Origin: a virus
Reading direction: 5' to 3' (one strand)
Virus record (IMG/VR): IMGVR_UViG_3300012798_000001
Location: 1 to 64,000 of that record
DNA length: 64,000 nt
How positions within the stretch are numbered: position 1 is the first letter of the stretch; every line of letters starts with the position of its first letter. The position numbers and the translations under genes are program-made. The notes under the pieces were generated by a model. That model worked only from the letters and a program-made list of their open reading frames with translations. It made no database searches and was not told the origin of the DNA. Of this stretch, positions 1 through 64,000 are shown piece by piece.

Positions 1-1
1 C

Positions 2-865
2 CCGGCCCGTGAAATCATCCATGACCGGTGGAACACGCTCTACCACCCGCTCTGCGGCACCTCGCCGATCTTCGCTTGCGGCCTGGCGGCGATGCAGGGC
101 CTCAAGATTCAGAACAACTCGGCGTCGTTCTTCGCCAACGGGTCGCAGCCGGGCGGCATTCTGACTGCGCCTGCCGCGATCAGCAACGAGACCGCAGAGC
201 GGCTGAAGGCCCATTGGGACACCAACTACTCCGGCGCCAATGTGGGCAAGGTCGCCGTCCTCGGTGACGGGCTCAAGTATGAGCCGATGGCGATCAATGC
301 GGTCGACTCGCAACTGATCGAGCAGCTCAAGTGGACGGCCGAGGTGGTGTGCGCCACGTTCGGGGTCCCGGCGTACATGGCCGGCATCGGCGCGATGCCG
401 ACCTACAACAACATCGAGGCCCTGAATCAGCAGTATTACTCGCAGTGCCTCCAGATCCACATCGAGAGCATCGAGCTTTGCCTGAACGAGGGGCTCGCCC
501 TGCCGAAGAGCTACGGCACCCGGTTCTCGATTGACGATCTGCTGCGGATGGATACGGCCACCATGGTCAAGGCCGAGGCCGAGGCGGTGGGCGCCGGCAT
601 CAAGTCGCCCAACGAGAGCCGGCTGCGGCTCAACCTGCCGCCGGTCAAGGGCGGCGCCACCCCGTACCTCCAGCAGCAGAATTACTCGCTCGCAGCCCTC
701 GACGATCGCGACCGCGGCGACCCGTTCGCCAAGCCGCAGCCGGCGCCGCAGATCGCGCCGCCGGAGGATACCGAGGAAGACGAGCCGGACGACCAGGACG
801 CGCAGGCCGATGCCGCGCGCTTCGCGGCCCGGCTGGTCCATCGGCTGCTCCAGGCCGCAGCGTGA
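2..865 (+). CDS. phage portal protein, HK97-type (5' end outside window)
   Basis: Frame is open from nt 2 with no upstream stop. The motifs '[23 protein letters not shown]...[19 protein letters not shown]' and the acidic C-tail fit my recollection of Phage_portal C-terminal halves. The stop overlaps the next start (GTGA). Confidence 0.85.
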
Positions 866-2523
866 TCCACGTCGTCCTCGGTCCACCGACCGCAGGGAAA
901 TCGACCTACGTCCGCCAGCACGCCGCCGAGGGCGACGTGATCGTGGACTATGACGCCATCGCGCAGGCGCTCGGCTTTCCCGAGGAGCACGACGCCGATG
1001 GCTCGATCCGCCTCGTCACCCGGTCGGCGCGGGCTGGCGCCATCAACCGGGTCATGGACGGGCTCGACCACGACGCTTGGATCATCGGCACCAATCCGAA
1101 GCCGGCCCGGCTTCGTGCCTACGCCCGAGCTGGCGCGGACTTCACCGTGATCGACCCCGGCCAGGAGGAGTGCCTCCGGCGGGCCAAGCAGCAGGGTCGG
1201 CCGCCGGGCGTCTTCGTGGCAATCAATGACTGGTACGCCGCTCCGCCGGTCCTACCGGGCACAGAAGAAGGGCCAAAGGCGATGCCGAGATCGAGTACCG
1301 CAGTCGCCGACATGGCCGATGCCGTCTATGACGCGGTCAAGGTCTATGTCGGGCGTGAGGTCGGTGGCGTGAAGCCCCAGCTCGTCTCGCTACAGCGCGA
1401 CCTCGACGCCGCAGTGACGATGCTGTCGGTCACGGAGGCGGAGTTGAAGGAGGCCCGCGCCGACGCTGCGACGGCCCGAGCCGAGACCGCGGAGATCCGT
1501 GTCGTCGCCAACGGCCTCGTCGAGCGGTTGGGCGAAGTCATGGAGCGGCTGTCCATCCTGGAGGCCAGGGCGCCCGTTGCCGGCCCTGCGGGGCCCGCTG
1601 GAGCCGATGGCGCCCCAGGGGCGCCCGGTCCCAAGGGCGACCCCGGCGAGGCCGGCCCAGCGGGCCCCCAGGGGCCGCCCGGCCAAGACGGCCTGGCCGG
1701 CCCCCGAGGGGAGCGCGGCGAGGCCGGTCCGCAGGGCCCGGAGGGGCCGGCGGGCCGCGACGGCCAGGACGGGGCGCCTGGGCCTGCTGGCGCGCCTGGA
1801 GAGGCGGGTCCCGCGGGTCCGCAGGGGCCGGAGGGCCCGGCTGGCCAGGACGGGGCCCCTGGGCCCGCTGGCGCGCCCGGCGAGGCCGGTCCGGCTGGTC
1901 CCCAGGGGGAACAAGGGCAGGCAGGGCCGGCGGGCCTGGACGGCGCCCCTGGCGCGCCCGGCGAGGCCGGTCCGGCTGGCGAGGCTGGCCCGGCTGGCCC
2001 CCAGGGCGAGAAGGGCCTGGACGGGGCCCCTGGCCGCGACGGGCGGGATGGCGTCCAAGGGCCGCAGGGCGAGCGTGGCTTGCCCGGTCCCCAGGGCGAG
2101 GCCGGTCCGATCGGCATGCGCGGCGAGCGCGGCGAGAAGGGCGACCCTGGCCGCGACGGTGCCAGCGTCCACAGCATCGACCTCACGACCCCGGATGGCG
2201 GCCGGACGTTCGTCTTCAGCATCGAGGGCGGCGACGAGGTGCTGGTCAACGAGATCCAGACCCGCACGACGATCTGGCAGGGCATCTACGAGGAGGGCCG
2301 GACCTACCAGCCCGGCGACATCGTCACCCTCGGCGGCTCCTGGTGGCACTGCAACCTGGAGACCACCGAACGGCCCGGTGAGGCCAAGGCGGCCTGGAGC
2401 CTCACGGTCAAGCGTGGCCGCGACGGCAAGGACGGCAAGAACGGCGAGCGCGGCGAGCGCGGGCCGCAGGGCCCGGCGGGGCGTGACCTGACGCAGATCG
2501 CTCCGGATGGGAGCAAGTTCTGA
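862..2523 (+). CDS. P-loop kinase-like domain / coiled coil / collagen-like repeat / CBM-like C-terminal fusion protein
   Basis: Single 553-aa ORF. It has a Walker A 'GPPTAGKST' in the first ~130 aa, then a heptad-like Ala/Glu/Leu segment, ~64 uninterrupted G-X-Y triplets, and a globular tail '[27 protein letters not shown]'. A second 8-triplet GXY run follows. Confidence 0.8.
1582..2160 (+). repeat. collagen-like Gly-X-Y coding repeat (~64 triplets)
   Basis: '[37 protein letters not shown]...[13 protein letters not shown]' reads without interruption. Nucleotide units such as ggcgcgcccggcgaggccggtccggctgg recur. Confidence 0.9.
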
Positions 2524-2825
2524 TGGCCACCACCCCGCTCGTGACCCTGGAGATGGTCCGGGATCGCCTCCGCATTGACGCGGTGGACGATCAAGCCGAC
2601 GTGGAGCGGATGATGCGGGAGGGCACCCGCATCGTCCTGGGCTACCTCAAGCCGCAGCCCGATGGCTCGCCCCTCGACCGGGGCTGGACCATCGACACGG
2701 TGCCCGAGCACGTCCAGACCTCGATCCTGCTCGTGATCCGGGCGATCTACGACGGGGAGGATAATCCGCTGTCGCAGGCGGTGATCGACATCCTCCACCG
2801 CGACCGGGACCCGGCGCTCGCATGA
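2523..2825 (+). CDS. head-tail connector (gp6-like / DNA-packaging connector family)
   Basis: 'LVTLEMVRDRLRIDAVDDQADVERMMREGTRIVLGYL' is the typical N-terminal signature. ATGA coupling to the upstream gene and the gene position also fit. Confidence 0.7.
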   Translation: MATTPLVTLEMVRDRLRIDAVDDQADVERMMREGTRIVLGYLKPQPDGSPLDRGWTIDTVPEHVQTSILLVIRAIYDGEDNPLSQAVIDILHRDRDPALA

Positions 2826-3169
2826 GCCGGCAGCCGATGCGGGCCCGGCGGCTCCGCACCCGCCTCACCTTCTACAGCCCGATCGAGAACGAGAGCCCAA
2901 CCGGGAACGTCGAGTTGGGCTGGGAGCCGTTCGTCTCCCGCTGGGTCGAGATGGCCGGCATGCGGGGCAAGGAGCAGCTCCAGGCCGGTCGCCTGGAGGC
3001 CCAGGTCCCGTCGATCGTCCGCATCCGGTGGGACAGCGAGACCGAGCTGATCACGTCGGCGTTCCGGGCCGGCAAGACCGGACCCGACTTCGCGATCGTG
3101 TCGGTCTCGGAGCCGGACCAGATGCGGCGAATGATCGAGCTGCTGCTGCTCACGGGCAAGCCGGGCTAG
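2822..3169 (+). CDS. head closure / head-tail adaptor protein
   Basis: 115 aa. Overlaps the upstream stop. 'LRTRLTFYSP...GNVELGWEPFVSRWVEMAGMRGKE' resembles head-closure (SPP1 gp16/HK97 gp9-like) proteins. Confidence 0.65.
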   Translation: MSRQPMRARRLRTRLTFYSPIENESPTGNVELGWEPFVSRWVEMAGMRGKEQLQAGRLEAQVPSIVRIRWDSETELITSAFRAGKTGPDFAIVSVSEPDQMRRMIELLLLTGKPG

Positions 3170-3172
3170 GCC

Positions 3173-3682
3173 ATGGGCACCTTCAAGGTCGATGGCACTG
3201 CCAAGCTGCAACAGAAGCTTGAGCAGATGCCGGCATCTGTCCGCGAGGCGATGTCGAACGCCATCGCCGATGGCATGGAGGATCTCAACGACTACCAGCG
3301 CCGCCTCGCCCGTCGCGTCTGGCGGACCGGCGAACTGGAGTCGAGCATCGGTTGGGGCTGGGTCACTCCAGGGCAGGACGGCCTGGAGGGGCTCAAGAAG
3401 TTCCGCGCCGTCAACCTCGCGCAGAAGGGCGCCTTCCAATTGGCCGCCAAGGCGTATGCCGGGCGTGTCGACGGGAAAGAAGCCTACTACGCCAAGTTCG
3501 TCGAGTTCGGCACCCGCTACAAGCCGGCGCGGCCGTTCTTCTTCCCGGCCTATCGGCTGAAGAAGCGCGACATCAAGCGGAACATCGCCACCGCCTCGCG
3601 CCGGGCCATCCGCGCAATCGCCAAGGCCGCCGGCACGCCGCCGCCGCGGAAGCCGAGAGCGCCGAAGGGTGCCGCGACATGA
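3173..3682 (+). CDS. HK97 gp10-like tail-component protein
   Basis: 'AYYAKFVEFGTRYKPARPFFFPAY' is the hallmark of the HK97-gp10 family. Confidence 0.7.
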   Translation: MGTFKVDGTAKLQQKLEQMPASVREAMSNAIADGMEDLNDYQRRLARRVWRTGELESSIGWGWVTPGQDGLEGLKKFRAVNLAQKGAFQLAAKAYAGRVDGKEAYYAKFVEFGTRYKPARPFFFPAYRLKKRDIKRNIATASRRAIRAIAKAAGTPPPRKPRAPKGAAT

Positions 3683-4095
3683 GCCCAGACTGCTCCAACG
3701 AGTTGATCGAGGCAATCCGGGCGCGGCTGCTGGCCGACCCGGCTGTCACCGCCATCGTCGGCACCCGCGTATTCGATCGGCCGGACATGGGGGTCGACTT
3801 CCCCTGGCTCCAGATCGGCGAGACCCTGCTTCAGCCGTTCGAGGCGCAGTGCGTCACCGGGACGAGCATCTTCCTGACACTGCATGGCTGGGGTCGCGAT
3901 GGCCATGCGGGCGACGACATGCGGGCGCTCGGCGCCGCGGTCTACGCCAGCCTCCATACGAAGAAGTTCCTGCTGCCTGGGCCCTACGCCCTGCAACTGA
4001 TCGAGCATCAGAACACGCAGGTTCTTCGCGATCCGGACGGCACCACCCGGCACCTCGTGACGGAGTTCCGCGCCGACACGACGGCCGATCTCTGA
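3679..4095 (+). CDS. tail terminator/completion protein (DUF3168-like)
   Basis: Internal ATG at 3679 overlaps the upstream stop (ATGA). 'IRARLLADPAVTAIVGTRVFD...FPWLQIGE' is a DUF3168-type pattern. It lies directly before the major tail gene. Confidence 0.6.
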   Translation: MSPDCSNELIEAIRARLLADPAVTAIVGTRVFDRPDMGVDFPWLQIGETLLQPFEAQCVTGTSIFLTLHGWGRDGHAGDDMRALGAAVYASLHTKKFLLPGPYALQLIEHQNTQVLRDPDGTTRHLVTEFRADTTADL

Positions 4096-4175
4096 TCGGT
4101 CTGCCCGACCCGGCCCTTGGGCAAGGCTGACCGGCCCGCAGCGATGCGCGCCCTTCCCATGATGGAGCCCTTGCC

Positions 4176-4628
4176 ATGGCCCAGCCCGATCTCGCAGGTG
4201 CGAGGGAGCTGCTGCTGTATTTCGAAGATCCCGACGCCCCGAACGCTTGGCTCTTCGCCTGCGGCATCAACTCGCGAGCCCTGAACGGCACCCTCAACAA
4301 CACCGAGACCCCGATCGCCGACTGCGACGACCCCACGGCGCTGCCGGTGCGGCGGGTGACGGCGAACTACTTCGCCGAGGAGATCTCCGGCACCGGCATG
4401 CTCGCCCTGGAGCGCCTGGACGATTTCGAGGCGATCTACCAGTCGGCCGAGTCCCATCGCTGGCGCATCGGCATCATCAACCGCGGCTATTGGCAGGGCC
4501 CGTTCCTGATGACCGCCCGCAACATCGGCGGCGAGCAGGAAGGCTTTGTCACCCTGGAGATCACGCTCTCCAGCGACGGCCCGGTTCCGTACATCGCTGA
4601 TCCCACCTTCCCCGGAGGCACCACGTGA
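4176..4628 (+). CDS. major tail (tube) protein
   Basis: 150 aa, lying between the tail terminator and the chaperone genes. Resembles GTA/TP901-1-type major tail proteins ('TGMLALERLDDFEAIY'). Confidence 0.65.
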   Translation: MAQPDLAGARELLLYFEDPDAPNAWLFACGINSRALNGTLNNTETPIADCDDPTALPVRRVTANYFAEEISGTGMLALERLDDFEAIYQSAESHRWRIGIINRGYWQGPFLMTARNIGGEQEGFVTLEITLSSDGPVPYIADPTFPGGTT

Positions 4629-5053
4629 CTTGGACTGCCCTCATTGAGGTGCCGTTCGCCAACGAACTGCATCGTTTCCGCCTCGGCCTCGGTCAACTGG
4701 AAGATCTGGAGAGCCGGTTCAAGGTCGGCACCATCGGCTGGGTCGAGAAGTTCCGGGCCAACGAGTGGCGCATCGGCGAGATGCGCGCCGTCTTCATCAC
4801 CGCGCTCGTCGGCGGCGGCCAGGACCCGGCGCAGGCGAAGGAAGTCGTCGATCGCTGCATGATGGCGTGGCCGCTGGTCCGGAACGTCGATCTGTTCTGG
4901 AAGATCGTCAACGCAGCGATCCTCGAACCGCCGCCTGGGATGTCCTCGGGAAAAGTTCAGGCGGACGAGGAGGAGGAGATGGCCTCAACCTCGCCCGCCT
5001 CCTCGGTCTCGGAGGAGCCCTCGGCTACACCGCGGAGGAAGTCTGGCGCATGA
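4625..5053 (+). CDS. tail assembly chaperone (gpG-like, zero-frame product)
   Basis: Sits between the tube and tape measure genes. Has an acidic C-terminus and contains an in-phase slippery heptamer. Confidence 0.7.
   Translation: MTWTALIEVPFANELHRFRLGLGQLEDLESRFKVGTIGWVEKFRANEWRIGEMRAVFITALVGGGQDPAQAKEVVDRCMMAWPLVRNVDLFWKIVNAAILEPPPGMSSGKVQADEEEEMASTSPASSVSEEPSATPRRKSGA
4948..4954 (+). promoter_or_regulatory. -1 programmed ribosomal frameshift site G_GGA_AAA
   Basis: GGGAAAA is in the X_XXY_YYZ phase of the 4625 frame (codons TCG GGA AAA). The -1 frame is open from here to 5181. Confidence 0.7.
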
Positions 5054-5181
5054 GCCTGTGGGAGTTGACGGCGCTGGTGGACGGCTTCAACGCCGCGCAT
5101 GGCGGCGAAGACGGCGGTGGCGTCGCTCCGATGACCGTGGAGCGGTTGAAGCAGATCAACCCTCCACGGACGATCCATTGA
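4954..5181 (+). CDS. gpT-like extension of the tail assembly chaperone (-1 frame; G-T fusion 4625..4954/4954..5181)
   Basis: The -1 frame reads 'GKSSGG...LNLARLLGLGGALGYTAEEVWRMSLWELTALVDGFNAAHGG'. This is a GTA rcc01693/TIGR02216-like domain. It begins upstream of the only internal ATG (5050), which argues for a fusion. Confidence 0.65.
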   Translation, partial: SSGGRGGGDGLNLARLLGLGGALGYTAEEVWRMSLWELTALVDGFNAAHGGEDGGGVAPMTVERLKQINPPRTIH

Positions 5182-5548
5182 GCGAAGCCCACAGGGCATC
5201 TGCGCGCTCGTAATCTCGGTTCACCCTGGCCCGATCGCAGTTGAGCACCGTGCGCATCCGGGACGCGGTCATGTAAGTCGATGTGACCGATGCCAGGGTC
5301 TCGGCCGAGAACTTCGGGTCGGCCCGCAGGAGTTTGATCAGGCTCACCATCGGGTCCCCAGGCCGGCGGCTCTTCGTGCAGGCGTAGTCCCCACCCTCGG
5401 CTTCGCCCAATGCCTTCGCGTAGTCGACATAAGCCGCAGGCGCGATGGCCTGGGGCTGGGGCTGGGGCTCGCCGCCCGTGCTGACATAAGCGCCGACTGC
5501 GCCGCCGAGCAGGGCAGTAACGAGCGTGCCGATCAAATAACTAGCCAT
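5156..5548 (-). CDS. small N-terminally membrane-anchored protein (moron)
   Basis: Start 'MASYLIGTLVTALLGGAVGAYV' has GGAG 7 nt upstream. It is the only reverse-strand gene inside the tail module. Its 3' end overlaps the end of the gpT frame. Confidence 0.55.
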   Translation of the reverse strand: MASYLIGTLVTALLGGAVGAYVSTGGEPQPQPQAIAPAAYVDYAKALGEAEGGDYACTKSRRPGDPMVSLIKLLRADPKFSAETLASVTSTYMTASRMRTVLNCDRARVNRDYERADALWASLNGSSVEG

Positions 5549-5601
5549 CGAAATCTCCGGGTTCGAGTCCTTTTGCATTGACATAATCGAAAGTTGCCCG
5601 A

Positions 5602-8220
5602 ATGGCAATGACCGAACTCGAAACGCTGCTAGTCACGGTCGAAGCAGATCTTCGCCGTTACTCCAAGCAGATGCAGCAGCTTGGGCAGATGACCGATGGC
5701 GGCTTCAAGAAAGCCGGCAAGGCCGCCAATGACGGCCTTTCGACCGTCGAGCAACGCGCCAAGCAGGCTTCGGCCCAGGCCCAGAAGGCGCTTCAGGACG
5801 CGCAGCGGTCCTCTCGCCAGTTCGGCCAGACGATCCAGAACGTCGGCTATCAAGTCGGCGACTTTTTCGTCCAGATCGAAAGCGGCCAAGGCTTCCTGAG
5901 AGCCCTCACGCAGCAAGGCACTCAGGTTCTCGGTGCCTTCGGCCCCTGGGGCGCCGTGCTCGGTGCTGCGGCCGGGTCCTTGGCAGTCCTGGCTTCGACG
6001 ATCGGCTTGTTTGGCCCTTCGGTTTCGGAGGCAACCGAAGCGGTCACGAAGCTCAATGACCAGCTCGGGACCACCGACGAACTCACGAAGGCTGCGGCTG
6101 GCGGTTACGACGCGCTGATCCAAAAGGTCAAGGAGTCGACCCGCGCCACCCGTGAGGCGTTCCTCGCCGAGCTGGCGATCGAAGGCCGCGAGGCGGAGAA
6201 GAAGCTCAAGGAGACCGCGGAGACCGTCGCCGGGGCCATGGGCGACATCAACTCTGCGGTCGCCGAGCGGGTGTCCGTCCTCTTCGGCAACGCGGCCGGT
6301 GGCGTGTCGCTGGTCGGGCAGGAGATCAACAAGCTCCAGGACCAGATCGCGAAGGGCGTCGCCTCGCCGGAGGATTTCGAGCGCCTGAACAAGCTCTTGC
6401 GCGATGGCGGCACGGCGAGCGGCGAGGCCACTGCGCGGGCCAAGGAACTCCAGGAGCAGATCGCCAGCCTCATCAAGACGATCGAGTCCGGCAAGGCGAC
6501 CCCGGACCAGTACCTCCAGCTCGCCACCATCCTCCGCGATCTCGCGCAGTCGGCGACGCCAGAGCTGTCGGCGAAACTCCTGGAGCAGGCGGACAACCTC
6601 GCTGTCGCGGCCGGCGCCACCGAGAAGACGAACGACAAGCTCAAGGAGATCAAGGCGACGACCGATGCCGTCACTGGCGCTACGGACGCCGCGACGAAGG
6701 CGACGCTCAACAATGCGGCGGCGATGGATACCGGGACCGGCGCGGCTGGCCGGTATGCCGATGCGATCCGTGGCGCGGTCAAGGCGCTGCAAGAGCAGCA
6801 GCGGGCGTCCGGCTACAATTCCAACCCGACGTTCGAGGTCGGTGGCGGCAACCTGAGCTTTGGCGGGTCGCGTGAGCGCGCTCCGGGCACGATGGGCCCG
6901 ACCTTCGGCAACCTGGACCCGTCATACCTGAAAGACGAGCCCGCGTGGTTCGATAGCGACGCGATCAACGACGCCATCAACCCGGTCAAGGTGCTGGGCC
7001 TCGGCTTCGCCAAGGTCGTCCCGGAAGCGAAGGAGTTCACGGACAGCCTCAAGGCCGCGGAGGCGGCTGCCGTCGATCTGTCCAAGCTGCCGAAGACGTT
7101 CACGATCGGCGGCGGCGGCGTCAACTTCAAGGGCCTCCCCAACCGGACCGACTTGCTCGGCGACCTCTTCGGATCGGAGAGCCCGGCAGATCTGACGACT
7201 AGCGAGTTCTCGCGCTCGATTTATGGGAAGGGCAGGGAAAAGGAGCCCAAGACCCCGAAGGAAAAGAGGACCCCGGAGGACCGGGCCGAAGACCGCACTC
7301 AGGCGCTCAAGGACGAGATCGCCTACAACGAGCAGCTTGCCGCGGTCTATGGCCAGGGCATCGAAGCCCGCAACCGGGTCACCGCCTCGTATGAGGCGCT
7401 CAAGGAGGCCCGGAAGACCGGGCTGGCCGAGGGCTCGGAAGAGTTCCGCCAATTCATCGACACGCAGACGGCCCAGAACGTCGTCAACCTCGGGCTTGAG
7501 CATCGCCTCGACCTGATGAAGCAGGGGCAGGCGCTTACCGAGTCCTTGATGACGGACCAGGAGCGCCAGAACAAGCTGCTCGCCGACTACCAGGAGATGC
7601 TCCGGGCCGGCGCCATCGGCACCGAGATCTACAAGCGCGCCGTCGCCGCCGCCACCAGCGAGAACGACAATCTGGTCGAGGCGATCGGTGGTGTCGGTGA
7701 CGCCATCGAGTCCGGCATCCAGGGCGCGACGAGCTTTGCCGACGCCCTGGCCAAGATCGGCCTCCAGCTCTTGAGCCTCCTGTCCAAGGGGCTGTTCGGC
7801 GCCGGCCCGCTCGGTGGCCTGTTCAATAACATCTTCGGGGTCGCGGCCGGCGGCATCCTCGGCACCCCGGCCAGCGCCATCAACGCGGGCGCGACGGCGC
7901 CGCTGGCGGGGCTCGGCACCGGGTTCCGCCGGTCCTTCGCCGCAGGCGGTTGGGGCGGCCCCGGCCCGGTCCTCGTCGGCGAGAGCGGGCCCGAGATCGC
8001 GAACATGCCGAGCCGCGCCTACATCTCGCCGGCCAATGCCACCCGGCGGATGCTCCAGGGCGGCAACGATAACCGGCCCATCGAGATCAACGTCAACGGC
8101 GCCACCGGCAACGCCGAGTTGAAGCAGATGGTCGCCCTCGGCGTCGATCAAGCGGTCAAGCGATCGGGCCGCAACGTGCCGGGCATCCAGCGCAATTACA
8201 ACCTGCGGTTCGGTCCCTGA
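5602..8220 (+). CDS. tail tape measure protein
   Basis: 872 aa, Ala/Gln/Lys-rich and helical, with a Gly-rich hydrophobic segment near aa 730-790. Position is after the chaperones. Confidence 0.85.
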   Translation: MAMTELETLLVTVEADLRRYSKQMQQLGQMTDGGFKKAGKAANDGLSTVEQRAKQASAQAQKALQDAQRSSRQFGQTIQNVGYQVGDFFVQIESGQGFLRALTQQGTQVLGAFGPWGAVLGAAAGSLAVLASTIGLFGPSVSEATEAVTKLNDQLGTTDELTKAAAGGYDALIQKVKESTRATREAFLAELAIEGREAEKKLKETAETVAGAMGDINSAVAERVSVLFGNAAGGVSLVGQEINKLQDQIAKGVASPEDFERLNKLLRDGGTASGEATARAKELQEQIASLIKTIESGKATPDQYLQLATILRDLAQSATPELSAKLLEQADNLAVAAGATEKTNDKLKEIKATTDAVTGATDAATKATLNNAAAMDTGTGAAGRYADAIRGAVKALQEQQRASGYNSNPTFEVGGGNLSFGGSRERAPGTMGPTFGNLDPSYLKDEPAWFDSDAINDAINPVKVLGLGFAKVVPEAKEFTDSLKAAEAAAVDLSKLPKTFTIGGGGVNFKGLPNRTDLLGDLFGSESPADLTTSEFSRSIYGKGREKEPKTPKEKRTPEDRAEDRTQALKDEIAYNEQLAAVYGQGIEARNRVTASYEALKEARKTGLAEGSEEFRQFIDTQTAQNVVNLGLEHRLDLMKQGQALTESLMTDQERQNKLLADYQEMLRAGAIGTEIYKRAVAAATSENDNLVEAIGGVGDAIESGIQGATSFADALAKIGLQLLSLLSKGLFGAGPLGGLFNNIFGVAAGGILGTPASAINAGATAPLAGLGTGFRRSFAAGGWGGPGPVLVGESGPEIANMPSRAYISPANATRRMLQGGNDNRPIEINVNGATGNAELKQMVALGVDQAVKRSGRNVPGIQRNYNLRFGP

Positions 8221-8879
8221 TGGAGACCTACTCGTTCCCGCCCGCCCTGTGGGCGGCATCGCAGTCGTGGTTCCTCGACGCCAGGACGCGCTCGGGCGGC
8301 GAAACCGTCACCGGGCGCGAGCCGGTGGTCTCGTCCGGTCTGTCCCGGTGGATGTGCAGCCTCACCTTCCCGCTGTACAGCCGCGAGACCATCCTCGCCC
8401 ATGGCGCGCTGCTGGCGCAGTTGGAGGGCCGGGCCAACGCGGTCCGGTTGCCCTTCTGCCCCGGCCCGACCGGCGCCCGTGTGCTGCCGCGGATCAACGG
8501 CGTTCCCTACGCCGGCAGGAACCTGTGGCTTCGGCCTGGCGTGCTTCCGGAGAGCCTCGGCGTCGCCCCCACGGTCCGCGTCACCGCACTTGCCGGCGCG
8601 ACCGAGATCGTCCTGAACATGGGCACGCTCGTGGGGCTCGAACCCGGCGTCATCTTCGGCCTTGGTGAACGGCTGTACATCGTCACCGAGATGCACGGCG
8701 TCTCGGTCACGAACGTCAAGTTCCGGCCGAAGCTGCGCTTTCAGATCAACGCCGGCACCGCCGTCAACTGGAAGAACCCGCGCTGCATCATGCGCCTCCA
8801 GACGGATGACAGCGGCCGGGCCGATATCGCGCTCCGCCGGACCGGCTCGGCGCAGATGGATTTCGTCGAAGTCTGGTGA
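8220..8879 (+). CDS. distal/minor tail protein
   Basis: ATGA-coupled to the tape measure gene. Its position equals lambda gpM / RcGTA g12. Confidence 0.55.
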   Translation: METYSFPPALWAASQSWFLDARTRSGGETVTGREPVVSSGLSRWMCSLTFPLYSRETILAHGALLAQLEGRANAVRLPFCPGPTGARVLPRINGVPYAGRNLWLRPGVLPESLGVAPTVRVTALAGATEIVLNMGTLVGLEPGVIFGLGERLYIVTEMHGVSVTNVKFRPKLRFQINAGTAVNWKNPRCIMRLQTDDSGRADIALRRTGSAQMDFVEVW

Positions 8880-8885
8880 TCCCCG

Positions 8886-9494
8886 ATGCCACTGCTGCCT
8901 CAGACGGCTCTCGCGCAAGCGGAGGGGCTGCACATCGTTGCCTCGCTCTTCGTCACCTTCGCCTTCAAGACCTCGCCGCTGCGGGTCTGGGAAGGTGACG
9001 GCCCGATCGATCGGGAAGGCTTGACGTGGCAGGGCGTGGGCATGCCCTCGGGCCGCTCTGGGAACCCGCTCTATTCGATCGAGGGGCTGGAGCTGTCGAT
9101 GGACGGCTCCGCGCCGCAGCTCAACCTGTCGCTGTCCGGCGTCGACTCCACTGTGGTCGCTGCGGCCCGCGAGGACGTCGCCAACGAGGAGATCGAGGGG
9201 CGCGACCTGACCATCCGGATCGGGTTCTACGACGCCACGCAATACCCCGAGATGATCCCGCTTGACGACCTGATCGTCCTCGGGGTCTGGACGATGCAGA
9301 AGCCGAGCTTCTCGGCAACGGGTGTCACGCTCCGAAACATCACGCTCCCCTGCGAAACGCTGTTCGTGCAGCGCAGCCGGGCGCCGTTCGGCCTGCTGAC
9401 CGATCGGGACCAGCAGCGGCGCTTCCCCGGTGATCTCGCCTGCCAGTTCCCTCCGACCCTCGTTGACAGGGACGTCGCGTGGCCGCGTCGGTGA
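8886..9494 (+). CDS. minor tail protein (gpL / DUF2163-like position)
   Basis: 'PLRVWEGDGPIDREGLTWQGVG' resembles the DUF2163 pattern. Gene order also fits. Confidence 0.5.
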   Translation: MPLLPQTALAQAEGLHIVASLFVTFAFKTSPLRVWEGDGPIDREGLTWQGVGMPSGRSGNPLYSIEGLELSMDGSAPQLNLSLSGVDSTVVAAAREDVANEEIEGRDLTIRIGFYDATQYPEMIPLDDLIVLGVWTMQKPSFSATGVTLRNITLPCETLFVQRSRAPFGLLTDRDQQRRFPGDLACQFPPTLVDRDVAWPRR

Positions 9495-9904
9495 CCGGCT
9501 CGGCACCGCAGATCCTGGATGCCCTCGACCGGCACGTCCGGCTCGCCCGGTCGACGCCGTTCGAGCTGGGCCGGATGGACTGCTCGCTTTGGGTGGCCGA
9601 TTGGGTGTCCATGCGGACCGGGGTCGACCTGGCCGCTGATCTCCGCGGCCGGTACAAGACCCGCGCTGAAGTGCTGCGGCTGATCATCCCGCTCGGCAAC
9701 CTCGTGCGCATTGCCGCCCGGCGGCTGGACTCCATCGGCGCCGCGGTCATCGACCCGGCCCAGGCCCAGCCGGGCGACATCGGCATCGTCGCCACCACGG
9801 ATGGCCCGGCGCTGGCGCTGTTCGCCGATGGCGCTTGGCAGACCAAGACCGGCGACCCGCTGTTCTCGACCCCCACCGCATCCTTTGCCTGGAGATTGCC
9901 GTAG
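9479..9904 (+). CDS. tail-tip associated protein (position of lambda gpK / RcGTA g14)
   Basis: GTG start overlaps the upstream gene. 'GRMDCSLWVADWV...AQPGDIGIV' is reminiscent of NlpC/P60-like Cys peptidase cores. Confidence 0.45.
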   Translation: MAASVTGSAPQILDALDRHVRLARSTPFELGRMDCSLWVADWVSMRTGVDLAADLRGRYKTRAEVLRLIIPLGNLVRIAARRLDSIGAAVIDPAQAQPGDIGIVATTDGPALALFADGAWQTKTGDPLFSTPTASFAWRLP

Positions 9905-12900
9905 ATGCTGGCAGTCCCTCTTGCGATCGGCGCCGCGGCGGCCGGTGCCGGCGCTGCTGCCGGTGTGGCCGCTGCCGCGACGACGGGCCTCTTCCTCGGC
10001 ATTGGCGCCTGGGGCTGGACCGCGGTTGCGGTCGGTCTGAGCGTGCTCGGCACCGTCGCGCAGATGATGCTGTCGCCGACCCCGCCCAAGCCGCAGATGC
10101 AGGAGGGCGACGCCAGCATCAAGCAGGCGATCCCGCCCCGCGTCCGCGTCTACGGCCGGCAGCGGATGGGCGGCGCCTTCCTCTACTACGACAGCACCTC
10201 GGAGGGTGATCTCAAGACCCTGATCTGCCATGCCGCGCATGAGATCGACGGCTACGAGGAGGACTGGCTCAACGACGAGCGGGTCCAGACCGATAGCGAG
10301 GGCCAAGTCACCGACGATCCCTGGTGGCAGGGGAATGACGATCCGATTTTCGGTGACCCCAGCGACGGCCACAGCACCGTTACGATCCTGCATTACCTGG
10401 GCTCGCCGAATCAGACGATCGACAGCTTCGACGAAAAGTGGACTGAGGCGCATCGGGGCCGCGGCCTCAACTGCACCTATGTCAAATATTCGGATCTGAA
10501 GGACGAGGACCAGATCAAGGTCTTCCCGAGCGGGCCGCCGCCCTACCGGGCCGTGCTTCGAGGCGCGAAAGTCTACGACCCGCGCAACGGGGCCATGGCG
10601 CCGGGCAACGAGGCGACCTACGCATACAGCGACAATTCCGCGCTCGTGATCCTCGATTTCCTGACCCGCAAAGAGAATGGCGTGCCGGTCGGGTTCGGCA
10701 TCCCGTGGTCCCGGATCAACCTCGACAGCTTCGCCTTCGCGGCGGCCGTTTGCGATCAGAACATCTCACTCAAGGCTGGCGGCGCCGAGCGCCGCTGGCG
10801 CGCCTGGGGCGCCTACGAGCTGACCGAGGACCGCAAGGACGTCCTCCAGGATCTCCTCGACGGCTGCGGTGGCCGACTCACGCAAGGGCCGGACGGCACC
10901 ATCGGCCTCGCTGTCGGAGCCGGCACGACCAATGGCGCCGCCGCGGTCGGGATGCCGGCCCCCACGGTCGTCATCGACGACGATCAGCTCTATGGCTGGG
11001 ATCTCACGAACGGCAAGACCGGGCTTGAACGCATCAACGAGGTCCGCGCGACCTACGTGTCCGAGATCTGGTCCTGGGCCGAGACCGAGGCCGGCATCCA
11101 GCTCGACCAAGCCGGTATCGATCGCAACGGCATCGAGAGCAGTCAGGTCAAGCTGCGCTTCGTCCCGGCCGAGAGCCAAGCCCAGCGTATCGCCCGCGAG
11201 ATGCTGCGCCGGGGGAGCCCGACCTGGATCGGCAAGATCCGCACCACCATCGCGGGGCTCGATGCCTGGGGCGAGCGGTGGATCAGGCTCCAGATCGCAG
11301 AACTCGAAATCGACGGCATCTTCGAGGTCGGCTCGATCCGCCTCGACCGCGAAACCATGATGGTCGAGATCGACGTCTCCTCCTATGACGGGTGGTGGGA
11401 CTGGACGACGGCGACCGACGAGGCGGACCCGGCGATCCCGCCTCCGGACCTGGACGAGGACGCGAACATCCCGGTCCCGCAGAACGTGTTCGTCGTCATC
11501 GAGAACCGGCTGATCAACGGCAATACCTATGCCGCGGTCGGGGTGATCTCTTGGGACCCCCCGCCACGGCCGGTCTATGTCGGCCGCGCCATCTACCGCC
11601 CGGTCACCACCCCGGAGTCGCCCTGGCAGCCGCTCCCGGTGGCCCAGGAGGCCAATACCGTTAAGACCGACCCGCTGGTGGATGGCCAGGGCTACGAGGC
11701 GCGGGTGCGCTTCATCGCGCCGCGGGGAGCCGGCGGCGATTGGTCCCCGGCGGCGCCGTTCACCGCCATCGCCGATCCGGTGGTGCCCGACGCCCCGATC
11801 CTGACCAGCGGCGAGATCGTCGGCAGCACGGTCGAGCTGGAGACGACCGCCGCCAACAATCCCAACGTCGCGGCGCTCCGCTTCTGGCGCGACACCGATT
11901 CCGTCTTCACGGGCGCGGTCGATATCAGCGGCCCGCTCTACACGGCCCCGAATGCGGTCGCCCACTGGGTCGATACGCCCGGTCCTGGCCGCTTCTATTA
12001 CTGGGCCACGGCCGAGAACTGGAGCGGCCTGCGCAGCCCTCCATCGGGCCCAGCGGGGCCGTTCGACTTCGTCCCGGCTGTCCCGGTCATCACCTCGCCG
12101 ACGAGCCCGTTCGTCACCAACGACAACACGCCGACCTTCAGCGGCACCGGCCAGGACGGCACGACGATCCATCTGTTCGAGGGCCCGACCGACAAGGGCT
12201 CGGCTCCTGTCGTCGGCGGGGTCTGGAGCATCACCTCCTCGACGATGGCGGATGGCACCCGCAACGTCACCGCGCGGGCCTTCGCCGGCCCCCTGGTCAG
12301 CGCTGCCAGCAACATCATCGTCACCACGATCGACACGACCGTCTCGGCGCCGATCATTACCACCAGCTCGCCGCTCACGACGACCGACACCACGCCGGAC
12401 ATCTCGGGCACCTCGGAGCCCAACGCGAGCATCGCCCTGTTCCGCGGCGGCTCGACCCCGGCGGGCTCGACGGTTGCCAATGGTGCCGGGGTCTGGACCG
12501 CGACCCTCTCCGCGCTCGCGGTCGGTCCCTACAGCATCACCGCGACGCAGACCGACAGCGCGGGCAACACCTCCGGCCCGTCCGCGGCGCTGACCCTCAA
12601 CATCCAGCCCGTCGCCCCGACGATCACGACCGGCAGCTTCACGACCTACGACACCACGCCGGTCATCGCTGGCACCTCCACGGCATCGGCCTCGATCAAG
12701 ATCTACGACGATGGAGTTTTGTCGACCACTCTGACGGCGGACGGCTCTGGCAACTGGAGTGGACCGACCGCGGTCCTGTCCAGCGGCGCGAACACCATCA
12801 CCGCCACGCAGACGGTTGCTGGCGTCGAGAGCCCGCAGTCGTCGGGGATCACGGTCACCGTGACCGCGATGGACAGCGCTGCTGCGGCGTACATCGCGGC

Positions 12901-13630
12901 GATGACGGTCGAGCCGACGAGCGCCCGGATGGGGCTCATCAACGACCTTGTCGTCGCCCTCAAGGCGGCCGGGGTCTGGTCCAAGCTGGACTGCCTCTAC
13001 CTGCTCGCCGCGCACGATGCCCAGGCGGCCAGGCTGAATGTGAAGAGCCCCGCGGCCTTCGCCCTCGTCGCCAATGGCATGCCCATCTACACCACGGACC
13101 GCGGCTACAAGGGCACAGGGCTAGGCAGCACGCCCGGCGGCTATCTGGCCGGGGGGTTCAACCCGTCCACGGCCGGCGGCGTCTACGCGCAGAACAGCGC
13201 GCATATGGGCGTCTGGGTTCGGACGGCGAACACGTCGGTTGCAGCGGGCACGGGCGGCGACATCGGAACCGTTGGCGCCGCGATCTACACCAAGCATCCG
13301 ACTGCCGGCAACATCACCACGCAGATCAACGACGGCACCGCCAGCAATACGGCCGGCGGCACCCCGAACAACGTCGGGCACTACGCGATCTCTCGGACGG
13401 TCAACACGGGGTATGCCAAGTATCACGAGGGCGTGGCGCAAGCCTCCTCCTCGGTGGTCTCGACCGCGGTCCCGAACTTCATCTTCTCGATCCTGCGGAC
13501 TGGCGCCACCTCCTACAGCGACGCCGAGATCTGCGCCGCCCATTGGGGCTCGGGCCTGACCGCGGGCGAAGTGACCAGCCTCTATAACGCGCTGCACACC
13601 TATCTGCAGGGCGTCGGCGCGGTGGCCTGA
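9905..13630 (+). CDS. host specificity / central tail fibre protein (gpJ / RcGTA g15-like)
   Basis: 1241 aa. Gly/Ala-rich hydrophobic N-terminus, then a Phage-tail_3-like core, three Ig-like repeats and a distinct C-terminal domain. Confidence 0.8.
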   Translation: MLAVPLAIGAAAAGAGAAAGVAAAATTGLFLGIGAWGWTAVAVGLSVLGTVAQMMLSPTPPKPQMQEGDASIKQAIPPRVRVYGRQRMGGAFLYYDSTSEGDLKTLICHAAHEIDGYEEDWLNDERVQTDSEGQVTDDPWWQGNDDPIFGDPSDGHSTVTILHYLGSPNQTIDSFDEKWTEAHRGRGLNCTYVKYSDLKDEDQIKVFPSGPPPYRAVLRGAKVYDPRNGAMAPGNEATYAYSDNSALVILDFLTRKENGVPVGFGIPWSRINLDSFAFAAAVCDQNISLKAGGAERRWRAWGAYELTEDRKDVLQDLLDGCGGRLTQGPDGTIGLAVGAGTTNGAAAVGMPAPTVVIDDDQLYGWDLTNGKTGLERINEVRATYVSEIWSWAETEAGIQLDQAGIDRNGIESSQVKLRFVPAESQAQRIAREMLRRGSPTWIGKIRTTIAGLDAWGERWIRLQIAELEIDGIFEVGSIRLDRETMMVEIDVSSYDGWWDWTTATDEADPAIPPPDLDEDANIPVPQNVFVVIENRLINGNTYAAVGVISWDPPPRPVYVGRAIYRPVTTPESPWQPLPVAQEANTVKTDPLVDGQGYEARVRFIAPRGAGGDWSPAAPFTAIADPVVPDAPILTSGEIVGSTVELETTAANNPNVAALRFWRDTDSVFTGAVDISGPLYTAPNAVAHWVDTPGPGRFYYWATAENWSGLRSPPSGPAGPFDFVPAVPVITSPTSPFVTNDNTPTFSGTGQDGTTIHLFEGPTDKGSAPVVGGVWSITSSTMADGTRNVTARAFAGPLVSAASNIIVTTIDTTVSAPIITTSSPLTTTDTTPDISGTSEPNASIALFRGGSTPAGSTVANGAGVWTATLSALAVGPYSITATQTDSAGNTSGPSAALTLNIQPVAPTITTGSFTTYDTTPVIAGTSTASASIKIYDDGVLSTTLTADGSGNWSGPTAVLSSGANTITATQTVAGVESPQSSGITVTVTAMDSAAAAYIAAMTVEPTSARMGLINDLVVALKAAGVWSKLDCLYLLAAHDAQAARLNVKSPAAFALVANGMPIYTTDRGYKGTGLGSTPGGYLAGGFNPSTAGGVYAQNSAHMGVWVRTANTSVAAGTGGDIGTVGAAIYTKHPTAGNITTQINDGTASNTAGGTPNNVGHYAISRTVNTGYAKYHEGVAQASSSVVSTAVPNFIFSILRTGATSYSDAEICAAHWGSGLTAGEVTSLYNALHTYLQGVGAVA
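12082..12865 (+). repeat. three tandem bacterial Ig-like domain repeats (coding)
   Basis: 'ITSPTSPFVTNDNTPTFSGTGQDGTTIHLFEG', 'ITTSSPLTTTDTTPDISGTSEPNASIALFRG' and 'ITTGSFTTYDTTPVIAGTSTASASIKIYDDG'. Each ends in '...ITATQT'. Confidence 0.75.
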
Positions 13631-13655
13631 ACACCAGATCAACGGAGACACGCCG

Positions 13656-14045
13656 ATGCCCGATGCGCTGCGGCCAGCGAAGATCATCGCTCGCCATGTG
13701 AGTGCTGCCGCCAAGATCGAGGTCGCTCACGGCAGCGATTGGAACGACGGCCTCCAGGTCCGCGAATGCGGCGCCGACATGGATCTCACCGACAGCGTCA
13801 TTGAGATCATGGTCCGCCCGACCTTCGACGACCCGATCCTCCTCGCATGGCTGTCGTCGGCGACCGGAGACATCCTCTTCGACGACGCGGCCCATGGGAA
13901 GTTCGGGATCTTTTGGCCCGGCTGGAAGGTCTCGACCATCCCGGCCGGCGCCTGGGTCTTCGCAATGCGGGTCCTCAAGGGCGGCGAAGCCCGAGAGATC
14001 GCCCGCGGTCCCTTCATCGTCTATGCGGCGGAGTATCTCGGATGA
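13656..14045 (+). CDS. hypothetical tail-associated protein (paralog 1)
   Basis: GGAGA SD. Shares a beta-rich pattern with the next gene ('DLTDSVIEIMVR' versus 'LEGATLEMNVR'). Confidence 0.55.
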   Translation: MPDALRPAKIIARHVSAAAKIEVAHGSDWNDGLQVRECGADMDLTDSVIEIMVRPTFDDPILLAWLSSATGDILFDDAAHGKFGIFWPGWKVSTIPAGAWVFAMRVLKGGEAREIARGPFIVYAAEYLG

Positions 14046-14392
14046 AGACCTGGGGGCATCAGGATCTCATTGCCGCGACCAATGCGGATTGGGTTGAGAC
14101 CCTCACCCTCGGGGTCGACGGCGTGCCGCTCGTCCTGGAGGGCGCAACGCTGGAGATGAATGTCCGGCGCCGGCCCGGCTCGGTCGACCCGCACCTTACC
14201 CTTGAGACAGGCGCCGGCCTCACCCTGGTCGACCCGGTGGCGCGGACCGCCACACTGGAGGTCGATGCCCTGGACATGGCCCAGCTCGGCCCCGGCGGTT
14301 ACGTGTACGACGTTATCGCCACCAATGGCACGACCAAGACCCGCGTCCTTGAGGGCGCGGTGAACGTGACCCGCGGCATCACCCGGCCTTAG
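14042..14392 (+). CDS. hypothetical tail-associated protein (paralog 2)
   Basis: ATGA overlap with the upstream gene. The 'GGYVYDVIATNGTTKTRVLEGAVNVTRG' tail is similar in pattern to paralog 1. Confidence 0.55.
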   Translation: MKTWGHQDLIAATNADWVETLTLGVDGVPLVLEGATLEMNVRRRPGSVDPHLTLETGAGLTLVDPVARTATLEVDALDMAQLGPGGYVYDVIATNGTTKTRVLEGAVNVTRGITRP

Positions 14393-14469
14393 CGGCCCCT
14401 CGCATCCCCCGATCGTCAACGCGGCCTGGCCGCCACCCCCAACCGCGCCTAGCCGAGGAGAGAAGCGGC

Positions 14470-16659
14470 ATGTTCACGGCGATCCAAGACAGCGTGATCG
14501 AACTCGTCGCCAGGGGCGAGCGCGGCGTCCCTGGCACGCCCGGCGATTATGACTACGAGACCGCCGATGCGGCGGCCAATCAGTTCATCCCGGCTATCCG
14601 GAAGACGGTCCGGGTCGGCGGCCGGCATACGACGCTCGATCGCGGCTCGGCGATCTATGTCCGCGTTGCGAGCGAGCCGAACCATCCCGGCAAGTTCCAA
14701 TCGCTTGATCTCGGCTGGTGGGAGCTGAACGAGGAGTACCCGACTCTCCGGATGTTCGGGGCGCGCGGCGACGGCGTCACCGACGACACCAACGCGATCC
14801 AAGACGCCTTCGATTACTGCGTGGCCAAGTCGTGCGCGGTCAGCGTGACGAAGGGCAACTACCTCGTCGGCCCGCTCTATTTCAACGGCCGGGCTTGGCG
14901 GGACTCGCCTTCGACCAACGGGGCCCAGCCCAGCGCCCGCGGCCTGATCGGCGAGGGATTGATCGTCTTCGAAGCCCGGTTCGTCGCGAAGACCGGAGCT
15001 TACACGTCCGGACAGGCCGTGATCACTGCGCGCAACCTCACCTTCAAGGTGATCACGGGAATCCACATCGATTGCAACTTCGTCGCCGATGTCGGCCTCG
15101 ATGTGGCGTGGATCGGGGGCACCAGCTCGGGTGACTCCACGGCGCCGGCCTGCGGGAACACGTTCACGAATCTCCTGGTCGAGAACGCCCTTGCCATGGG
15201 CATCAACTTCAATCAGGCGGCGGACTGCCTCATCCAGAACATCACCTATCGCGGCGGCACGCCTCCGGTGGCGTTCTCGCTCAAGCTGCCGGGCGGCGCG
15301 ATCCAGGCCAACAATCTGCGCGCCTATCGCGGTCGCTGGGAGATCGCGTGCCAGAACGCGCAGTTCAGCGATTCCCTGATGCTCGGTGGCCTCCAGTTGA
15401 TCGGCGCGGCCATCAACATGGTCACGATCTCGTCGTGCCAGCTCTCAACCGATCCGCTGACCGGCTATACGGTCTATTCCAGCGCTACCGAGGGTTACGG
15501 CACGCACGAGGTCTTCTTCCATGCCTGTGATTTCCTGGGCGGCGCGGCGCATACTTACTACTTCGCCGGTCGCTGGAACATGGGCGCGAAGTTCATCGGC
15601 ACCCATTTCGAGTTGAAGCCGTCCGATACCATGTTCAACCCGGCCGTCTGGACCCCGGTCGGCGGCCCCGGACGTCCGCCTATCTTCGATTTCGAGCATT
15701 GCTCGTGGCATGGCGGTGGGCCGGGGTTGCCCGCCAGCATCCCGGAAAAGGTTCTCGTCGGGACCTATGCCTGCAAGCGGCCGGACACCACTGTCATCGC
15801 TCGCCGCGACTTCCCGAGCGATATCCAGGTCGGCACCGGCTTGATCGTGGCCGACAAGGCAAACCTGACCGGGAACGGCTTCTTCGCCCGGGGACAGGGC
15901 GTGGCGGCTCCGCCGACCGACGCCTTCTTCGGCCAGGGCTACAACCGCTCCGGCTCCCTGGCAGAGGTCGAGCAGTTCATCCGCGGCCAGATGTGGCGGC
16001 TCACGCAGTATGACGGCGCGACGTTCACCACGCATCTCACGTTCAACGCCGGCTCCGCGAACGGGCTCTACCCCGGCAACGACAACGTCCGGAACCTGGG
16101 CATCGCCTCGAACCGGTGGGCAACGGTCTTCGCCGGCACTTCGGCGATCTCCACGTCGGACGCGCGGCTGAAGACTCCGATCGAGCCACTCACCGAGGCC
16201 GAGATCCAGGCGGGGTTGGCGCTCGGCGACGCGATCGGCTCATTCCACTTCCTCGACGCCATGGAGGACAAGGGCAATGACGCTCGCATCCATTGCGGGC
16301 TCACGGTCCAGGGCGCGATCGAGATCATGGAAACCCATGGGCTCGACCCGATGGCCTATGGCTTCATCTGCTATGACGCATGGCCGGCGGAGGTGATCCA
16401 ATATCCGCCGGTCTACGATGCAGACGGGGTCCTGATGCAGCCGGGCTATACCGAGGTCGTCCGGCAGGCCGGCGACGTCTACAGTTTCCGCGCCGACGAG
16501 TTGCAGTTCTTCGTGATCCGCGCCCTCATGGCCCAGCGGGCCGAACAGGAGGGGAAGATCGGCCTCCACGAGCAACGCATCGGCTCGCAGGAGATCCTTC
16601 TGGCGGCACAAGAAGAGCGCCTCATGAACCTGGAGGCGCTCTTCGGAGAGACGACCTAA
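14470..16659 (+). CDS. tailspike/tail fibre with pectate-lyase-type beta-helix and C-terminal S74 intramolecular chaperone domain
   Basis: 'LRMFGARGDGVTDDTNAIQDAFDYC' is a Pectate_lyase_3 N-cap. The C-terminal 'TSDARLKTPIEPLTEAEIQAGLALGDAIGSFHFLD...RIHCGLTVQ' matches the endosialidase-type chaperone with its S-D-x-R-x-K cleavage motif. Confidence 0.85.
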   Translation: MFTAIQDSVIELVARGERGVPGTPGDYDYETADAAANQFIPAIRKTVRVGGRHTTLDRGSAIYVRVASEPNHPGKFQSLDLGWWELNEEYPTLRMFGARGDGVTDDTNAIQDAFDYCVAKSCAVSVTKGNYLVGPLYFNGRAWRDSPSTNGAQPSARGLIGEGLIVFEARFVAKTGAYTSGQAVITARNLTFKVITGIHIDCNFVADVGLDVAWIGGTSSGDSTAPACGNTFTNLLVENALAMGINFNQAADCLIQNITYRGGTPPVAFSLKLPGGAIQANNLRAYRGRWEIACQNAQFSDSLMLGGLQLIGAAINMVTISSCQLSTDPLTGYTVYSSATEGYGTHEVFFHACDFLGGAAHTYYFAGRWNMGAKFIGTHFELKPSDTMFNPAVWTPVGGPGRPPIFDFEHCSWHGGGPGLPASIPEKVLVGTYACKRPDTTVIARRDFPSDIQVGTGLIVADKANLTGNGFFARGQGVAAPPTDAFFGQGYNRSGSLAEVEQFIRGQMWRLTQYDGATFTTHLTFNAGSANGLYPGNDNVRNLGIASNRWATVFAGTSAISTSDARLKTPIEPLTEAEIQAGLALGDAIGSFHFLDAMEDKGNDARIHCGLTVQGAIEIMETHGLDPMAYGFICYDAWPAEVIQYPPVYDADGVLMQPGYTEVVRQAGDVYSFRADELQFFVIRALMAQRAEQEGKIGLHEQRIGSQEILLAAQEERLMNLEALFGETT

Positions 16660-17741
16660 CTCCGGCTGGGCCGCGACGCTCCCGGCCACAGGTCGCCACC
16701 GCGGCGCACGAGCGTTCCCAGGGGCCGCTCGATGTAATGGTAGGAGACGAAGCCCGCCACGATGCACAGGGGCAGCACAATCCAGACCGCCGGCCCCTGC
16801 TCGTGGCCCAGGGCCATCCATGCTTTGTTGATGATCGCGACCGCGAACACGTGGCACAGGTAGAGGCTATATGAGGCGTCGCCAAGCTTGGCCAGGGCCC
16901 GGCCGGCGGCGCCCGTCACCTCCCGGATGGCGAGGCCGACATAGAACACCATCGCCGCCGGCACGCCCCAGGCGATGGGCCGAATCCAATGAAGCGGCAG
17001 GATGTCCTCCAGCGGCGCTCCTGCGCCGGAGCCGACGAGCCACACGACCGGCACCAGGGCGATGGCGACCGGCAGCGCCGCGCGGCGTGTAACCCACCCT
17101 TGACGATACAGCCAATACATCCCCATCCCGGCCACAAACTCGATGACGACGGGGTGCCCCACGAAGGTCAGGATCGCAGTGTCGCGTCCGGTGATGCTGG
17201 TCAGGATCATCAGGCCGGCGAAGAGGACTGCTATCGCAGCCACCCTGGCCCCGATCTTCAGCCCCAGCACCGCGGCGAAGCACAGGTAGAAGAACATCTC
17301 ATATTGCAGCGTCCAACCGACCGACATCAGCGGCTGCACGGTGCCGCTGACCGGATGGGCGGACGGGATGAAGAACAGTGAGGTCAGGACCAGATCCGGC
17401 GTCACCGTCGTCCAGCGGAGCAGCGATGGGAATGCGGTGGCCCCGGCGGCGAGCGCCAGGGTGAAGAACCAATACAGCGGCACGATCCGCCGGATGCGGC
17501 GGCCTAGGAAGATGCGCGGCGTGTTCTCCCGACCCGTGGCCGGGTCGCTCACGAGCATCATGATGAAGCCGGAGATCACGAAGAAGAGGTCGACTCCGGC
17601 CTCTGGCAGTCGGGCCCAGGAAAAGAAGGCCGTCGCGTCTGGGGCGGTGGTCCCAAACCGGGCATGCACCAGGACCACCGAGACCGCTGCCAGCGCCCGG
17701 AGGATCTGAATTCCCTGAATGTTTTCAGGCTTTTGTGCCAT
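16656..17741 (-). CDS. acyltransferase family 3 membrane protein (O-antigen/EPS O-acetylase type)
   Basis: 'IQGIQILRALAAVSVVLVHA...LFFVISGFIM' with about 10 hydrophobic segments. Convergent with the tailspike gene, with a 4-nt overlap. Confidence 0.85.
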   Translation of the reverse strand: MAQKPENIQGIQILRALAAVSVVLVHARFGTTAPDATAFFSWARLPEAGVDLFFVISGFIMMLVSDPATGRENTPRIFLGRRIRRIVPLYWFFTLALAAGATAFPSLLRWTTVTPDLVLTSLFFIPSAHPVSGTVQPLMSVGWTLQYEMFFYLCFAAVLGLKIGARVAAIAVLFAGLMILTSITGRDTAILTFVGHPVVIEFVAGMGMYWLYRQGWVTRRAALPVAIALVPVVWLVGSGAGAPLEDILPLHWIRPIAWGVPAAMVFYVGLAIREVTGAAGRALAKLGDASYSLYLCHVFAVAIINKAWMALGHEQGPAVWIVLPLCIVAGFVSYHYIERPLGTLVRRGGDLWPGASRPSRS

Positions 17742-18007
17742 GTTCTCCCCCTCTAGTTCGGCGGCTCTTCATGGCCGTCCAATGGTCAAAGGCAAATCAC
17801 GCGACAATGATCGCGGTTAATCCACTATGCAATTAGGTCGGTCATCCTAGCGGTTCTCGCCAAACTGTCACGAATATTTTCCGCGGCCCTATGGGTTGTC
17901 GGCCTGGCCGCTCCACTTCCCGAGATTTGCGAGGTTCCGGAATGCCCAAATCCCCAGCGGGGCCAGCCACTTGGCGGCTCGGCCGCAATGGTCAGGCTTG
18001 ATCTCCC

Positions 18008-18304
18008 ATGTCGGACATGGGCGAAGGACTCGGCCGCCGGTTCACCGATCGGCCAGATCTGCGTGACCTCATCCGGGAGGTCCAGGAGTTGAGTCGCCGG
18101 GTGACGGTGATCGAGACGAAGCTCGACATGTCACTCCAGCGGGTCAACGAGGCGCTCGCCGACTTGCGGACCGATGTCGCCGCTTGCGCCACGAAGGAGC
18201 AGCTCAAGCCCGCGGTGTGGCTGCTCGGCATCATCGGCTCGTCCGGCGTCGGCGCCTTCGTGCTCACGCTTTGGAACATGATCCTCAAGCGGGGCGGCAG
18301 TTGA
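18008..18304 (+). CDS. C-tail-anchored coiled-coil membrane protein (XhlA-like lysis accessory/holin candidate)
   Basis: 98 aa with a helical N-terminus and a single C-terminal TM 'VWLLGIIGSSGVGAFVLTLW'. First gene of the lysis cluster. Confidence 0.45.
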   Translation: MSDMGEGLGRRFTDRPDLRDLIREVQELSRRVTVIETKLDMSLQRVNEALADLRTDVAACATKEQLKPAVWLLGIIGSSGVGAFVLTLWNMILKRGGS

Positions 18305-18843
18305 TGGTCCGCGAGCGCATCTCTTGGAGCAGGCAGCCCCTCTGGTGGCTGATGTTCATGATCGGCTCGCCGCTAGCGGTGGCCTGCTGCCTGATGCTCT
18401 GGGCCCTGGTGGACCGGGAGCCGCCGATCTCGTATCGGACGCTCCAGGCCGGCGCTTACGACCCGGCGACACGGATCTTGACGCTGCAATGGGTGGTCCA
18501 TCGGCGCCGCTATTGCCCCGGCGAGTTGACCCGCTCGATCGAAGCGGAGGTCGGTGGCCGGGTGACGCTGCCCTCGGCCATCATCGACCCCGAGGCTGAT
18601 CCGCCAGAGGTGCGTGACCGGAGGATCGGGGCGACCTATGTCGGCCGCGCCAACCTGATCGAGATCCCGCCCACGGTTGGCGGGACGATCAAGCTCTCGA
18701 CGCTCCCGCGCTTCTGGTGCTCGCCCTTCCAGATGTTCGCGCCGATCGAGATCCCGGCGCCGCCGATCATCTTCGACATGCCGGACCCGAAGACCTGGAG
18801 CGGCGGTGGCTTGCCGGTCCACGTCGGCCCGCAACCGGAGTAA
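18304..18843 (+). CDS. N-terminally anchored membrane protein, lysis-cluster (spanin-like position)
   Basis: TGATG coupling. Has a TM 'PLWWLMFMIGSPLAVACCLMLWALV' and a Pro-rich C-terminus. Confidence 0.5.
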   Translation: MVRERISWSRQPLWWLMFMIGSPLAVACCLMLWALVDREPPISYRTLQAGAYDPATRILTLQWVVHRRRYCPGELTRSIEAEVGGRVTLPSAIIDPEADPPEVRDRRIGATYVGRANLIEIPPTVGGTIKLSTLPRFWCSPFQMFAPIEIPAPPIIFDMPDPKTWSGGGLPVHVGPQPE

Positions 18844-18846
18844 CCC

Positions 18847-19572
18847 ATGATCTCAGCAGATCTGTTGCGCTCCCTGTGCCCGCAGGGGGCGGAGCCGGTT
18901 ATTGCCGGCCTGGCGCGATCGTTCGATCTGCTGCTGCCGGCCTTTACGCTCTCGACCCCGCTACGCCAGGCGCACTTCGTGGCCCAGGCCGCGGTCGAGA
19001 CGGCCTATTTCCGGACCCTCCGGGAGTATGGCACCGGCCAGCGATATGCCCCCTATATCGGCCGCGGGCCGGGGCAGCTCACGTGGGAGTCCAACTACGT
19101 TGATATGGGCCGCCGGCTGGGCTTGCCGCTCAAGGCCCAGCCCCAGCTCGTCGAGGACCCGGCGCTCGGGACCCTGGTCTTCCTGATGTACTGGATGGAC
19201 CACGGGCTCAACCGCTACGCCGACGAGGACGACGGCCGGGCCATCTCCCGCGCCATCAACCGCGGCTCGGCCGCGTCGGACAAGCCGGCCAATGCCGAGG
19301 CCGAGCGCCTGGACATGGTGGCCAAAGCGAAGGTGCTGCTGGGGGCCGTTGGAGCGCCTGCCACGAGTCCGGCGCGCTCAGTGAGCGCCCTGCAAGCTGC
19401 TCTTAATCGACTAGGAGCTGATCCGAAGCTCGACGTGGACGGGCGCGCTGGCCCTGCCACCGAAAGGGCGGTGCGCGCTTTTCAGAGCGCCTGCGGCTTG
19501 GCGGTGGACGGCACGGCCGGACCGCTGACCTGGACGGCCATCGACGACGCCCTGGCTGAACTCGACGCCTAG
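18847..19572 (+). CDS. endolysin: GH19-like muramidase/chitinase domain + PG_binding_1 domain
   Basis: 'AHFVAQAAVETAYFRTLREYG...YIGRGPGQLTWESNY' is a GH19-like core. The C-terminal 'LQAALNRLGADPKLDVDGRAGPATERAVRAFQSACGLAVDGTAGPLTW' is a peptidoglycan-binding repeat. Confidence 0.85.
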   Translation: MISADLLRSLCPQGAEPVIAGLARSFDLLLPAFTLSTPLRQAHFVAQAAVETAYFRTLREYGTGQRYAPYIGRGPGQLTWESNYVDMGRRLGLPLKAQPQLVEDPALGTLVFLMYWMDHGLNRYADEDDGRAISRAINRGSAASDKPANAEAERLDMVAKAKVLLGAVGAPATSPARSVSALQAALNRLGADPKLDVDGRAGPATERAVRAFQSACGLAVDGTAGPLTWTAIDDALAELDA

Positions 19573-19587
19573 CAGAGGAGCAGGCCG

Positions 19588-19773
19588 ATGCCCCCCATCG
19601 CGTTCATTGCCGACGTGATCGTCATCGCGGTCATCGTTGTGCTTTTGGTGTGGCTTATCAAGCAGATACCGATCGACCAATGGGTCAAGAGCGCACTCTA
19701 CATCGTGCTCGTGGTGCTGCTGCTGGTCTGGCTCCTGGCGTTCCTCCCGATCGCGCACACCACCATCCCGTGA
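19588..19773 (+). CDS. small two-TM membrane protein (holin candidate)
   Basis: 61 aa, with two hydrophobic helices. Lies immediately after the endolysin. Confidence 0.55.
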   Translation: MPPIAFIADVIVIAVIVVLLVWLIKQIPIDQWVKSALYIVLVVLLLVWLLAFLPIAHTTIP

Positions 19774-19782
19774 GGTGATTCG

Positions 19783-19971
19783 ATGGACTTCGGAAAGATC
19801 TCGAAGGCAATAGCTGGGGCCGTCGCAGCCGGCATAGGTGGAGCCGGAACGAGTGCGGTCATCATCCCCGATGGCGTGACGATGCCGTGGTACGGCTACG
19901 TGATCGTCGGGGTTCTCAATGCGGTGCTTGGTTTCGCGGTGGTTTATTTCGCGCCGCGGAACACCGCGTAA
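19783..19971 (+). CDS. small membrane protein (holin/antiholin candidate)
   Basis: 62 aa. Has a Gly/Ala-rich helix plus the TM 'YGYVIVGVLNAVLGFAVVYFA'. Confidence 0.5.
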   Translation: MDFGKISKAIAGAVAAGIGGAGTSAVIIPDGVTMPWYGYVIVGVLNAVLGFAVVYFAPRNTA

Positions 19972-19972
19972 A

Positions 19973-20221
19973 TCAGCGAGTCATCCTCAATGTGGGCGCT
20001 CTGCTCTGCCACCGTTTCAGATCGCGCTCGAAGGGTTTCAAGGCTTGTCTTCGTTGCGCCACAAGGGCTTGGAGCTTGTCCGCAACCGGGTCTGGCACTG
20101 TGGCCTGGACCTTCCACTTGTAAATCGTCCGACGATTAACTCCTAAAGCCCGAGCCATCGGAATGATCCATTGGTCACCAAAAAGGAGCGTCCCCACCTG
20201 TTCAAAGTAATCGATATCCAT
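19973..20221 (-). CDS. small HTH DNA-binding protein (Cro/YdaS-like)
   Basis: 'MDIDYFEQVGTLLFGDQWIIPMARALGVNRRTIYKWK'. Clear paralog of 30710..30943. Confidence 0.65.
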   Translation of the reverse strand: MDIDYFEQVGTLLFGDQWIIPMARALGVNRRTIYKWKVQATVPDPVADKLQALVAQRRQALKPFERDLKRWQSRAPTLRMTR

Positions 20222-20245
20222 ACGCTGCTCCGTTGAAGACGAAAT

Positions 20246-20277
20246 GCCCCGGCCCAGAAGGCCGGGGCCTTTTTTTG
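20246..20277 (+). terminator. rho-independent terminator of the late (+) transcript
   Basis: gccccggcc-cagaa-ggccggggc followed by c+T7. Confidence 0.75.
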
Positions 20278-20457
20278 TGCCCGCGAATGAGAGCCTTGGG
20301 CAGGTTTCCGGCCTCTCTATTTCGCGACTTGGAATCGTCATAGAGGGCACCATTGTGGGACCTGAGTGGCACACACTCGCGCCCCGGCACCTTAGCAAAG
20401 CTTGCCGCTTCGTTGTACTGCCTAAATGAGTGCGATCTCCCCCCTGGTGACTAGGAG

Positions 20458-20477
20458 GGGGCACATGGGCGTGCCCC
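20458..20477. promoter_or_regulatory. operator-like palindrome GGGGCAC-N6-GTGCCCC (copy 1)
   Basis: Perfect 7-bp arms. The same motif occurs at 37335 and 41390/41409. Confidence 0.6.
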
Positions 20478-20493
20478 TCGCGTTCTCATCGGT

Positions 20494-20522
20494 GTGCCCT
20501 GTTACGGAATGCCACAGGGCAC
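20494..20522. promoter_or_regulatory. inverted repeat GTGCCCTG-N13-CAGGGCAC
   Basis: Same half-site in everted arrangement, 17 bp from copy 1. Confidence 0.45.
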
Positions 20523-20545
20523 ACTCTTGACTTGAAAAACGACGA

Positions 20546-20573
20546 TTGTGGCAAATGCCTGTCATTTGATAAT
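20546..20573 (+). promoter_or_regulatory. candidate sigma70-type promoter TTGTGG-N16-GATAAT
   Basis: Lies in the AT-richer tract just downstream of the operators. It would give a ~500-nt leader before 21092. Confidence 0.35.
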
Positions 20574-21091
20574 GCGCATTACGACTCAGACCAGAGTCAA
20601 GGCGAATCCCCTGTAACTATTCCAAACTGGCCGTAATTTGGAGACGCCCTGAAGATACTTGCAGGTTTCCTAATGTCATGGGGAATCATGGCCGAGTCTT
20701 GACCCCGTCACTTCAGTCTAACGACATGAGCCGCTCGTCGGATTCACTTTAATCTTCCGGTTTCAGTGTTTACAGCCATTCACAGAGACTCTACCACCGG
20801 GGCTTGCAATGGCCGGCGACTCCGGATTAACTTCTCAGCAGGAGGAACCACGTGCAATTGATCCCTGATTTTCTTGAAACCGCTCGCTGCGGCGGCGGTA
20901 AGCGCACAATTGCTGGCGGAATCCGTGAAACCCGCTGGCCGCTCTGATCTGAAATCAACAGGAGAGGAAGGATGCAGAGAGCTGCAGGCGAAACTTTGAC
21001 TAAAATTGTTCCTAGTTCTACCGTGAAGCTCACGCACCGGCATTTGAGCCGGGTCGATTTCCGGCCCCTTGGACATCAGGAAGGCCAGAGG

Positions 21092-22723
21092 ATGTCTACA
21101 GCGGACGATAGCGGGGATGAAACCGCCATGTCGCTCGCGCTGAAGCGGGCGGCGGGTGCCAAGCTCAAGAAAAAGCTCGCGAAACGCGACAAGCGCAAGG
21201 CTGACAAGGAGGCTCGTCTCGATCGGCTGAAGGTCAAGGCCCCTGACCCACAGGACCAGCCTCCTGCGGCGATCCCCGCTCCGCAGACCGGTGCGGCGAT
21301 GCAGGTTTCTGCGCAGCATTTCTTGCAGGAGAAGGCGGCGCGCGAGAAGCGCATCCAGCAGCTCGCCTCGATCGCTTTGGGCCGCACGAAGGCGCCCGAG
21401 CCGGTGGTGATCGAGCGCCTGCCGCCGCCCCCGCCATCGGGGCCCGATGATCCCCGCATCCTGAACGGCACGCTCGCTCCGTCACCCAAGGTCGCGGAGA
21501 TCCTGAAGACCATGGTTTCGGAGGTCGCGGTCGAGGCGGCCAAGCCGAAGCGGGACGAGCGCACTGGTCCACCGGAGGCATGGCTGGAGATTCTCCGGAC
21601 AGGCACGCCCTCGCAGATCCTCGCCACGCGCCCGTTCAAGAATCTCAAGGGCGACGATCGCGAAGCCTTCGACCGGGCCAGGAAGCGCGAGTTGGATGCC
21701 ATCCTCGCCGGGCGCCGGTTCGCAGATCTCTCCCCGGAGGAGAAGCGGGACTTGTACGTCACCAAGACGCGGCACATGAAGCTGATGACCGATCTGACCG
21801 CTCCTCGGAAGCGGCGGAAGGGCGCAGCGCGGTCCGTGGCCGGCAAAGCCATCGATCGGCTGCGTCACAAGGCCGGCCTCACCCTGGTGCAGACCGCGTC
21901 GGGAGCCGGGCTTACGGGGAATCAGTTGCGAGACATCGTGTCCGGCAGGAGGCCGGCCACCTTGGACGAGGCGGCCCTGCTCGCTCGCTTCTTCCACGCC
22001 AAACCGGAGATCTTCATCGTGTCCACGCCCGCACCCATCCCTGCGGCCAAGGCGCCGGCCCCCACGCTCAATGGCGTCACCCCGCCCAAGACGAATCCCA
22101 AGCGGCCCGGCTACAACCCGGAGGTCGCCCTCCGCCAGTTGACGGAGACGACCGAGCCGCGGGACACCGACACCTTCTTCCAGGCCAGCCTGCGTCGCAT
22201 CATGCGGAGCCGCGGGCTCATGGGGCTGCACGTGGCGAGGCTCTGTGGCCTGACACTCGATCTGCCGAGCCGGCTGCTGCGGGATGGCAGCATCCCCAGG
22301 CCGGAGACCCGCGAGAAGCTCCTTGCCGGGCTCGGAGTGACCGAGGAGGAGTTGTTCGGCCCGGCCACCGACACGCCCGAGCCGAAGGCCCTCCAGGCCG
22401 CGCCCGAGGCCCGTCTGGCGGCGCCGGCGCCGGAGGCGGTGCCCGAGGCCGACCCCGACCGCAGCGCCGCCCTGGTGGCCCCCACGGTGCCGGTCGAGAT
22501 GGGCGTCCCGATGCCGGTGATCGTGCTCCGGTCGGACCGCTACCCCTGGGACATGCCCAAGGGCGGCAGCTTCAAGGCCGAGGTGCCGTTCGGGATGCCT
22601 TGGGCGACCTTCCGCAGCCGGTTCCTGAAGATGATCGACCGCCAGAGCGAGTCGCTCGGCCACTGGTACACGTTCGAGGAGAACGAGGCCGAGGGCCTGA
22701 TCCGGGTCTGGAGGTACATCTGA
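21092..22723 (+). CDS. large regulator-like protein with two XRE-type HTH segments
   Basis: AGAGG SD. HTH segments are 'LRHKAGLTLVQTASGAGLTGNQLRDIVSGRR' and 'MRSRGLMGLHVARLCGLTLDLPSRLLRDG'. It also has long Pro/Ala/Lys-rich linkers and a compact C-terminal domain. Confidence 0.6.
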   Translation: MSTADDSGDETAMSLALKRAAGAKLKKKLAKRDKRKADKEARLDRLKVKAPDPQDQPPAAIPAPQTGAAMQVSAQHFLQEKAAREKRIQQLASIALGRTKAPEPVVIERLPPPPPSGPDDPRILNGTLAPSPKVAEILKTMVSEVAVEAAKPKRDERTGPPEAWLEILRTGTPSQILATRPFKNLKGDDREAFDRARKRELDAILAGRRFADLSPEEKRDLYVTKTRHMKLMTDLTAPRKRRKGAARSVAGKAIDRLRHKAGLTLVQTASGAGLTGNQLRDIVSGRRPATLDEAALLARFFHAKPEIFIVSTPAPIPAAKAPAPTLNGVTPPKTNPKRPGYNPEVALRQLTETTEPRDTDTFFQASLRRIMRSRGLMGLHVARLCGLTLDLPSRLLRDGSIPRPETREKLLAGLGVTEEELFGPATDTPEPKALQAAPEARLAAPAPEAVPEADPDRSAALVAPTVPVEMGVPMPVIVLRSDRYPWDMPKGGSFKAEVPFGMPWATFRSRFLKMIDRQSESLGHWYTFEENEAEGLIRVWRYI

Positions 22724-23073
22724 TGCCCATGGTCGAGGCCGAGGGCAAGTGCCCGCAGTGCGGCGCTGGGATGATGTTCCGCTTCTCCCCGACCGACGAT
22801 GCCCCACCGGAGGCGGTGACGGCTCTCCAACGGGGGATGGCGACCTATGCCTTCGCCGAGGAGCGGCGCCGGCATGCGGCCGAAAGCCTTCGTCGGCTCC
22901 GGACGGTCTTCTATCTCGTGTCCGCCGGGATGGTTGTCAGTTGCGCTCTCTACATCACCGGCACCGAGATGGTCTCGAAGTGGAGCGCGGTTGCGGCCAG
23001 CGCCACCAGCGCCCTCGCGTACCTCACCACGGCTTGGTGGGTCTGCGATCTCAAAGAGCGGGCGACCGAGTGA
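22723..23073 (+). CDS. Zn-ribbon + TM protein
   Basis: TGATG coupling. 'CPQCGAG' plus two hydrophobic helices. Confidence 0.55.
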   Translation: MPMVEAEGKCPQCGAGMMFRFSPTDDAPPEAVTALQRGMATYAFAEERRRHAAESLRRLRTVFYLVSAGMVVSCALYITGTEMVSKWSAVAASATSALAYLTTAWWVCDLKERATE

Positions 23074-23579
23074 TGACTGAGAACAGCCGCATCCCGCCCG
23101 GTCTCCTGCACATGATCATCGCCGATCTGCCGAACCACTGTGCCGCCATCTGCCGGGACGTGCTCCTCGAAAGCGGGGAGATGACCTTCTGCATCGGCAT
23201 CGTGGCCACCGAGACCGAGGTGCAGACGCTCCTGTTGCCGGTGCCAAATCATGAGACCGAGGCGGCCATCGCGCGCGGGCTCCGGCGCCACTTGAAGGAG
23301 CATGGCGCGGTCGCCTACGGCGTCTGCGTCGAGGGGTGGATTCGCTTCACCAGCGATGCCGGCCTCGCCGAGGCGCCCCCCAGCGAGCACCCGGACGGGG
23401 TCGAGGCGGTGCTGATCATGGGCTCCACGGTGGATCGCCCGTTCCACTGCTTCTTCCGGATCGCCCGTGACGCGGATGGGAAGATCACGGGTCTCGGCGA
23501 GGATCTGGTGGCCGGGCGCGCGCCGCCGACGACCGGCATCTTCATGGGGCTGCTTGAGCCCGAGCCACTGGTGCATTGA
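23073..23579 (+). CDS. hypothetical protein (paralog of next)
   Basis: TGATG coupling. 'EAVLIMGSTVDRPFHCFFRIARDADGKITGLG'. Confidence 0.55.
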   Translation: MTENSRIPPGLLHMIIADLPNHCAAICRDVLLESGEMTFCIGIVATETEVQTLLLPVPNHETEAAIARGLRRHLKEHGAVAYGVCVEGWIRFTSDAGLAEAPPSEHPDGVEAVLIMGSTVDRPFHCFFRIARDADGKITGLGEDLVAGRAPPTTGIFMGLLEPEPLVH

Positions 23580-23592
23580 GGGAGGGCGGGCC

Positions 23593-24096
23593 ATGGCGAT
23601 GAGGCAGCTCACGAAACAGCAGCGACGCGAGATGGAGGCCGACCTGCCCAAGGCCGCGCGCGATATGGCGCACGGGATCATGCGCACGTTGGGAGAGCTG
23701 CCCTCGGGCGCGCTCCTCGCCTTGACGCCCGGTGGCGCTCTCATTGAGAGCGTCCCGCTGCCACAGGATTTCCGCCTCCGGACAGCGGTTGCCGAGGCAT
23801 GCCGGAGCACGCTGCTGGCCGAGAAGGCCACGGCCTATGCCATCAGCCTCGAAATGTGGCTGCGGCGTGTGGCGAAAGAGGATCTGAACAAGCCGGCTGG
23901 CAACTTTGGCGCCATGCCGGACAGCACCGAGTGCGTCCTGATCTGCGGCCAGACCCCGGCCGGAAGCTTTGCCATCCGTCACGACATCGTCCGGTCGGCG
24001 GACGGCAAGTTCCACCGCCTCCAGCCGAGCGGCGAGCAGATGGATGGCTTCACCGGCATCTGGACCGATCTGCTCTACCGCCAGCAGGCGAGTTGA
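23593..24096 (+). CDS. hypothetical protein (paralog of previous)
   Basis: GGAGGG SD. 'ECVLICGQTPAGSFAIRHDIVRSADGKFHRLQ'. Confidence 0.55.
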   Translation: MAMRQLTKQQRREMEADLPKAARDMAHGIMRTLGELPSGALLALTPGGALIESVPLPQDFRLRTAVAEACRSTLLAEKATAYAISLEMWLRRVAKEDLNKPAGNFGAMPDSTECVLICGQTPAGSFAIRHDIVRSADGKFHRLQPSGEQMDGFTGIWTDLLYRQQAS

Positions 24097-24118
24097 ACGA
24101 ACAACGGGAGAAGGGGCT

Positions 24119-24433
24119 ATGGGGACGAGGAACCGGGACGGGACCATCGAGATCTCGCCCGACGATGCGGCGGCGTTTTACGGCGAGGCCAATGAGGCGC
24201 TCATGGCGGACATCTCCGCCGCTGCCAAGCAGCACGGGCTGCACGCGATTGCGGTGTGCGCGTTCACCCGCGATGCCGGGGTCCTGACCTTCTCTACCGG
24301 CACCGAGGGGGACTGGCGGGAGATGGCCCGCGCCCTGGCGCTGAAGATGGGCGTCGATCTGAGCGAGATGCTTGGCGGCGAGCCCAAGACCAGTCGCGGC
24401 AAGGTGCGCCGGGCTCCTGGGAGCCGGCAGTGA
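24119..24433 (+). CDS. hypothetical protein
   Basis: ORF with a GAGAAGGGG SD. Confidence 0.5.
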   Translation: MGTRNRDGTIEISPDDAAAFYGEANEALMADISAAAKQHGLHAIAVCAFTRDAGVLTFSTGTEGDWREMARALALKMGVDLSEMLGGEPKTSRGKVRRAPGSRQ

Positions 24434-24447
24434 CCAAGTCGGGCCCG

Positions 24448-24759
24448 ATGACGGCTGCGGAGGCGGCGGCGCTGCACGAGAATGCGCGCAAGGCGGACAT
24501 GCTCGCGATCTGGACGGTGACCACCGGCACGGCCGATTTCGGCTCGCGCTTCGTGGCGCGCCCGCACTTCGCTGGCGGCAAGCGCTCCATGCGCGGGCCC
24601 CGACCGGCCCACGGCCCGGTCCAGCCGCAGACCTTCATCAGCACGCGCTATCTGATCGCCGACACGCTTGAGGATCTCCGCAGGCTTCTGCCGCCGGGCC
24701 TCGTCTGCCTGGGCCGGCTCGATGAGGACCACCGCACCATCGTGGAGTCGTGGGTCTAG
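24448..24759 (+). CDS. conserved phage hypothetical protein
   Basis: 'MTAAEAAALHENARKADMLAIWTV...FVARPHF...LIADTLEDLRRLLPPGL'. An alternative GTG start at 24430 overlaps the upstream stop. Confidence 0.55.
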   Translation: MTAAEAAALHENARKADMLAIWTVTTGTADFGSRFVARPHFAGGKRSMRGPRPAHGPVQPQTFISTRYLIADTLEDLRRLLPPGLVCLGRLDEDHRTIVESWV

Positions 24760-24769
24760 GAGGGGGACG

Positions 24770-24967
24770 ATGGAAACGCAGATCCACGTGCTCATGGAGG
24801 TCGACGGCAACGCCGAGACGCGGGTGGTGTCGAGCCTGTTCGATGCCGGCGCCTGGGCCGCCTCCTTCATCCGGCACCTCGACCTGGAGGCGCATGTCGA
24901 TTCCGACATCCGCATCGAGGTGCAGATCGTAAAGCGCAAGCCCGAGCCGGGCTGGCCGGAGTTCTGA
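24770..24967 (+). CDS. hypothetical protein
   Basis: AGGAGGGGGA SD. 65 aa. Confidence 0.5.
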   Translation: METQIHVLMEVDGNAETRVVSSLFDAGAWAASFIRHLDLEAHVDSDIRIEVQIVKRKPEPGWPEF

Positions 24968-24969
24968 CC

Positions 24970-25449
24970 GTGGCCAACGAGATCCTGCGCGGCGTCGAGA
25001 AGACGGTCCGGACCAAGTACGATAAGTCGTCCTGGGGCGCCGGCCCCTGGCAGAGCGAGCCGGACGAGTATCGCTGGAGCGACAGCGTCACCGGCATCCG
25101 CTGCCTGCTGTATCGCACCGCGCCGGAGGCCGGCGGCGTCTGGTCTGGCCATTGCGGCTTGCCGGGGAACCATCCGTGGGAACGGCTGGACAAGGACAAG
25201 ATCCCGGTCGGGGTCCATGGCGGCATCACCCACAAGGGCATCGTCCAGGGAGATGGCGGCGGCATGACCTGGATCGGGTTCGATTGCGCCGGCCCCGGCG
25301 ATCTGCAACCGGGGCTGGTGGGGGTGGCGCGCAGCCCGCGGCTCATCTACCGGGACCAGCGGTTCGCGACGACACATGTGCTCCGCCTCGCCGTGGAGAT
25401 CGTACTCGCGACCGGGCCGGGCGCTTGGTGGGAGGATCGTCGTGGCTGA
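24970..25449 (+). CDS. conserved phage hypothetical protein
   Basis: GTG start. 'WGAGPWQSEPDEYRW...GHCGLPGNHPW...GGITHKG'. Confidence 0.55.
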   Translation: MANEILRGVEKTVRTKYDKSSWGAGPWQSEPDEYRWSDSVTGIRCLLYRTAPEAGGVWSGHCGLPGNHPWERLDKDKIPVGVHGGITHKGIVQGDGGGMTWIGFDCAGPGDLQPGLVGVARSPRLIYRDQRFATTHVLRLAVEIVLATGPGAWWEDRRG

Positions 25450-25669
25450 CTTCTGCAATCAATGCGCGGGCGATCTTGGCTTTCCCGGTGGTGACCTAGC
25501 CGGTCTGACCACTGGCGCCGAGTGGGCCGCTGGACGGGCCGCCTACGCCCTGTGCGAGGGCTGCGGGGCCATCCAGGTCGACCCGCTCGGCAACTGCGTC
25601 ACGGATTACTGCCTGCGGCTGCATGGCGTTACCAAAGGGGGGCAAAGCGCAAACGATGCCGACATCTGA
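25442..25669 (+). CDS. Cys-rich small protein
   Basis: GTG start overlapping the upstream end. 'FCNQCAG...LCEGCG...CVTDYC'. Confidence 0.45.
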   Translation: MADFCNQCAGDLGFPGGDLAGLTTGAEWAAGRAAYALCEGCGAIQVDPLGNCVTDYCLRLHGVTKGGQSANDADI

Positions 25670-25691
25670 TAACACCGGTCATAGGAATCCT

Positions 25692-25910
25692 ATGACCTCG
25701 GCCGGGAGCCTGCCCCACCAGGACCGGGCGTGGTTCGACGCGCAGGCGGTGCTGGCGTTCCTGGAGACGTGCCCCCATGGCGGCGCCGCGCCGCAGCAGG
25801 GGTGGCTGTCGCTGGTCAAGGAGGCGTGCCACCGCATCTCCTTCCTGGAGGGCAGCGTCGCCGGCCTGGAGGCCATGGTGGCCAAGCTTGAGCGGAAGCG
25901 GCCGGAATGA
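25692..25910 (+). CDS. hypothetical protein (paralog of 34923..35141)
   Basis: 'QDRAWFDAQAVLAFLETCPHGGAAPQQGWLSLVKEACHRISFLE' aligns with 'QDRNTFDAALVLDFVRTSGNAPQQGWYSLVEEACHRLIWME'. Confidence 0.6.
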   Translation: MTSAGSLPHQDRAWFDAQAVLAFLETCPHGGAAPQQGWLSLVKEACHRISFLEGSVAGLEAMVAKLERKRPE

Positions 25911-26293
25911 GCCCGCACGCGGACAGGGGGGACCAGGAGGAGGCGGACCGCATCCGCCGGCTGCTGCTGCGCATCGACCGCATCGTCGACAGCGCCCTCG
26001 ACCCCACGGCTGACCAGTTGGCGCGGTTGGCGACGCTGCTGGAGGCCGAGTGCGTGATCGAGAACCTGGGCATGCGGCTGGGCCTCGTCCCGACCCCGAG
26101 GACCCGGCGTGCCGGGGATCTCAAGCCGGCCTGGCCGGATCGGAAGACCGGAACGATGGACCGGGTGGCCCTCGGCCTGGCCGATCTCTTGGACGCCTTC
26201 ATCGCCGATGGCGTGATGCCGGATGCCCTGGCCCTGGCGCTCCAGTTCGAGGCCGATCGGATGATGGAGATCGATGCCGCGGGGGCGACATGA
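25907..26293 (+). CDS. hypothetical protein
   Basis: ATGA coupling. The C-terminus 'FIADGVMPDALALALQFEADRM' resembles the C-terminus of 29805..30236. Confidence 0.55.
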   Translation: MSPHADRGDQEEADRIRRLLLRIDRIVDSALDPTADQLARLATLLEAECVIENLGMRLGLVPTPRTRRAGDLKPAWPDRKTGTMDRVALGLADLLDAFIADGVMPDALALALQFEADRMMEIDAAGAT

Positions 26294-26523
26294 GCAAGCC
26301 GATGACGTGCCCCTGTGGCGAGGCCACCATGGTCGAGACCCTGGAGCGACAGGTCTTCGATCTCCGTGTCGGGCCTCGGCCGACTGATCTCGTCTCGCTG
26401 GTGGCCGAGAACATCCCGGTCATGACGTGCCCGAAGTGCGGTGATCAGCTCATGGACTGGCGTGGCGAGAAGATCCAACAGGCCGCGGTCGCCGCCTATC
26501 GCAAGGCCGCGCGGGGAGAATGA
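26290..26523 (+). CDS. YgiT/MqsA-N-type zinc-ribbon protein
   Basis: 'CPCGEATMV...VMTCPKCGDQLM'. ATGA coupling on both sides. Confidence 0.55.
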   Translation: MSKPMTCPCGEATMVETLERQVFDLRVGPRPTDLVSLVAENIPVMTCPKCGDQLMDWRGEKIQQAAVAAYRKAARGE

Positions 26524-26735
26524 TCATGACCGATCTGCCACACATCTCCGCGATCTCGATATCCAGCCCGACGTCGCTCGATGTCACGTGGTCCGATGGC
26601 CACACCTCGACGATCGAACTGGACGGGGCACTCAATCTCGCCGGCTTCACCCTGCTCCCGACTCACGTCGTTCGGAGCGACGGCGATCTCGACATCGCTG
26701 ATCTCCAGCAGCCGAAGACGGACCAGAAGCCATGA
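26520..26735 (+). CDS. DUF2442-like small protein
   Basis: 'ISAISISSPTSLDVTWSDGHTSTIEL' matches the DUF2442 N-terminal pattern as I recall it. Confidence 0.5.
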   Translation: MIMTDLPHISAISISSPTSLDVTWSDGHTSTIELDGALNLAGFTLLPTHVVRSDGDLDIADLQQPKTDQKP

Positions 26736-26920
26736 GCCCGTACATCGAAGATCTGCTGCGCCGGATGGACGACTACGTTAAGGCCGAGCAGAAGCGGCTC
26801 GGCCCCGGCGCGACCTATCACCCCTATCATCCCGTGACCATCATGGCGGAGGCGAAGATCGCGCTCCGGGCGGCCGAATTGCTGGCGCAGCGTCACGGGC
26901 TCGGAGAGCACATTCAATGA
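26732..26920 (+). CDS. hypothetical protein
   Basis: ATGA coupling. 62 aa. Confidence 0.5.
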   Translation: MSPYIEDLLRRMDDYVKAEQKRLGPGATYHPYHPVTIMAEAKIALRAAELLAQRHGLGEHIQ

Positions 26921-27165
26921 AGCCTCGACCTTCCGCCGCCGACTTCCCCAGCCTGGAGGCCATCACCGAGATCCTCGCTCTCATGGAGCAGGCCGGCTGG
27001 CAGCAGAAGGGCTTTGCCATGACCAGGGCGGACCACATCGCCATCGTCGGGCTCGACGGCCGGATCAACGTGGACGGGCCGAAGCACGATGCCAACGTCC
27101 CCAGGACCCTCGACGAGATCCTCGACCCGCTGCCGGGCGATGGGACGCGGAAGCACGATGCCTGA
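26917..27165 (+). CDS. hypothetical protein
   Basis: ATGA coupling. 82 aa. Confidence 0.5.
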   Translation: MKPRPSAADFPSLEAITEILALMEQAGWQQKGFAMTRADHIAIVGLDGRINVDGPKHDANVPRTLDEILDPLPGDGTRKHDA

Positions 27166-27475
27166 CGATCCGGTCATGCCGCTCTGGCTCCGGATGGCGA
27201 CCTATCCGATCGCCATCATCGAAGACCGCTACCAAGGCGCTTACAGCGGCGGCCAATGGCTCGCCATCGCCTGCGCGGACGCGGTGGACGACGGCGAGGT
27301 CCGCGTCATGCGGTGCCTCGCCTACGGGCCCCACGGCCCCGACCCGTTGGCGATGGCCTTCTGGACGTTCCCGCCACCTTGGATCGCGGCCGGCAAGACC
27401 CCGCAGGAGGCGCGGACCGCGCTGCTGGAAAAGCTCGTCGCCGCGAAGTCGCAGAGTGGAGCAGGAGATGCTTGA
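27158..27475 (+). CDS. hypothetical protein
   Basis: Internal ATG overlapping the upstream end. 105 aa. Confidence 0.5.
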   Translation: MPDDPVMPLWLRMATYPIAIIEDRYQGAYSGGQWLAIACADAVDDGEVRVMRCLAYGPHGPDPLAMAFWTFPPPWIAAGKTPQEARTALLEKLVAAKSQSGAGDA

Positions 27476-27788
27476 GTCGGGAGGGCTTCGTGGGTTCCTG
27501 GAAGGGCTGGCACTCGCCAGGGTCCAGGAGTTCACGATCTCTGAGAGTGGACAGGTCTGGAGAGGGCTGATGCCCTACCTGTACACCCTGGCCATTGTCC
27601 GGGCACCGCTCCTGACCTTCGATATCGATCGCTGGTGTTTCGACGACCCGGATCTGGCGCGCCGCTGCTTCGCCGACTGGGATGGCCAGGGCGACCCGCC
27701 GGACGGATGGATCAAGCACTTCAACACGAACCGCTGCCGCCCGGATGGCGATCCAGCTAGGGAGTCGATCGGATGGCCGAACCCATGA
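27468..27788 (+). CDS. hypothetical protein
   Basis: ATG preceded by GGAGCAGGAG (GTG alternative at 27456). Confidence 0.5.
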   Translation: MLESGGLRGFLEGLALARVQEFTISESGQVWRGLMPYLYTLAIVRAPLLTFDIDRWCFDDPDLARRCFADWDGQGDPPDGWIKHFNTNRCRPDGDPARESIGWPNP

Positions 27789-28354
27789 CGCAGCGGCCGG
27801 GCAGGCTCGGTCCAGACCCGCTGATGAAACAGGTCGCGGATCTTCGCCGGACCCTCTCCAAGGAGGACGAGGATCTCCTGTCGGTGACGTTGGAGGACGC
27901 GATTGTGCCTTGTGGCTCTTGCAGCGCTTGCTGCCATAGCCCGGTCGAGGTTCGGCCCGACTTCGGCGATAATCCATCGAACTACGAGGTCGGCATCTAT
28001 CGCGACGTCTCGGCGCCGAATGGCCTGGGCCTCCTGACCCTGAAGATGAAGCCGGACGGGTCATGCTACGCGCTGAAGAACGGGCGTTGCACGATCTGGG
28101 AGAAGCGCCCCTCCGTGTGCCGGTCCTTCGATTGCCGGAAGATGTTCGTGATGCACACCAAGGAGGAGCGCCGCGCCCTGGTGGCCCTGAAATACTTCAA
28201 GCAGGCGATCATGAACGCCGGTCGCGAGCGAGCCCATACCTTGCCGAACGGCGAGGCGCTTCGGGCTCTGTGCAAGCGGATCGGCTACGGCCGATTGTCC
28301 ATCGCCACCATGGAGCGCCGTCGCGGCGTCAAACCGAAGGGTCCGGCAGCATGA
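27773..28354 (+). CDS. YkgJ-family Cys-cluster (CxxCxxCC) protein
   Basis: 'CGSCSACCH' plus the distal 'CTIWEKRPSVCRSFDC'. Confidence 0.65.
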   Translation: MAEPMTQRPGRLGPDPLMKQVADLRRTLSKEDEDLLSVTLEDAIVPCGSCSACCHSPVEVRPDFGDNPSNYEVGIYRDVSAPNGLGLLTLKMKPDGSCYALKNGRCTIWEKRPSVCRSFDCRKMFVMHTKEERRALVALKYFKQAIMNAGRERAHTLPNGEALRALCKRIGYGRLSIATMERRRGVKPKGPAA

Positions 28355-28674
28355 GCCAAGCCATCCCGGCGGAGGATCTCCGCGACGAGTTCCTGCACAC
28401 GCTCGCCGGCTATGCCCATTATTGGGCCACGCTGCCGGATAAGACCGCGCTGGAGCGGTGCAACGGGTTCGCCTTCTCGGTGCTGGCGATGCTCGACGGC
28501 TGCAATATGGGACTGCCGGCCTTTGACCTAGTCGCCCGGCCCCACCCCGACGACAAGGCGCTCCTTCAAGCCGAGGGCAGAGATTGGATCGAGGATGGCA
28601 CGGTCATCACCGACACCATGCTCCATGAGATTTGGTCCCGGTACGAGCGGGACGAGCGAGGCACCCCGCCATGA
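28351..28674 (+). CDS. hypothetical protein
   Basis: ATGA coupling. 107 aa. Confidence 0.5.
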   Translation: MSQAIPAEDLRDEFLHTLAGYAHYWATLPDKTALERCNGFAFSVLAMLDGCNMGLPAFDLVARPHPDDKALLQAEGRDWIEDGTVITDTMLHEIWSRYERDERGTPP

Positions 28675-28748
28675 CCGGAACCGAGCGAGCCATCGTGATC
28701 ATGGTCTGCGCCTTCTTCGGCTTCATGGCCGTCCTAGTCCTTTCGTGA
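28671..28748 (+). CDS. possible 25-aa hydrophobic peptide
   Basis: ATGA coupling. 'MTGTERAIVIMVCAFFGFMAVLVLS'. Below the size cut-off of the ORF track. Confidence 0.3.
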   Translation: MTGTERAIVIMVCAFFGFMAVLVLS

Positions 28749-28760
28749 GGAGATCTGTCC

Positions 28761-29039
28761 ATGACCACTTACCCCGAGATCCCGCCCGACATGCAACGGG
28801 CCCTCGACATCATTGGCGATCCGACGCAATTCCTGCGGATGCTCAATGGCCTGTACGCCGCTGCCGAGTTCCTGGAGGGCCACGGCTGGGCCAAGTTCGG
28901 GGTCGTGATGTTCAAGGACGACCATCGGGTCATGCTCTCGCTCGACGGGCAGGTCCAGGTATCCGCGGCGACCGTGGACGCCGAGGTGCCGCTGGAGGTC
29001 CATGAGTTGGTGGCCGGCGGCCGGAGGCACCATGCCTGA
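28761..29039 (+). CDS. hypothetical protein
   Basis: ORF of 92 aa. Confidence 0.5.
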   Translation: MTTYPEIPPDMQRALDIIGDPTQFLRMLNGLYAAAEFLEGHGWAKFGVVMFKDDHRVMLSLDGQVQVSAATVDAEVPLEVHELVAGGRRHHA

Positions 29040-29256
29040 CCCGACAGCCGAGCCGCCGCTGGTGAACATGGCGATTGAGGATCTCCTCGCCCATGCCACC
29101 AACGAGGTTGAGCGGACAGCGATACTGCACACGCTGATCACGATCTCCGCCACCTATCTTGCTCGTGAAGTCGGCCGCGCCCGAACCCGGCTCTTCGTCC
29201 GTGATCTGGAGGACTTCATCCGGGACGCGCAGCCGTCCACGCCCTGGCCCTGGTAG
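29032..29256 (+). CDS. hypothetical protein
   Basis: GGAGG SD. 74 aa. Confidence 0.5.
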   Translation: MPDPTAEPPLVNMAIEDLLAHATNEVERTAILHTLITISATYLAREVGRARTRLFVRDLEDFIRDAQPSTPWPW

Positions 29257-29263
29257 ACCAGCC

Positions 29264-29617
29264 ATGGCCTTCAAGCTCCAGCGGACACGCCAGTGCGCCA
29301 AGTGCCCGTGGAAGGTCTCGACCGACCCACACGACATCCCCAACGGTTACAGCGCCGAGCTGCATCGCGGCCTCGCCAGCACCATCGCCCGGCCTGCTGA
29401 TCTCTCGTCGGCGACGGGCGAGCGGCGCGTCATGGCCTGTCACGAGCATCCGCCCGGCGAGGAAGCCTACTGCGTCGGCTGGCTCATGCATCAGCTCGGG
29501 CCCGGCAACAACCTCGGCATGCGGCTCAAAATGATCGGTTGCGAGAACATCGGGCAGGTCCGGCTCGATGGCCCCCAGCACGCCCGGTTCGAGGACACGC
29601 TGCCGAAGCGGAAGTGA
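29264..29617 (+). CDS. conserved Cys-rich phage protein (DUF6283-like by recollection)
   Basis: 'RQCAKCPWKVSTDPHDIPNGY...MACHEHP...YCVGWLMHQLGPGNN'. Confidence 0.55.
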   Translation: MAFKLQRTRQCAKCPWKVSTDPHDIPNGYSAELHRGLASTIARPADLSSATGERRVMACHEHPPGEEAYCVGWLMHQLGPGNNLGMRLKMIGCENIGQVRLDGPQHARFEDTLPKRK

Positions 29618-29619
29618 CC

Positions 29620-29808
29620 ATGGACGATGCGGAGATCGTGCGGACCTGGAACACGGCTGTCCGCTGCTATCGGAGGATTCGACCGTGGAACCGTCTGCCG
29701 GAGCTGTTCGCCATGGCAATGATCGAGCGCCTGGAGGAGGCCGGGGTGACCGAGGCCGACATCGACCGGCTGATCGGCACTGCGCCGGCCGAGGATTGGT
29801 CGATATGA
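29620..29808 (+). CDS. hypothetical protein
   Basis: ORF of 62 aa, tightly spaced. Confidence 0.45.
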   Translation: MDDAEIVRTWNTAVRCYRRIRPWNRLPELFAMAMIERLEEAGVTEADIDRLIGTAPAEDWSI

Positions 29809-30236
29809 ATGCGGGGCCGAAGAAGCGCCTGCCGAAAGTCGCGGATCTGAGACTGATGCCATCCAAGCCGCCGGTTGTGACGGACGAGCAGCGGTATTCG
29901 CGGTCGATGGAGATCGAGGCCATCGTCCGGTTCGGCCGGGAGCTTTCGGATCAAACCCCGGCCCACCCCTGCTCGGCGACACTCTATGTTGCCCTCGGCC
30001 TGCTCGAAGGGCTGGCGAAAGAGCGCGGTCTGTTGCCGGTCGATCGGGGCGTCGAGGCCGCGCCGGCCCCGTCCAGGCCAGAGCCCGCGTCCGAGGCCGC
30101 CTCGCCGATGGAGCAGTTCATCGACAGCATCTCGGCCACCACGGACCGCTTCCTGGCGGAGGGGGTCTATCCCCCGAACCTTGCGGCGGCGCTCCGGGCA
30201 GAAGCGGACCGCGTCCAGGCGAAGGAGAAGGGGTAG
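29805..30236 (+). CDS. hypothetical protein
   Basis: ATGA coupling. 143 aa. Confidence 0.5.
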   Translation: MNAGPKKRLPKVADLRLMPSKPPVVTDEQRYSRSMEIEAIVRFGRELSDQTPAHPCSATLYVALGLLEGLAKERGLLPVDRGVEAAPAPSRPEPASEAASPMEQFIDSISATTDRFLAEGVYPPNLAAALRAEADRVQAKEKG

Positions 30237-30238
30237 GC

Positions 30239-30445
30239 ATGGCCGAGGATCATTCAGTGCCCGGAGATTTCGTCGGCGCCTGGAAGCCGACCGCGCCAGA
30301 GGCGCCGGCTTTCACGTGCCGCGCCTGCGGCTCTGGCGATGTTTGGTATCGCCGCTGGGAGTCGAGCTGCGGCGGTTACGAGGACATCAACTACGAGTGC
30401 CGCTCGTGCAGCCGGGCATGGTGGGTTGAAGGAGCCGATGCGTGA
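30239..30445 (+). CDS. zinc-ribbon protein
   Basis: 'CRACGSG...CRSCSRAW'. Confidence 0.5.
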   Translation: MAEDHSVPGDFVGAWKPTAPEAPAFTCRACGSGDVWYRRWESSCGGYEDINYECRSCSRAWWVEGADA

Positions 30446-30699
30446 TGCCCAAGACCTTCGGCGAGCTGGGGCTGCGGCCTCGGGAATGGGACGTGATCAA
30501 AGCCTGCCTGCACGCTCGGGACGTGACCCCGACCGGCTACTACATCTGCTCTCCAGGGCAGATCGCCGCGGGCAAGCGGCTCATCGAGCGGGGCTTCGTC
30601 ACCGACGTCACGAAGGACGCGGGGCTGCGCGCGACGTGGCCTGGATGGCTCGTGGTGATGATCGGCCAGGCCAACATCGAGGCCATGGACAAGGCTTAA
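30445..30699 (+). CDS. hypothetical protein
   Basis: TGATG coupling (GTG alternative at 30442). Confidence 0.5.
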   Translation: MPKTFGELGLRPREWDVIKACLHARDVTPTGYYICSPGQIAAGKRLIERGFVTDVTKDAGLRATWPGWLVVMIGQANIEAMDKA

Positions 30700-30709
30700 G
30701 CGAGGGGGG

Positions 30710-30943
30710 ATGGAGATGGATATCGAGCGATTCCAGGCCGCCGGGAACTTGCTCTTCGGCGAGCGATGGCAATGCCAGATGGCCGAGGCGCTCGGGGTCG
30801 ATGACCGAACGATCCGGAAGTGGATCGTCGCCGGCCGGGCCCCCGACCACGTCACCGCTAATGTCTTTGCGCTCATGACCGAGCGGGAGGCGCAGATCAA
30901 AGCCCATCTGCGGAAGCTGCGGAAAAAGTGCGGTCGCGGGTGA
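30710..30943 (+). CDS. small HTH DNA-binding protein (paralog of 19973..20221)
   Basis: 'MDIERFQAAGNLLFGERWQCQMAEALGVDDRTIRKWI'. Confidence 0.65.
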   Translation: MEMDIERFQAAGNLLFGERWQCQMAEALGVDDRTIRKWIVAGRAPDHVTANVFALMTEREAQIKAHLRKLRKKCGRG

Positions 30944-31052
30944 AGGGCGGGGCCGACAAGGAGATCCGGGGTCATCTTCACCGTTCGAGGATGTAGACCA
31001 CCGAAAGCATTCGGCCCCGCGAGTCGTGTAGCAGATCGGAGGGACATGCGCC

Positions 31053-31346
31053 ATGCCGCGATTCATCATCCATCACGACGGCCTCTTCTTCGAATGGTCC
31101 GAGGTCGTCGATGCCCCGGTGACCATGGCCATGAGCCGGGAGGACTTCGTCGAATGGTACACGGATCGGCACGGCCAGGACGCTGCCGCCGGCCTCGACG
31201 AGCGGCTGGCCCGCGCCGTGGAGCATGGCACCAGCGCCATGCGGCCCACATCCGCCGAGGAGATGTTTCAGGGCAACCGAGCGGGGCCGGGCGAGAGCAG
31301 CCTGACCTTCGAGGAGATCATTGCCAATGTGACCTCGAAAGGCTGA
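31053..31346 (+). CDS. hypothetical protein
   Basis: GGAGGGA SD. 97 aa. Confidence 0.55.
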   Translation: MPRFIIHHDGLFFEWSEVVDAPVTMAMSREDFVEWYTDRHGQDAAAGLDERLARAVEHGTSAMRPTSAEEMFQGNRAGPGESSLTFEEIIANVTSKG

Positions 31347-31367
31347 AGGCCCCGCTCGGGCTCCTGA

Positions 31368-31601
31368 TCATTCCCCCCGGACGTCCGGGTTGTGCGGCTC
31401 GTCGGCGGGGTCGAGGGGCTGGGCCTCGTCGGCCTCGCCGGCCTCATCCTCCTCCAGGGTGAACTCGCCGCAGATCTCGTCACCGTCCGCGATCTCGCCA
31501 GCGTTCTCGCCGGCCTCGACCCGCTCGGCCACAGCCCGCAGCAGATCGGCGACCTTGGCCGAGTTGCGGCCGACGACATCGATGTCCAGGGTGAACGGCA
31601 T
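31368..31601 (-). CDS. acidic hypothetical protein
   Basis: 'MPFTLDIDVVGRNSAKVADLL' with GGAG 8 nt upstream. Confidence 0.45.
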   Translation of the reverse strand: MPFTLDIDVVGRNSAKVADLLRAVAERVEAGENAGEIADGDEICGEFTLEEDEAGEADEAQPLDPADEPHNPDVRGE

Positions 31602-31670
31602 CTCAATCTCCACAGGTTGGGGAAGCCCGCCTCCTGCGGGCGGCGCATCCTCTCCCGTTTTGAATCTGGG

Positions 31671-31710
31671 CTCAAAAAGAAATGGCCGCGCCCGTTGGGG
31701 CTGCGGCCAT
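31671..31710 (-). terminator. strong rho-independent terminator (minus strand)
   Basis: On the minus strand the sequence reads ATGGCCGC-A-GCCC-CAAC-GGGC-GCGGCCAT followed by TTCTTTTTGAG. Confidence 0.8.
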
Positions 31711-32016
31711 CAAGTGAGCACTCCAGTCGGCACATACCCGGAGAGGAAAGTGCAGATCGGCGACGCATTGCGCCTGCGGAGTGCTTGGCGCGCACAATAG
31801 CCCAGCGACCGCCTCTCTGTCACGCGCTCGCGTGAAGAGATGGACACTGATTCAGGGCTCACATATGATGCCCTGGCGGCAACACATCAGCACGAGACGT
31901 CTTGCCTGCCTCGGGCACACCAGCGAGCCCCCCTCGTCTGCAACCGCCCGATCCGGCCGGCCCCCTTCCTCCAGCTCGGGGCCGGCCGGGCTCCCAACAG
32001 CTTCGGAAGGCCGGTC

Positions 32017-32262
32017 ATGGACGCAGGCCGTATCCATCCGCCTTGGGACGAGAAGGTCGTTGCCGGGCTCAACCGCTGGCAGTCGAACTGCCTCGTCCAT
32101 CCGTTCACATGCGACAAGGGCCATGACCTGATCGCCGGGCCCAATGGCTGGGCCTGCCCTGCCTGCGATTACATGCAGAGCTGGGCCTGGGCCTTCATGG
32201 CCGATGGCGGCCCGGTGCTGCGCGGCGAGCCGCTGCGTCTGGTGGTCGACCGGAAGGACTAG
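32017..32262 (+). CDS. small Cys-containing protein
   Basis: GGAAGG SD. 'HPFTCDKGHDLIAGPNGWACPACDY'. Confidence 0.45.
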   Translation: MDAGRIHPPWDEKVVAGLNRWQSNCLVHPFTCDKGHDLIAGPNGWACPACDYMQSWAWAFMADGGPVLRGEPLRLVVDRKD

Positions 32263-32840
32263 CTGGAGCCCTCGACCCCGGCGCCGGGCGTGGTATCAAT
32301 GGGCGTCTGCCGGCGTGCCGGGCCATGTGTGAGCGTGGTGGGCCCTGAAATAATGGGACAGGCCAAAACGCCACATTCAACGACACGGCCGAGGTCCCTC
32401 CACCTCCCCCTCGAAAAGCGGCGCACCGGCAGACGCCACCCTCCAGGGTTAGAAGGCCCCGCCGTCGCGCACAGCGCGCCCGTGGCGGCCGAGGCGCTGT
32501 CGCCGCTGTAACGGGGCCCAGACGGCCCGATGGCCCTGTGCGGCCCCTGTGCGCGGCCGGCGGGCCGAGTCAGCCTGGCGTCGGCCTGGCGGGCTTAAGG
32601 GTGTTCGGCCGCCTCGCCCCGCCAATAGGCCCGCGCCGCGTTGCGGTGGCGCTGGAGGGCCTTGGCGCGCTGGGCCTGGGCTACGGCGGCCCGGCGCCGC
32701 ACCTTGGCCTGGAGGGCCTTGCTGCGGCGCCGGGTGCGGTGGCGCTTGGGATGGGGCCGCTCCTGCCGGTTGTCCAGCAGCGCTTGGCGGGCCTCCAGGC
32801 TATTCGCGGTGGGGAATGAGCGATGGGCCATGGCGGGAAA

Positions 32841-32917
<77 letters not shown>

Positions 32918-32963
32918 CCGCGATCATAGGCGGGGCAGGACTCGCTGGCAACGGCCGGCCACG

Positions 32964-33515
32964 TTACTCGGGGACGAGAACCGTCGCGATGCCATCGGCG
33001 CCCCGCAGCCGCCAACTGCCGCCGAATCTCTCTCCGCTCAGTCTGAGGCGCCAGATCTCATAGCCTCGGGCGTGGGACCAATCGACCCGCCCGGTGTCTC
33101 GGAAGCGCCGCAGGGTTTCGACTGCTTCGGAGGCGGTGATCCGTTCGAAGTGGAAGACCGACCCGCGCTCGTCGCGACCGTGGAAGAGATGATACGCGAC
33201 CGTGCCGTCGATCCCGAGCCACCGCGCGGCGATGACGGGGACATCGCGCAGGAGCGACTTGTTCTGGTCATGGGCGGCGAAGTGCCAGAACCGAACCGGA
33301 TCTGCCAGCAGCGCGCAGTGACCGGCCATGCAGGCGGCGGTGCCGCACTCATGTTCTGGCGCGAGCCGGCACATCCAAGAGCCCATAAAGAAGCCGGCCC
33401 GCTGCCCGGTCACCGGGTCGAGCCACCCCTTGTCCCCGGCCGCCACGACCTCCTCCAGGTGGGCGATCAGCACGTCGAGATTGGTCTTGGTCACATTGAA
33501 CGAGCCATCCGGCAT
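32964..33515 (-). CDS. hypothetical protein
   Basis: 183-aa ORF lying between the phosphoesterase gene and tRNA-Met. Confidence 0.55.
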   Translation of the reverse strand: MPDGSFNVTKTNLDVLIAHLEEVVAAGDKGWLDPVTGQRAGFFMGSWMCRLAPEHECGTAACMAGHCALLADPVRFWHFAAHDQNKSLLRDVPVIAARWLGIDGTVAYHLFHGRDERGSVFHFERITASEAVETLRRFRDTGRVDWSHARGYEIWRLRLSGERFGGSWRLRGADGIATVLVPE

Positions 33516-33527
33516 TTCCGATCTCCT

Positions 33528-34259
33528 CTATTGGCTGTCGCGGGACGCCACCGCGTCCTCGGTCAGGTCCCGCCTCATATGCGGGTCGCACGTCACCTCG
33601 ATCAGCTTGACCGGGCCGCCAGGGATGTCGTTGTCGAACACTCCGACGACGATGCGGCCGGTGCGCCAAGCGAAGGTGTCCAGGTCGGTGCGGCCGGCCA
33701 GGAAGATCGGGCCATCCGGGAACTGCTCATGCCCATGGACCACATGCCGGTCCTGGTGGCCGCGCTCGTCCCCCGGCCTGTAGATCTTACATTGCAGCAC
33801 CTCGGGGTTCTGCTCATCGAGCGGGACCTCGGGATCGACGCCGGCATGAACGAACACCCGGTGCTCGTCGACGAACATCAACGGGAGGTTGTCGAGCCAC
33901 TCCAGGTGCTCGGCCGGGACCACGCTGGCGTCAATCGGGGCCTTGCCGTCCATGCCATAGGACAGGAGGGTCCAGCCGCCGCCATTGCCGATCCACCAAT
34001 CCATGATGGACTTGCCGCGGACGCAGGCGACCATCATCGCCTCGTGGTTCCCCTGGAGGCAGATCCAGGTCCAGCCCTCCGGCGGCCCGGCCATGAGACA
34101 GTCGATGATGCCTTTGCTGTTGGGGCCACGGTCCACATAGTCGCCGAGAAAGATGATCGTGCCAGGCTCATCGGCCTCGGCGTAGATCGCGGCCAGAGCC
34201 GCGTCCAGGATGTCATAGCGACCGTGCAGATCCGCGATGGCATAGGTGTAGCCGGGCAT
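33528..34259 (-). CDS. metallophosphoesterase, lambda-PPase/PrpA/ApaH-like Ser/Thr phosphatase family
   Basis: 'YAIADLHGRYD', 'IFLGDYVDRGPNS', 'LQGNHE' and 'VFVHAG' are the canonical calcineurin-like motifs. Confidence 0.85.
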   Translation of the reverse strand: MPGYTYAIADLHGRYDILDAALAAIYAEADEPGTIIFLGDYVDRGPNSKGIIDCLMAGPPEGWTWICLQGNHEAMMVACVRGKSIMDWWIGNGGGWTLLSYGMDGKAPIDASVVPAEHLEWLDNLPLMFVDEHRVFVHAGVDPEVPLDEQNPEVLQCKIYRPGDERGHQDRHVVHGHEQFPDGPIFLAGRTDLDTFAWRTGRIVVGVFDNDIPGGPVKLIEVTCDPHMRRDLTEDAVASRDSQ

Positions 34260-34480
34260 GCTGGGCTCCGCCTCGTCAGGGTGTGGGATGCCGCGGCGGG
34301 GTTCGGGGGCAATCTTCCGGTCAAGACCCCCCGGCCTCCCGACTTATCTACCCCGTCGCCTTGGCCGACGACAGGCGAGCCGGGGCGTCCCCCGGCGGCG
34401 ACGTCGCGTGGAGTGATCCACGCCACCGCGGCCCCGCCATCATATCACCGGGAGGGCACAGATCAATGCCCTATGGTCGC

Positions 34481-34569
34481 TGGTGGGCGCCCGAGGACTC
34501 GAACCTCTCGCGGCCAGCCCGTCTCGGATCGCGCGCCGGGTTTACAGCCCGGTGACGGGAAAGGCGCCC
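34481..34569 (-). tRNA. tRNA-Tyr(GUA)-like gene with non-canonical D region and oversized variable region
   Basis: Acceptor GGGCGCC/GGCGCCC+A+CCA, anticodon arm CCGGG-CTGTAAA-CCCGG, and a T arm with TTCGAGT loop. Only ~10 nt lie between the acceptor and anticodon stems, and ~27 nt lie before the T arm. Confidence 0.5.
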
Positions 34570-34570
34570 A

Positions 34571-34644
34571 TGGATCGGGCGGCTGGATTCGAACCAACGT
34601 TGCAGGGACCAAAGCCCCGTGTCCTACCGCTAGACGACGCCCGA
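34571..34644 (-). tRNA. tRNA-Gln(UUG), CCA encoded
   Basis: Hand-folded. Has U1-A72, D arm GTCT..GGAC, anticodon arm CGGGG-CTTTGGT-CCCTG and T arm GTTGG-TTCGAAT-CCAGC. Confidence 0.8.
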
Positions 34645-34653
34645 GCGGGAGGA

Positions 34654-34742
34654 TGGCGGAGGGCGGAGGGATCGAACCCCTAGCGTTCGTCACGCTACCC
34701 CGGTTTTCGAGACCAGTTGCCGGCCATTCGGCGGCGCCCTCC
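34654..34742 (-). tRNA. tRNA-Ser(CGA), CCA encoded
   Basis: Acceptor GGAGGGC/GCCCTCC, 3-bp D stem, anticodon loop CTCGAAA, long variable arm AGCGT-GACGA-ACGCT. Confidence 0.75.
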
Positions 34743-34745
34743 ACA

Positions 34746-34834
34746 TGGCGGAAGGGGGGAGGATCGAACTCCCGCGAGGACTGGCCCCGGCTACGGTCTA
34801 GCAAACCGACGCATTACCGCTCTGCCACCCTTCC
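34746..34834 (-). tRNA. tRNA-Ser(GCU), CCA encoded
   Basis: Acceptor GGAAGGG/CCCTTCC, anticodon loop TTGCTAG, variable arm CGGGG-CCAGT-CCTCG, T arm GGGAG-TTCGATC-CTCCC. Confidence 0.75.
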
Positions 34835-34922
34835 GAAATCAGAAGGATGATCGACTCGATTGCTGTCGGTAGCGCAGAGCGTAGGTCATGGGCGGCGTAT
34901 ACCACAAGACCGACCGGAGCGC

Positions 34923-35141
34923 CTAGAGCAGCAACTCGCGGAACTTCTGCATCATCGCCACCATCTCGTCCGTGACACCCCTGGCCGCTTGAAGCCGCCT
35001 CTCCATCCAGATCAGGCGGTGGCACGCCTCCTCGACGAGCGAGTACCAGCCCTGCTGCGGCGCATTGCCGGACGTCCGAACGAAGTCCAGAACCAGCGCC
35101 GCGTCGAATGTGTTTCGATCCTGTTCCGGCAGTTCGCTCAT
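34923..35141 (-). CDS. hypothetical protein (paralog of 25692..25910)
   Basis: See the paralog alignment under 25692..25910. Confidence 0.6.
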   Translation of the reverse strand: MSELPEQDRNTFDAALVLDFVRTSGNAPQQGWYSLVEEACHRLIWMERRLQAARGVTDEMVAMMQKFRELLL

Positions 35142-35187
35142 GATGGATGCTCCTGTGGCGGGACGAGGATGGCTTTGGCGCTCGCTA

Positions 35188-35334
35188 TCACAAGCCGAGC
35201 GCGCGAGGCCCGATGATCATCAAGATCACGGAGCAACCGATGCAGATGACGAAGAGTATCGTCACCAAGCGTTCGGCCTTGGCGTCCTTGACCCAAAATG
35301 ACTCCGAGCGCTTGGGCTTTTCCGGATCGTTCAT
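35188..35334 (-). CDS. 48-aa C-terminally anchored membrane peptide
   Basis: ATGA coupling to the macrodomain gene. 'LVTILFVICIGCSVILMIIG'. Confidence 0.45.
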   Translation of the reverse strand: MNDPEKPKRSESFWVKDAKAERLVTILFVICIGCSVILMIIGPRALGL

Positions 35335-35798
35335 GGGCCCCTCTCCAGCGGTGGCGGAAACACGAGCACCTCGACCCCGTCGAGCGTGGTCAGGTGACGG
35401 ATGATCTCCTCGCGAACGGTCAGCCACTCCAGGCCGCCTCTGCCGCAGCCCAGCGCCGGCAGGGCGATGGACCGGATGCCGCGCTTCTGGATTGACGTGG
35501 CGAGGCGCTCTAGGCCCCATGCGATCCATTCGAATTGGCTGGGCCGGCGCCACGACTGTTTCGTCGGGAAGTGGACGATCCACCGCGGCACCGATCCGGC
35601 CTTATAGTCGTACACATGCAGCCGCCCTGGATAGAGCGCGGCCAGGGCACAGGCGGCCATGTAGGATTCGCTCGCCTCCGGGAACCGGGTCCGGAACTCC
35701 TTCGCCAGCCCGGCGCCCATGATGCCCTCGCAGTTGACCGGGTTGACCAGCGCCTCGACCTTGGCGTCGAAGAGAGAGCCGTCTCGATACCGAATCAC
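35331..35798 (-). CDS. macrodomain protein (ADP-ribose binding/hydrolase family)
   Basis: 'EALVNPVNCEGIMGAGLAKEF...HFPTK...SIALPALGCGRGGL' are canonical macrodomain motifs. Confidence 0.8.
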   Translation of the reverse strand: MIRYRDGSLFDAKVEALVNPVNCEGIMGAGLAKEFRTRFPEASESYMAACALAALYPGRLHVYDYKAGSVPRWIVHFPTKQSWRRPSQFEWIAWGLERLATSIQKRGIRSIALPALGCGRGGLEWLTVREEIIRHLTTLDGVEVLVFPPPLERGP

Positions 35799-36064
35799 CG
35801 CCGCCTCCTCTGCCGGGCCTTGCGGCTGCGGCCATGCTCGCCGGGCTCACCGCCGGCCGCGATGAAGGCCCGCCGGCCCTCGTCGGTGGCGCCGAACCAT
35901 TCGGTGGTCTTGCCCTCGACGATCCGGGACCGTAGCGCCGCGATCCAGCCGTGGCGCTCCAGGCTCCGCCTCGTAGCCGGCGATACGAGGAAGAGGGGCC
36001 CGATGCGCCACCCGGCTTCATCGGACCCCCAGATCTCAGGCTTGTGCCCCGAGGTGAACAGCAT
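35795..36064 (-). CDS. hypothetical protein, basic C-tail
   Basis: Internal start 'MLFTSGHKPEIWG'. The longer ORF would overlap the upstream gene. Confidence 0.45.
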   Translation of the reverse strand: MLFTSGHKPEIWGSDEAGWRIGPLFLVSPATRRSLERHGWIAALRSRIVEGKTTEWFGATDEGRRAFIAAGGEPGEHGRSRKARQRRRR

Positions 36065-36090
36065 CGTCAGAGCTTCAAATTGCGGGGAGA

Positions 36091-36471
36091 TCACGCCGGC
36101 TCCGGCGGCTGGAGGATGTATCGCTTCACCGACCGATCGTACCGCATCATGCCAGGGCAGCGCGCTTCGATCTCCCGCAAGTCGTGTGACGCTTGGGCGC
36201 TGGAGACTTCGCCGATCCGCATGATATCGGCTCGGTTCAATTCCCCCGTCATGATGAGATGATCGACTGCCGCGGCAAGCCGGGCACGTACCGCCGGGCG
36301 CAGGCCATTCCAAGCCTCGTCGTCTTCGGGCCGGGCCTCTTGTGTCAGGCGAGCGGCTCGGTCGGCCCGGTCCAAGACCGCAAGCACGTCGTCGATCTTC
36401 AGGGTTGTGTAAGTGAGACCGTGGGCCTGATGGTTTTCCACGATGCGGCGCAACTCGGCGAGGTTGACCAT
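36091..36471 (-). CDS. winged-helix DNA-binding protein
   Basis: The C-terminal 'LNRADIMRIGEVSSAQASHDLREIEARCPGMMRYDRSVKRYIL' resembles wHTH domains that accompany Fic/AlbA-type proteins. Confidence 0.5.
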   Translation of the reverse strand: MVNLAELRRIVENHQAHGLTYTTLKIDDVLAVLDRADRAARLTQEARPEDDEAWNGLRPAVRARLAAAVDHLIMTGELNRADIMRIGEVSSAQASHDLREIEARCPGMMRYDRSVKRYILQPPEPA

Positions 36472-36478
36472 CGCCAGA

Positions 36479-36679
36479 TCACGCCGTCGCGCGGCTGTTC
36501 AACCGATCGGCCTCGCGCTCGATCCTGGCGAAGTCGTGAGTCCACTCGCCCACGATGTTGAAGGTCGCGGTCGCCTCGGGCTGGAAGGTCCCATCCGGGG
36601 CGCGCGACTGCGACCACCAATGGGCCAGGGCCCAGCCGGCCCGGCTGTCGAACACCACGATGTATTTGCTCTGATCCAT
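36479..36679 (-). CDS. hypothetical protein
   Basis: 'MDQSKYIVVFDSRAGW' with a GGGGGAAG SD. Confidence 0.5.
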   Translation of the reverse strand: MDQSKYIVVFDSRAGWALAHWWSQSRAPDGTFQPEATATFNIVGEWTHDFARIEREADRLNSRATA

Positions 36680-36689
36680 CGCTTCCCCC

Positions 36690-37046
36690 TCACGCCGTCG
36701 CCATGGTGACGTCCAGGTGGACGGCATCGTAGGGGAACAGCACCCCGGACTCGGTGCCGATGATCTGCCGGTCGAGGAGGCCGGCGAGGATCAGCGCATG
36801 GATGTCGGTGTGAACGCCCTTGAAGTCGCGATCCACCCGCCGGGCGACCTCGCGCATGGTCATGGGGCCCTGGCCGCTCATGACCTTGAGGATCTCCCAA
36901 CGCTTGGGCGTGAGCACCTTGTGCAGCAGTTCGAACGAGATGAAATCGATCCGGGGCGCCTGGGCTTCCACGTTGCCCTTGAAGCCGGCGGCGAGGCGGC
37001 GCTGCGTCTCGGCCAGGGAAGCGACGCCGATCGTGACGGTGTTCAT
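36690..37046 (-). CDS. TumA-like HTH antitoxin
   Basis: 'LTPKRWEILKVMSGQGPMTMREVARRVDRDFKGVHTDIHALILAGLL' is a MarR-like wHTH. ATGA overlap with the toxin gene. Confidence 0.65.
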   Translation of the reverse strand: MNTVTIGVASLAETQRRLAAGFKGNVEAQAPRIDFISFELLHKVLTPKRWEILKVMSGQGPMTMREVARRVDRDFKGVHTDIHALILAGLLDRQIIGTESGVLFPYDAVHLDVTMATA

Positions 37047-37333
37047 TTCAGGATCTCCTTCCAGGTGTTCACGTCGGTCCAGAAGTCGGCGAGCAGGGTG
37101 TCGACGTCGACAAAGCGGTAGGGGACCTCGCTGTCCCACAGGTGCTTGTGATCGCCCTTGCCGCGCTCGTTGTCGTACCGCATCACGCACTCGCCCTTGG
37201 ACACGAGGGCGAGGCGATATTTGAAGCCATGGCTGCTGCCCGGCACCGGGGTGGGCACCGCCCATACGACCATCTCGACGAAAGCGGTCTCGGTCAGGAC
37301 CAGTCGGTTGCGGAGTAGAAGTTTGGCGTTCAT
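37043..37333 (-). CDS. TumE-family (DUF6516) toxin-like protein
   Basis: 'VVWAVPTPVPGSSHGFKYRLALV...MRYDNERGKGDHKHL' matches my recollection of the TumE/DUF6516 signature. Confidence 0.65.
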   Translation of the reverse strand: MNAKLLLRNRLVLTETAFVEMVVWAVPTPVPGSSHGFKYRLALVSKGECVMRYDNERGKGDHKHLWDSEVPYRFVDVDTLLADFWTDVNTWKEILK

Positions 37334-37334
37334 G

Positions 37335-37354
37335 GGGGCACAGTAGCGTGCCCC
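37335..37354. promoter_or_regulatory. operator-like palindrome GGGGCAC-N6-GTGCCCC (copy 2)
   Basis: Perfect 7-bp arms, starting 2 nt upstream of the TumE-like start codon. Confidence 0.6.
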
Positions 37355-37400
37355 ATTAGTGATGTAAAGCACTCCATCACCAACGCCATGAGGAGCACAA

Positions 37401-37865
37401 ATGACTCACCGCCATCGCGGCCAAGCGGCCGAGATCGAACAGCAACTCCGCGCTCTAGCGAGACAGATCCGCAACATCGCCAGTGCCCCGGTCCAGGACC
37501 TAGCCTCACTCCTTCACGCAGCGGCAGAGCGCGCTGAAACGATCGCGGACGCGACGGTGGGAAGGCCCGATGATCCACTCACAAAGCCTGCGGCACCGGC
37601 GCGACTCCCATTGACGATCGGCATCAAGCGGGCGAAGGACCTGTCGGATCTCAGTATGGGAACTCTATACAACATGATGAATGACGGCCGTCTCCGGTCT
37701 ACGCGCGTCGGGGGGCGCCGACTGATCTATTCATCGTCGCTGATGCATGTGCTCGGGCTTGGCGACGACGATGGAAGGGTCATCTCGCCGGGCATTGGAG
37801 AGGACGGCACACCGAAGACCAATAGCGGTTGGCGACGTCGTGGTCAGAAGGCCACTATTGATTGA
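37401..37865 (+). CDS. excisionase/MerR-type HTH protein
   Basis: 'IKRAKDLSDLSMGTLYNMMNDGRLRSTRVGGRRLI'. Confidence 0.55.
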   Translation: MTHRHRGQAAEIEQQLRALARQIRNIASAPVQDLASLLHAAAERAETIADATVGRPDDPLTKPAAPARLPLTIGIKRAKDLSDLSMGTLYNMMNDGRLRSTRVGGRRLIYSSSLMHVLGLGDDDGRVISPGIGEDGTPKTNSGWRRRGQKATID

Positions 37866-38081
37866 GAGCGGCCTTCCAAGGTGCATCCAGGTTTGTAAGT
37901 CGCCACGGAACCCTGCGGAACCCCTTGGACCCTAATTTCGGGTTTGTAACTCCTAAGTCGTTGATTTCACGTGAAACAACAGGTCCTGGAAGTTCATCTA
38001 TGTCGCCCCGTGTGCCGCAGAAATCCTAGGGTTTGGGGCAGGTTTGTAAAAGGTTTGTAGAAATGGGTCCTTGAGCCGTTC
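37866..38081. other. attP-like convergent intergenic region
   Basis: Lower GC. Four direct GGTTTGTA copies (37890, 37941, 38041, 38052), the 12-bp palindrome TTTCACGTGAAA (37965-37976), and the 15-mer ACGGAACCCTGCGGA (37905-37919). Confidence 0.45.
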
Positions 38082-38276
38082 CTATTTCGGTCCCCTGGGG
38101 GCGATGCGATGGGCCTCTGAAAACACTCGTTGGCACTCCTGCGAGGCGTCATACTCCGCGCCCTTCGCATCGATCAGCGCGTCGCGGGCCCGGTGATACT
38201 CGGCGCGGGCTCGTTCGACCCTGCGCTTGGCGGCCTCCCATTCCCGCTTCGCCCGGCGCTGCTCCAGTGTGGTCAT
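38082..38276 (-). CDS. hypothetical helical protein
   Basis: 'MTTLEQRRAKREWEAAKRRVERARAEYH'. Overlaps the upstream stop. Confidence 0.45.
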   Translation of the reverse strand: MTTLEQRRAKREWEAAKRRVERARAEYHRARDALIDAKGAEYDASQECQRVFSEAHRIAPRGPK

Positions 38277-38473
38277 CGCCGGCCTCCCCGGCGCCGCTGC
38301 GAGAGCATTGCCCGGAGCTTGTCGATCCCGCTTTCGAATGCGGCCAGCCGCTCCTCGTCGGTGCCTGACCCGTCCTCCAGTTGCAGGGTCTCGGCCGCCA
38401 GGGCATCCCCGGCGACCTCCAGGATGGCCTCGATCTCCAGCAGCGAGAGGCGCGGGGCACGTGTCCGGATCAT
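38273..38473 (-). CDS. hypothetical protein
   Basis: Start/stop overlaps on both sides. Confidence 0.45.
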   Translation of the reverse strand: MIRTRAPRLSLLEIEAILEVAGDALAAETLQLEDGSGTDEERLAAFESGIDKLRAMLSQRRRGGRR

Positions 38474-38718
38474 TGCCTGTCTTCCCACGTGCCGCCGTTG
38501 GCGAGGATGTGGCGGGCGCAATCGACCCCGAACGGGAACCACCCCTGCGACCGATCGGCCGGCACGTCGGCGCGATCGTGATAGGTATAGTCGCGCTGGT
38601 CCAACTCCAGCCATGCAACCTTGCCCTTGAGCCGCTGCTTGCAGCGGGTGCAATAGCGGCCGTCCGGGTCAATCTCGTCGGTGTTGCCTATGCGGCGCGG
38701 GGTGGGCTTGCTGGTCAT
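38470..38718 (-). CDS. hypothetical Cys-containing protein
   Basis: 'GRYCTRCKQRLKGKVAWLELD'. Confidence 0.5.
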   Translation of the reverse strand: MTSKPTPRRIGNTDEIDPDGRYCTRCKQRLKGKVAWLELDQRDYTYHDRADVPADRSQGWFPFGVDCARHILANGGTWEDRQ

Positions 38719-39068
38719 GCCGAGCCCTCCTGGAGCGCCGCCAGCGCCTCCACAAACCGGCCCTCGCCGGCCAGCCGAGCCGCCTTGAGGATGCGCTCCA
38801 TCCTCTCGCGGTTGCCCGTGTCCATCACCGCCATGATCTCCATGTAATGGACGCCGGCCTCGGCTAGGTCGGCCGCCATGGCGGCGCGCTCGGCTCTGGT
38901 CATCTTGGCGGGCTCGACCGGCTTGCCGGCCTTCAGCAGCGCCCGGCTGGCGTGGCTGTGATACACGTCCTTGATCTTGCCCGACCCGATGCCCTTGATG
39001 TCGGAGTCGTGCAGCGCCCGCCGGGCTTGCCGCCGCTGCTGGTGCCGCGTCTTCGATTTCCTGCTCAT
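38715..39068 (-). CDS. hypothetical protein
   Basis: 117-aa ORF, ATGA-coupled. Confidence 0.5.
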   Translation of the reverse strand: MSRKSKTRHQQRRQARRALHDSDIKGIGSGKIKDVYHSHASRALLKAGKPVEPAKMTRAERAAMAADLAEAGVHYMEIMAVMDTGNRERMERILKAARLAGEGRFVEALAALQEGSA

Positions 39069-39397
39069 TGTCCCACCTCCCGCGCCGCTGGCGCTGTTTT
39101 CAGTTCCTCGGCCTTGGCGAACAGACCAGCGAGATCATCGGTGGCGAAGTCGTGGATCTCCTCCTCGGCGCCGTCCTTATCGCAGGCGCCGAGAAGCCAA
39201 CCGTCGTCGGGCTCGACGCTCGTCCCACTCCGATCGGTCGCCAGAATCTCTCGGCCGTCCGGCAGATCAAGCCGCCATGCTGTGCAGCCACCGCCGGTCG
39301 TGCAGAACCGGAAGCCGGCGGCGAGGAACGCCTTGCCGGCCTCTGTCGCTTCGGCCCGCGCCTTGGCGGCATCGTACCATTGCCAGAAGTCCCCCAT
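39065..39397 (-). CDS. hypothetical protein
   Basis: Internal start 'MGDFWQWYDAAKARA'. Confidence 0.5.
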   Translation of the reverse strand: MGDFWQWYDAAKARAEATEAGKAFLAAGFRFCTTGGGCTAWRLDLPDGREILATDRSGTSVEPDDGWLLGACDKDGAEEEIHDFATDDLAGLFAKAEELKTAPAAREVGQ

Positions 39398-39399
39398 GG

Positions 39400-39582
39400 T
39401 CACGCCCCCTCCGTGTCGGCCCGCGCCGGGGCCGCTTGCTGCGCCTTGGCGGCCTCCTCGGCCCAGCGCCGGATTTTGTCGGCATAGGGGCCGCCGAGGA
39501 GGCTGGTGACCTCCTCGACCGTGCGGCCACCCTCGATCATCCGGCGAACCATGTTCTTCAGGGTGCAAAGGAATGGCTTCAT
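39400..39582 (-). CDS. hypothetical protein
   Basis: Internal start 'MKPFLCTLKNMVRRM'. Confidence 0.45.
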   Translation of the reverse strand: MKPFLCTLKNMVRRMIEGGRTVEEVTSLLGGPYADKIRRWAEEAAKAQQAAPARADTEGA

Positions 39583-39770
39583 CACTCGCCTCCCATCCTG
39601 GAGCGCCACTCGGGCGTCGTCTGCCCGAGGTTGACCAAGTCGGCCATGAGCCGAGCCGTCATCGGATCGGCACAGGAGGCGATCACGACGTCGAAGGAAT
39701 TGACGATCTCGCGGCCCTTGCTCCGAACCGGGAGATGGATCTCGCGAGTCAGCCGTATCGGCTCGGTCAT
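39582..39770 (-). CDS. hypothetical protein
   Basis: 62-aa ORF. Confidence 0.45.
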   Translation of the reverse strand: MTEPIRLTREIHLPVRSKGREIVNSFDVVIASCADPMTARLMADLVNLGQTTPEWRSRMGGE

Positions 39771-39997
39771 GGCCGGCCTCCCATGCCATGGGCCGCCGCC
39801 GGGCCCTGTGCGGCCTCTAGGCGGCGCACAGTGGCCTCCAGGCGCCGAATGTGGGCCACGGCCAGGGCCAGCGCCATCGCGGGCGCCATGCCCCGCCCTG
39901 CGGCGGCCTCGGTAAGCGCCGCGGTCAACTCAGCGCCGTCGCGGAAAATGGCGAAGGAGGCGGCCAGCGCCGCCTCCCCGTCCAGGTTGCAGATCAT
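39767..39997 (-). CDS. hypothetical protein
   Basis: Internal start 'MICNLDGEAALAASF', immediately downstream of int. Confidence 0.4.
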   Translation of the reverse strand: MICNLDGEAALAASFAIFRDGAELTAALTEAAAGRGMAPAMALALAVAHIRRLEATVRRLEAAQGPAAAHGMGGRP

Positions 39998-40017
39998 GTT
40001 CACGGTCGCCCCCCTCC

Positions 40018-41133
40018 TCAACCGACTTCCCGGAAGCGCTCGCGCATCTTGCGCGCCACGCCCTGCTGCAGGATCGCCTTCTTGGCCTCCTTGCAATACC
40101 GATCGACCTCGGACAGGGTCTCGTGCCCGGTCACGGTCATGATCTCGTGCGGAGTGCAGCCGGCCTCGGCCAGCCGCCGCGCTGCCGCCTTGCGCAGGCC
40201 ATGCGACACGCACCGGTCGGGAAGCTTGGCGCCGTCGAAGTTGGAAGCCATCCAGACGCTCAACCGATAGCCGGTAAAGGGCTGGTGGATGCCGTTGAGC
40301 AGGATGTGCTGGTGGATGTCGGTCGGAACCTTGTCCCGCTCGCATGTGGCCCGCCACGCATCCAGCGCCTCGATCAGTTCGGGCTCGCAGTTGATGTTGA
40401 GGGTCTTGTCCTTCTTCTCGCCCTTGGCCTTTTTCTGCTGGACCGTCATGGTCGCCCGGCGGACGCCCTCCTTGTCGGTCCAGAAGCGCACATCGGTCCA
40501 CTTCATCTTGGCCACGTCGGTCACGCGCTGGCCGGACCAGACGAAGAGGGCGAAGGCCGTCCGCTCCCGCGTCCCGACCTTCCACCGCTCCTCGTACTTC
40601 GCGATCTCCTGCTCGTTCCAAGTGTGGTGACTGCCGAGTTCCAGTTTTTCGATGCCCTCGGTCGGGTCCTCCTTGATCCACTGGCGCCGCTTGGCGAACT
40701 TCACCAGTTGGCGAATCGCCTTGAGCAGGTTGCTGTGCTGACCCGGCCGGTCGTGATAATCGGCGAAAAACTGCTCGATCTTGGCAACCGGCGTGCCCTG
40801 AACCGACCTGTGGCCAAACTGCCGGCAGAAGATGTTGAGCATGCGGGTCGTCTTCATCCGCGACGCCGGGCCCTGCTTGCCGAGCCCCACCGCCAGGAAG
40901 TCCTTCACGGCGGCATTCCAGGTCGTGAGCCCCGTGCTGGTCTTCATCACCTCGGGCTGCGGGGTCTGCTGGGGCGCGAAGCCGAGCGCCATGTTGTACT
41001 GCGCCATGAACTCGGGCGAGCCCGGCTTGCCGATCAGCTTCACCGCCTTCCGTTTGGGGTAGCGGAAATATGACCGCTCGCGGCCATGCCGATCGATGAA
41101 GGTGTTCACGTATTTGAGTTTGACGATCGTCAT
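40018..41133 (-). CDS. int: tyrosine integrase
   Basis: 371 aa. The C-terminal 'HGLRKAAARRLAEAGCTPHEIMTVTGHETLSEVDRYCKEA' carries the H-x-x-R ... H ... Y catalytic pattern. N-terminal arm-type domain 'VKLKYVNTFIDRHGRERSYFRYP'. Confidence 0.9.
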   Translation of the reverse strand: MTIVKLKYVNTFIDRHGRERSYFRYPKRKAVKLIGKPGSPEFMAQYNMALGFAPQQTPQPEVMKTSTGLTTWNAAVKDFLAVGLGKQGPASRMKTTRMLNIFCRQFGHRSVQGTPVAKIEQFFADYHDRPGQHSNLLKAIRQLVKFAKRRQWIKEDPTEGIEKLELGSHHTWNEQEIAKYEERWKVGTRERTAFALFVWSGQRVTDVAKMKWTDVRFWTDKEGVRRATMTVQQKKAKGEKKDKTLNINCEPELIEALDAWRATCERDKVPTDIHQHILLNGIHQPFTGYRLSVWMASNFDGAKLPDRCVSHGLRKAAARRLAEAGCTPHEIMTVTGHETLSEVDRYCKEAKKAILQQGVARKMRERFREVG

Positions 41134-41139
41134 TGCGGG

Positions 41140-41370
41140 TCACCCCACGAACGAGGCTTGCCGCTGGATGCTGTCCAGCGTGCGGTGATAGTGCTCCAGG
41201 AAGGCCCGCTCGCCAGGGCGGCCGGGAATGCGGATTCTGACCGTCACCGGCCGGGCCGGCTCCGGGTCCAAGTCGGCCTGGCCGCGCATCGGCGTGTAGG
41301 TCGCGACGAAGTAGTAGAGGGTGCCGCCGTTGGGGCCGTCATAGGCCCGCAGATGCTTCAATTGCGTCAT
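41140..41370 (-). CDS. small protein resembling an integrase N-terminal (arm-binding) domain
   Basis: 'LRAYDGPNGGTLYYFVATYTPMRGQ...IRIPGRPGERAFLEHYHRTL' parallels the int N-terminus '...KLIGKPGSPEFMAQYNMAL'. Confidence 0.45.
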   Translation of the reverse strand: MTQLKHLRAYDGPNGGTLYYFVATYTPMRGQADLDPEPARPVTVRIRIPGRPGERAFLEHYHRTLDSIQRQASFVG

Positions 41371-41389
41371 TTTATGATCTCCGGGTTGT

Positions 41390-41427
41390 GGGCACTTATT
41401 CGTGCCCTGGGGCACACATTAGTGCCT
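41390..41427. promoter_or_regulatory. two adjacent operator-like palindromes (GGGCAC-N6-GTGCCC; GGGGCAC-N6-GTGCCtC)
   Basis: Copies 3a and 3b of the motif seen at 20458 and 37335, upstream of the 41370 start. An extra half-site lies at 41465. Confidence 0.55.
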
Positions 41428-41482
41428 CACCCCGGAGATCCGGAAGGGCTTTTTTTACAAACCTAGGGCACGCCTGTGAGAC

Positions 41483-41752
41483 CTAGGCGTCATCCCAGGA
41501 GTCGTCGCGGGCCGGCGCGTCCAGATACCAGGGCCCGCCATCGTGGGGGATGGCCCGGTAGGCGGCCCGCAGCTCGGTGGCGTCCCACGTCTTCACCCCG
41601 CCGAGGATGCGCGGCGGCGGCATCTTCCGCTCCTTGATCAGGGCCCGGAACGTCGTCACGCCGACCCCGACGAAGGCCGCGGCCTCGTTGATCTGGAGGC
41701 CGAGGATGCACGGCAGCTTTTCCAGCGCTTCACTCCGGTCGACCTTCTTCAC
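41483..41752 (-). CDS. excisionase-like HTH protein (AlpA/MerR superfamily)
   Basis: 'ILGLQINEAAAFVGVGVTTFRALIKERKMPPPRILGGVKTWDATEL'. Lies upstream of int. Confidence 0.65.
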   Translation of the reverse strand: MKKVDRSEALEKLPCILGLQINEAAAFVGVGVTTFRALIKERKMPPPRILGGVKTWDATELRAAYRAIPHDGGPWYLDAPARDDSWDDA

Positions 41753-41931
41753 CTATGCCTCCCTGCGCTTGTAGCGTAGAACTCCGGATCGGCGGCGATG
41801 TAGTCGAAGACATCGCCATAGTTCAGCCCGAGCCGCTCATGGATCATCATCCAGTGCGCGCCCTCGGGGAGGTCCAGCTCGTTGACCTCCTCGATCACGT
41901 CGCGGACCCGGTCCTTGGTCGGACGGTTCAT
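41749..41931 (-). CDS. hypothetical protein
   Basis: 60-aa ORF, ATGA-coupled. Confidence 0.45.
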   Translation of the reverse strand: MNRPTKDRVRDVIEEVNELDLPEGAHWMMIHERLGLNYGDVFDYIAADPEFYATSAGRHR

Positions 41932-41933
41932 GG

Positions 41934-42416
41934 CTAGGTCGTCTTGCGCCGGGCGCGGCGCTCATTGGCCTTGACCACGAACTCCATCTCGCTCGCATAG
42001 ACCTCTCCGTGCCCGAGCGAGATGAAGCCGAGCGGCGATTTCACGGCGATTTCGCAATCGTCGCGGCCCGGATCGTAGTCGCCATAGAGCGTGAGCGGCA
42101 CAAGGCAGCCGGAGTCCGACCACTCAATCGGCAGGCGCCAGCCGACAATCGGGAGGCGGAGGATTTCGGGCTTATCGCTCCTGTCGTTCGGCGGGAAGTA
42201 GATGACCGCCGAGAGGCTCGGATCGGCGTTGGGGAAGACGGCCAGCCCGGCCGTCTCATTATGATGCACCACTGTTTCCCACAGCTCTTTGAGCGCCACT
42301 TCCCCGCCGCTCTTCAACTGCGCGAAAGCCCATTCCTGAGCGCCAACCTGACGAGGGAACACGCACACGATGCTGTCGGGATTGTACAGCGTTGAACCGC
42401 CAAGAAATTTGGCCAT
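41934..42416 (-). CDS. hypothetical protein
   Basis: 160-aa ORF. Confidence 0.55.
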   Translation of the reverse strand: MAKFLGGSTLYNPDSIVCVFPRQVGAQEWAFAQLKSGGEVALKELWETVVHHNETAGLAVFPNADPSLSAVIYFPPNDRSDKPEILRLPIVGWRLPIEWSDSGCLVPLTLYGDYDPGRDDCEIAVKSPLGFISLGHGEVYASEMEFVVKANERRARRKTT

Positions 42417-42419
42417 TGA

Positions 42420-42587
42420 TCACTCCTGTCCCATGTCCATGGGGTTTGCCCGGAGCACCGCTTGCAGCAGCGCAACTGCACCGCGGGCGCCCGTGATGAT
42501 CTCGCGTTGCCCGGCGGACAATTTCCGGAGCTGCGTGACCTCGGCACGAAGCATCATGATCTCGTCCGCCATCTGTGGACCGGTCAT
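42420..42587 (-). CDS. hypothetical helical protein
   Basis: Internal start 'MTGPQMADEIMMLRAEVTQLRK'. Confidence 0.4.
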   Translation of the reverse strand: MTGPQMADEIMMLRAEVTQLRKLSAGQREIITGARGAVALLQAVLRANPMDMGQE

Positions 42588-42643
42588 CTCGCTGATGCTC
42601 GGCCAGTCGCGGCCGGGTTTCCGCGACGGCGCGGCAGGCCGGG

Positions 42644-43144
42644 TCACAGGCCGGCCAGGAAGCGGTGCAGCTTCTCGATCGCCATCGGCTGGTCGATCGC
42701 CCGGCACTCTTCCTCGATCGGCTTCGTCTTCTTGGCTTCCGTGGCGCTCTCGATCAGGCCGAGCAGTGCCCGGCCGCCGTTATAGGTGGCGCGCGCCCCG
42801 ACCGAGAGGACCGAGGGATCGCGGACCGTGGCGAGTTCGAGCCGGCCGGTGCGGGCGGTGCTATGGATGCGGCGCCGCCGCATCTCGGGAATGTCCAGCG
42901 CGGTATCGAGCGCCTCCCGGCGGCGGATGCCGACGAAGCGGATGGTCTCGAACAGGATGCGCTCGTCGCGCACCAGCTTGACCCGCACGTCTTGCAGGAC
43001 ATGGCGAATGCCACGGATCGGCTCGCCGACGATCCCGTCGAGGTGCTCATACGGAACGAGTACGCCTGGCGCGATCGTGAGCAGGAACTTCTTCAAGGCG
43101 GCGCGTTGGGCGGCGCGGGCCGGGTTGTCGTAAAGCGGCATCAT
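42644..43144 (-). CDS. hypothetical protein
   Basis: Start 'MMPLYDNPARAAQ' follows GGAGGA (alternative ATG at 43168). The longer 316-aa frame runs into repeat DNA. Confidence 0.5.
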   Translation of the reverse strand: MMPLYDNPARAAQRAALKKFLLTIAPGVLVPYEHLDGIVGEPIRGIRHVLQDVRVKLVRDERILFETIRFVGIRRREALDTALDIPEMRRRRIHSTARTGRLELATVRDPSVLSVGARATYNGGRALLGLIESATEAKKTKPIEEECRAIDQPMAIEKLHRFLAGL

Positions 43145-43199
43145 GTCCACGGGGTCCTCCGAGATCATGTCGCAAAGAGAGGCGGCGGGATGCGGTGCG

Positions 43200-43544
43200 T
43201 TGGGTGGCGACGCGGGAAGAAGCGAAGAGCTGCGACGGACTGCGAGGCGGGAACTTGAATTGCGGCGTGCGGAACTGCGGGGCGTAGAGCCGGGTAGCGG
43301 GGCGTCGATGTAGTTCAGGAGGTGTCGGGCTGGCGTTCGCTCATGGGCAGAGACCGTGAGTTGCGGAGTGGAGCGATGCGGCGGGCGACGATGCGTTGCG
43401 AAGCGACGCGGAGCGATTCGAAGAGAAGCGGCGCGTGGCGGCGCAATATTCGGGACGTGCCGGCGGGCGATCATGTTGCGATGCGGAGAGCAGCGGTGCG
43501 ATGCGTTCCGGTGCGCATAGCAGCGACGCGGGGAAAAGCGGTTG
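43200..43544. repeat. degenerate ~100-bp repeat block R1 (G-rich on + strand)
   Basis: Units such as 'ttcaggaggtgtcgggc...gcggagtggagcgatgcgg' and 'attcgggacgtgccggcgggc...gcgatgcggagagcagcggtgcg'. Confidence 0.6.
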
Positions 43545-44117
43545 TCAGGCTTTGACCGCGATCTCCTCCATCCCCAGCACCTTGAAACGGCCATACCAGC
43601 CGCCCTTGGCCGGCCGATACCGGCCGATGCCGATCACGAGGCCGATGGTCTGGACGACCTTCAGCATCACGTCGGGGGTCAGGATCTCGTCGGAGATGGT
43701 GTAATCGACGGTCGCCCTCCACTCGGGCATCGTCGGGAACCACCGCCAGACCCGCTTGCCGCTTCCGCGGACTCCGTCCACGTTGCAGAACACCCGCTCG
43801 GGCTGGACATCAGCGGCATCGATATCGAGGACGACCGGCGCATAGACACCCTGGCCGCAGAGCACCTTGGTGGCCCAGGTCTTGTTCCCCTGGCCTTTGA
43901 TCTTCTCTCCGGCGTAGCGGGCCGCCTCGTCGGCTCCAAATTTGAACGCGGCCGGCGGGATGAAGACCTTGCCCTGATCGGTGGTGTGGAGCTTGAGCGG
44001 CCACGTCCGCTTGTCGTAGGCGTCCTCCTGCTCCTTCGGGAGCTTGGGCTCCTCATGGGCGCGGCTCTGGCTGTAGGGCGTGACGCCTTCGATCTGGAAG
44101 CGATAGACCTTGACCAT
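43545..44117 (-). CDS. hypothetical 190-aa protein flanked by repeat blocks
   Basis: Clean ORF 'MVKVYRFQIEGVTPYSQSR...RYRPAKGGWYGRFKV' with a CCCGGAGAG SD. Confidence 0.65.
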   Translation of the reverse strand: MVKVYRFQIEGVTPYSQSRAHEEPKLPKEQEDAYDKRTWPLKLHTTDQGKVFIPPAAFKFGADEAARYAGEKIKGQGNKTWATKVLCGQGVYAPVVLDIDAADVQPERVFCNVDGVRGSGKRVWRWFPTMPEWRATVDYTISDEILTPDVMLKVVQTIGLVIGIGRYRPAKGGWYGRFKVLGMEEIAVKA

Positions 44118-44755
44118 CTGATTCTCTCCGGGATTGAGGTTGGGTTGCGAAGCGGGGCGGCGCGCGGCAGCGGGGCGCAGTGCGCGGCGATGCGCTGGGG
44201 CGCGACGTCAAGTTGTATCGGGTTGAACGAATCTCAGGTGGTGACCTTGCGTTGCGAAGATGTGCGGTGCGCATCGTAGAGAGGCAGAGCGAGGCGCAGC
44301 GGGGCGCTGAATTGAGTTGCGCGGCGGTGCGCGGCATCGCTTAAGACGTATCGGGGCGGCTGAATTCCATGGGGACCTTGAGGTGCGGTGCGCAAAGCAG
44401 CGGGGGGTTGCGCGGCGTCGCGACGCATTGAGCGGCGGAGCGTGGCGCGGTTGAAACTCGTGGGGACATTGCGGAGCGGGACGATGCGGCACGCCGGGGG
44501 GAGAAGCGGTGCGCAGCGGAGCGCGGCAGGGCGATGCGCTGTCAGGTCAGGACGTGTCGTGGCGGATGGCCGTCATTGATGGGAACCTTGCGTCGTGAAG
44601 CGTAACGGTGGGCGGCGGAGCGGCGAGTGGCGCAGCGGTGCGCAGCGTAGCGGCGCCATTCAGGACGTGTCCGGGCAGTTGAATTCCACGTTGGGACCTT
44701 GCGAAGCGGAGGGATGAGAAGCGGCGTGCGGCGGAGCGTGGAGATGCGATCAGAG
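44118..44755. repeat. degenerate ~95-125-bp tandem repeat block R2 (5-6 units)
   Basis: Recurring core 'TCAGGACGTGTC..(~10)..TGAATTCCA..GGGGACCTTGCG' followed by GCG-rich tracts. Cores lie near 44232, 44360, 44452, 44575 and 44677. Confidence 0.7.
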
Positions 44756-45010
44756 TCACCGAACCCGTTTCAGCCCGATCTCCTTCACCGTCTCGAACTC
44801 CATGCCGAGGCGGCGGCGGACCTCGTCCTTGCTCCAATACAAGATGTGCCAGCAGGACCGGATATCCGGCATCTCAGCGGCTCGGCCCATCTCTGCATAG
44901 GTCACGATCTCGCCGAGCGGGGTCTTGGCCAGCAGGGCGACGAGGCCCTTGCGCTGGTCCAGGCGGGGCCGGCTCGGCTTGCGGATGGTCGCGATGCCCA
45001 GGCTGTCCAT
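44756..45010 (-). CDS. hypothetical protein
   Basis: 84-aa ORF. Confidence 0.5.
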   Translation of the reverse strand: MDSLGIATIRKPSRPRLDQRKGLVALLAKTPLGEIVTYAEMGRAAEMPDIRSCWHILYWSKDEVRRRLGMEFETVKEIGLKRVR

Positions 45011-45012
45011 TC

Positions 45013-45531
45013 CTACCTCCTAAGCGATGCTTCCTGGCTCTCCCGGTCGCGCAGGGACCGGTAGGAGTCGGAGAGCTTGATCCAAATGGCGGCGGCGTCT
45101 GGGTCGCGGTCCAGGTCGCGCCGGCTCTTGCAGCCGCAGATTCGCCGGACCTGATCGGCCGCCGCCTCCTCGTCATCGACCCGGAGCCACTTCTGGAAGC
45201 CGGGCTCCTTGCAGAGGATGCCGGCCTGCTTGGTGAACGACAGCTTGTGCCAGGGCGTCCGCTCCGGCTCGGCCCCCGCCGGCTTCGACGATGCCGGCCC
45301 TGGGGTCGGCGCCGGGTCCGTCCACTCCGGGCCAGCCTCCGCCTGCGCCTGCTCCGGATTGAGCAGCACGATCGCGCAGGCCCGCGACTTCGCCGCGGTC
45401 GGCACCCCGCCGAGCCGCTTGAGGATCTCGTCGGCGTCCTCGATCGGGGACTCGAAGAACAGCCGGATCACGGACCGCGTCTGGTAGGTCTTGAAGTCGA
45501 CGAAGTCGGCGCTGAAAGGCTGGCCGGTCAC
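45013..45531 (-). CDS. hypothetical protein
   Basis: GTG start in a GTGA overlap with the upstream gene. 172 aa. Confidence 0.5.
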   Translation of the reverse strand: MTGQPFSADFVDFKTYQTRSVIRLFFESPIEDADEILKRLGGVPTAAKSRACAIVLLNPEQAQAEAGPEWTDPAPTPGPASSKPAGAEPERTPWHKLSFTKQAGILCKEPGFQKWLRVDDEEAAADQVRRICGCKSRRDLDRDPDAAAIWIKLSDSYRSLRDRESQEASLRR

Positions 45532-45746
45532 CGCCCGACCTCCAAGAGCCGGGTGATCGTGAAGCCGCGCCGCTCCAGGCACTCGATCGCGTAGCTGGCC
45601 TCCGCGAGATATCCGGTATAGGTGCCGTCCGCGTCGTCGAGGGCGATGTCCGCCTTGCAGGCGCGGAACCGCTCGCCCTTGCCGTCGATGATGGCCCAGA
45701 CCTCGGCCAGGGCTTCGGACGCCTCGCGGCGCGAAGTGCCGGTCAC
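45528..45746 (-). CDS. hypothetical protein
   Basis: 72-aa ORF, coupled. Confidence 0.5.
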   Translation of the reverse strand: MTGTSRREASEALAEVWAIIDGKGERFRACKADIALDDADGTYTGYLAEASYAIECLERRGFTITRLLEVGR

Positions 45747-46627
45747 TGCCCCACCTCCATCGGCGTCGCGGCCAAGGTCTCGGCATCGGTGATCAGGTCG
45801 ATGGCCCAGCTCCGCTCCGGGTCGGTTGCTGCCCAGCCCCGGATCGCCTGGACGGCGTCCCGGTTCTCTTGGATCTCGATCAGCTTCCGGTTGGTGCCGA
45901 GGCCGCGGATCAGATTGGTCAGGAAGTCGCGGGCGCCGGCTCCATTGGCCTTGAACTTCCGCTCGACGACCCGGCCGGTGAACGTGTCCGGCGGGAAGGT
46001 CAGGATGAAGTGCCGGCCCGTGTCGGCGCCGTCGCCCTCGGCCTCCTGGGGCCGCTGGGCTTGCGGTGGCGGCGGCGAGGCCGCCGGGCCAGGGTTCGGC
46101 CTGGCGTCGGCCTGGCGGCGCCCCTGGCCGCCCTGTGCGCCCTGGCGGAGGGCGTCGCGGGTGGCGTTGGCGACACGGTCGCGGACGTAACTGCCGGCTC
46201 CGGTGTCCATCGCCGCGGCACCGTCATCGTCCTCATCGGCCGTGAGCCCAACGGTGGCGCCGAATGCATACCGTTTCGCATAGGTGATTGCGCTGCCCAT
46301 CTGCTGGACATTGAACTCGCGGCCGAGGATGACCGGGATCTCGGTTTCGAGCCATTGGCCGCTAGAGTGCATAAGGATCGTCGTCACGACGATTTGCCCA
46401 TCGGCGTTGACTTCCGGCGCCTGCGTGAAGCCGATGCCGTTCGCGCTCAAGGCCGACCGAGCCGCGTCGATCAGGGCGTCCAGGGTCGCATAGCGCCACG
46501 ACTTGCCGCCGCCGCCTCCCTTGCCCTCGCCGCCGGCCCCCCGATCCTTCTTCGGATTGGTCATGGCACCTTGCGCTGCGGCCAAGGCTGCCGCGATCTG
46601 GTCGATGCCTTCGGGGCTCTTCTTCAT
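45743..46627 (-). CDS. ERF-family single-strand annealing recombinase
   Basis: 'WRYATLDALIDAARSALSANGIGFTQ...TTILMHSSGQWLE...QQMGSAITYAKRYAFGATVGLTADEDDDG'. Confidence 0.8.
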   Translation of the reverse strand: MKKSPEGIDQIAAALAAAQGAMTNPKKDRGAGGEGKGGGGGKSWRYATLDALIDAARSALSANGIGFTQAPEVNADGQIVVTTILMHSSGQWLETEIPVILGREFNVQQMGSAITYAKRYAFGATVGLTADEDDDGAAAMDTGAGSYVRDRVANATRDALRQGAQGGQGRRQADARPNPGPAASPPPPQAQRPQEAEGDGADTGRHFILTFPPDTFTGRVVERKFKANGAGARDFLTNLIRGLGTNRKLIEIQENRDAVQAIRGWAATDPERSWAIDLITDAETLAATPMEVGQ

Positions 46628-46628
46628 C

Positions 46629-47135
46629 TCACTTCCCCCGTACGGACAGCGTGGGCTCGGCGTTGCTCAACTCGGCGCCGTCCACCGTCTCGCCGGCCTC
46701 GATCGCCTCGTGGATGGCCGACTTCACCGGGGTCCGCTCGGTCTTGCAGAACCGGTCGGGAATGCGCTCGGCATCGGTGATGACGACCTTGCGCCGGCCC
46801 TTGGCCATGGTCAGGGTCGCCTCGGGGAACTCGAACCGCTTCCGGCCCGCGGCATTCATCGCCGCCTGCACCAGGAGCTTCTTCCGCTGGGCCCGCTCGG
46901 TCAGCCGGGCCGCCCGGCCCTGCATCTCGTCGACCCGGATCGACAGCGCCGCGACCATGGCCTTGTCGTCCAGGTGGGAGCAGATCAGGGCCCGGCACCG
47001 CTCCGGGAAGTCGGAGATGCCGTCGAGGGTGTCGGTCAGGGTCGGCTCGTCATCGGCCAGGGAGGGGAACTCCCGCAGCAGCGCCTCGCGGAGCGCGGCA
47101 TCGGCTGCGGCGTCATTGTCCAAGCGTCCGTTCAT
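46629..47135 (-). CDS. Gp157-like protein
   Basis: 169 aa, helical, directly upstream of ERF. The pattern 'LADDEPTLTDTLDGISDF...DEMQGRAARL' resembles the siphovirus Gp157 family. Confidence 0.55.
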   Translation of the reverse strand: MNGRLDNDAAADAALREALLREFPSLADDEPTLTDTLDGISDFPERCRALICSHLDDKAMVAALSIRVDEMQGRAARLTERAQRKKLLVQAAMNAAGRKRFEFPEATLTMAKGRRKVVITDAERIPDRFCKTERTPVKSAIHEAIEAGETVDGAELSNAEPTLSVRGK

Positions 47136-47320
47136 GGCTTCATCCCGAGTGCGATGTAGGCGAGCGGTATCCCCCACAGGGCCAGGGCGACCCCGGCGGC
47201 GAGGATCACGGTGCCGAAGACGATCTCCGCGGGGCCCGACCGGCAGATGGGCGACAGCACCAGCGCGGCCCCGAAGGTGATCAGGAAGGTGGCGCTCATG
47301 ATGAGGATCACGCTGGTCAT
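47132..47320 (-). CDS. small two-TM membrane protein
   Basis: 'MTSVILIMSATFLITFGAALVL...VILAAGVALALWGIPLAYIAL'. Confidence 0.5.
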   Translation of the reverse strand: MTSVILIMSATFLITFGAALVLSPICRSGPAEIVFGTVILAAGVALALWGIPLAYIALGMKP

Positions 47321-47322
47321 GG

Positions 47323-47526
47323 CTACCACCCGCTCACGGCGATTTTGGCGGCGGCGACGATCCACATCAGGCCGATGAAGACCAGGACGATCAGGGTGGC
47401 GGCGGCCCGGTCACCCGGCGTCCAGCGGCGGGAGCCGCCGTGGACCATGTTCGCGATCATCAGGGCCAGGAAGAACCCGGCGAGGAAGGAGCCCGTGGCG
47501 GCCGAGGCGGCGAGGATGACGTTCAT
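47323..47526 (-). CDS. small two-TM membrane protein
   Basis: 67-aa ORF with hydrophobic helices. Confidence 0.5.
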   Translation of the reverse strand: MNVILAASAATGSFLAGFFLALMIANMVHGGSRRWTPGDRAAATLIVLVFIGLMWIVAAAKIAVSGW

Positions 47527-47717
47527 TGCGCGGCTCCGAACAGATCGAGGCGGAGCAGCACGAGGAAGATGACGACGAGCACGATCCCGCAGATCGCCAT
47601 CACTCGGTCGAGCGTGGTCCAGGTGATGCGGCCCCGCACGATGGCCAGGATCAGGCCCATCGCGAAGTAGGCGATAACGAAACTGGCGGCGCCGTAGAAC
47701 AGGTCAGGCGCGCTCAC
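47523..47717 (-). CDS. small two-TM membrane protein
   Basis: GTGA-coupled GTG start. 'AASFVIAYFAMGLILAIV...ICGIVLVVIFLVLL'. Confidence 0.45.
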   Translation of the reverse strand: MSAPDLFYGAASFVIAYFAMGLILAIVRGRITWTTLDRVMAICGIVLVVIFLVLLRLDLFGAAQ

Positions 47718-48061
47718 GGCATCTGCTCCCGCCGGACCATGGCTCGGGTCCGGTCCCGCTCGACGGCGTCGTCCCGGCTCTCCTCCAGCCACCAGCGATG
47801 GGCGGCGGAGATGTCGAACGGCGACCACACGATCCGGCCGGGGGCGCCGGCCTCGACCACCTCCATCACCCTCGCGGCGGCGATGACATCGAGCCCGGCC
47901 TCGCTCTCGTCATAGGCGAGGCAGGCATCGTCGTACCGGACATACATCGAGACCGAGGGCTTCTGCTCCTGCGAGCACCACCAGATCAGGACATAAAGCG
48001 GGGGCATGGCGCGCATACCGGTCTCCGGTTGCACCCTGCGAGGGCGGGTTGTCTGGGGCAT
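47714..48061 (-). CDS. hypothetical protein, first gene of early-left operon
   Basis: 115-aa ORF with AGGA 6 nt upstream. Confidence 0.5.
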   Translation of the reverse strand: MPQTTRPRRVQPETGMRAMPPLYVLIWWCSQEQKPSVSMYVRYDDACLAYDESEAGLDVIAAARVMEVVEAGAPGRIVWSPFDISAAHRWWLEESRDDAVERDRTRAMVRREQMP

Positions 48062-48368
48062 CTATCCTGGGCTCTAATGCGAGCCCGTAACGATGCCGTC
48101 ATCATGTGATCGGCCCGTTTTGCGGTCAAGCGCATTTTCTTTGGTCGTCGCTGTCAACCTGTGGATTGTTCTGGGGGTTGTAAGTGGACAAACCGTCATA
48201 CGGCGTCCTACGGAACCCTGCGGACCCTAAAAGAACCCGTTCACAAAAAGTTTAGACCCCCTGAATTCATCAAGTATCGGGTTACGTTCTGTGACCTAGA
48301 TTTAGGCCACCGGCTTTTATTTGCAGATTGTTGTTGCGGGCGATCTCAAAACGCGCATTCATCAAGGC

Positions 48369-48626
48369 ATGCTCTACTGCGATGCCGCCCTGTATCGGGT
48401 CCAGAGGTGGATCGAGGCCCTCGATCCGCATCTTCGTCAGCCGCTTGTTCTAGCGCGGTTGACTGGGCTCAGTTCTGCGACTCTGCGCCGGTTTATGGCG
48501 CCGGGCGGCATTGGGAATGTGACCCTCGATACCCTGCGGCGCCTGGAGCAGCACGTGCCGGCCGATTTCATGCCGCTGCACATCCAGACGCCGCTCCGCG
48601 ACGACAAGCCGGCGAACGCCGCCTGA
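48369..48626 (+). CDS. putative early regulator (HTH-like)
   Basis: 'LARLTGLSSATLRRFMAPGGIGNVTLDTLRRLE'. First gene of the rightward operon. The start is uncertain (TTG at 48321 is an alternative). Confidence 0.45.
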   Translation: MLYCDAALYRVQRWIEALDPHLRQPLVLARLTGLSSATLRRFMAPGGIGNVTLDTLRRLEQHVPADFMPLHIQTPLRDDKPANAA

Positions 48627-48667
48627 CCACCAACGGGCCGGGACCTCCCGGCCACGGGAGGCTCCAT

Positions 48668-48982
48668 ATGGTCGACTTCGAGAAGATGGCCGACAGCGGC
48701 CGGGCCCTGAAGCAGCGGCTCGCCACCGCGGTCGAGACGATTGCCGGCTACGACCGGGACATCGACGGGCTCAAGGCCCAGCGGAAGGAGGCCCTGGCCG
48801 CCGCCGAGGCCGACGACAAGCTGGTGCCCGAGGCCGTGGCCTACCTCGCCCATCTCCACCGCACCGGCAAGAGCGCCCGGATCACGTCGGCCGTGTGGCC
48901 GATGGTCGAGAAGTACGCCGAGGTGCTGGGCCTGATCCTGCCGGGCCTCGATCAGCCGGATCTGTTCACCGAGGACGACTGA
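48668..48982 (+). CDS. hypothetical helical protein
   Basis: GGGAGG SD. 104 aa. Confidence 0.55.
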   Translation: MVDFEKMADSGRALKQRLATAVETIAGYDRDIDGLKAQRKEALAAAEADDKLVPEAVAYLAHLHRTGKSARITSAVWPMVEKYAEVLGLILPGLDQPDLFTEDD

Positions 48983-49462
48983 ATGCCCCGGCGCCGGCAG
49001 CCGCCACCGCTGCCGTTCATGACGGCGGACCAGCTCCGCCGATATCAGCTCTCGCTCGTCACCGAGGACGCGGTGCAATCGCAGATCGTATCCATGCTGC
49101 GCCAGTTGCCGGCCCCGCCGCTCGGGCCCGCCTGGACGGCCATCAACCCCATCCCGGCCAAGAGCAAGGCCGCTGCCGGGATGTCCAAGCGCCTGGGGCT
49201 GGTGGCCGGCTTCCCCGACCTGCACGTCCTGTGGGGCGGCCGGGCCGCCTATGCCGAGTGCAAGCGGCCTGTCGGCGGCAAGCCCTCCGGCGACACGCAG
49301 CCGGCCGTGCAGGCCCAGCTCGTGGCCGCTGGCGGCTTCGTCGCGGTGGTGACCACCGCCGAGCAGTTCTTCCGCTTCCTCCAGGCCACGTTCCCGGCCG
49401 AGTGGGCGGCGCTGGGGCGGCACGCCCCGATCCTCTGGCCATGGCTGGGAGGTGCCCGTTGA
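48983..49462 (+). CDS. VRR-NUC domain nuclease
   Basis: 'GLVAGFPDLHVLWGGRAAYAECKRPVGGKPSGDTQPAVQAQLVAAGGFVAVVTT'. Confidence 0.7.
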   Translation: MPRRRQPPPLPFMTADQLRRYQLSLVTEDAVQSQIVSMLRQLPAPPLGPAWTAINPIPAKSKAAAGMSKRLGLVAGFPDLHVLWGGRAAYAECKRPVGGKPSGDTQPAVQAQLVAAGGFVAVVTTAEQFFRFLQATFPAEWAALGRHAPILWPWLGGAR

Positions 49463-49785
49463 GCGAGCCGGAATTCATCGCCCTCCGGGTCGGCCTGGCC
49501 GGGCATCCGCTGATCGACGAAGTCGTCTCGATCTCCGGCTGCGACCGGCCGCTGGTCCTCGCGGTCCTGATCGAAGTCATCGAGGCCGGCCTCGGCCACA
49601 CGGATCGAGGAAGCCTGCTCAACTTCAACGTCGATGACACCGCGGACCGCTTCGGCGCCGGTCGCACCGAGATCTTCTCGATCTTCGACGCCTTTCGCTG
49701 CGTCGGCTTGGTCAGTGCCCGGCTCGGCCAGGGCTACAGCGATCTGCACCGCCAGCCCATCCGGTACGAGGGAGGCGAGGAATGA
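49459..49785 (+). CDS. hypothetical protein
   Basis: TTG start overlapping the upstream stop. 108 aa. Confidence 0.4.
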   Translation: MSEPEFIALRVGLAGHPLIDEVVSISGCDRPLVLAVLIEVIEAGLGHTDRGSLLNFNVDDTADRFGAGRTEIFSIFDAFRCVGLVSARLGQGYSDLHRQPIRYEGGEE

Positions 49786-50000
49786 CCCCGCTCGCCGATG
49801 TCCTCGACCGGGTGCTGTTCGAGATCGCCGAAACTCTGGGCTGGCCGCTCGATGCCAAGAGCCGGTGGTTCTACCGGCTCGCCGAGCTGCTGCCGGACCC
49901 GACCGTCAAGACCCTGATCGTGGACGCGGCGTCCGCCGGCATCCTGTCGGCCGACGAGGCCCGCCGGCTGATCGAAGTGCTCGACCTGGAGGCGGCATAG
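49782..50000 (+). CDS. hypothetical protein
   Basis: ATGA coupling. 72 aa. Confidence 0.5.
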   Translation: MTPLADVLDRVLFEIAETLGWPLDAKSRWFYRLAELLPDPTVKTLIVDAASAGILSADEARRLIEVLDLEAA

Positions 50001-50002
50001 CG

Positions 50003-50773
50003 ATGGCCCGCATCCGGTCGATCCACCCAAGCCTCCTGACCGACGAAGCCTTCATGACCCTCACGGTCGAGGCCCCGCTCGCCGTGACCCTGCTGATCGG
50101 GTTGTGGACCGAGGCCGACGATCAGGGGGTGTTCGAGTGGAAGCCGCTCACGATCAAGGCCCGCATCCTGCCGGCACCGGTGCTGGACGTCGTCCCCCTG
50201 CTGGAGGTGCTGGAGCGTTACCGGTTCATCCGCCGGTACGAGATCGACGGCCGCGAGTACGGAGCGGTTCGGAACTTCGCCCGGTTTCAGCGGCCGAAAA
50301 AGCCGAACGCGATCCACCCCATGACGGAAGAGGTCCGGGCCTGGGTTGGAACCGGTTCCGAACCGGTGGGGAACCGGTCCCGAACCGGTGGGGAAAATCT
50401 CTCGCAGATGGAGGATGGAGGAGGAAGGAAGGAAGAGAAGGAGGAAGGAGGGAATCAGGAAGCAGTTGATCCCAGCCCCCCGCGCGAGCGCGCGCCCGCG
50501 CGAGGCGATGCCTCGCGGGAGTATGCCTTCGTTGGGAAGGTGATCCGGCTGACGACGCCCGACTTCGATCGCTGGGCCTCCGCCTTCAAGAACCTCGAAC
50601 TCACGGCCGAGCTGATCGCCAGGGACGCCTATCTGGCCGGCCCCGAGGTCAACGACCGCGATCGGAAGAACTGGTTCACGTCCACCAGCAAATACCTCGC
50701 CAACCGCAACGCCGAGATGCGCCAGCGGGCCAGGGCCGGTCCGGACAGGGCTTCGCGCGGTTACGCGATCTGA
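50003..50773 (+). CDS. replication initiator / replisome organiser-like protein
   Basis: 'IRSIHPSLLTDEAFMTLTVEAPLAVTLLIGLWTEADDQGVFEW' fits a conserved phage replication-protein N-terminus. The gene contains internal iterons and lies before the primase/helicase. Confidence 0.55.
   Translation: MARIRSIHPSLLTDEAFMTLTVEAPLAVTLLIGLWTEADDQGVFEWKPLTIKARILPAPVLDVVPLLEVLERYRFIRRYEIDGREYGAVRNFARFQRPKKPNAIHPMTEEVRAWVGTGSEPVGNRSRTGGENLSQMEDGGGRKEEKEEGGNQEAVDPSPPRERAPARGDASREYAFVGKVIRLTTPDFDRWASAFKNLELTAELIARDAYLAGPEVNDRDRKNWFTSTSKYLANRNAEMRQRARAGPDRASRGYAI
50348..50391. repeat. iterons: 2 x 22 bp (4 x GAACCGGT phased every 11 bp)
   Basis: ggaaccggttccgaaccggtgg / ggaaccggtcccgaaccggtgg, followed by a ~38-nt pure purine tract (~50418-50455). 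Confidence 0.75.
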
Positions 50774-50779
50774 CCGGCC

Positions 50780-51094
50780 ATGCGGGTCGAGGTCACCAAC
50801 GTCCGTCAGGGGCTCGAAGCCCAAGGCTTCCGGCTCCGCTCCTACAACCCCGGCGAGCACCACTCGGTCTGCCCGAGGTGCAGCCCCACCAGGACGAAGA
50901 AGCATGCCCGATGCGTCTCAATCCGGATCGAACCAGACGGAGCCACATGGCGGTGCCACCACTGCGGATGGGGCGACGGCTTCCGGCTACACGGCGATCA
51001 GCCGCGCCGTCGAGAAGTGGTTCATCAGCCGGGGAATCCACCACGGCGCCCTTCGGGCTGGCGGCGTCTTTTCGGAGGCTCGGGGCGGGTCTGA
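50780..51094 (+). CDS. primase zinc-ribbon domain ORF (frame-separated from the Toprim/helicase body)
   Basis: 'CPRCSPTRTKKHARCVSIRIEPDGATWRCHHCGWGDG', after which the frame degenerates into Arg/Pro-rich sequence. Confidence 0.55.
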   Translation: MRVEVTNVRQGLEAQGFRLRSYNPGEHHSVCPRCSPTRTKKHARCVSIRIEPDGATWRCHHCGWGDGFRLHGDQPRRREVVHQPGNPPRRPSGWRRLFGGSGRV

Positions 51095-52457
51095 GGTGAT
51101 CGTCTTCCCCTATCGCCGCCGTGGCCGGGTCGTGAACCAAAAATACCGCGGCGCCGGGAAGAAGTTCTGGATGGCTGCAGGCGGCGAGCTGGTCCTGTGG
51201 AACCTGGATTGCCTGCTGTCGAACCCGGATCACGTCTACATCGTCGAGGGCGAGATGGACGCCCTGGCCTTCATGGAGGCCGGGATCTGGAATGTGCTCT
51301 CGGTCCCCAACGGCGCGCCCCCGCCGGAGCGGGAGGACGAGGTCGTCGAGCCGGAGCACGACGAGACGTTCCGCTACCTGTGGAACTGCCGGGAGGAGCT
51401 GGCCGGCATCCGCTTCGTCCTGGCCGGCGACAGCGATGCGGCCGGGATCAAGCTGCGGCACTCGCTGGTGTCCCGCCTCGGCCGCGCCAACTGCGACATC
51501 GTCGATTGGCCCGAGGGTGTCAAGGACGGCAACGACTACCTCCTGGAGGTCGGGCCGGCCGCCTTCGCCGAGTATGTGCGGGCCAGCCGCAAGCCCTACC
51601 CCATCCGCGGCCTGTGGGGGTGGAACGAGGTCCAGCCGACCCCGCCGATGGAGAGCTTCGACATCGGCATCCCGCTGCTGCGCCAGCACGTCCGCCTCGC
51701 CCGCGGCACCGTCTCGGTGGTCACCGGCATCCCGAACCACGGCAAGAGCGCGCTGTGGAAGGCCATCGCCTGCCAGATGATCAAGAACCACGGTTGGAAC
51801 GTCACCGCGGCCAGCTTCGAGGATCAGGTCTACGCCAACCTCATGCCCGAGCTGCTCCGGATCATGAGCGGCCAGGGCCCATCGCAGGAGCCGTGGATCT
51901 GCCAGAAGCGAGCCGACGCGGCCCGCCTCCTGGCCAAGCACTTCTCCTTCATCGCCGACGAGGGCTATGTCGAGGAGCCCATGACCTTGGAGTGGTTCGT
52001 GGGCATGGCGCGGGACGCGAAGGTCCGCTTCGGCACCGACTTTCTGGTCGCCGACCCGTGGAATGAGATCGAGCACCTCTGGGGCCGCGATCAGAACGAG
52101 ACGCAGTACATCGGCACCGGGTTGCGCGATCTGAGGCGCCTGTCGGTCGAACTCGACATGCACATCATGATCATCGCCCACCCCCACAAGGTGCTCGATG
52201 GGCAGGCGCCTGGGCTCTACCACATCAACGGGTCGGCCCATTGGGCGAACAAGGTCGATATCGGCCTCGTCGTGCATCAGCCCAACTTCGCCGAGGGCCC
52301 AGGCGGCCCGACCGAGGTCTATGTCCGCAAGATCAAGCGCCCGGTGCTCGGCCAGCGCGGGATCGTGACGGTCCAGTTCAACGCGGCCACCGGCTCCTTC
52401 GAAGCCCCGTCCGGCCGACCCTTCGACGACCCCGACATCGAGAGGACCGCAGCATGA
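50904..52457 (+). CDS. bifunctional Toprim primase / DnaB-like helicase (T7 gp4/Twinkle-like)
   Basis: Toprim motif 'VYIVEGEMDALAF...VLAGDSDAAG', Walker A 'VVTGIPNHGKSAL' and Walker B 'FLVADPW'. The sensible sequence begins only around 'AISRAVEKWFISRGI' (~51000). Confidence 0.8.
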   Translation: MPDASQSGSNQTEPHGGATTADGATASGYTAISRAVEKWFISRGIHHGALRAGGVFSEARGGSEVIVFPYRRRGRVVNQKYRGAGKKFWMAAGGELVLWNLDCLLSNPDHVYIVEGEMDALAFMEAGIWNVLSVPNGAPPPEREDEVVEPEHDETFRYLWNCREELAGIRFVLAGDSDAAGIKLRHSLVSRLGRANCDIVDWPEGVKDGNDYLLEVGPAAFAEYVRASRKPYPIRGLWGWNEVQPTPPMESFDIGIPLLRQHVRLARGTVSVVTGIPNHGKSALWKAIACQMIKNHGWNVTAASFEDQVYANLMPELLRIMSGQGPSQEPWICQKRADAARLLAKHFSFIADEGYVEEPMTLEWFVGMARDAKVRFGTDFLVADPWNEIEHLWGRDQNETQYIGTGLRDLRRLSVELDMHIMIIAHPHKVLDGQAPGLYHINGSAHWANKVDIGLVVHQPNFAEGPGGPTEVYVRKIKRPVLGQRGIVTVQFNAATGSFEAPSGRPFDDPDIERTAA

Positions 52458-52753
52458 GCGATGCCATGAACGAGGGCTTGCCCGTGGCCGGCTACCGCCC
52501 ACAGACCGACGCAGCCGTCGATCTGGTCAACGAGCACAAGTTGATGGAGGAGCGAGTGCTCCGCCGGCTCGACGATCTGCGCGCGATGGCATATCGCGGC
52601 GCGCACGGCGCGGCGCACGGGGTCACGATCGACCAGCGGTGGCTGGCCATAGCCCAGACGCACATCGAGCAGGGCTTCATGGCCCTCAACCGCTCCATCT
52701 TTCAGCCTGGCCGGGTCGCCCTGCCCGGCGACAACGTGAGGCCGCCGGAATGA
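52454..52753 (+). CDS. Acb2/Tad1-like small protein (candidate cyclic-nucleotide sponge), copy 1
   Basis: ATGA coupling. 'GYRPQTDAAVDLVNEHK...DQRWLAIAQTHIEQGFMALNRSI'. Y14 and K29 are 15 residues apart, the spacing I recall for the Acb2 ligand-binding residues. Confidence 0.5.
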   Translation: MSDAMNEGLPVAGYRPQTDAAVDLVNEHKLMEERVLRRLDDLRAMAYRGAHGAAHGVTIDQRWLAIAQTHIEQGFMALNRSIFQPGRVALPGDNVRPPE

Positions 52754-53010
52754 GCCCACACCCGTCCAACCCGCTCGGCCCCGAGCCGGACGCGATCAGC
52801 CTTGCCCGCGAGAACCGCCTCCGGGAAGCCCTGGTCAGCCGGTGGCACGAGCAGCTCGCCGCGCAGCAGATCGGCAACGGCGAGGGTAGCTGGCGCCGGG
52901 TCGACCCCCGGTGGCTGGCCATCGGCCGCGCCCACCTGGAGCAGGGCTTCATGGCGCTGGAGCGGGCGATCCTCGAGCCCTGGCAGTTCGATCTGCCGGA
53001 GGAGCGGTGA
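52750..53010 (+). CDS. Acb2/Tad1-like small protein, divergent copy 2
   Basis: ATGA coupling. 'DPRWLAIGRAHLEQGFMALERAI' is shared with copy 1, but the N-terminal Tyr/Lys pair is absent. Confidence 0.45.
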   Translation: MSPHPSNPLGPEPDAISLARENRLREALVSRWHEQLAAQQIGNGEGSWRRVDPRWLAIGRAHLEQGFMALERAILEPWQFDLPEER

Positions 53011-53210
53011 TGGGTTGGTTCCTCGACTGGCTCTGGGGTCCGGAACCGGAATTCAAGCCGGGCGAGGCCCTGCCGTTCCTGCGCTGGCGCGATGGCCGGC
53101 TCGTCCCGCCACGGATCATGCCCCCGGTGCAGTACATCATCAGCGGCCCCCGCTTGCCGTGGGTCAACGAGCACAAGATGCCAGGGCGCCGGCCGGAGGT
53201 TCGCCGCTGA
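53010..53210 (+). CDS. hypothetical protein
   Basis: TGATG coupling. 66 aa. Confidence 0.45.
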   Translation: MGWFLDWLWGPEPEFKPGEALPFLRWRDGRLVPPRIMPPVQYIISGPRLPWVNEHKMPGRRPEVRR

Positions 53211-53914
53211 TGCTCCGGCTGCTCGATCTCTTCGCCGGCATCGGCGGCATGAGCCTCGGGCTCCAGCGCTCCGGGCATTTCCGGCCGGTGGCGTTCTGCG
53301 AGATCAACCCCTTCTGCCACCACGTCCTCCGCAAGCATTGGCCCGAGGTTCCGATCTATGGCGATGTCCGCGCCCTCACCCGAGAACGGCTCCATGCCGA
53401 TGGCATTGCCGTTGACGCCATCTGCGGCGGCTTCCCCTGCCAGGACATCTCGGCGGCTGGGAGAGGTGCGGGGCTTCATGGCGCCCGTTCCGTTCTCTGG
53501 CGTGAATTCGCTCGACTGCTTGGCGATCTTCGACCGCGTTACGCGATCGTGGAGAACACCGACGCGCTCACTTTTCGAGGGCTCGGAACCGTTCTCGGAG
53601 ACTTGGCCGATCTCGGGTTCGATGCGGTCTGGCACAGCATTCCGGCTTCCGCCCTTGGTGCCCGTCACCTCCGACGACGGGTCTGGATTGTGGCCCACAC
53701 CGATCGCTCGGGATTGGAAGAGCAGTTCTACCGCCACGCGCCAGAACTCGCGACCGCTGTCGGAACACATGCCTGGGGCTTTGAACCCGAATTGGATCGA
53801 GTGGCTCCTTGGCTTCCCTATCGGGTGGACCGCGTTCAAGCGCTCGGCAATTCCGCGGTGCCGCAGATCCCGGAACTCATTGGCCGTCTGATCGGCAACC
53901 TGGAGGCAACATGA
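53210..53914 (+). CDS. DNA (cytosine-5) methyltransferase, compact type
   Basis: Motif I 'DLFAGIGG', motif IV 'GGFPCQDIS', motif VI 'ENT/ENV-like IVENTD', and the C-terminal 'QALGNSAVPQI'. Confidence 0.85.
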   Translation: MLRLLDLFAGIGGMSLGLQRSGHFRPVAFCEINPFCHHVLRKHWPEVPIYGDVRALTRERLHADGIAVDAICGGFPCQDISAAGRGAGLHGARSVLWREFARLLGDLRPRYAIVENTDALTFRGLGTVLGDLADLGFDAVWHSIPASALGARHLRRRVWIVAHTDRSGLEEQFYRHAPELATAVGTHAWGFEPELDRVAPWLPYRVDRVQALGNSAVPQIPELIGRLIGNLEAT

Positions 53915-54141
53915 AACCGGACGTGGTCGACGCCCGCCTGCGGGCTTGGCTTGAGCAGCCCCGCCAGCAAGGGTTCCCAGGCTATCAGTTCACCCTCGAC
54001 GCGGCGGTGGGCGCCGTGTGCGACGGCTTCCCATTCACCCATGGCCAGCGGCTCGAAGTGATCAAGGGGCTGCAACGGCTTGGCGTTGCTCTTCGCGATG
54101 GCTGCGTGGTCCGGATCGACGAGACGGAGGAATCCCCATGA
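53911..54141 (+). CDS. hypothetical protein
   Basis: ATGA coupling. 76 aa. Confidence 0.5.
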   Translation: MKPDVVDARLRAWLEQPRQQGFPGYQFTLDAAVGAVCDGFPFTHGQRLEVIKGLQRLGVALRDGCVVRIDETEESP

Positions 54142-54713
54142 TCAGCACCCACAAGAACCGCTCATACACCACGCAGCGGACCAAGGTCGGCGACCGCTTC
54201 CGGGTCGACTACGTGCTGCGCTGCGGCGAATGCGACGCCGTCGAGACGATCCACATGGACCCGCAGTGTCGGCCCGATCTGATCGTCAAGAAGTTCAACC
54301 TCAAGGGCTGGAAGGCGGACGAGCGCAACCCCGCCCGCAACCTCTGCCCCTTGTGCCAGGGCGCCAAGCCCCAGGAGACGCCCGTGGAGACCCCGATGCC
54401 GAGGGAGGACGTGATGGCCGACATGCCCAAGGGCCCCACTCACGAGCAGCGCAAGCGCATCGCGCAGCATCTCCGCGGCGTCTTCGACGAGCAGCGGGGC
54501 CGCTACCTGGAGAGCCACAACGATCAGACGGTCGGCCAGGAGTTGCAGGTCCCCTGGGCCTGGGTCCGCGAGTGCCGCGATCTGCTGGGGTTCGAAATCA
54601 AGATCGACCCGGAGGTCGAGGCGCTGCGGAACGAGTTCGAGGCCATGGCCGAGATGCTGATCGCCCTGGAGGCGAAGCTGAAGGCGCTGGAGGCCAGGAG
54701 GCTCGCATCATGA
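54138..54713 (+). CDS. hypothetical Zn-ribbon/coiled-coil protein
   Basis: 'CGECDAV...CPLCQG' plus a C-terminal heptad region. Confidence 0.5.
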   Translation: MISTHKNRSYTTQRTKVGDRFRVDYVLRCGECDAVETIHMDPQCRPDLIVKKFNLKGWKADERNPARNLCPLCQGAKPQETPVETPMPREDVMADMPKGPTHEQRKRIAQHLRGVFDEQRGRYLESHNDQTVGQELQVPWAWVRECRDLLGFEIKIDPEVEALRNEFEAMAEMLIALEAKLKALEARRLAS

Positions 54714-54925
54714 CCGCGCGCCCGGAGCAGGAGGCCCGCATCCGGGCCATCGGCGCCGCCTCCATCGAGATCATCGAGGCCGTCCGTCTGATCGGCCAGG
54801 CCAACAACCTCTCCCCCGAGGACACGCTGGCCGCCCTGACCTTGGCCAGCGCCTCGATCGACAACGCGATGGATCTCATCGCCGAACTGAAGGATCTGCC
54901 ACATGGATCACGAAGCCCCCTTTGA
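54710..54925 (+). CDS. hypothetical protein
   Basis: ATGA coupling. 71 aa. Confidence 0.45.
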   Translation: MTARPEQEARIRAIGAASIEIIEAVRLIGQANNLSPEDTLAALTLASASIDNAMDLIAELKDLPHGSRSPL

Positions 54926-55190
54926 GATGGATCTCGACGAGGCCGTGGCCGAGCTGCAGGCCGCCGCCGATGCCCTCACCAACGCCGTCTGCGCCGTGGC
55001 CGAGGAGCGTGGCATGGACCCGGCCCGCATGATCTTCGCCACCGCGGTCATGCTGTCGTCGATGGTCGAGATCCTGCCGGCGGTGACCCGCGAGCAGGCT
55101 GCGGCCGACGTGATCAAGATCATCCAAACCGGCCTGGCCGAGGCCATGGCGGCCGATCCGCTGGTGCCGGAGGAGGCCGTCCCCGCATGA
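54903..55190 (+). CDS. hypothetical protein
   Basis: 95-aa ORF. Confidence 0.5.
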   Translation: MDHEAPFEMDLDEAVAELQAAADALTNAVCAVAEERGMDPARMIFATAVMLSSMVEILPAVTREQAAADVIKIIQTGLAEAMAADPLVPEEAVPA

Positions 55191-55369
55191 CCACGCCACA
55201 GGTGATTATGGTCATCCTGCTCACGCTGCGCTTCGTCGGGCCCATCGCGCGGGCCCTTGGAGCGGAGTTCCCACATCGCAAGGCACCGCCGCCTTGGGCG
55301 CAAGTCTTCGGCGCATCGGTCCTGGTGGGCACGTATGCGGGCGTGATGGCCTGGGGAGGCTTCTGGTGA
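55187..55369 (+). CDS. small membrane protein
   Basis: ATGA coupling. Two hydrophobic helices. Confidence 0.45.
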   Translation: MTTPQVIMVILLTLRFVGPIARALGAEFPHRKAPPPWAQVFGASVLVGTYAGVMAWGGFW

Positions 55370-55605
55370 TGGCCGTCGCCCCCAGGGCACAGACCGGAGA
55401 TCAGCCCGGCGACAAATCTGTGCCCTCGGCCTTCCTCTACGGCCTCCACTTCGCATATCGTGGGCGCCTGTATCAGATCGGTCCGGAGGAACTGGCGAGG
55501 TGCCTCTGGACCGATGGCCGAGCCCTGGCAGGCGACATCGCCTGGGCCCGGCAGATCATCGATTCCCTCGCCGCAAAAATCACCGGAAAGGCGCCAAGCC
55601 CATGA
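55369..55605 (+). CDS. hypothetical protein
   Basis: TGATG coupling. 78 aa. Confidence 0.45.
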   Translation: MAVAPRAQTGDQPGDKSVPSAFLYGLHFAYRGRLYQIGPEELARCLWTDGRALAGDIAWARQIIDSLAAKITGKAPSP

Positions 55606-56120
55606 GGAACCTCAACCTGCTCAACCCCCATCGCGTCCAACTGGAGGGCTTCGGGCCTGGCGATGATCGCGAGGGCGCGTTCACGCTCGCGTCACCGATC
55701 GATCGGGCCCAGCTCCGCATCATCGCCTCGGCCGACATGGGCTGGGATCACGTGTCGGTCTCGCGCCAGAACCGCCCGCCCAATTGGGCCGAGATGTCGT
55801 TCGTGAAGCGGCTCTTCTTCAAGGAGGACGAGACCGCGATGCAGCTCCACGTGCCGGTCGACGATCACGTGAACTTCCACCCGAACACGCTGCATCTGTG
55901 GCGCCCGCATGACCAGGAGATCCCCCGGCCGCCCTCGAACATGGTCGGGCCGAAGACCAGCGAGCCGCCGCCCGCCGCCGCCCCGCGTGTGGCCGGGATG
56001 GTCTACGCCAGCGACCACGGCGCAGTCGGGGATGGCGTGACCGACGACACCACGGCGATGCAGGCCGCCTTCGACGCGGCGCGCGCCAGCGCCGGCACGA
56101 AGCGGAGGGCGCGCGGATGA
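55602..56120 (+). CDS. conserved phage protein with C-terminal tailspike-N-cap-like fragment
   Basis: 'WDHVSVSRQNRPPNWAEMSFVKRLFF...LHLWRP' followed by 'YASDHGAVGDGVTDDTTAMQAAFDAA'. Confidence 0.55.
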   Translation: MRNLNLLNPHRVQLEGFGPGDDREGAFTLASPIDRAQLRIIASADMGWDHVSVSRQNRPPNWAEMSFVKRLFFKEDETAMQLHVPVDDHVNFHPNTLHLWRPHDQEIPRPPSNMVGPKTSEPPPAAAPRVAGMVYASDHGAVGDGVTDDTTAMQAAFDAARASAGTKRRARG

Positions 56121-56356
56121 CCGTGCCCAAGAACCCGTGCTTCGTCGCCACCTGTCTGCGCGATCTGCAAATCCACCGGGAAACGTGGCGCGCCGCCTTG
56201 GTGGAAGCCATGGAGCGATCGGACGCCTCGCCCGACAACTACGATCTCCGGTCCTTCTGGCCGGCGGAGATCGCCGCCTTCGACCGCGTGTTCGATGCGC
56301 TGTCCAACTTCGAGGTCGTGATCATCGACGGCCCGAGCACGGGGGTGCGGGTGTGA
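56117..56356 (+). CDS. hypothetical protein
   Basis: ATGA coupling. 79 aa. Confidence 0.5.
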   Translation: MTVPKNPCFVATCLRDLQIHRETWRAALVEAMERSDASPDNYDLRSFWPAEIAAFDRVFDALSNFEVVIIDGPSTGVRV

Positions 56357-56829
56357 TGAAGAACCCGTTCGGAGTGTCCGGATTGATGGAATGGCTGAAC
56401 CTCGTGCCCGGCGATGACCGCAGGCAGTGGATCGACGATCTGCGGGCTCTGTTGAAGCGGATCGAGTTCAGCGACGAAGACGACCGCCACCTCGGCCTCG
56501 ACGTGCTCTGCGCGACGATCGACGACCCCGTCGCCGGCCCGGTGCCGAACCCGATGGTCGACGTGGAGTGCTGTGCCGCTTGGCTCAACGCGCTCTTGCC
56601 CGGCTTCTGGTACAGCATCGGCCTCTGCTACCTGTCCGGCGACGCCAGCCTCGGGCCGGACTACAACGATCCGGCCCACCGGGAGCGGCTGCTGCGCGAA
56701 TGGCCGGAGGAGCATTTCCACGATGGCCTGCACGCTGATCTGAGGCCCGGCGATGGGCTGGCCCGCTGCTGCCGGGCCCTGATCCACTGCGCGCTCCAGG
56801 CGATCATCAAACGGGCGGAGTTGACCTGA
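56356..56829 (+). CDS. hypothetical protein
   Basis: TGATG coupling. 157 aa. Confidence 0.5.
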   Translation: MKNPFGVSGLMEWLNLVPGDDRRQWIDDLRALLKRIEFSDEDDRHLGLDVLCATIDDPVAGPVPNPMVDVECCAAWLNALLPGFWYSIGLCYLSGDASLGPDYNDPAHRERLLREWPEEHFHDGLHADLRPGDGLARCCRALIHCALQAIIKRAELT

Positions 56830-56830
56830 G

Positions 56831-57025
56831 ATGCATCCAATCCTACCGCCGCCTCCGGCGAACCGGATCTTCGTCCGCGACTGTGCGAATGCCCCCGACC
56901 ACGTGCTCTTGACGATCGAGAGCATGAAGCTCCCGCGGGCAATAGCCTCTCAGATCATCGGCCTCGCGGTTCGCAAAGACAGCGCGACGCCCCAGCCGGG
57001 CGAGGTGACCTATGGTAGCCGCTGA
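56831..57025 (+). CDS. hypothetical protein
   Basis: 64-aa ORF. Confidence 0.4.
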   Translation: MHPILPPPPANRIFVRDCANAPDHVLLTIESMKLPRAIASQIIGLAVRKDSATPQPGEVTYGSR

Positions 57026-57110
57026 ATCATCGATCGACGACATCGCCGTGTTCGACCGCGTGGTGGCGGCGCTGGCGCGGCTCGATGTCCACACCGACGA
57101 GGACCGGTAG
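57012..57110 (+). CDS. possible 32-aa ORF
   Basis: 'MVAAESSIDDIAVFDRVVAALARLDVHTDEDR'. Its TAG stop abuts the ATG at 57111. Below the track cut-off. Confidence 0.3.
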   Translation: MVAAESSIDDIAVFDRVVAALARLDVHTDEDR

Positions 57111-57323
57111 ATGCTGATCGAATCCGCGTCCACGGCCTACCGGGCTTCGTGGGGTACGAGCCACGTGCTGACCATGGTCGCCGATGATGACCGGATCTGG
57201 CACCGAATGACGTTCATCGACAGCAACGGGATCGTTGCCACGATCAAGCTCACGGCGGAGGAAGCCCGCGACCTGTTCCTCGCGCTCAAGGTCTCGGTCG
57301 ACAAGGAGCCCGGCAATGGCTGA
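57111..57323 (+). CDS. hypothetical protein
   Basis: 70-aa ORF. Confidence 0.5.
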   Translation: MLIESASTAYRASWGTSHVLTMVADDDRIWHRMTFIDSNGIVATIKLTAEEARDLFLALKVSVDKEPGNG

Positions 57324-57588
57324 CCCCGAGATGATCTATCTTGAGCCCGGCCCGGGCCCGTTCGATGACCGGACGTGGTGCGCCAACGACGTCTGGCCCG
57401 AGGACCACGCCGAGGGCGGCCCCAGCGGCGTCCGCTACATCCGCGCCGATCTGCATGAGTTGGCGCTGAAGGTTGCTCGCGATGAGGGTGCCGGCGCCTG
57501 TGCCCGATGGCTCCAGGGGCAGAAAGGCAAGACGGTCGATGAGGCGCTACCGATCACAATGCTGCGGACGGTGCTCAAAGGATCATGA
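57316..57588 (+). CDS. hypothetical protein
   Basis: Internal ATG overlapping the upstream end. 90 aa. Confidence 0.5.
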   Translation: MADPEMIYLEPGPGPFDDRTWCANDVWPEDHAEGGPSGVRYIRADLHELALKVARDEGAGACARWLQGQKGKTVDEALPITMLRTVLKGS

Positions 57589-58124
57589 GCGGCAAGAGCA
57601 AGGCCAGGGCGCAGCCGCTGCTGGAGACCCCGGAACGGGCCCAGCACGCCGCGGCGATCATCGACCGCAACATCGGCACAGCCATCGGCGCGCCGCGAGG
57701 CCGGCTCATCCAGACCCCGCTCGACCGGCTGTTCGTGCGCAACTCGATCACGCAGCGCCAGTTCTCGGCCGGGGCCAAGCTCAAGGAGGACTTCGAGGTC
57801 GGGATGCTCGGCGCCAAGGACGCCGAGGGCAACTTCGCCCTGGGGATCAGGGGCCAAGCGAACCACGCATGGGTCCCCGATGTGCAACTCGACGCGATCC
57901 GCCGGTTCAAGCAGGCGATGATCGCGGTCGGGGCCCATGTCGGCGCCGTCCTGGTGGCGTTCTGCTGCTACGACCGCGACGTGGTCAAGATCGCCGTCCA
58001 GCAGGGCCGCAACCGGGACAAGGTGATGGGGATCGTCGAGGTCGGGCTCGACACCCTGGCCGATCACTATGGCCTGCTCGGCAACGACAAGCACCGCGCG
58101 ATGCGGGGGTTCAGGGAGGATTGA
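57585..58124 (+). CDS. hypothetical protein (position of a late-gene regulator)
   Basis: ATGA coupling. 179 aa. Penultimate gene of the rightward operon, before the terminator. Confidence 0.5.
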   Translation: MSGKSKARAQPLLETPERAQHAAAIIDRNIGTAIGAPRGRLIQTPLDRLFVRNSITQRQFSAGAKLKEDFEVGMLGAKDAEGNFALGIRGQANHAWVPDVQLDAIRRFKQAMIAVGAHVGAVLVAFCCYDRDVVKIAVQQGRNRDKVMGIVEVGLDTLADHYGLLGNDKHRAMRGFRED

Positions 58125-58128
58125 GCCG

Positions 58129-58434
58129 ATGACCAGGGAGGCGTTCGACAAGATCGCCGAGGGGCTGACCGAGGCCCTGGAGCGAACGATCCGTGGCGAC
58201 GGTGACACGACCGCGATCCCGCCGCCGGGCTTCTATATCGGCGAGGAGATTGCGGCGCGCTTCATGACCCTCCATGACGTGGCCCTCGTCCTGGACATGA
58301 GCGAGTGCGCCGTCGACGGGCTGCTACGCGGAGAGGTTCGGATCAAGCCGCGCCTCGCCGATGGGCTAGGCGCGATGTTCGACGTGTCGCCCGATCTGTT
58401 CCTCAACCTGCAGCGGGCCTACGACGATCAGTAG
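58129..58434 (+). CDS. HigA-like XRE HTH protein (no adjacent HigB seen)
   Basis: 'FMTLHDVALVLDMSECAVDGLLRGEVRIKPRLADGLGAMFDVSPDLFLNLQRAYD'. AGGGAGGA SD. Confidence 0.6.
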   Translation: MTREAFDKIAEGLTEALERTIRGDGDTTAIPPPGFYIGEEIAARFMTLHDVALVLDMSECAVDGLLRGEVRIKPRLADGLGAMFDVSPDLFLNLQRAYDDQ

Positions 58435-58558
58435 AGCCGACTCTCCCCGATGAATCAGTATCTTGTGCCATGCCGCATCGTGTGGCAGCATCTCCCGCAT
58501 CGTGACTTCGTGTCACCGCGCTCCGCAGGCGCTGCCCGGCTCACGCTGGGGATGGGGA

Positions 58559-58591
58559 AACGCCCGGCCTTGAGCCGGGCGTTCCTGTTTT
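58559..58591 (+). terminator. rho-independent terminator of early-right operon
   Basis: aacgcccggc-cttga-gccgggcgtt followed by cctgtttt. Confidence 0.7.
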
Positions 58592-59061
58592 CAGGGCTTG
58601 CCGACGAGCAGCTCGAACTGATCCGGCCCGATCCGCATCCGGACCACGTCGCCAGGGCTTAGGTCGATCCAGTTCTGGCAGTCGTGGCCGTCGATCTTCT
58701 CGACCCCGTCGTCGCCGCCGAAGGAGTCGTTCTTTGCGTTCCACACGGCATCGGGGTCCATGGTCTCGGGATTGGCCTCGTTGGCATAGGCGACCCGCTG
58801 CATGCGCTCGCTGGCCATCAGAGCGGGGCGCCCGTTGCTCACGAGGTAGACCCCGTCATCCCCCACCAGATGAAGGCCGGGCTTGACCTTGGTGGGATCC
58901 ACATCCTCGGGGGTCGCGGCGCCCGCCTCGAAGTCGGGCTCCTTGCCATCCTTGCGGCACTCGGGATCGCACATCTCGTCGAACGTCGGAGCGTGCTCTG
59001 GCGCTGCCATGGCGTGATCGAGCAGCTCTTTCACCGCGGCTTTGGGGAATGTGAGGATCAT
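58591..59061 (-). CDS. conserved hypothetical protein (DUF3085-like by recollection)
   Basis: Start 'MILTFPKAAVKELLDHAMAAPEHAPTF' follows CCCGGAGAG. Confidence 0.55.
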   Translation of the reverse strand: MILTFPKAAVKELLDHAMAAPEHAPTFDEMCDPECRKDGKEPDFEAGAATPEDVDPTKVKPGLHLVGDDGVYLVSNGRPALMASERMQRVAYANEANPETMDPDAVWNAKNDSFGGDDGVEKIDGHDCQNWIDLSPGDVVRMRIGPDQFELLVGKP

Positions 59062-59893
59062 CGGTTCTCTCCGGGTTCGATTCACTAGGGGTTCGTCGAT
59101 CTACTAGGGGGGTGCTGCCGCCGCCGGCCAGCCTGGAGGGCCTCGGGCCCGGCCCGGCCGGCCGCTCGTCGATCGACCGGGGGTGGGCGTCGACCGACCG
59201 GGGGGTGTGGTCGTCGATCGACCGGGGGGTCGTCGACCGACCGGGGGGTGTCCGGGGGGTCGGGGGTGTGTCCCGGCCGCCACAGTCTCCGATCGGAGAC
59301 AGGGGGTGTCTCCCGGCCGCCACACTGCGGCCAGGCCGAGACAGGTGTGGCCGGCCGGACACGTGTCCGCCGGGTGACACACTCGCCAGGGTTGGGCAAC
59401 CCCGCCCCTACCACAAGCCGGGCTTGGTGATCCCGATCCGAGCCACCAGCCGGGCCAGCCCAACCGGGCCGCCGGGTTCCACATCGACTTCGTGGCGATC
59501 TCAACCGCCCCACAAGGGCCCGCGCCAGGGGGCCGGCGGCCCGGCCGGCGCTGGCCCCAGGCGGGCCCCGGCCAAGGCGGCCCCGCCCCGGCCCTAGCTG
59601 GGGATCGCGGGCCCGCCATGGGGCCAGGGCCGCCACAGGGCCACCAGGGCCACCACAGGGGCCGCCGGGGCGGGCCATGGCCACCAGGGCCGGGGCTTGG
59701 CCCCGCCCGGCTTGCACAGGCGGCCCTACGGGGCCCGCGCGGGCCATGGCTGGTGGTAGGGTACGCGAAAGGCGGGCCGGCCCTGTAGAGCCACGACAAC
59801 GCGGCACAGGGGCTCGGCCCCACCAGGGCCACCAGCCCAGGGCCACCAGGGCCCGGCCAGGGGCGGCCCTTGGGCCCGCCTGGACGAGCCACG

Positions 59894-59920
59894 GCCCCGC
59901 GCGGCGCTAGCCGGCGGGGC
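59894..59920. repeat. conserved two-tier hairpin H1
   Basis: GCCCCGC-G-CGGC-GCTA-GCCG-GCGGGGC. Confidence 0.6.
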
Positions 59921-60010
59921 TGGGCTGGGGCTGGTGGTGGCATGGGGCTGGGCCCCGCCATGGCGCGCTCCTGGCAAGGGGCCGGCGCTGGCCGGCCCTG
60001 GCACCAGCAA

Positions 60011-60039
60011 AGCCCCGCGCGGCGCTAGCCGGCGGGGCT
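60011..60039. repeat. conserved two-tier hairpin H2
   Basis: AGCCCCGC-G-CGGC-GCTA-GCCG-GCGGGGCT, 22 nt downstream of the 60062 stop. Confidence 0.6.
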
Positions 60040-60061
60040 TGGTGTGGCTGATGGGGCTCGC

Positions 60062-60361
60062 CTACGGCTGGAGCCCGGCCATGGCGTTGAGGCTGTCCGC
60101 TACCGCCTTGGCTTGCCGCTTGGTGGCCCAGCCCCGGCGGGCCGGGCCGTTGTGGTAGCGGTAGCGCCGCGCCTTCACATCGGGCCGCGCGCAAAGGCGG
60201 ATTAGGGAATCCCCATATTCCGGGTTGCGGCCGAAAACATACCAGCCGGGGCCCGTTGTGGAATCCTGGCGCGCGTAGAAGCGGTTATACACTCGGCCGT
60301 AGGAGTCGGTAGGGTTAAACAACACTCCGGACTCGGCGAATTCTTGCGGGTTGCTGGCCAT
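60062..60361 (-). CDS. hypothetical protein ('GPGWY' family, copy 2)
   Basis: Internal start 'MASNPQEFAESGVLFNPTDSYGRVYNRFYARQDSTTGPGWYVFG'. Confidence 0.5.
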   Translation of the reverse strand: MASNPQEFAESGVLFNPTDSYGRVYNRFYARQDSTTGPGWYVFGRNPEYGDSLIRLCARPDVKARRYRYHNGPARRGWATKRQAKAVADSLNAMAGLQP

Positions 60362-60362
60362 T

Positions 60363-60629
60363 TCACGACTCCGAGTCGGTGGCATCGCTGAAAGCAGCGG
60401 CGCTGGTGTTGAAGGGGCCGCTGGGCTCGCCATCCGGGAGGCAGCCAGGGAACTCGGCCTGCCAATACCAGCCGGGCCCGGTGAAATCGAAGAACTCGGG
60501 CTCAAGGGCCGCCAGTTCGACTTCGCCCATGAAAAACACGTAAAACGAGCCCCAGTCTTCCCCCTGGGCGTTGGTGAAAGAGTGGTAACCCGCCTTGCTG
60601 GTGGCGTTGGTGTCGGCGCTGGTGGCCAT
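60363..60629 (-). CDS. hypothetical acidic protein ('GPGWY' family, copy 1)
   Basis: 'FYVFFMGEVELAALEPEFFDFTGPGWYWQAEF'. Confidence 0.5.
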   Translation of the reverse strand: MATSADTNATSKAGYHSFTNAQGEDWGSFYVFFMGEVELAALEPEFFDFTGPGWYWQAEFPGCLPDGEPSGPFNTSAAAFSDATDSES

Positions 60630-60679
60630 GGTGGGACTCCGGGTTGTGGGGCCACATTGCGGGCCCTTGCACTGCCCTA

Positions 60680-60708
60680 AGCCCCGCCGGCTTTCGCCGC
60701 GCGGGGCT
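60680..60708. repeat. conserved two-tier hairpin H3
   Basis: AGCCCCGC-CGGC-TTTC-GCCG-C-GCGGGGCT (a GAAA tetraloop on the transcribed strand). Confidence 0.6.
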
Positions 60709-60725
60709 GGGCTTGGCCCGCCGGG

Positions 60726-61484
60726 TTAGGCGGGGATGCGGTACACGGTTTTGCCGTCCACTTTTTCGGTTTCCACCGTAAGGCCCAACTTCACCTTAAT
60801 GGCCCCCGCAATGGCGCCGCGGGCCGTGTGGCGTTGCCAGCCAAAGGCATCCATGGCGTCGTCCAGAGTGCAACCCTCGGGCCGCCGCAACATGGCCACG
60901 AAACGGGAAAGCTTGGTGTCCCGCGGCGCCTTGGGCTCGGCCGGGGCCTTGGGCTTGCGGCCCGGCTTGCCCTTGGCAACCTTGGCCGGCTTGGCCGGCT
61001 TGGCAGCCTTGCCCTTGGCCGGCTTGCCCTTGCCGCGGGCCGCCTTGGCCGGCTTGTCCTGGGCCATGGGCCCCGTGGCCGGGCCCACCGAAACCACACG
61101 GGCCACAATGCCCTCCTCCTGGCCGGTTTCCGTGGCCCCGCCCACCACCACATGGCGGGCCGGATCTTCCACCAGGGCCACCACAGGGGCCCCGGACTCG
61201 GTGGCCGGGCCGCGGGCCGGCTCGCCAGCCGAGTTCGTACCCTCGGCGAAAGCGTAGGGCACCGGCTCGGTGGCCGGGCCGCCGGCCGACTCCTGGTCGG
61301 TGGGGCCGCCGGCAAATTCCCAACCCGGCGGGTTGGCGCTGGTGGACTCGGTGGCGTTGCTGGCCGGGGCCAGGGCGGGGAAAGTGAAGCCCCCATCGGT
61401 GGCGTACACGGTGGCCGGGTCAACACCCGCGGCCTTGGCTGCGCGGTTGGCGTTGCCCTTGGTGGTGTAAACCTTGGCAGTCAT
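60726..61484 (-). CDS. DUF3489-domain protein with Lys/Ala/Pro-rich linker
   Basis: The C-terminal 'KLSRFVAMLRRPEGCTLDDAMDAFGWQRHTARGAIAGAIKVKLGL...YRI' matches the DUF3489 pattern. Confidence 0.6.
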   Translation of the reverse strand: MTAKVYTTKGNANRAAKAAGVDPATVYATDGGFTFPALAPASNATESTSANPPGWEFAGGPTDQESAGGPATEPVPYAFAEGTNSAGEPARGPATESGAPVVALVEDPARHVVVGGATETGQEEGIVARVVSVGPATGPMAQDKPAKAARGKGKPAKGKAAKPAKPAKVAKGKPGRKPKAPAEPKAPRDTKLSRFVAMLRRPEGCTLDDAMDAFGWQRHTARGAIAGAIKVKLGLTVETEKVDGKTVYRIPA

Positions 61485-61536
61485 TTTCTTTCTCCGGGTT
61501 GCGGGCCGCCTGGATCGGGGCCCTTGCACTGCCTTG

Positions 61537-61563
61537 GCCCCGCGCGGCGCTGGCCGGCGGGGC
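61537..61563. repeat. conserved two-tier hairpin H4
   Basis: GCCCCGC-G-CGGC-GCTG-GCCG-GCGGGGC. Confidence 0.6.
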
Positions 61564-61582
61564 TGGGCTGGTGGCGGCCCGC

Positions 61583-61783
61583 CTAGTCCTCCTCTATTTC
61601 CGAGCCATCGGCGCGGGCCCACAGGCGGTAGTCGAAGCCGTGGCCCTGGCAAGCAAACTCGAAAACAAGATCCCCATTGCGGAGTCGGCTCCCGTATTTT
61701 CCAGTTGGGCTGTACCACCGATCGTTGTGTAGCAAGGTCCCAACGACCTTGGTGTACACGGCGATTTCAACGAAGTCGGCCAT
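61583..61783 (-). CDS. hypothetical protein
   Basis: 'MADFVEIAVYTKVVGTLLHNDRWYSPTGKYG'. TAATG coupling. Confidence 0.5.
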   Translation of the reverse strand: MADFVEIAVYTKVVGTLLHNDRWYSPTGKYGSRLRNGDLVFEFACQGHGFDYRLWARADGSEIEED

Positions 61784-61965
61784 TACTTGGACTCCTCGCG
61801 CTGGGCTTTGCACTCCAAGGTCACGTAACCGCCACCGGGCAGGGTAATGCGCTGGCCAAGGCTAGGAAGGCAGTCTTCCAGGGTAAGGTTGTGGTCCACC
61901 ACTTGGACCTCCTCCTGGCCCCCACCAACGGCAGTCACCAGCAATAGGGCATACAGGGTATTCAT
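61783..61965 (-). CDS. small secreted/anchored protein
   Basis: 'MNTLYALLLVTAVGGG' is a signal-like N-terminus. CCCGGAGAG SD. Confidence 0.5.
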   Translation of the reverse strand: MNTLYALLLVTAVGGGQEEVQVVDHNLTLEDCLPSLGQRITLPGGGYVTLECKAQREESK

Positions 61966-62133
61966 GGGGCTCTCCGGGTTGCGGGCCTTGGGCCCTAGTG
62001 GCGTTTCCGCCGTTTCGTTTTGGCCCCCCTTTATGGCTCGTTTCTGGGCCCTGTGGGAAGTCAAAAGCGGCGGAAAAGCGAGCAATTCCATTGCGTTGTG
62101 ATCCCCCCTACCGATAACAACCGAGTCACACAT

Positions 62134-62490
62134 ATGAGCCCTGGCCAGCCCCGCCATAGCCGGCCGGCCAAGGTTGCCTGGGGCCGCCTGTACAAGACTG
62201 CGCAATGGCGGGCCCTACGGCGGGCCCAACTACAGCGCGAGCCCCTTTGCGCCATGTGTACGGCCCTGGGGGTATTGCGGGCCGCAACGGTGGTGGACCA
62301 CATACAGCCCCACCGTGGCCGGGCCGCCCTTTTCTACAGCCCCACCAACCTGCAAAGCCTTTGCAAGGCCCACCATGACTCCACCAAGCAACGGTGGGAA
62401 AGGCTGGCCCTAGCTGAAACCGGGGCCGATGGCTGGCCCGCCGAGCCCAGCCCCGCCACCATGGCCCGGCCGGCCAGCCCAAGGCGGTAG
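62134..62490 (+). CDS. HNH endonuclease (packaging-associated type)
   Basis: 'CAMCTALG...VDHIQPHRG...NLQSLCKAHH'. Confidence 0.8.
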   Translation: MSPGQPRHSRPAKVAWGRLYKTAQWRALRRAQLQREPLCAMCTALGVLRAATVVDHIQPHRGRAALFYSPTNLQSLCKAHHDSTKQRWERLALAETGADGWPAEPSPATMARPASPRR

Positions 62491-63530
62491 CGCCGGGCCC
62501 GGCCGGCCAGGGCCCCAACGCACCAGGGCAGTCCGGCTGGACGGTTTGCCAGCTCGGCCACCATGGGCCCGCCCGCCATGGCCCCGGCCATGGGCCCGGC
62601 CTGGCGCAGTCCGTCCAGACGGTTTCCGCCCCAGCCCCGCCCGGCCCCGGCCAGGGCCCCACCACCAGAGCCAAGCGCCGGGGCATGGCCCCACCAGGGC
62701 CGCCCCACCAGGGCCAGGGGCCCAGCCCCGCCGGCCAGGGCCACCACCAGGGGGCAGGGCCCAGCTCCACCAGGGCCACCACCAGGGCCGCCGGCCCCAC
62801 CCTTTCGACCTGGTAGCGATCGGGCCCATCTACCAGCCGCCGACGATGAACCCCGCCCGCCGCTACTACCGCCCCGGCCTGGCGATCCGAGTGCCGAGCC
62901 ACAAGGCGGGCCGATGAACCCGCCCGGCGATCCAACTCCGGGCCGAGGGCGATCCGACCCGATCCACCAGCCGGCGACGATGAATCCCCCCCTAGGGAAT
63001 CGTACACGCCACCAACGATGAAAGAATCGATCTACCTCTACTCGTGGTGGATCGCATCGATCTACCGGGGCCGGCATGGAAGATCGAGGTGGGGTCCCCA
63101 CTCTGGGGAAGATCGGGGCGGCTTCGATTCGAAGGTCTGAATCGGGAACATCGGCTCGATTATTGCTCCAAACCGATCGAGATCTGATCGAGAATTGCTC
63201 GGGGAGCAACAGAATTGCTCGGCAGGGGGGGGTATGAGCAATCTTCGGGTCGATCCGGCCGGGGGCGGCGCGGGCAACTCTTTCTTAGACGCCGCAGTAA
63301 AATGAGGGGCCCTCAGATCTGAGCCCTCGCGAACCGGCGAAAGAAAATGCTCCGGGGGTCGCCCGAACGCGCGAGTCGTTGAAATTGCAGGGAAATTCCC
63401 TCCCTTCCCCTGCGCGAAGGCAAGACAAAAACACCTGCATCACGTCGGAAATCGGCGGGATCGCCGCTCCGACGTCTTGGCCACGCCAAGACAACCCCGA
63501 AAGAACGCCAGAACAACCGGTGCGAGACCT
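62491..63530. other. repeat-dense non-coding region, candidate cos/pac + promoter region
   Basis: Direct repeat CAGTCCG..C..GACGGTTT at 62529 and 62607. GGCCACCAGGGCC-type units at 62640-62800. Four CGATGAA copies at 62844, 62912, 62978 and 63016. AGAATTGCTCGG twice with inverted GAGCAA at 63191-63241. Palindromes CTCAGATCTGAG (63312) and GGGAAATTCCC (63390). Confidence 0.45.
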
Positions 63531-64000
63531 ATGCCCAAACCGAAGTTGAGCGCTCCGCGGCCAAGCACTGACCGCCCCGTGACTGGCCCGGAACTGCTGT
63601 CTCATGGGGGCAGCATCGCCATCCCCCCGGAGTGGCCAGCGCACCAGACCGAGGCCCGGCGGCTTGAGCAGCTCGTGCCCTACGCCCGCAACGCTCGGAC
63701 GCACACGGACGAGCAGGTTGGGCAGATCATGGCGTCGATGCGGGAGTGGGGCTTTACGATCCCGGTCCTGGTGGACGAGAGCGACAGCATCATCTGCGGT
63801 CATGGCCGCGTCCTGGCAGCCCAGCGGCTCGGCTACGAGCACGTCCCGGTCATGGTGGCCCGCGGCTGGAGCGATGCGAAGAAGCGGGCATACATCCTCG
63901 CCGACAACAAACTCGCGCTCAATGCCGGGTGGAATGACGAGCTGCTGCGGCTGGAGATCTCCGATCTCGCCGACATGGGCTTCGACATCCCGCTCCTCGG
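63531..64000 (+). CDS. ParB-like nuclease-domain protein, probably the N-terminus of a ParB-DNA methyltransferase (3' end outside window)
   Basis: 'LVPYARNARTHTDEQVGQIMASMREWGFTIPVLVDESDSIICGHGRVLAAQRLG'. Open to the window edge. Confidence 0.75.
   Translation, partial: MPKPKLSAPRPSTDRPVTGPELLSHGGSIAIPPEWPAHQTEARRLEQLVPYARNARTHTDEQVGQIMASMREWGFTIPVLVDESDSIICGHGRVLAAQRLGYEHVPVMVARGWSDAKKRAYILADNKLALNAGWNDELLRLEISDLADMGFDIPLL

Follow-up and report, generated by a model that had tools for sequence, protein, structure and literature searches.

The window, as the whole stretch of DNA analysed here is called, comprises 64,000 nucleotides (positions 1 to 64,000) of the IMG/VR virus record IMGVR_UViG_3300012798_000001, and the genes of the window given below with coordinates lie on its plus strand. 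It opens inside a portal gene of the HK97 family (2..865), of which the C-terminal ~287 residues are present. The frame of this gene, already open at base 2, continues beyond the left edge and closes with a TGA stop codon at 863-865. Pfam model PF04860 (Phage_portal) matches positions 92-865 at 5e-51 with profile positions 143-321 of 321, and the fragment aligns to residues 174-391 of the portal from a related locus (L022); the left edge cuts the protein at about residue 174 of ~450-460. The portal is 86%, 79% and 77% identical to those of three related loci, L061 (IMG/VR UViG_3300010367_000168, 68.4 kb), L062 (UViG_3300019889_000008, 73.8 kb) and L058, respectively, and L061 and L062, both uncultivated and without annotation, are the closest relatives found. 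By collection, the best portal match reaches 68% in GTDB genomes, 86% in IMG/VR or JGI metagenomes and 58% among deposited phages (Rhizobium phage RHph_X2_26). Near-identical metagenome contigs of 3,531 bp (L001), 1,238 bp (L057) and 1,460 bp were also recovered; L001 and L057 both begin inside the window, and the 1.2-kb contig, which starts at window base 66, carries a 99%-identical portal fragment (P0001). An exact search with the 48-mer of bases 1-48 gave no match in the metagenome or viral collections, and megablast of bases 1-6000 gave none in the plasmid collection.

The portal gene is followed by a single gene of 553 aa (862..2523), which starts with a GTG codon at 862 in a GTGA stop/start overlap with the portal stop and abuts, with a 1-nt overlap at its own stop codon, a 100-aa ORF beginning at 2523. 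These positions agree with those in the earlier note, which had pointed to one 553-aa gene, and no protease or major capsid protein (MCP) gene, between portal and connector, and Pfam and PHROGs support the gene calls made there. The 100-aa ORF (2523..2825) encodes a probable head-tail adaptor (gp6/Ad1-like); its PHROG matches are weak (phrog_442 at 5e-4, phrog_40 at 1e-3), and its counterparts at this position in L061 and L062 are 91% and 83% identical. Next come genes for head completion or head closure (Phage_HCP, 2822..3169; PF05521 at 2e-16, phrog_25; 95% identical to L061), an HK97 gp10-like neck or tail completion protein (3173..3682; PF04883, phrog_5), a tail terminator or gp17-like tail completion protein (3679..4095; PF11367 at 1e-24, phrog_176), the major tail tube protein (4176..4628; PF06199, phrog_1407; 88% identical to L061 and 87% to L062), a tail assembly chaperone (GTA gp10-like, 4625..5053; PF11836) and the tape measure protein (5602..8220; phrog_8892, weak PF06791). 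The window otherwise holds a full phage, with tail genes, tailspike, endolysin, integrase, ERF, a replication initiator, a primase-helicase and three tRNAs.

The canonical HK97/RcGTA order of portal, protease, MCP and adaptor is not found, since the 553-aa gene alone occupies that slot. Searching the window by tblastn with the lineage's own capsid, protease and terminase proteins gave no match in the 64 kb. When all ORFs of at least 50 aa in the six frames were compared with profile HMMs based on relatives' sequences (127 MCP, 100 protease and 69 TerL), no match had an E-value below 3, and neither Pfam nor PHROGs matched any large ORF to a capsid, protease or terminase family. The earlier observation that nothing in the window resembles an HK97-fold capsid or a protease is borne out by all of these searches. 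TerS and TerL are likewise absent, so the missing part is the whole packaging and capsid block and not the capsid pair specifically.

The gene that follows the portal

The 553-aa product combines a kinase-like domain, a collagen-like fibre and a C-terminal domain resembling carbohydrate-binding modules of type CBM5/12. An N-terminal P-loop domain of polynucleotide-kinase-like type (aa 1-~130, 862..1251) is followed by a linker and a helical stalk (aa ~131-240, 1252..1581), which is probably a coiled coil as judged from its sequence. From Met151 on, the stalk resembles the N-termini of ordinary members of the family described below (L061, L058, L004, L022). The stalk leads into 65 uninterrupted Gly-X-Y collagen triplets (aa 241-435, 1582..2166), and the collagen model PF01391 matches at 3e-36 with 123 bits against a cut-off of 27. 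We infer both the trimerisation of this segment, which is probable, and the place of the protein in the virion. The CBM5/12-like domain (aa 436-518, 2167..2415) is the signature of the post-portal family, and a second collagen run of eight triplets near the C-terminus (aa 519-542, 2416..2487) is kept in a subset of that family. An identical 553-aa protein is encoded on L001, and the 548-aa ortholog in L062 has the same kinase-collagen-CBM architecture with a kinase part that is 73% identical. The corresponding L061 gene has 368 aa and no kinase domain. An assembly-error join of two genes was considered for the 553-aa ORF and rejected, as the independent assemblies L001 and L057 (5' part), and also L062, have the same fusion. 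Long ORFs overlapping 1344-2491 on both strands were also rejected as genes, being by-products of the GC-rich Gly-X-Y codon repeats.

In the N-terminal domain, the Walker A motif GPPTAGKST is invariant, and a conserved Asp-x-Asp and lid arginines come after it; the residues invariant in 13 homologs are G7, G12-K13-S14-T15, D29, D31, H43, R57, R107 and R113. Pfam AAA_33 matches weakly, at 22.5 bits (cut-off 27), PHROG matches are to phrog_4581, 9644 and 2071, and PDB sequence searches with the single N- or C-terminal domains returned nothing or marginal matches only. AF2 models the domain with a pLDDT of 90, and the top Foldseek matches of that model in the PDB are the polynucleotide kinases 4gp7, 1ltq and 4xrp (probability 1.0, TM 0.58-0.63), with adenylate, shikimate and gluconate kinases matching the fold nearly as well. 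According to this model, the domain is a P-loop kinase fold of the polynucleotide-kinase-like kind. The T4 Pnk kinase domain and Clostridium thermocellum Pnkp share the fold and the Walker A motif at an identity of only 13-21%; unlike them, the domain here has no phosphatase or ligase partner and is fused to a structural fibre. A small polynucleotide-kinase-like gene also recurs directly after the portals of several phage groups, and in the window it is fused to the fibre.

The C-terminal domain aligns with 53 other family members, including ORF59 of the Enterobacteria phage BP-4795, to the C-terminus of which it is 51% identical. In this alignment of 54, 44 members match PF02839 at E<=0.1; the score of the window protein itself, 16.9-19.9 bits, does not reach the Pfam cut-off (26.2). 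The family profile matches the carbohydrate-binding module of chitinase 60 (9fbo) at 2e-5 and All3316 at 5e-5 in the PDB. A word-indexed homolog search with the domain returned only two proteins, and an AF2 model from a three-sequence alignment (pLDDT 38) was not used. The 1,460-bp contig mentioned above encodes a 135-aa fragment (P0133) that is 99% identical to the domain. By sequence, then, the domain is CBM5/12-like and a putative carbohydrate-binding tip.

A post-portal gene is present in 108 loci; its products vary in length between 150 and 750 aa, and unrelated repeats stand in place of the stalk. This family of fibre genes directly after the portal is widespread and uncharacterised. One of its members, BP-4795 ORF59, is mislabelled 'portal protein'. 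In two genomes (L046 and L049) the portal and the post-portal fibre are fused, and together with the coupling of the gene to the portal this suggests that the fibre may be attached at the portal vertex. In SPP1, the gp12 gene lies between those for the scaffold and the MCP. SPP1 gp12 and phi29 gp8.5 are non-essential trimeric head-module fibres thought to aid carbohydrate adhesion; gp12 has a predicted collagen-like structure and attaches to capsid hexamers at their centres (PMC7602432). The 553-aa protein may be comparable to them in kind, and its gene differs in being coupled to the portal.

Gene order in related loci and isolated phages

Related loci were taken from GTDB genomes and IMG/VR and were counted if at least 2.5 kb upstream of the portal was present (n=109). 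An MCP homolog lies within 4 kb upstream of the portal in 107 of them. The genes for an S78 protease and an HK97-fold capsid protein follow TerL, just before the portal, and are often one fusion of ~650 aa; NCBIfam has a curated model named 'prohead protease/major capsid protein fusion protein'. In L022, L004, L062 and L061, Pfam finds both PF04586 and PF05065 within one ORF of 655-681 aa; at least 18 of the 54 loci of the first set carry the fusion, and most others have adjacent ORFs. In the remaining two of the 109 loci, L029 and L045, homologs of capsid, protease and TerL are all absent up to 10 kb from the portal, which shows that the module is occasionally lost or replaced.

The closest relatives give the order in full. 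In L061, TerL (1629-3218) and the protease-MCP fusion (3332-5299) precede the portal (7761-9143), the fibre gene (9136-10242) and the adaptor, which begins at 10242. In L062, a ParB-methylase gene (276-1637), TerS (2303-2785), TerL (2778-4367) and the fusion (4546-6516) precede the portal (9019-10404). Both loci have a glycosyltransferase between MCP and portal, and in L058 the contig begins within the C-terminal part of the MCP, which ends 303 bp ahead of the portal. Every close relative (L061, L062 and L058) thus shows, for its own genome, the protease-MCP arrangement directly before the portal that the earlier note had named as evidence that would overturn its proposal.

The same arrangement occurs in isolated phages. 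BP-4795 (Marienburgvirus, NC_004813, with related Stx1/Stx2c prophages) has a late operon, ORF54-ORF67, of the same gene order: TerS, TerL, a 645-aa protease-like and HK97 MCP (ORF56), a small ORF and the portal (ORF58, 53% identical to that of the window), followed by ORF59, Ad1 (annotated for ORF60, in the position of the window's adaptor), head closure, a gp10-like protein, tail terminator and tail. The window's adaptor, head closure, gp10-like, tail terminator and tail tube genes stand in that order as well. BP-4795 differs in its enterobacterial host, low GC and only distantly related tail genes, and the stalk of its ORF59 consists of 54-aa tandem repeats instead of collagen and comes without a kinase domain. 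In RHph_X2_26 (MW960037, 68.5 kb), which is in a similar genome size class, TerL, a 656-aa MCP, two inserted genes and the portal are followed by a post-portal gene of 473 aa, whose product shares the C-terminal domain, and then by head-tail joining proteins; it differs in lacking the kinase domain, in having only a short collagen-like stretch and in carrying an SGNH hydrolase between MCP and portal. The earlier premise that the order portal, protease, MCP, connector is nearly invariant is therefore wrong for this lineage, both in the 107 of 109 loci and in these two phages. Literature searches on this gene order or on the BP-4795 head genes returned nothing specific.

The HK97/RcGTA head module shares with the window its portal family, the set of adaptor, head-closure, gp10 and terminator proteins, and GTA-like tail families, and the capsid of the relatives is an HK97 fold with an S78 protease. 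The lineage departs from HK97/RcGTA in having protease and MCP, often fused, before the portal and an extra fibre gene between portal and adaptor.

The right end of the window can be placed on the same map. A conserved gene at 62020..62490, found by tblastn in relatives, marks the other flank of the missing segment; its homologs in 25 related loci are all 0.5-3 kb upstream of TerL. The N-terminal part of a ParB_N-domain protein (63477..64000, PF02195) is cut by the right edge and is 63% identical to positions 240-704 of L062, where the homologous gene at 276-1637 encodes a 453-aa protein with ParB_N and N6_N4_Mtase domains before TerS and TerL. Twelve loci have a homolog of this gene at 1.4-2.5 kb before TerL. 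On the L062 sequence, the window end and the window start are 8,836 bp apart. As the last two plus-strand genes of the window are homologous to pre-terminase genes of relatives, about 8.8 kb would be missing, and added to 64,000 this would give a genome of ~72.8-73 kb, compared with 73,826 bp for L062. Judged from these homologies, the missing ~8.8 kb almost certainly consists of TerS, TerL, the protease-capsid genes and the portal N-terminus.

Probable location of the capsid genes

The explanation held with high confidence is that the capsid and protease genes lie upstream of the portal, just outside the window, in a ~73-kb temperate siphophage. Their absence from the window would then be due to where the window is cut, together with a mistaken expectation about the order of the genes. 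The window would be 64 kb of a circular or permuted record that starts within the portal gene and ends within the ParB-methylase gene preceding the terminase. As read from relatives for the upstream part of this particular genome, the late genes would run from TerS and TerL through an S78 protease and an HK97-fold MCP, with a few small or accessory genes, to the portal, and then through the post-portal fibre, head-tail adaptor, head closure, neck and tail terminator to the tail. By the same comparison, the head would be built in the usual HK97 way from a capsid protein carrying an N-terminal protease and a scaffold-like linker that are cleaved off after assembly. The fibre would consist of a helical stalk, collagen and a CBM5/12-like tip, with the polynucleotide-kinase-like domain fused N-terminally in this sub-lineage. 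A relocated capsid module, one of the earlier proposals, is true in a trivial sense only, as the lineage keeps protease and capsid between TerL and portal, outside the window.

A true loss of the capsid/protease and terminase block is improbable. It would make the element a defective prophage or a helper-dependent one that has a portal and a full tail and borrows heads, the mirror image of the known capsid-encoding, tail-less satellites. Such a loss would account for the absence of MCP, protease, TerS and TerL from the whole 64 kb and has a parallel in the portal relatives L029 and L045. Against it, the portal is cut by the window edge and not by mutation, the two window ends correspond to both flanks of the packaging-capsid block in relatives with an implied size that fits L062, the other modules look intact with tight translational coupling, and nearly all relatives keep the block. 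The earlier suggestion of a defective or helper-dependent element thus lacks positive support. Capsid genes placed elsewhere in the host genome, in a dispersed arrangement like that of RcGTA, are less probable still. The tail genes do include GTA-like Pfam families (PF11836 GTA-gp10, Phage-tail_3 and DUF6950), and RcGTA is known to use several loci (PMC5026251); however, all close relatives are compact viral contigs of 68-74 kb with the capsid gene beside the portal, and the integrase, recombinase, replication and lysis genes and tRNAs point to an autonomous temperate phage and not a GTA.

The least probable explanation, again anticipated in the earlier note as an unrecognised capsid solution, is that the 553-aa gene encodes a capsid-forming protein replacing the HK97-fold MCP. 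Its slot is the one in which canonical operons have protease and MCP, but the domain make-up contradicts this role: a 130-aa kinase fold, a stalk of ~110 aa, 195 aa of collagen and a CBM5/12-like domain of ~85 aa fill the protein, with no space left over for an HK97 fold. More than 100 loci have an ortholog alongside a normal MCP, and the spread of sizes and the stalk swaps are unlike a shell protein. The gene product is predicted to be an accessory, translationally coupled fibre and not a capsid protein.

With the capsid genes placed upstream of the portal, the kinase fusion is the only mildly unusual feature, and the rest of the finding is ordinary. The post-portal gene may encode a portal-vertex fibre through which an active enzyme of polynucleotide-kinase-like type becomes part of the virion, inside it or on its surface. 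A kinase-carrying portal-vertex fibre is more probable, and less striking, than a true loss of the capsid block. Neither the fibre nor the kinase, as by-products of the analysis, changes the view of phage heads, but virion proteomics and cryo-EM could readily address both. The analysis is above all a caution that phages do not all follow the order portal, protease, capsid, connector, and that a phage can look capsid-less simply because the window opens within its portal gene. In a large lineage of proteobacterial phages, to which the Shiga-toxin phage BP-4795 and hundreds of uncultivated contigs belong, the protease-capsid genes come before the portal, and the post-portal gene, labelled 'portal protein' in public records, would encode a fibre with a carbohydrate-binding-like tip.

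Head and tail genes at the left edge

The left end of the window carries a series of head and tail genes assigned with Pfam and PHROGs. The portal frame, which belongs to the HK97 family (92-865; PF04860, 5e-51) and ends at 863-865, overlaps a 553-aa ORF that is opened by a GTG at 862 and ends at 2523, where a 100-aa Ad1-type adaptor starts (2523-2825, a weak match). These are followed by a head completion protein (2822-3169), an HK97 gp10-like protein (3173-3682), a tail terminator (3679-4095), a tail tube (4176-4628), a GTA-gp10-like chaperone (4625-5053) and the tape measure (5602-8220). The coordinates in the earlier note are thus correct, and Pfam and PHROGs bear out that the interval from portal to adaptor holds no protease or capsid gene.

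The further claim that nothing in the window resembles a capsid or protease also stands. A tblastn search of the 64 kb with protease, capsid and TerL sequences from the lineage itself gave no match, and profile HMMs (127 capsid, 100 protease and 69 TerL sequences) found nothing below E=3 among all six-frame ORFs of at least 50 aa. The functions that Pfam and PHROGs assigned to the larger ORFs are confined to tail, lysis, integration and replication, with no capsid, protease or terminase. The terminase is therefore missing as well, and it is the entire packaging and capsid block that is gone rather than the capsid pair alone. Moreover, the portal is a fragment cut by the window edge: the reading frame is already open at base 2, and alignment with full-length portals begins only near residue 174. 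Because the portal is cut at the edge and the missing block normally lies upstream of it, the absence of the capsid is very probably only apparent.

Gene order in relatives and the implied genome

Portal relatives were fetched from GTDB, sampled at one genome per species (55 loci), from IMG/VR (80 loci) and from metagenomes. Among the GTDB and IMG/VR loci, 109 extend 2.5 kb or more beyond the portal on its upstream side, and 107 of them encode a capsid homolog no further than 4 kb upstream. Within a first set of 54, protease and capsid form one ORF in at least 18 loci and adjacent ORFs in most others, with a spacing of typically 200-400 bp between the end of the capsid ORF and the portal. Two Microvirga loci, for example, have TerL, a single ORF (655 or 681 aa) with Peptidase_S78 and Phage_capsid domains, and then the portal. 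At the edge of a contig with a 77% identical portal (L058) is the C-terminus of a capsid protein, 303 bp ahead of the portal gene.

This gene order has precedents in Enterobacteria phage BP-4795 and Rhizobium phage RHph_X2_26. The order in BP-4795 is TerS (ORF54), TerL (ORF55), a 645-aa 'major capsid protein' with an N-terminal HK97-protease-like region (ORF56), a 73-aa ORF, portal (ORF58), the 461-aa ORF59, Ad1, head closure, a gp10-like protein and the tail terminator. In RHph_X2_26, whose portal is the closest to that of the window among deposited phages (58%), the order is the same except that two further genes separate capsid and portal, and NCBIfam holds a curated model named 'prohead protease/major capsid protein fusion protein'. 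The order portal, protease, capsid, connector, described earlier as nearly invariant, consequently fails for this lineage. A protease-capsid pair immediately upstream of the portal, which the earlier note named as evidence against its observation, is present in the relatives, and the statement applies to them only.

The two closest relatives are viral contigs of 68.4 kb (L061, UViG_3300010367_000168) and 73.8 kb (L062, UViG_3300019889_000008), with portals 86% and 79% identical to that of the window; the adaptor and head closure protein of L061 are 91% and 95% identical. L061 has TerL (1629-3218), a 655-aa protease-capsid fusion (3332-5299), portal (7761-9143), post-portal gene (9136-10242) and adaptor (from 10242), with no ParB_N-methylase gene seen. 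L062 has a ParB_N-methylase gene (276-1637), TerS (2303-2785), TerL (2778-4367), a 656-aa fusion (4546-6516), portal (9019-10404), post-portal gene (10401-12047) and adaptor (from 12047). The interval between fusion and portal (5305-7757 in L061, 6519-9016 in L062) holds a 182-aa ORF, a protein of about 546 aa with weak GT2/galactosyltransferase matches and a small ORF. This putative glycosyltransferase, whose slot is occupied by an SGNH hydrolase in RHph_X2_26, could modify a virion protein.

The right end of the window leads into the same region. Its last two plus-strand genes (62020-62490 and a ParB_N gene at 63477-64000 that runs off the edge) have homologs upstream of TerL in many relatives. 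The window's ParB_N gene is an N-terminus only; the L062 ortholog is a 453-aa ParB_N and N6/N4 DNA methylase encoded immediately ahead of the small terminase. On L062, window base 63998 falls at about 704 and window base 2 at 9541. The resulting gap of about 8.8 kb would bring the genome to about 72.8 kb, near the 73,826 bp of L062.

The capsid and protease genes are thus very probably encoded just upstream of the window. On the simplest reading, the window would be a 64-kb slice of a phage genome of about 73 kb that happens to leave out TerS, TerL, the protease-capsid gene and the portal N-terminus. True loss of the block, or its dispersal to another locus, shares the small probability that remains. 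Such loss is seen in two of the 109 relatives, L029 and L045 (loci of 18-20 kb from a Burkholderiaceae MAG and Burkholderia anthina), in which nothing homologous to the capsid, protease or TerL of the lineage lies less than 10 kb from the portal; these are possibly remnants of prophages, or mosaics whose head module is of another type. The other 107 retain a capsid homolog upstream.

The post-portal gene and its fibre family

The 553-aa product was rejected as a capsid protein in view of its parts, which are a P-loop domain (residues 1-130), a linker and helical stalk (about 131-240) that is similar, from Met151 on, to the N-terminal part of ordinary members of the family, 65 uninterrupted Gly-X-Y triplets (241-435), a conserved domain with the motif Y-x-x-G-D-x-V-T-x-G-G-S-x-W (436-518) and eight more triplets (519-542). 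Three ORFs of 313-330 aa that overlap the collagen region in other frames or on the other strand (1344-2285 and 1390-2349, minus; 1499-2491, plus) were rejected as by-products of the GC-rich Gly-X-Y codon repeats.

In 108 loci the gene after the portal encodes the conserved C-terminal domain. In 45 of these its beginning and the end of the portal gene share 1, 4 or 8 nt, and in others the overlap is longer. The product ranges from about 150 to 750 aa, and 88 of the 108 contain collagen repeats. Alternative stalks include 54-aa repeats in BP-4795 ORF59 and PEPEPLPDI-type repeats in Erwinia and Pantoea. The C-terminal domain is predicted to be a CBM from sequence profiles alone, the structure model having failed (pLDDT 38): 44 of 54 family members match Pfam CBM_5_12 at E<=0.1, and the family profile matches the chitin-binding module of chitinase 60 (9fbo, 2e-5) and Anabaena All3316 (7b5h, 5e-5). 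Public records label BP-4795 ORF59 (7756-9141 of its locus) and RHph_X2_26 QWY83564 (7779-9200) 'portal protein'. Both were rejected as portals, being post-portal fibre genes whose common part is the CBM5/12-like C-terminal domain only; the label was probably inherited via phrog_1289, itself annotated 'portal protein'.

Portal and fibre form a single ORF, in which a Pro/Asp-rich linker joins the fibre in frame to the C-terminus of the portal, in an Acidobacteria MAG (L046; 729 aa, 85-2274) and a Pantoea genome (L049; about 1,243 codons, 9398-13132), which suggests that the fibre N-terminus adjoins the portal C-terminus in the virion. The best guess, held with moderate confidence, is an accessory trimeric fibre at the portal vertex or head with a glycan-binding tip, a putative role comparable to that of SPP1 gp12 or the phi29 head fibre (PMC7602432). 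The natural portal fusions would also be consistent with a fibre tethered on the inner side of the portal.

The AF2 model of the N-terminal domain (window 862-1251) is confident (pLDDT 90) and indicates a polynucleotide-kinase-like P-loop fold. The best PDB matches are C. thermocellum Pnkp, T4 Pnk and Pnkp1 (TM 0.58-0.63), with other small P-loop kinases matching only slightly less well. The domain has a Walker A motif, and all 13 homologs compared keep D29, D31, H43, R57, R107 and R113. Fusion to the fibre is confined to the window's sub-lineage (the window, L062 and L001, a 3,531-bp metagenome contig); elsewhere the homologs are free-standing genes of 132-160 aa. Three of these homologs were traced to their contigs. 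On L141 (6001-6414), L142 (6001-6399) and L143 (5951-6349), from phages with the canonical order, the kinase gene comes after the portal and directly precedes the S78 protease and capsid genes; on L144, the third case, it is about 4 kb upstream of the portal, beside an HNH gene. The kinase looks like a recurrent small post-portal gene of the head module that became fused to the fibre in this sub-lineage.

The phage as a whole

The remaining genes are those of a coherent temperate phage, with an endolysin (18847-19572), an integrase (40018-41133, minus), an ERF recombinase (45743-46627, minus), a replication initiator (49634-50773) and a primase-helicase (50904-52457). The gene of a 729-aa tailspike-like protein (14470-16659, plus), which combines a pectate-lyase-like region with an S74 intramolecular chaperone domain at its C-terminus, is convergent with an Acyl_transf_3 gene (16656-17741, minus) that likely encodes a surface-polysaccharide acetylase, possibly with a function in lysogenic conversion. 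Three minus-strand tRNA genes, Met-CAT (32841-32917), Gln-TTG (34571-34644) and Ser-GCT (34746-34834), sit mid-genome among small ORFs, at 32.8-34.8 kb. The observation that began this analysis was accurate, yet its significance disappears: the phage is another example of an already known kind, in which the sole mildly unusual item is the kinase-collagen-CBM fusion.

Follow-up and report, generated by a model that had tools for sequence, protein, structure and literature searches.

The window, as we call the whole stretch of 64,000 nucleotides of viral DNA analyzed here, opens within a portal gene and continues with a single ORF and a head-tail adaptor gene (Table 1). The GTG start codon of the ORF and the stop codon of the portal gene overlap in the sequence GTGA (862-865), in agreement with the coupling to the portal gene that had been proposed in the initial annotation; homologs have ATGA at this position. 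The adaptor neighbor is also found in homologous loci. From the amino to the carboxy terminus, the ORF product consists of a P-loop kinase-like domain, a helical stalk, a long collagen region, a CBM5/12-like head and a second collagen run. This order of domains had been recognized initially, and Pfam matches and predicted structures bear it out.

The single frame of the ORF is real, since GC3 of the annotated frame is high throughout (0.80-0.94 in all four segments of the ORF) and an independent ENA contig codes for a protein identical to the 553-aa product. Together with at least 12 fused homologs from different samples, these findings refute the idea of a sequencing or assembly frameshift that artificially joined two genes, which had been raised initially, for which we found no supporting point and to which we give practically no chance.

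The notion that protease and capsid genes are "missing" from the locus and replaced by the fused ORF was rejected; relatives have a protease-MCP fusion upstream of the portal gene. An assignment as tail fiber or receptor-binding protein was rejected because of where the gene sits, with the portal gene on one side and the head-tail adaptor gene on the other. Genes for the tail tip, host specificity and tailspike lie elsewhere in the window, at 8220-16659, and matches of the ORF to PHROG "tail fiber" entries are restricted to the collagen repeats. The collagen/CBM part belongs instead to a widespread post-portal family, phrog_1289.

Table 1. Genes, domains and motifs at the locus of the fused ORF (window coordinates)
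Feature	Residues	Position	Strand	Evidence or remark
Portal gene, C-terminal part (context)		1..865	+	Pfam Phage_portal E=5e-51; phrog_2271/phrog_12
Whole fused ORF	553 aa	862..2523	+	Identical protein on independent ENA contig; full-length fused homologs P0001-P0007
P-loop kinase-fold domain	1-127	862..1242	+	phrog_4581 E=7e-31; AlphaFold; Foldseek; best BFVD match is a P-loop-HNH phage protein
Walker A GPPTAGKST	7-15	880-906	+	Sequence motif
Pro/Gly-rich flexible linker	128-145	1243..1296	+	pLDDT <50 for aa 137-146
In-frame internal ATG (Met141, MPRSSTAV)	141	1282-1284	+	GAAGGG upstream, nt 1267-1272
Amphipathic N-terminal helix of post-portal protein, then helical, probably coiled-coil, stalk	146-240	1297..1581	+	
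Collagen triple-helix region	241-435	1582..2166	+	65 uninterrupted Gly-X-Y triplets (195 residues)
C-terminal globular region	436-518	2167..2415	+	phrog_1289 E=1e-21, phrog_16748; model pLDDT 83
CBM5/12-like module	~474-518	2281-2415	+	Follows small beta domain; Foldseek
Trp/Tyr-rich 27-residue stretch	477-503			Present where first described
Second short collagen run	519-542	2416..2487	+	8 triplets; conserved in P0001-P0005 and L159
Conserved C-terminal tail plus stop codon	543-553	2488..2523	+	
Head-tail adaptor gene (context)		2523..2825	+	phrog_442/phrog_40; begins at stop codon of fused ORF

The kinase-like domain and its phage family

The Walker A sequence GPPTAGKST fits the GxxxxGK[ST] pattern of the P-loop kinase fold, and the Pfam match to AAA_33 (E=1.5e-4) stays under its gathering score. 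An AlphaFold model, suggested as a check by the initial annotation, shows a P-loop kinase fold (pLDDT 85 for the modeled region, >90 over aa 1-127). With this model, Foldseek retrieves T4 Pnk, C. thermocellum Pnk (CthPnk) and adenylate kinase, with TMq values of 0.50-0.52 to 1ltq, 2ia5 and 4gp7 that are normalized over a 170-aa query, 43 residues of which lie outside the domain. In a profile comparison with PDB sequences, dephospho-CoA kinase (CoaE) scores better (3e-4) than CthPnk (8.5e-3), Pnkp1 (0.016) and T4 Pnk (0.25-0.64); a single-sequence search of PDB sequences with aa 1-238 gave nothing useful.

G7, G12, K13, D29, D31 and R107 are invariant in 46 kinase-family sequences, whereas R57 and R113 do not vary in a set of 20 sequences and reach at least 90% conservation among the 46. 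To judge from the sequence, the residues of catalytic type are intact (Walker A Lys13, Asp29-x-Asp31, Arg57, Arg107 and Arg113). T4 Pnk, CthPnk and CoaE share with the domain the P-loop fold, the Walker A motif, an acidic residue after strand 2 and Arg residues in the lid region, but only at 14-19% identity and with marginal E-values. In polynucleotide kinases, the motif after strand 2 is D-x-x-R (D35/R38 in T4 Pnk). The family instead has D29-x-D31-x-x-A34, with A34 at least 90% conserved, and this D-x-D-x-x-A resembles the V-x-D-A-D of CoaE. The domain is, however, much shorter than CoaE, and unlike T4 Pnk it has no phosphatase partner. With D-x-x-R replaced and weak E-values against solved kinases, the predicted kinase is not assignable to a substrate class. 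Within the fused proteins, this domain is better conserved than any other part (53-95% identity versus 31-80% for the C-terminal domain), and it is under selection.

Profile matches place the domain in a large phage family labeled "polynucleotide kinase" by SEA-PHAGES (phrog_4581, phrog_9644 and phrog_2071 at E=7e-31, 1e-23 and 1.6e-12), which has the same invariant residues and the same post-portal position. Over aa 1-127, actinophage proteins are 36-44% identical to the window protein, and stand-alone genes from metagenomes 44-55%. There are at least 399 confirmed kinase matches in IMG/VR and hundreds of 50%-identity clusters, and cultured phages also supply examples of the family contexts. 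Collagen columns had partly contaminated the profile search across 1.84 billion representatives, and its matches were re-scored with a kinase-only HMM.

The usual partners in this family are prohead protease, HNH nuclease or none, and a collagen/CBM partner occurs in a small minority. The kinase profile retrieved 79 IMG/VR loci, of which 40 have the kinase fused to prohead protease (32 of these directly after the portal gene), 13 have HNH fusions, all upstream of TerL, and none has a collagen partner. Separate kinase genes, which the initial annotation had recommended looking for, make up another 19 loci, 13 of them directly after the portal gene. Multi-domain kinase representatives (n=71) carry Peptidase_S78 in 39 cases, a Pfam Collagen match in 4, an HNH nuclease in 5-6, and a 2H/2'-5' RNA-ligase-like domain and RapZ_C in one case each; such partners hint, only indirectly, at phosphorylation of 5'-OH ends of DNA or RNA. 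A profile scan of genome contigs yielded four loci (Paraburkholderia, a betaproteobacterial MAG, a Mesorhizobium MAG and an Acidobacteriota MAG), none with the fused kinase-collagen architecture. A kinase beside the portal gene is therefore in the normal position of this family, either stand-alone or fused to protease; what is uncommon is the fusion to a fiber (3 of 54 loci, see below), the architecture that had initially seemed unfamiliar.

Neither end domain of the fused protein nor the stand-alone kinases had a significant match in NCBIfam or PADLOC, and therefore no link to a known defense-system component emerges. Literature searches returned no description of the function of the P-loop kinase family or of what the kinase phosphorylates, and no biochemical test of any member of the P-loop "polynucleotide kinase" family.

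The post-portal fiber module

The part of the protein downstream of the kinase starts with a predicted helix (aa 146-167) that is also present at the N-terminus of stand-alone homologs. Residues 173-237 contain almost no Pro or Gly and have hydrophobic residues in heptad-like spacing. The collagen region that follows scores 123.3 bits against Pfam Collagen (PF01391; cutoff 27.2, E=3.4e-36), with Pro most frequent at X, and Ala, followed by Pro, most frequent at Y. It had been described as an uninterrupted Gly-X-Y run, correctly, and as having about 64 triplets or 193 residues, for which the exact figures in Table 1 should be substituted. If fully triple-helical, the region would be ~56 nm long; among homologs, the number of triplets ranges from 0 to 76. 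All segments of the fused ORF are acidic (pI 4.2-6.0), which is easier to reconcile with a surface location than with packing against DNA.

For the head, comparison with CBM5/12 modules was well founded. The predicted structure contains a three-stranded beta fold that superposes on the chitin-binding domains of ChiB, ChiC and ChBD1 with an rmsd of 1.0-2.1 A over 43-49 residues (24-34% identity); the Foldseek E-values of 0.003-0.05 are marginal because the domain is small. The fused ORF itself stays below the gathering threshold of CBM_5_12 (PF02839; 16.9 versus 26.2 bits, E=6.5e-3), whereas the homologous domain of one relative, L115, passes it (30.1 bits, E=5e-7); other homologs score 15-23 bits. 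W494-W495 (in GGSWWHCN) sit where other members have M or L, then W, Y, F or H. A single-sequence search of PDB sequences with aa 435-553 produced nothing useful, and a word-indexed homolog search with the C-terminal domain alone found one near-identical fragment and no more. The C-terminal tail is conserved even in the 42%-identical P0005 (DLTQIGPDGKKW) and is kept in L159, in which the N-terminus is unrelated (DLTQLGPDGSKW).

By its sequence and setting, the stretch from aa ~141 to 553 amounts to a complete post-portal protein of the phrog_1289 type: the match has E=1e-21 over aa 435-526, with the portal gene upstream and the adaptor gene downstream. The C-terminal beta/CBM5/12 domain of phrog_1289 proteins is homologous to that of the fused ORF (pairwise E=7e-19 and 3e-12), they have the same N-terminal amphipathic helix and helical stalk, and their loci share the gene order TerL, protease-MCP fusion, portal, fiber-module gene, adaptor. 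Named examples have no P-loop and mostly few or no collagen triplets, whereas the fused ORF adds the 127-aa kinase and 65+8 triplets. Stand-alone homologs between portal and adaptor are found in Rhizobium phage RHph_X2_26 (QWY83564) and Pseudomonas phage PAJU2 (ORF007); in the PAJU2 record, ORF007 lacks the structural label that ORF003, ORF010 and ORF015 carry. In Stx phages, the fiber module is fused to the portal protein itself; in phage 2851, for example, it makes up the C-terminal half of an 859-aa portal. The phrog_1289 label "portal protein" appears to be a mislabel that stems from this fusion. Literature searches returned no description of a post-portal collagen/CBM protein.

Fusion of two modules

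IMG/VR loci with the fiber domain were fetched with a narrower C-terminal alignment (A7), the broad one (A6) being too divergent as a seed. Of 54 such loci, 39 have the fiber gene immediately after the portal gene and only 3 carry the P-loop kinase. A split arrangement, with a kinase gene that has its own stop followed by a fiber gene, was found in none of the 54 post-portal loci. The fused state itself recurs. Full-length fused homologs (P0001-P0007) are 37-75% identical to the window protein, and shorter fused variants have 0-18 triplets (P0150, P0151, P0148, P0157, P0158, P0138 and P0143); the 1-kb contig of the collagen-free P0150 shows nothing of its genomic context. Fusion is thus kept across lineages with only ~53-56% kinase identity and with stalks of 0-68 triplets. 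The closely related phage L107 has a portal 90%, an adaptor 91% and a fiber 78% identical to those of the window, and no kinase.

The ORF is thus a true in-frame fusion that unites two phage modules, each of which also occurs independently directly after the portal gene. Both halves are common in phages and their pairing is rare, and the predicted kinase is an optional accessory that close relatives do without.

The linker between the two modules contains a putative internal start. The MPRSSTAV site had been singled out initially, and this was a good call: a Shine-Dalgarno-like GAAGGG lies 9 nt before the ATG of Met141, and stand-alone fiber homologs start about ten residues further on, at the helix around Met151. 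The homologs L003 and L005 have GGAGGG at the same distance, 9 nt, before their corresponding ATG; in L008, the motif is weak. The motif encodes Gly-Gly-Pro and so may be conserved for coding reasons.

A proposed portal-anchored rod and its alternatives

The observations above show the architecture and folds of the protein, along with its conservation, synteny and modular history. From them we infer a model that we rate at somewhat better than even: the two-module fusion would produce a trimeric rod anchored at the portal or neck, with distal CBM5/12 heads and tethered predicted kinases, plus a kinase-less form. Translation coupled to the portal gene would give the long form, and the Shine-Dalgarno-like motif and ATG at Met141 would probably give a kinase-less fiber of roughly 413 aa as well. 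Three chains would zip together via coiled coil and collagen to a rod of ~65-70 nm, attached by the N-terminal helix at the portal/neck vertex. The three CBM5/12 heads would be distal and might bind polysaccharide, for example of the host envelope or matrix, whereas three kinase domains would be tethered by flexible Pro/Gly linkers to the end of the rod next to the portal. While heads are assembled and packaged in the infected cell, their target there could be a hydroxyl of a nucleotide or nucleic acid.

Head-associated accessory proteins to which the product can be likened, by analogy only, are SPP1 gp12, a collagen-like capsid decoration protein, and the head fibers of the alphaproteobacterial phages phiCbK and 7-7-1. 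SPP1 gp12 has a mass of ~6.6 kDa. The proteins that form the 7-7-1 head fibers are still unidentified (PMC12796354). A precedent for the dumbbell shape comes from EPclA of an E. coli O157 prophage, in which a trimeric coiled coil and a collagen triple helix connect globular N and C domains, giving a dumbbell-shaped trimer (PMC3368898). EPclA/B follow the same design principle as the fused ORF (PMC3368898), but their end domains are unrelated to its own (PfN/PfC tail-fiber domains) and their genes lie in the tail-fiber region, not after the portal gene. In the fused ORF product, the coiled coil and the C-terminal domain on either side of the collagen could, as in EPclA, serve to nucleate trimers.

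The role as a virion fiber is something we infer, and the module might instead lie on the inner, crown side of the portal, with the kinase as head cargo by virtue of its fusion to internal head proteins, to this module here and to prohead protease in other phages, and perhaps ejected with the DNA. It could then act as soon as the next infection begins, its target being, for instance, DNA or RNA ends or a defense signal. The C-termini of portal proteins make up the crown, which lies inside the capsid, and it is to the C-terminus of the portal that the module is attached in Stx phages; the commonest partner of the kinase is prohead protease, an internal procapsid component at whose N-terminus the P-loop domain is found in 40 of 79 close relatives. 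Both facts favor an internal location, although the Stx portal fusion may be cleaved, and the 13 P-loop-HNH fusions beside the terminase gene are ill-suited to packaged cargo. The post-portal slot is also that of SPP1 gp7/MuF-type proteins, which are internal and portal-bound; the kinase is optional among near-identical phages, and anti-defense genes do occur in the head module, as the Acb2/Tad1-like gene of L005 illustrates. However, a rigid, strongly acidic (pI 4.2) collagen rod of ~56 nm would be an odd thing to pack with DNA, and a CBM5/12 head on a stalk of variable length (0-76 triplets) is typical of exposed fibers. On balance, we regard the internal location as unlikely.

It is also conceivable that the fusion is neutral read-through. 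A kinase cassette would have landed between the portal and fiber genes without a stop of its own, and the relevant products would be a fiber initiated at Met141 and a kinase whose long C-terminal extension is irrelevant or clipped; the fusion as such would then mean nothing mechanistically. Neighboring genes at these loci overlap by 4 nt and fuse repeatedly (portal with fiber, kinase with protease, kinase with fiber), the near-identical phage L107 lacks the kinase, the linker is predicted to be disordered, and the Shine-Dalgarno-like motif and ATG at Met141 lie some ten residues before the starts of stand-alone proteins. Such an accident fits poorly with a fusion that is maintained at ~53-56% kinase identity while stalks vary from 0 to 68 triplets, and with the absence of split versions among the 54 post-portal loci. 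Moreover, any collagen trimer with long-form chains would necessarily carry the kinase. We consider read-through improbable as the whole explanation of the locus.

More speculatively, the kinase may represent an unrecognized class of head-tethered phage enzymes that are anchored to the portal vertex or procapsid via a neighboring head protein, be it the protease, the post-portal fiber, or an HNH protein with the terminase. This is quite doubtful at present. If true, DNA or RNA ends or a nucleotide signal would be the targets of the kinase while packaging proceeds, or else the kinase would travel in the virion into the next host, and the window protein would be the version with three kinases on a portal-anchored collagen rod.

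Two uncharacterized phage gene families meet in the fused ORF. The kinase family is common and tied to portal, protease and terminase genes, with about half of the closest relatives fused to prohead protease. The other family, the post-portal CBM5/12 protein, could correspond to the head or neck fibers that have been seen on some phages without being assigned to a gene. The fusion in the window and the near-identical kinase-less phage form a natural pair for probing the roles of kinase and fiber. Besides the window, the 73.8-kb contig Ga0193743_1000062 represents the phage with the kinase, and IMG/VR 3300010367_000168 the relative without it. If the kinase is carried in the virion or linked to packaging, it would be a new enzymatic activity for phage head assembly.

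One gene between portal and adaptor

The ORF listing and the raw sequence agree on X, a single reading frame that starts with GTG and shares the four bases GTGA with the TGA stop of the gene before it. That gene encodes the C-terminal part of the portal protein (Pfam Phage_portal, E=5e-51), and a head-tail adaptor gene begins at the stop codon of X, followed by head-closure, tail-completion, major tail, chaperone and tape-measure genes. The fused architecture proposed in the initial annotation is confirmed by Pfam and sequence; its collagen run is present, with 65 triplets rather than about 64. The frameshift artefact that the same annotation considered, artificially joining two genes, is excluded by a GC3 of 0.80-0.94 in each of four segments in the annotated frame, by an identical protein encoded on an independent ENA contig, and by full-length fused homologues at 75, 75, 70, 53, 42 and 37% identity.

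Coordinates of features in X, the window and related loci
Feature	Location	Evidence or remark
X, 553 aa	window 862-2523 (+)	ORF listing, raw sequence
AAA_33	X aa 3-50	Pfam, sub-threshold
Walker A GPPTAGKST	X aa 7-15	
65 uninterrupted Gly-X-Y triplets	X aa 241-435	Pfam Collagen, E=3.4e-36
CBM_5_12	X aa 476-506	Pfam, sub-threshold
W/Y-rich segment	X aa 477-503	
Second Gly-X-Y run, 8 triplets	X aa 519-542	
Portal part	window 1-865	
150-aa ORF	window 5156-5608 (-)	hydrophobic membrane-like segment
Reverse-strand ORFs at equivalent spot	L003 14240-14644; L005 14135-14557	loci of relatives
Tailspike-like gene, then reverse-strand Acyl_transf_3 gene	window 14470-17741	pectate-lyase fold + Peptidase_S74 intramolecular chaperone (tailspike)
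Integrase	window 40018-41133 (-)	
ParB_N ORF	window 63306-64000	
Two glycosyltransferase genes	L003 6119-8046; L005 6188-8112	phrog_14179, phrog_1579
85-aa gene	L005 3835-4092	Pfam match Acb2/Tad1-hairpin
859-aa portal-phrog_1289 fusion	L103 (phage 2851) 3589-6168	CAQ82041

A post-portal module and its fusion history

Phage fibres with collagen-like repeats are well known. In the model of aa 435-553 (pLDDT 83), a small beta domain precedes a module of ~45 residues. This module can be overlaid on the ChiB and ChiC chitin-binding domains with an rmsd of 1.0-2.1 A, and one homologue lies above the Pfam CBM_5_12 threshold; these results support a CBM5/12-like head. The collagen/CBM part belongs to a populated post-portal family, phrog_1289. 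In tblastn searches its C-terminal domain matched a 334-aa protein of Pseudomonas phage PAJU2 (pairwise E=7e-19), a 473-aa "putative portal protein" of Rhizobium phage RHph_X2_26 (3e-12), gp5 of EBPR siphovirus 3, and, in many Stx phages, the C-terminal end of an 859-aa "portal protein" (52-54% identity). All of these are phrog_1289 proteins, a family annotated as "portal protein" though without a portal domain, a label that members lacking the domain appear to inherit from the portal fusion. The order TerL, protease-MCP fusion, portal, phrog_1289 protein, adaptor is common to PAJU2, RHph_X2_26 and Stx-phage 2851, and all of these proteins lack the P-loop.

The domain is encoded at 54 IMG/VR loci, 39 of them directly after the portal gene, in proteins of 133 to 587 aa with 0 to 76 collagen triplets; only three of the 54 carry the P-loop. 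Stand-alone fibre proteins begin with an amphipathic helix, e.g. MFDVDVVARALV or MDQTVIDAIVGRV, which corresponds to aa 149-163 of X. The C-terminal two thirds of X are a complete post-portal protein that occurs independently elsewhere. In the Stx phages (2851 and about 90 other records), the phrog_1289 module fused to the portal consists of helical repeats and a CBM5/12 domain, and a related locus, L115, carries its unfused form.

The closest relative, L107, is 90% identical to the window in the portal and 91% in the adaptor, and has the same fibre (78%) without the kinase, so that X is a kinase cassette plus linker placed in frame before an intact post-portal gene. Shorter fused variants without collagen (P0150, P0151, P0148) or with 12-18 triplets (P0157, P0158, P0138, P0143, P0007) show that kinase, stalk and CBM combined form a small family rather than a one-off event. 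The modules are also shuffled between lineages: compared with X, the homologue P0002 is 95% identical in the kinase and 39% in the C-terminal domain, whereas P0003 is 77% and 80.5% identical. This mosaic implies that the gene has recombined internally, plausibly in its collagen repeats.

A motif 9 nt upstream of Met141 reads GAAGGG in the window and GGAGGG in L003 and L005, and is weak in a third relative, L008; a Met near this position is present in most fused homologues, and stand-alone fibre proteins start some ten residues further on, with the conserved helix near Met151. Together these features make a second, kinase-less product plausible. The Shine-Dalgarno-like motif encodes Gly-Gly-Pro, and its conservation may reflect coding constraint; we give internal initiation at Met141 a roughly even chance.

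The N-terminal P-loop kinase-fold domain

The AlphaFold model (20 homologues) has a pLDDT above 90 over aa 1-130 and the alternating strand-helix topology of P-loop kinases, followed by a disordered linker (aa 137-146) and a helix (aa 146-167). Foldseek against the PDB returned tunicamycin-resistance protein, adenylate kinase, T4 polynucleotide kinase and C. thermocellum polynucleotide kinase (E 4e-4 to 1e-3), at a TMq of about 0.5 for a query that includes 43 non-domain residues; among viral models the best match was a P-loop-HNH protein, then phage polynucleotide kinases. A 46-sequence profile matched, among PDB sequences, dephospho-CoA kinase best (3e-4), then CthPnk (8.5e-3). G7, G12, K13, D29, D31 and R107 are invariant in the 46 sequences, and R57 and R113, invariant in the 20-sequence set, are at least 90% conserved in the 46. 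The polynucleotide-kinase motif D-x-x-R is absent; in its place stands D-x-D-x-x-A, closer to the V-x-D-A-D of dephospho-CoA kinase. Fold matches, profile matches, conserved residues and the lacking D-x-x-R therefore point to a kinase-fold P-loop domain that we assign to no specific enzyme family, in agreement with the small-kinase-like domain first read from the Walker A motif. Its target is probably a hydroxyl on the sugar of a nucleotide or of a nucleic acid, which it would phosphorylate.

Among cultured phages, tblastn found the domain at 36-44% identity in four forms: as a "polynucleotide kinase" between HNH and TerS in mycobacterial prophages, at the N-terminus of an HNH endonuclease encoded beside the cos end in Rhodococcus phage Mbo4, within the "small terminase" of Corynebacterium phage CL31, and as the N-terminal domain of a protease/scaffold protein directly after the portal in Corynebacterium phage LGCM-VI. 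Homologues do carry the kinase as a separate gene: metagenomic stand-alone forms (132-160 aa) are encoded directly behind the portal and ahead of the protease. At the 79 closest IMG/VR loci the kinase is fused to a prohead protease in 40 (32 directly after the portal), stands alone in 19 (13 directly after the portal) and is fused to HNH in 13, all upstream of TerL; none of the 79 has a kinase-collagen fusion. Its place next to the portal is thus a regular context. When 1.84 billion cluster representatives were searched with a profile and the matches re-scored with a kinase-only HMM, 134 top representatives had the domain. Of these, 71 are multi-domain, including proteins with Peptidase_S78 (39), HNH (5-6), collagen (4), ClpP-type protease (3) or a 2H/2'-5' RNA-ligase-like domain (1). 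The kinase domain is thus a common element of the phage head module. In the kinase-family alignment A4, a 2H/2'-5' RNA-ligase-like phosphoesterase domain is the fusion partner of one member and the RapZ C-terminal domain that of another; these pairings recall RNA end-healing enzymes and are the sole hint of a substrate.

Genome setting and proposed role

On long contigs of relatives the gene order is ParB-methyltransferase, TerS, TerL, a 650-aa prohead-protease/major-capsid fusion, two glycosyltransferases, two small genes, portal, X homologue, adaptor. The capsid genes accordingly lie upstream of the portal, just outside the window, and X as a replacement for lost protease/capsid genes was rejected, as the relatives' fusion sits upstream of the portal. 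The window ends in a ParB-like gene, in relatives a ParB-N6/N4 methyltransferase just before TerS, TerL, capsid and portal; it therefore covers almost all of a genome of about 72 kb, in an order permuted with respect to a 73.8-kb relative.

The two glycosyltransferases, between protease-capsid fusion and portal in L003 and L005, have their equivalent place just upstream of window position 1, and capsid or fibre proteins might be their substrates. The 85-aa gene of L005, with its Pfam match to an anti-CBASS/anti-Thoeris sponge family, sits between TerL and the gene for the capsid, so anti-defence genes are inserted in this head module. The 150-aa ORF, between tail assembly chaperone and tape-measure genes, may be a moron within the tail operon, and the Acyl_transf_3 gene could be an O-antigen-modifying lysogenic-conversion gene.

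The domain architecture and folds of X, their conservation, the gene order and the history of the modules are shown by the analysis; the trimer, its location and its binding are inferred. On the most likely reading, three chains would trimerise via coiled coil and collagen to give a rod with a collagen part of about 56 nm and a coiled-coil part of about 10 nm, resembling the dumbbell-shaped EPclA of an E. coli prophage (PMC3368898). The fixed place between portal and adaptor and the Stx-phage portal fusion would tie X to the portal vertex, and the CBM5/12 head, variable stalk and acidic composition (pI 4.2-6.0) would favour an exposed neck or head fibre binding polysaccharide, with the kinase domains hanging on flexible linkers at the opposite end. 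The portal C-terminus lies inside the capsid, and the prohead protease is internal to the procapsid; since these are the partners of the two halves elsewhere, an internal location with the kinase as packaged cargo is the main rival to the exposed fibre, though we consider it unlikely. We hold a similarly low opinion of a neutral read-through fusion, in which the kinase and the independently occurring fibre would each act on their own.

Each half of X belongs to a populated family, the kinase family annotated only from fold similarity and the post-portal family mis-annotated; searches of the literature turned up no functional study of the one or the other. New here are the combination of kinase and fibre and the insight that each half is a "post-portal" module which repeatedly fuses with neighbouring genes. 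Of wider interest than this single fusion is the frequent attachment of a small, conserved kinase to head proteins encoded next to the portal.

Follow-up and report, generated by a model that had tools for sequence, protein, structure and literature searches.

The region spanning positions 42644–44755 of the window (the whole 64,000 nt stretch of viral DNA analysed here) very probably constitutes a VIPR (Viral Interference Programmable Repeat) system of a temperate phage, comprising a vipr gene, a vap-like gene and some ten guide-RNA (vrRNA) units (Table 1). Its arrays appear as about ten candidate guide RNAs, each made of five-base repeats and arranged around a small CRISPR-like (RAMP) gene. 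VIPR was first described in 2026, for the SUSP1 and P. fulva systems, and silences competing phages according to the preprint text (bioRxiv 10.64898/2026.04.26.720920, 10.64898/2026.04.26.720927). The locus is an additional member of an already known, very recent kind of system, distinguished by its CGC handle.

The locus sits within a prophage early operon, flanked by Erf and Gam-like (Gp157) genes and by xis (excisionase-like) and int; elsewhere in the window, the gene map contains an extended plus-strand block of the kind that structural genes would form. As originally predicted, two blocks of non-coding DNA (R1 and R2) surround a single 190-aa gene, the minus-strand genes to either side carrying a clear codon GC3 signal. 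The anticipated excess of G over C on the plus strand of these blocks is likewise apparent, with GC skew reaching +0.40 in R1 and +0.34 in R2, and lying at approximately 0 in the enclosed gene. No internal sigma-70-like promoter or intrinsic terminator was found in the arrays, and an Rfam search of positions 43000–44900, at the gathering score or with E values as high as 1, returned no family and no ribozyme, so that no hammerhead is present between units. The 64-kb window contains no CRISPR array or CRISPR-like repeats. With regard to cas genes, PADLOC gave no Cas match for vipr, the vap-like gene or the two genes just upstream of R2, and there was no Pfam or PHROGs match to such genes across the set at 40018–47177; the combination that identifies CRISPR-Cas, cas1/cas2 with an identical 25–40-nt repeat–spacer array, is absent.

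Table 1. Features of the putative VIPR locus, in coordinates of the window.
Feature	Position	Strand	Description
R2, upstream vrRNA array	44118..44755	-	638 bp; six (possibly seven) candidate guide units; occupies the whole gap between an 84-aa gene and vipr
U1	44655..44750	-	Tract 44750-44701, 10 pentamers; tail AAGGTCCCAACGTGGAATTCAACTGCCCGGACACGTCCTGA; fold z = +2.1 (worse than shuffles)
U2	44541..44659	-	Tract 44659-44590, 14 pentamers; tail AAGGTTCCC…GACACGTCCTGAC; fold z = +2.1
U3	44450..44540	-	Tract 44540-44471, 14 pentamers; short tail AATGTCCCCACGAGTTTCAAC
U4	44344..44449	-	Tract 44449-44380, 14 pentamers; tail AAGGTCCCCATGGAATTCAGCCGCCCCGATACGTCTTAAG; fold z = +1.7
U5	44207..44343	-	Tract 44343-44249, about 19 pentamers; tail AAGGTCACC…CAACTTGAC
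U6	44118..44206	-	Tract 44206-44142, 13 pentamers; then AACCTCAATCCCGGAGAGAATCAG with the vipr ribosome-binding site
vipr	43545..44117	-	190 aa; predicted minimal RAMP
R1, downstream vrRNA array	43145..43544	-	400 bp (399 bp when counted over 43146-43544); four candidate units between vipr and the vap-like gene
D1	43542-43478	-	Tract, 13 pentamers; begins 3 nt past the vipr stop codon
D2	43447-43358	-	Tract, 18 pentamers
D3	about 43305-43262	-	About 9 pentamers, weak; by reading of the sequence
D4	43251-43172	-	Tract, 16 pentamers
vap-like accessory gene	42644..43144	-	166 aa; N-terminal winged-helix-like domain and helical C-terminal domain

The blocks had been described as at least eight degenerate units of about 100 bp, each with GCG-rich tracts. 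Around ten units can indeed be delimited and the tracts are present, but the basic repeat is a pentamer rather than a 100-bp element, and the tracts consist of strictly phased pentamers. That first description overlooked this pentamer code, and likewise neither recognized the 190-aa protein as a RAMP nor pointed out the accessory gene. Read on the minus strand, which is that of vipr, the sequence takes the form (NN-CGC)n, with 131 such pentamers in all. Across these the triplet carries 1.41 (C), 0.86 (G) and 1.51 (C) bits of information, and the two N positions carry 0.04–0.05 bits, with NN at background frequency and all 16 dinucleotides represented. Exact CGC occurs in 62 % of pentamers and two of the three bases are matched in 33 %; some units may have decayed. 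The autocorrelation of GCG has maxima exclusively at lags of 5, 10, 15 and onwards to 30, with values in R1 of 16–19 at these lags and 0–5 elsewhere, and in R2 of 20–30 at multiples of 5 and 0–12 at other lags; the vipr gene lacks periodicity. Similarly, GCGNNGCGNNGCGNNGCG (≤1 mismatch) has 46 matches in the window, 44 of which lie within 43098–44748, all on the plus strand, against a mean of 9.0 over 100 shuffles, none of which reached 46. Tandem Repeats Finder returned short low-score rows only, and did not recover this organisation. The conserved triplet is CGC (YNNCG) and not GGY (YNNGG), and fits the YNNNG variant; the preprint text allows 'a related consensus', giving YNNNG, NNNGG and NNNNG as variants (10.64898/2026.04.26.720920 /.720927).

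The pentamers are grouped into approximately ten tracts of 9–19 each, most of which are followed by a tail that has AAGGTCCC…GACACGTCCTGA in common, varies in length (20–50 nt), and occupies the same position and strand as in VIPR. From reading of the sequence, U5 may represent two units divided at a decayed tail, AACTCAATTCAG. When folded and compared with shuffled sequences, four of six units are worse than the shuffles (z +1.1 to +2.1) and the remaining two are near zero (z -0.2 and -0.6); RNAalifold of eight tails gave no consensus pairs and no consensus secondary structure, whereas the 3′ tail expected of a VIPR guide is invariable and structured. The three-part core said to be shared by the units is mostly incomplete: its pieces recur, but the full core is found in just two or three of the ten or so units. 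GGGACCTTGCG (≤1 mismatch) occurs five times in R2, at 44241, 44372, 44463, 44582 and 44693 (spacing 91–131 bp), with just two occurrences outside R2 in the 64 kb; TCAGGACGTGTC is found at 43315, 44547 and 44660 (≤1 mismatch) and at 43450 (two mismatches); and TGAATTCCA has two occurrences only.

Units of about 100 bp that recur with conserved cores (on the minus strand, AAGGTCCC and GACACGTCCTGA), together with the near-palindromic GGACACGTCC, might suggest that each block groups binding sites in double-stranded DNA, of an iteron, centromere or parS-like kind, the first of these ideas having been raised in the original prediction, or else is a host repetitive extragenic element. Such an explanation is highly improbable, as the units are for the most part a tract in which three of five bases are conserved and the NN is random, at background frequency; the remainder of the 64 kb is essentially devoid of the pentamer pattern; and no partition or replication-initiator gene adjoins the blocks. 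Comparison with relatives (below) argues in the same direction, given that tails differ entirely between them while the pentamer tract is kept, and that units come and go between near-identical phages.

The enclosed gene has no match in Pfam, NCBIfam or PADLOC, and its PHROGs match, phrog_4652, is a family of unknown function, so that the product would be annotated as hypothetical. When a profile of 31 family members was searched against the PDB using hmmsearch, the sole non-trivial chain was 36pp, 'SUSP1 Vipr protein' (E 1.2e-7), and hhalign against the SUSP1 Vipr gene product yielded 96 % probability (E 4.3e-9) over the thumb, helix and G-loop region, sequence similarity being confined to the C-terminal 79 columns. 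An AF2 model of the 190-aa protein (pLDDT 93.5) was also generated, and the Foldseek comparison that had been suggested for this gene gave as best matches Cas7, Csm3 and Cmr4 (Cas7-type RAMPs; E about 1e-7). Recognizable elements include a single RRM core, a thumb (DGVRGSGKRVWR) and a G-loop (GIGRYRPAKGGWYGRF), with G163/G165/R166/R168/G173/G176/R177 of the G-loop and G115–R122 of the thumb invariant in the family. Profile comparison and modelled structure thus identify the predicted product as a Vipr-family minimal RAMP. According to the preprint text, D177 of SUSP1 Vipr reads G1 and R138 reads G2 (10.64898/2026.04.26.720920 /.720927); these align here to R166 and F127, respectively. As both residues are replaced and the triplet is CGC, recognition must differ in detail; the thumb and G-loop, the parts of the fold responsible for the gapped geometry, are conserved.

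Directly downstream of R1, the vap-like gene has a homologue in the position immediately following vipr in 67 of 82 related viral loci. Alignment of its family profile with SUSP1 Vap1 using hhalign gave 66 % probability (E 5.7e-5) over 101 columns. The first 75 residues of its AF2 model (pLDDT 74.6) display an H-E-H-H-E-E topology. Foldseek returned weak matches only, all of them winged-helix regulators; the protein also shows weak similarity to methylguanine methyltransferases, in their DNA-binding domain. Homology to Vap1 is only moderately supported, and a Vap1-like accessory gene hints at VIPR type II or a neighbouring type.

Beyond the window, a megablast of positions 40000–48000 against GenBank phages found no near-identical phage DNA, and a search of one genome per GTDB species gave 49 % identity for the best Vipr match. 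Conservation was evaluated using 115 loci encoding Vipr relatives at 33–51 % identity. Phased tracts adjoin vipr, on the vipr strand, in 89 of these. Conservation of the arrays beside vipr extends to distant relatives, and they do not form a host-wide repeat, so that the refuting outcome named originally (repeats unconserved, or a host element) did not materialize. By triplet, CGC is used in 48 loci, GGC in 25, CTC in seven, CAC in four, GAC in three, and CGA and GTC in one each, and a neighbour-joining tree of 72 typed proteins requires at least 13 switches between triplets. Both the GGC-type relatives and SUSP1 itself have GGY on the vipr coding strand, and tract ends run in parallel between types (…CGC AA CGC AA CG-T and …GGC AA GGC GA GG). 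CTC, CAC, GAC and GTC lie outside the consensus forms given in the preprint text (YNNGG, NNNGG, YNNNG and NNNNG). It is possible, albeit somewhat doubtful, that the guide RNA's fixed 'handle' triplet has undergone repeated re-coding within a single Vipr clade, which, if these are real protein–RNA specificities, would create mutually orthogonal handle codes. Vipr columns 108, 112, 170 and 172 separate CGC from GGC loci, with CTC loci grouping with GGC; as determinants of the triplet they were set aside, the signal being inseparable from phylogeny.

One of the related loci is L084, whose Vipr shares 99 % aa identity, and whose flanking genes share 94–96 % nt identity, with those of the window. 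It carries one additional unit on either side of vipr and a replaced half-tract; phages that are otherwise nearly identical can thus differ by the gain, loss or replacement of entire units. Mismatches between the two loci amount to 7 % at NN positions and 1.9 % in the triplet; the L084 homologue of U6 is 93 % identical, with four of its five differences at NN.

These comparisons also bear on the earlier suggestion that the blocks are extended Rho-utilization or antitermination regions gating the enclosed and downstream genes. It draws solely on a minus-strand RNA that is C-rich and G-poor (plus-strand GC skew of +0.3 to +0.4) and less structured than shuffled sequences, within an operon lacking intrinsic terminators. 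Rho loading, however, needs no exact 5-nt phase over 50–90 nt, no conserved triplet with free NN and no unit-wise turnover of cassettes, and would leave the strict linkage to a RAMP gene unexplained. Relatives of the same architecture use the G-rich GGC, or CTC, CAC or GAC, so C-richness is not the conserved property, and the composition is rather a by-product of (NN-CGC)n guide tracts. As a primary explanation Rho utilization is therefore very unlikely, although the blocks may exert a secondary polar effect of this kind. Several other candidates were dropped in view of the Vipr-family RAMP and the other triplets of relatives: a TRAP-like RNA-binding ring (the lead first suggested by the periodicity), Rho YC-dinucleotide spacing, Chi-like AGCGG clusters as protection against AddAB, sites at which the neighbouring annealing protein Erf would act, and repeats that encode pentapeptides.

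With regard to natural targets of the putative guides, 195 guides were compared all-against-all with 0.8 Mb of related loci at skips of 0–3. No excess over shuffled guides was observed at skips 0–2, nor any match of ≥85 % at these skips, and the excess at skip 3 derived from unmasked homologous arrays. Self-targets were no better than those of shuffled guides, and the preprint text reports none for its own systems either (10.64898/2026.04.26.720920 /.720927). Exact one-base-skip scans of viral contigs in public collections gave nothing for U2 (two scans), U4, D2 or the clean guides of two related loci (L013 and L005), and a scan of genome contigs gave nothing for D1. The equivalent metagenome scan with U3 identified two homologous contigs, with the site in a DsbA-like gene (PF01323) in a non-phage, cellular context. 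NN agreement is 24/28 over the whole guide and 2/6 in the flanks outside the seed, and the skipped base falls at codon position 1. As the match fails to extend and skips this codon position, it is probably due to chance; by rough estimate, about 0.05–0.1 chance matches are expected for the U3 scan and about 0.5 over all eight scans.

One might thus ask whether the locus is VIPR-derived but follows a different rule or is in partial decay, employing another skip length, an RNA target or regulation of the phage's own or host genes, with several units perhaps non-functional relics. In keeping with this are the lack of a natural target under the one-base-skip rule, the sole exact match lying in a cellular DsbA-like gene, the 38 % of triplets that are degenerate, the unstructured tails, and the replacement of both guanine-reading residues of SUSP1 Vipr. 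Yet the sensitivity of the eight exact-match scans falls well short of that of the preprint search (nhmmer, with ≥80 % NN match accepted), and the DsbA match is within chance expectation. The preprint text itself notes frequent internal degeneracy of vrRNAs (10.64898/2026.04.26.720920 /.720927), and the thumb and G-loop, on which gapped geometry depends, are retained here. On balance such a departure is unlikely, and a VIPR system proper is the preferred reading.

In its overall design the locus comes closest to the VIPR systems of Escherichia phage SUSP1 and of a Pseudomonas fulva prophage (type II). Shared features are the small Vipr RAMP (about 20 kDa), an adjoining small winged-helix or HTH-like vap gene, and long intergenic regions around vipr holding units of approximately 100 nt, each with 9–16 or more pentamers (conserved triplet, hypervariable NN) and a 3′ tail; the preprint text gives 9–16 pentamers for vrRNA tracts (10.64898/2026.04.26.720920 /.720927). 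Units likewise lie on the vipr strand, and the systems are phage-borne, without cas genes or CRISPR array and without self-targets. Direct reading of the SUSP1 locus revealed (NN-GGT)n tracts, of which one precedes vipr and three follow vap. It thus has four units where the present locus has about ten, and arrays upstream of vipr and downstream of vap, whereas here they abut vipr on both sides (six upstream and four between vipr and vap). Further differences are the triplet (CGC here, GGY there), tails that are unstructured and lack the SUSP1 pseudoknot, and a Vipr whose similarity is limited to the C-terminal half, with altered G1/G2 readers. No promoter-like site precedes each unit, unlike in VIPR, and the hammerhead ribozymes of the ribozyme-interspersed vrRNA arrays, a VIPR sub-architecture, are lacking.

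More distantly, the effector backbone of Class 1 CRISPR-Cas (Cas7, Csm3 and Cmr4 filaments on crRNA) has the same RAMP fold with thumb and G-loop and an array of guide units beside the protein gene; as would be the case here, each fixed period of its RNA is occupied by a single protomer, with bases flipped. In contrast to those systems there is a single RRM, phage-encoded, without repeat–spacer array, cas1, cas2 or other cas genes, and the period is 5 nt with two informative bases rather than 6 nt with five. In Bacillus, the trp leader RNA bound by TRAP contains 11 (G/U)AG triplets separated by spacers of 2–3 nt. There too a protein oligomer recognizes a conserved triplet at intervals of ~5 nt along unstructured RNA, but the TRAP fold is unrelated, its spacers are uninformative and its RNA is a regulatory target and not a guide.

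Amongst the possibilities raised originally, a series of processed small RNAs is consequently favoured, the units matching VIPR guide RNAs in size and construction (pentamer tract and 3′ tail) and lying beside a Vipr-family RAMP gene. As set out in the preprint text, one Vipr protomer binds each pentamer, hiding the triplet and exposing NN, by which double-stranded DNA is read with a skip of one base (10.64898/2026.04.26.720920,.720927). By analogy, the minus-strand early-operon transcript would be processed to vrRNAs of roughly 70–140 nt, and each pentamer would be bound by one Vipr protomer, with the fixed triplet buried (CGC here, GGY in SUSP1). The resulting Vipr filament would present the NN dinucleotides and read double-stranded DNA as NNx NNx…, skipping one base per pentamer and forming an R-loop triplex. 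Transcription of competing phage, prophage or satellite genes would thereby be blocked, an effect that the Vap protein would strengthen.

RNA-guided DNA recognition of the VIPR class, known for a matter of months, relies on a non-contiguous code, and VIPR is a proposed ancestor of CRISPR RAMP effectors. To this class the present locus adds an unannotated example from a high-GC prophage, with about ten guides, in a Vipr clade whose commonest handle is CGC, not GGY, beside several other triplets, and whose guide units turn over in a cassette-like manner between phages that are otherwise 94–96 % identical. It also provides a test for such systems in raw sequence, namely a phase-locked XYZ-NN pentamer tract beside a gene of 185–200 aa with a GxGRxRPxxGGxxGRF C-terminus. 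If the handles are truly orthogonal, co-resident or competing VIPR systems would be insulated from loading each other's guides, and the clade would provide naturally occurring, mutually orthogonal DNA binders that can be programmed, with the window as a representative of the commonest non-canonical code, CGC.

The 190-aa gene (vipr) enclosed by two repeat blocks, R1 and R2, is very probably the centre of a VIPR (Viral Interference Programmable Repeat) system, which would comprise vipr, a vap-like gene and about 10 candidate guides. VIPR systems, described in two 2026 preprints, combine a minimal RAMP protein of about 20 kDa, Vipr, with a small accessory gene, vap, and guide RNAs (vrRNAs) of roughly 100 nt from long intergenic regions flanking vipr (10.64898/2026.04.26.720920, 10.64898/2026.04.26.720927). 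Each vrRNA consists of 9-16 YNNGG pentamers (GGY conserved, NN hypervariable) followed by an invariable 3′ tail, with every pentamer bound by one Vipr protomer such that GGY is flipped out and NN presented; in reading double-stranded DNA the filament skips one nucleotide and forms an R-loop triplex, acting as a transcriptional repressor against rival phages, prophages and satellites (10.64898/2026.04.26.720920, 10.64898/2026.04.26.720927). The preprints define seven types and also name NNNGG, YNNNG and NNNNG as variants of the consensus (10.64898/2026.04.26.720920, 10.64898/2026.04.26.720927).

The window belongs to a temperate phage or prophage of high GC content (about 65 %), and the locus lies in a run of minus-strand genes extending from about 48061 down to 40018. 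Three tRNA genes (32844-32917, 34574-34644 and 34749-34834, minus strand) are placed between the left plus-strand gene block (92-32262) and these minus-strand genes. The rightward operon carries a Toprim + DnaB-like primase-helicase gene (50904-52457, plus strand), and no clear repressor was found by Pfam in the divergent region at 47.5-49.5 kb.

Features of the minus-strand run, and examples of related loci with varying triplets
Feature	Position	Strand	Remark
Gp157/Gam-like gene	46629-47177	-	first of those listed, in minus-strand order
Erf gene	45743-46627	-	after Gp157/Gam-like
257-aa gene, then 84-aa gene	between Erf and R2	-	
Block R2	44118-44755		without codon signal
190-aa gene (vipr)	43545-44117	-	between R2 and R1
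Block R1	43145-43544		without codon signal
166-aa gene (vap-like)	42644-43144	-	after R1
Small genes and excisionase-like HTH gene	between 166-aa gene and integrase	-	
Integrase	40018-41133	-	end of minus-strand run
Related locus L040	4946-4983		
Related locus L062	5600-5657		
Related locus L015	4715-4822		
Related locus L029	5430-5520		
Related locus L108	2620-2931		

Both blocks are non-coding, as the original prediction had it, and the excess of G over C that it noted is equally real, with a plus-strand GC skew of +0.3 to +0.4 in R1 and R2 compared with about 0 in the enclosed gene. Its degenerate repeats of ~100 bp hold only in part. The core pieces do recur, GGGACCTTGCG (≤1 mismatch) in five copies within R2, 91-131 bp apart, and two elsewhere in the window, and TCAGGACGTGTC in 3-4 occurrences, but the basic repeat is a pentamer. 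GCG trinucleotides autocorrelate in R1 and R2 only at lags of 5, 10, 15…30, and not at all in the enclosed gene, whilst GCGNNGCGNNGCGNNGCG (≤1 mismatch) matches at 46 places in 64 kb, of which the 44 within 43098-44748 are all on the plus strand (shuffle mean 9.0; none of 100 shuffles reaches 46).

Read on the minus strand, that of all surrounding genes, the blocks form about 10 (NN-CGC)n tracts of 9-19 units each, most followed by a tail of 20-50 nt that starts AAGGTCCC and, in full versions, ends GACACGTCCTGA. Across 131 pentamers, the C, G and C positions hold 1.41, 0.86 and 1.51 bits of information; the triplet is exactly CGC in 62 % and matches at two of three bases in 33 %. The two N positions hold 0.04-0.05 bits and use all 16 dinucleotides. 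These arrays fill the intergenic gaps end to end: D1, a candidate guide unit of R1, begins 3 nt past the stop codon of vipr, and units U6 (R2) and D4 (R1) each continue into the ribosome-binding site of the gene that follows.

As RNA, four of six units gave poorer folds than their shuffled versions (z +1.1 to +2.1), with the other two near zero. No promoter-like or terminator-like sites were found inside R1 or R2, and an Rfam search of the blocks returned no family. No consensus structure was found for the tails in the window, whereas the SUSP1 tail holds a pseudoknot. Amongst the explanations originally offered, that of serially arranged small RNAs released by processing points the right way: the blocks are candidate vrRNA arrays at a Vipr-family gene, and the processed RNAs would derive from these arrays; neither a cluster of iteron-like binding sites nor extended Rho-utilisation regions finds support as the primary explanation.

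Other repeats are present in the window. Those with an 81-nt period at 1631-2466 (plus strand), rich in GGC/GGT-C triplets, lie within a 553-aa ORF (862-2523) and suggest a structural protein with a collagen-like Gly-X-Y stretch. Towards the right end there are also GTCGTCGAYCGACCGGGGGG, in three or four closely similar copies (59149-59251), and a 73-nt repeat present three times (59852-59924, 59970-60042 and 61495-61567), which finishes in the hairpin GCCCCGCGCGGCGCTAGCCGGCGGGGCT; both could be terminators or REP-like elements.

With regard to the 190-aa protein, no match was found in Pfam, NCBIfam or PADLOC, and its PHROGs match, phrog_4652, is of unknown function. Hundreds of relatives, 40-50 % identical, occur in metagenomes and viral contigs, and the family has the invariant motifs PYSxSR, DGVRGSGKRVWR and GIGRFRPxNGGxYGRF. 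A PDB search with a 31-member profile gave one meaningful entry, 36pp, 'SUSP1 Vipr protein', from the characterised system of an Escherichia phage (E 1.2e-7; E 0.014 for the single sequence alone), and hhalign against the SUSP1 gene product from GenBank KT454805.2 gave 96 % probability (E 4.3e-9) from the thumb to the G-loop region. The structural comparison proposed with the original prediction agrees, as the AlphaFold2 model (pLDDT 93.5) is nearest to the RAMP backbone subunits Cas7, Csm3 and Cmr4 (E about 1e-7). In our reading of the SUSP1 locus, the vipr strand carries the (NN-GGT)n tracts: one precedes vipr, and three come after vap. The window differs in its triplet, CGC rather than GGY, and in the residues aligned to those of SUSP1 that read G1 (D177, here R166) and G2 (R138, here F127); in the alignment, Y167 and R168 are the counterparts of SUSP1 W178 and R179.

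Comparison with 115 loci (82 IMG/VR, 33 GTDB genomes) encoding Vipr relatives 33-51 % identical shows the arrays to be conserved: 89 keep phased pentamer tracts on the gene's strand, in the interval from -1.5 kb to +2.5 kb around it. By locus, the triplet is CGC in 48, GGC in 25, CTC in seven, CAC in four, GAC in three, and CGA and GTC in one each, raw sequence having been inspected for the CGC, GGC, CTC, CAC, CGA and GTC kinds. CTC, CAC, GAC and GTC lie outside the consensus forms named in the text of the VIPR preprint. A neighbour-joining tree holds at least 13 triplet switches within one Vipr clade, and handle triplets may, though less probably than not, have been recoded over and over there. 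In this clade the vrRNA strand is the gene's strand and GGC, the canonical GGY, is on the coding strand; tract ends run parallel, with …CGC AA CGC AA CG-T in the CGC type and …GGC AA GGC GA GG in the GGC type, and therefore the window RNA reads CGC-NN. Nearly all tracts of CGC-type relatives (L001, L002, L005, L013, L020, L021, L031 and others) end …CGC AA CGC AA CG(T/A), those in the window end …CGC AA GGTCCC, and AAGGTTCCC is common to the window and L029 (GTC type). Such ends may serve as a conserved signal for 3′ capping or processing.

The family extends across Alpha- and Betaproteobacteria, Cyanobacteria, Myxococcota, Bacteroidota and candidate phyla, with Devosia riboflavina and Paracoccus litorisediminis amongst its carriers. 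Of the 82 viral loci, 67 have a homologue of the 166-aa gene directly 3′ of vipr. Its profile matches SUSP1 Vap1 at 66 % probability (E 5.7e-5), and the protein model (pLDDT 74.6) has a winged-helix-like N-terminal domain, with weak Foldseek matches, all to winged-helix regulators.

A close relative, a 1.6-kb Logan contig (L084; SRR26290455) set against window 42849-44212, encodes a Vipr 99 % identical to that of the window, with flanking genes 94-96 % identical at the DNA level. The repeats are not lost here: the arrays are kept and whole units exchanged, so that the refuting condition named in the original prediction, repeats absent or unconserved in close relatives, does not apply. One extra complete unit lies between the U6 homologue and vipr and another immediately after vipr, D1 is 100 % identical and the 5′ half of D2 is replaced. 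Within alignable tracts, mismatches number 7/100 at NN positions versus 3/154 at triplet positions. From this alignment, the differences are read as cassette-like guide turnover, as expected of an exchangeable guide set.

Searches for targets yielded no convincing one. The window guides had no self-targets better than those of shuffled guides, and 195 guides compared with 0.8 Mb of related loci (skips 0-2) gave no excess over shuffled guides. Seven of eight exact-pattern scans of public collections were empty, a weak negative, as exact matching is far less sensitive than the preprint's nhmmer search with an NN match of 80 % or more (10.64898/2026.04.26.720920, 10.64898/2026.04.26.720927). The eighth returned an 11-NN one-base-skip seed of U3, a unit of R2, exact at L086 1170-1201 and L087 856-887, homologous metagenome contigs, inside a DsbA-like gene (PF01323). 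Over the whole guide 24 of 28 NN match, passing the preprint's 80 % criterion. The gene was rejected as a target given no extension beyond the seed, a skip on codon position 1 and a context that is not phage-like; the match is probably chance.

The evidence here comprises protein family and fold, pentamer architecture, strand, conservation, turnover, the accessory gene, prophage context and the lack of self-targets. The locus very probably belongs to this kind, itself described only in 2026, and is an example unannotated until now that has a CGC handle and about 10 candidate guides. By analogy with the systems in the VIPR preprints, the array transcript would be processed into vrRNAs, one Vipr protomer would occupy each pentamer, double-stranded DNA would be read as NNx, and competitors would be silenced.
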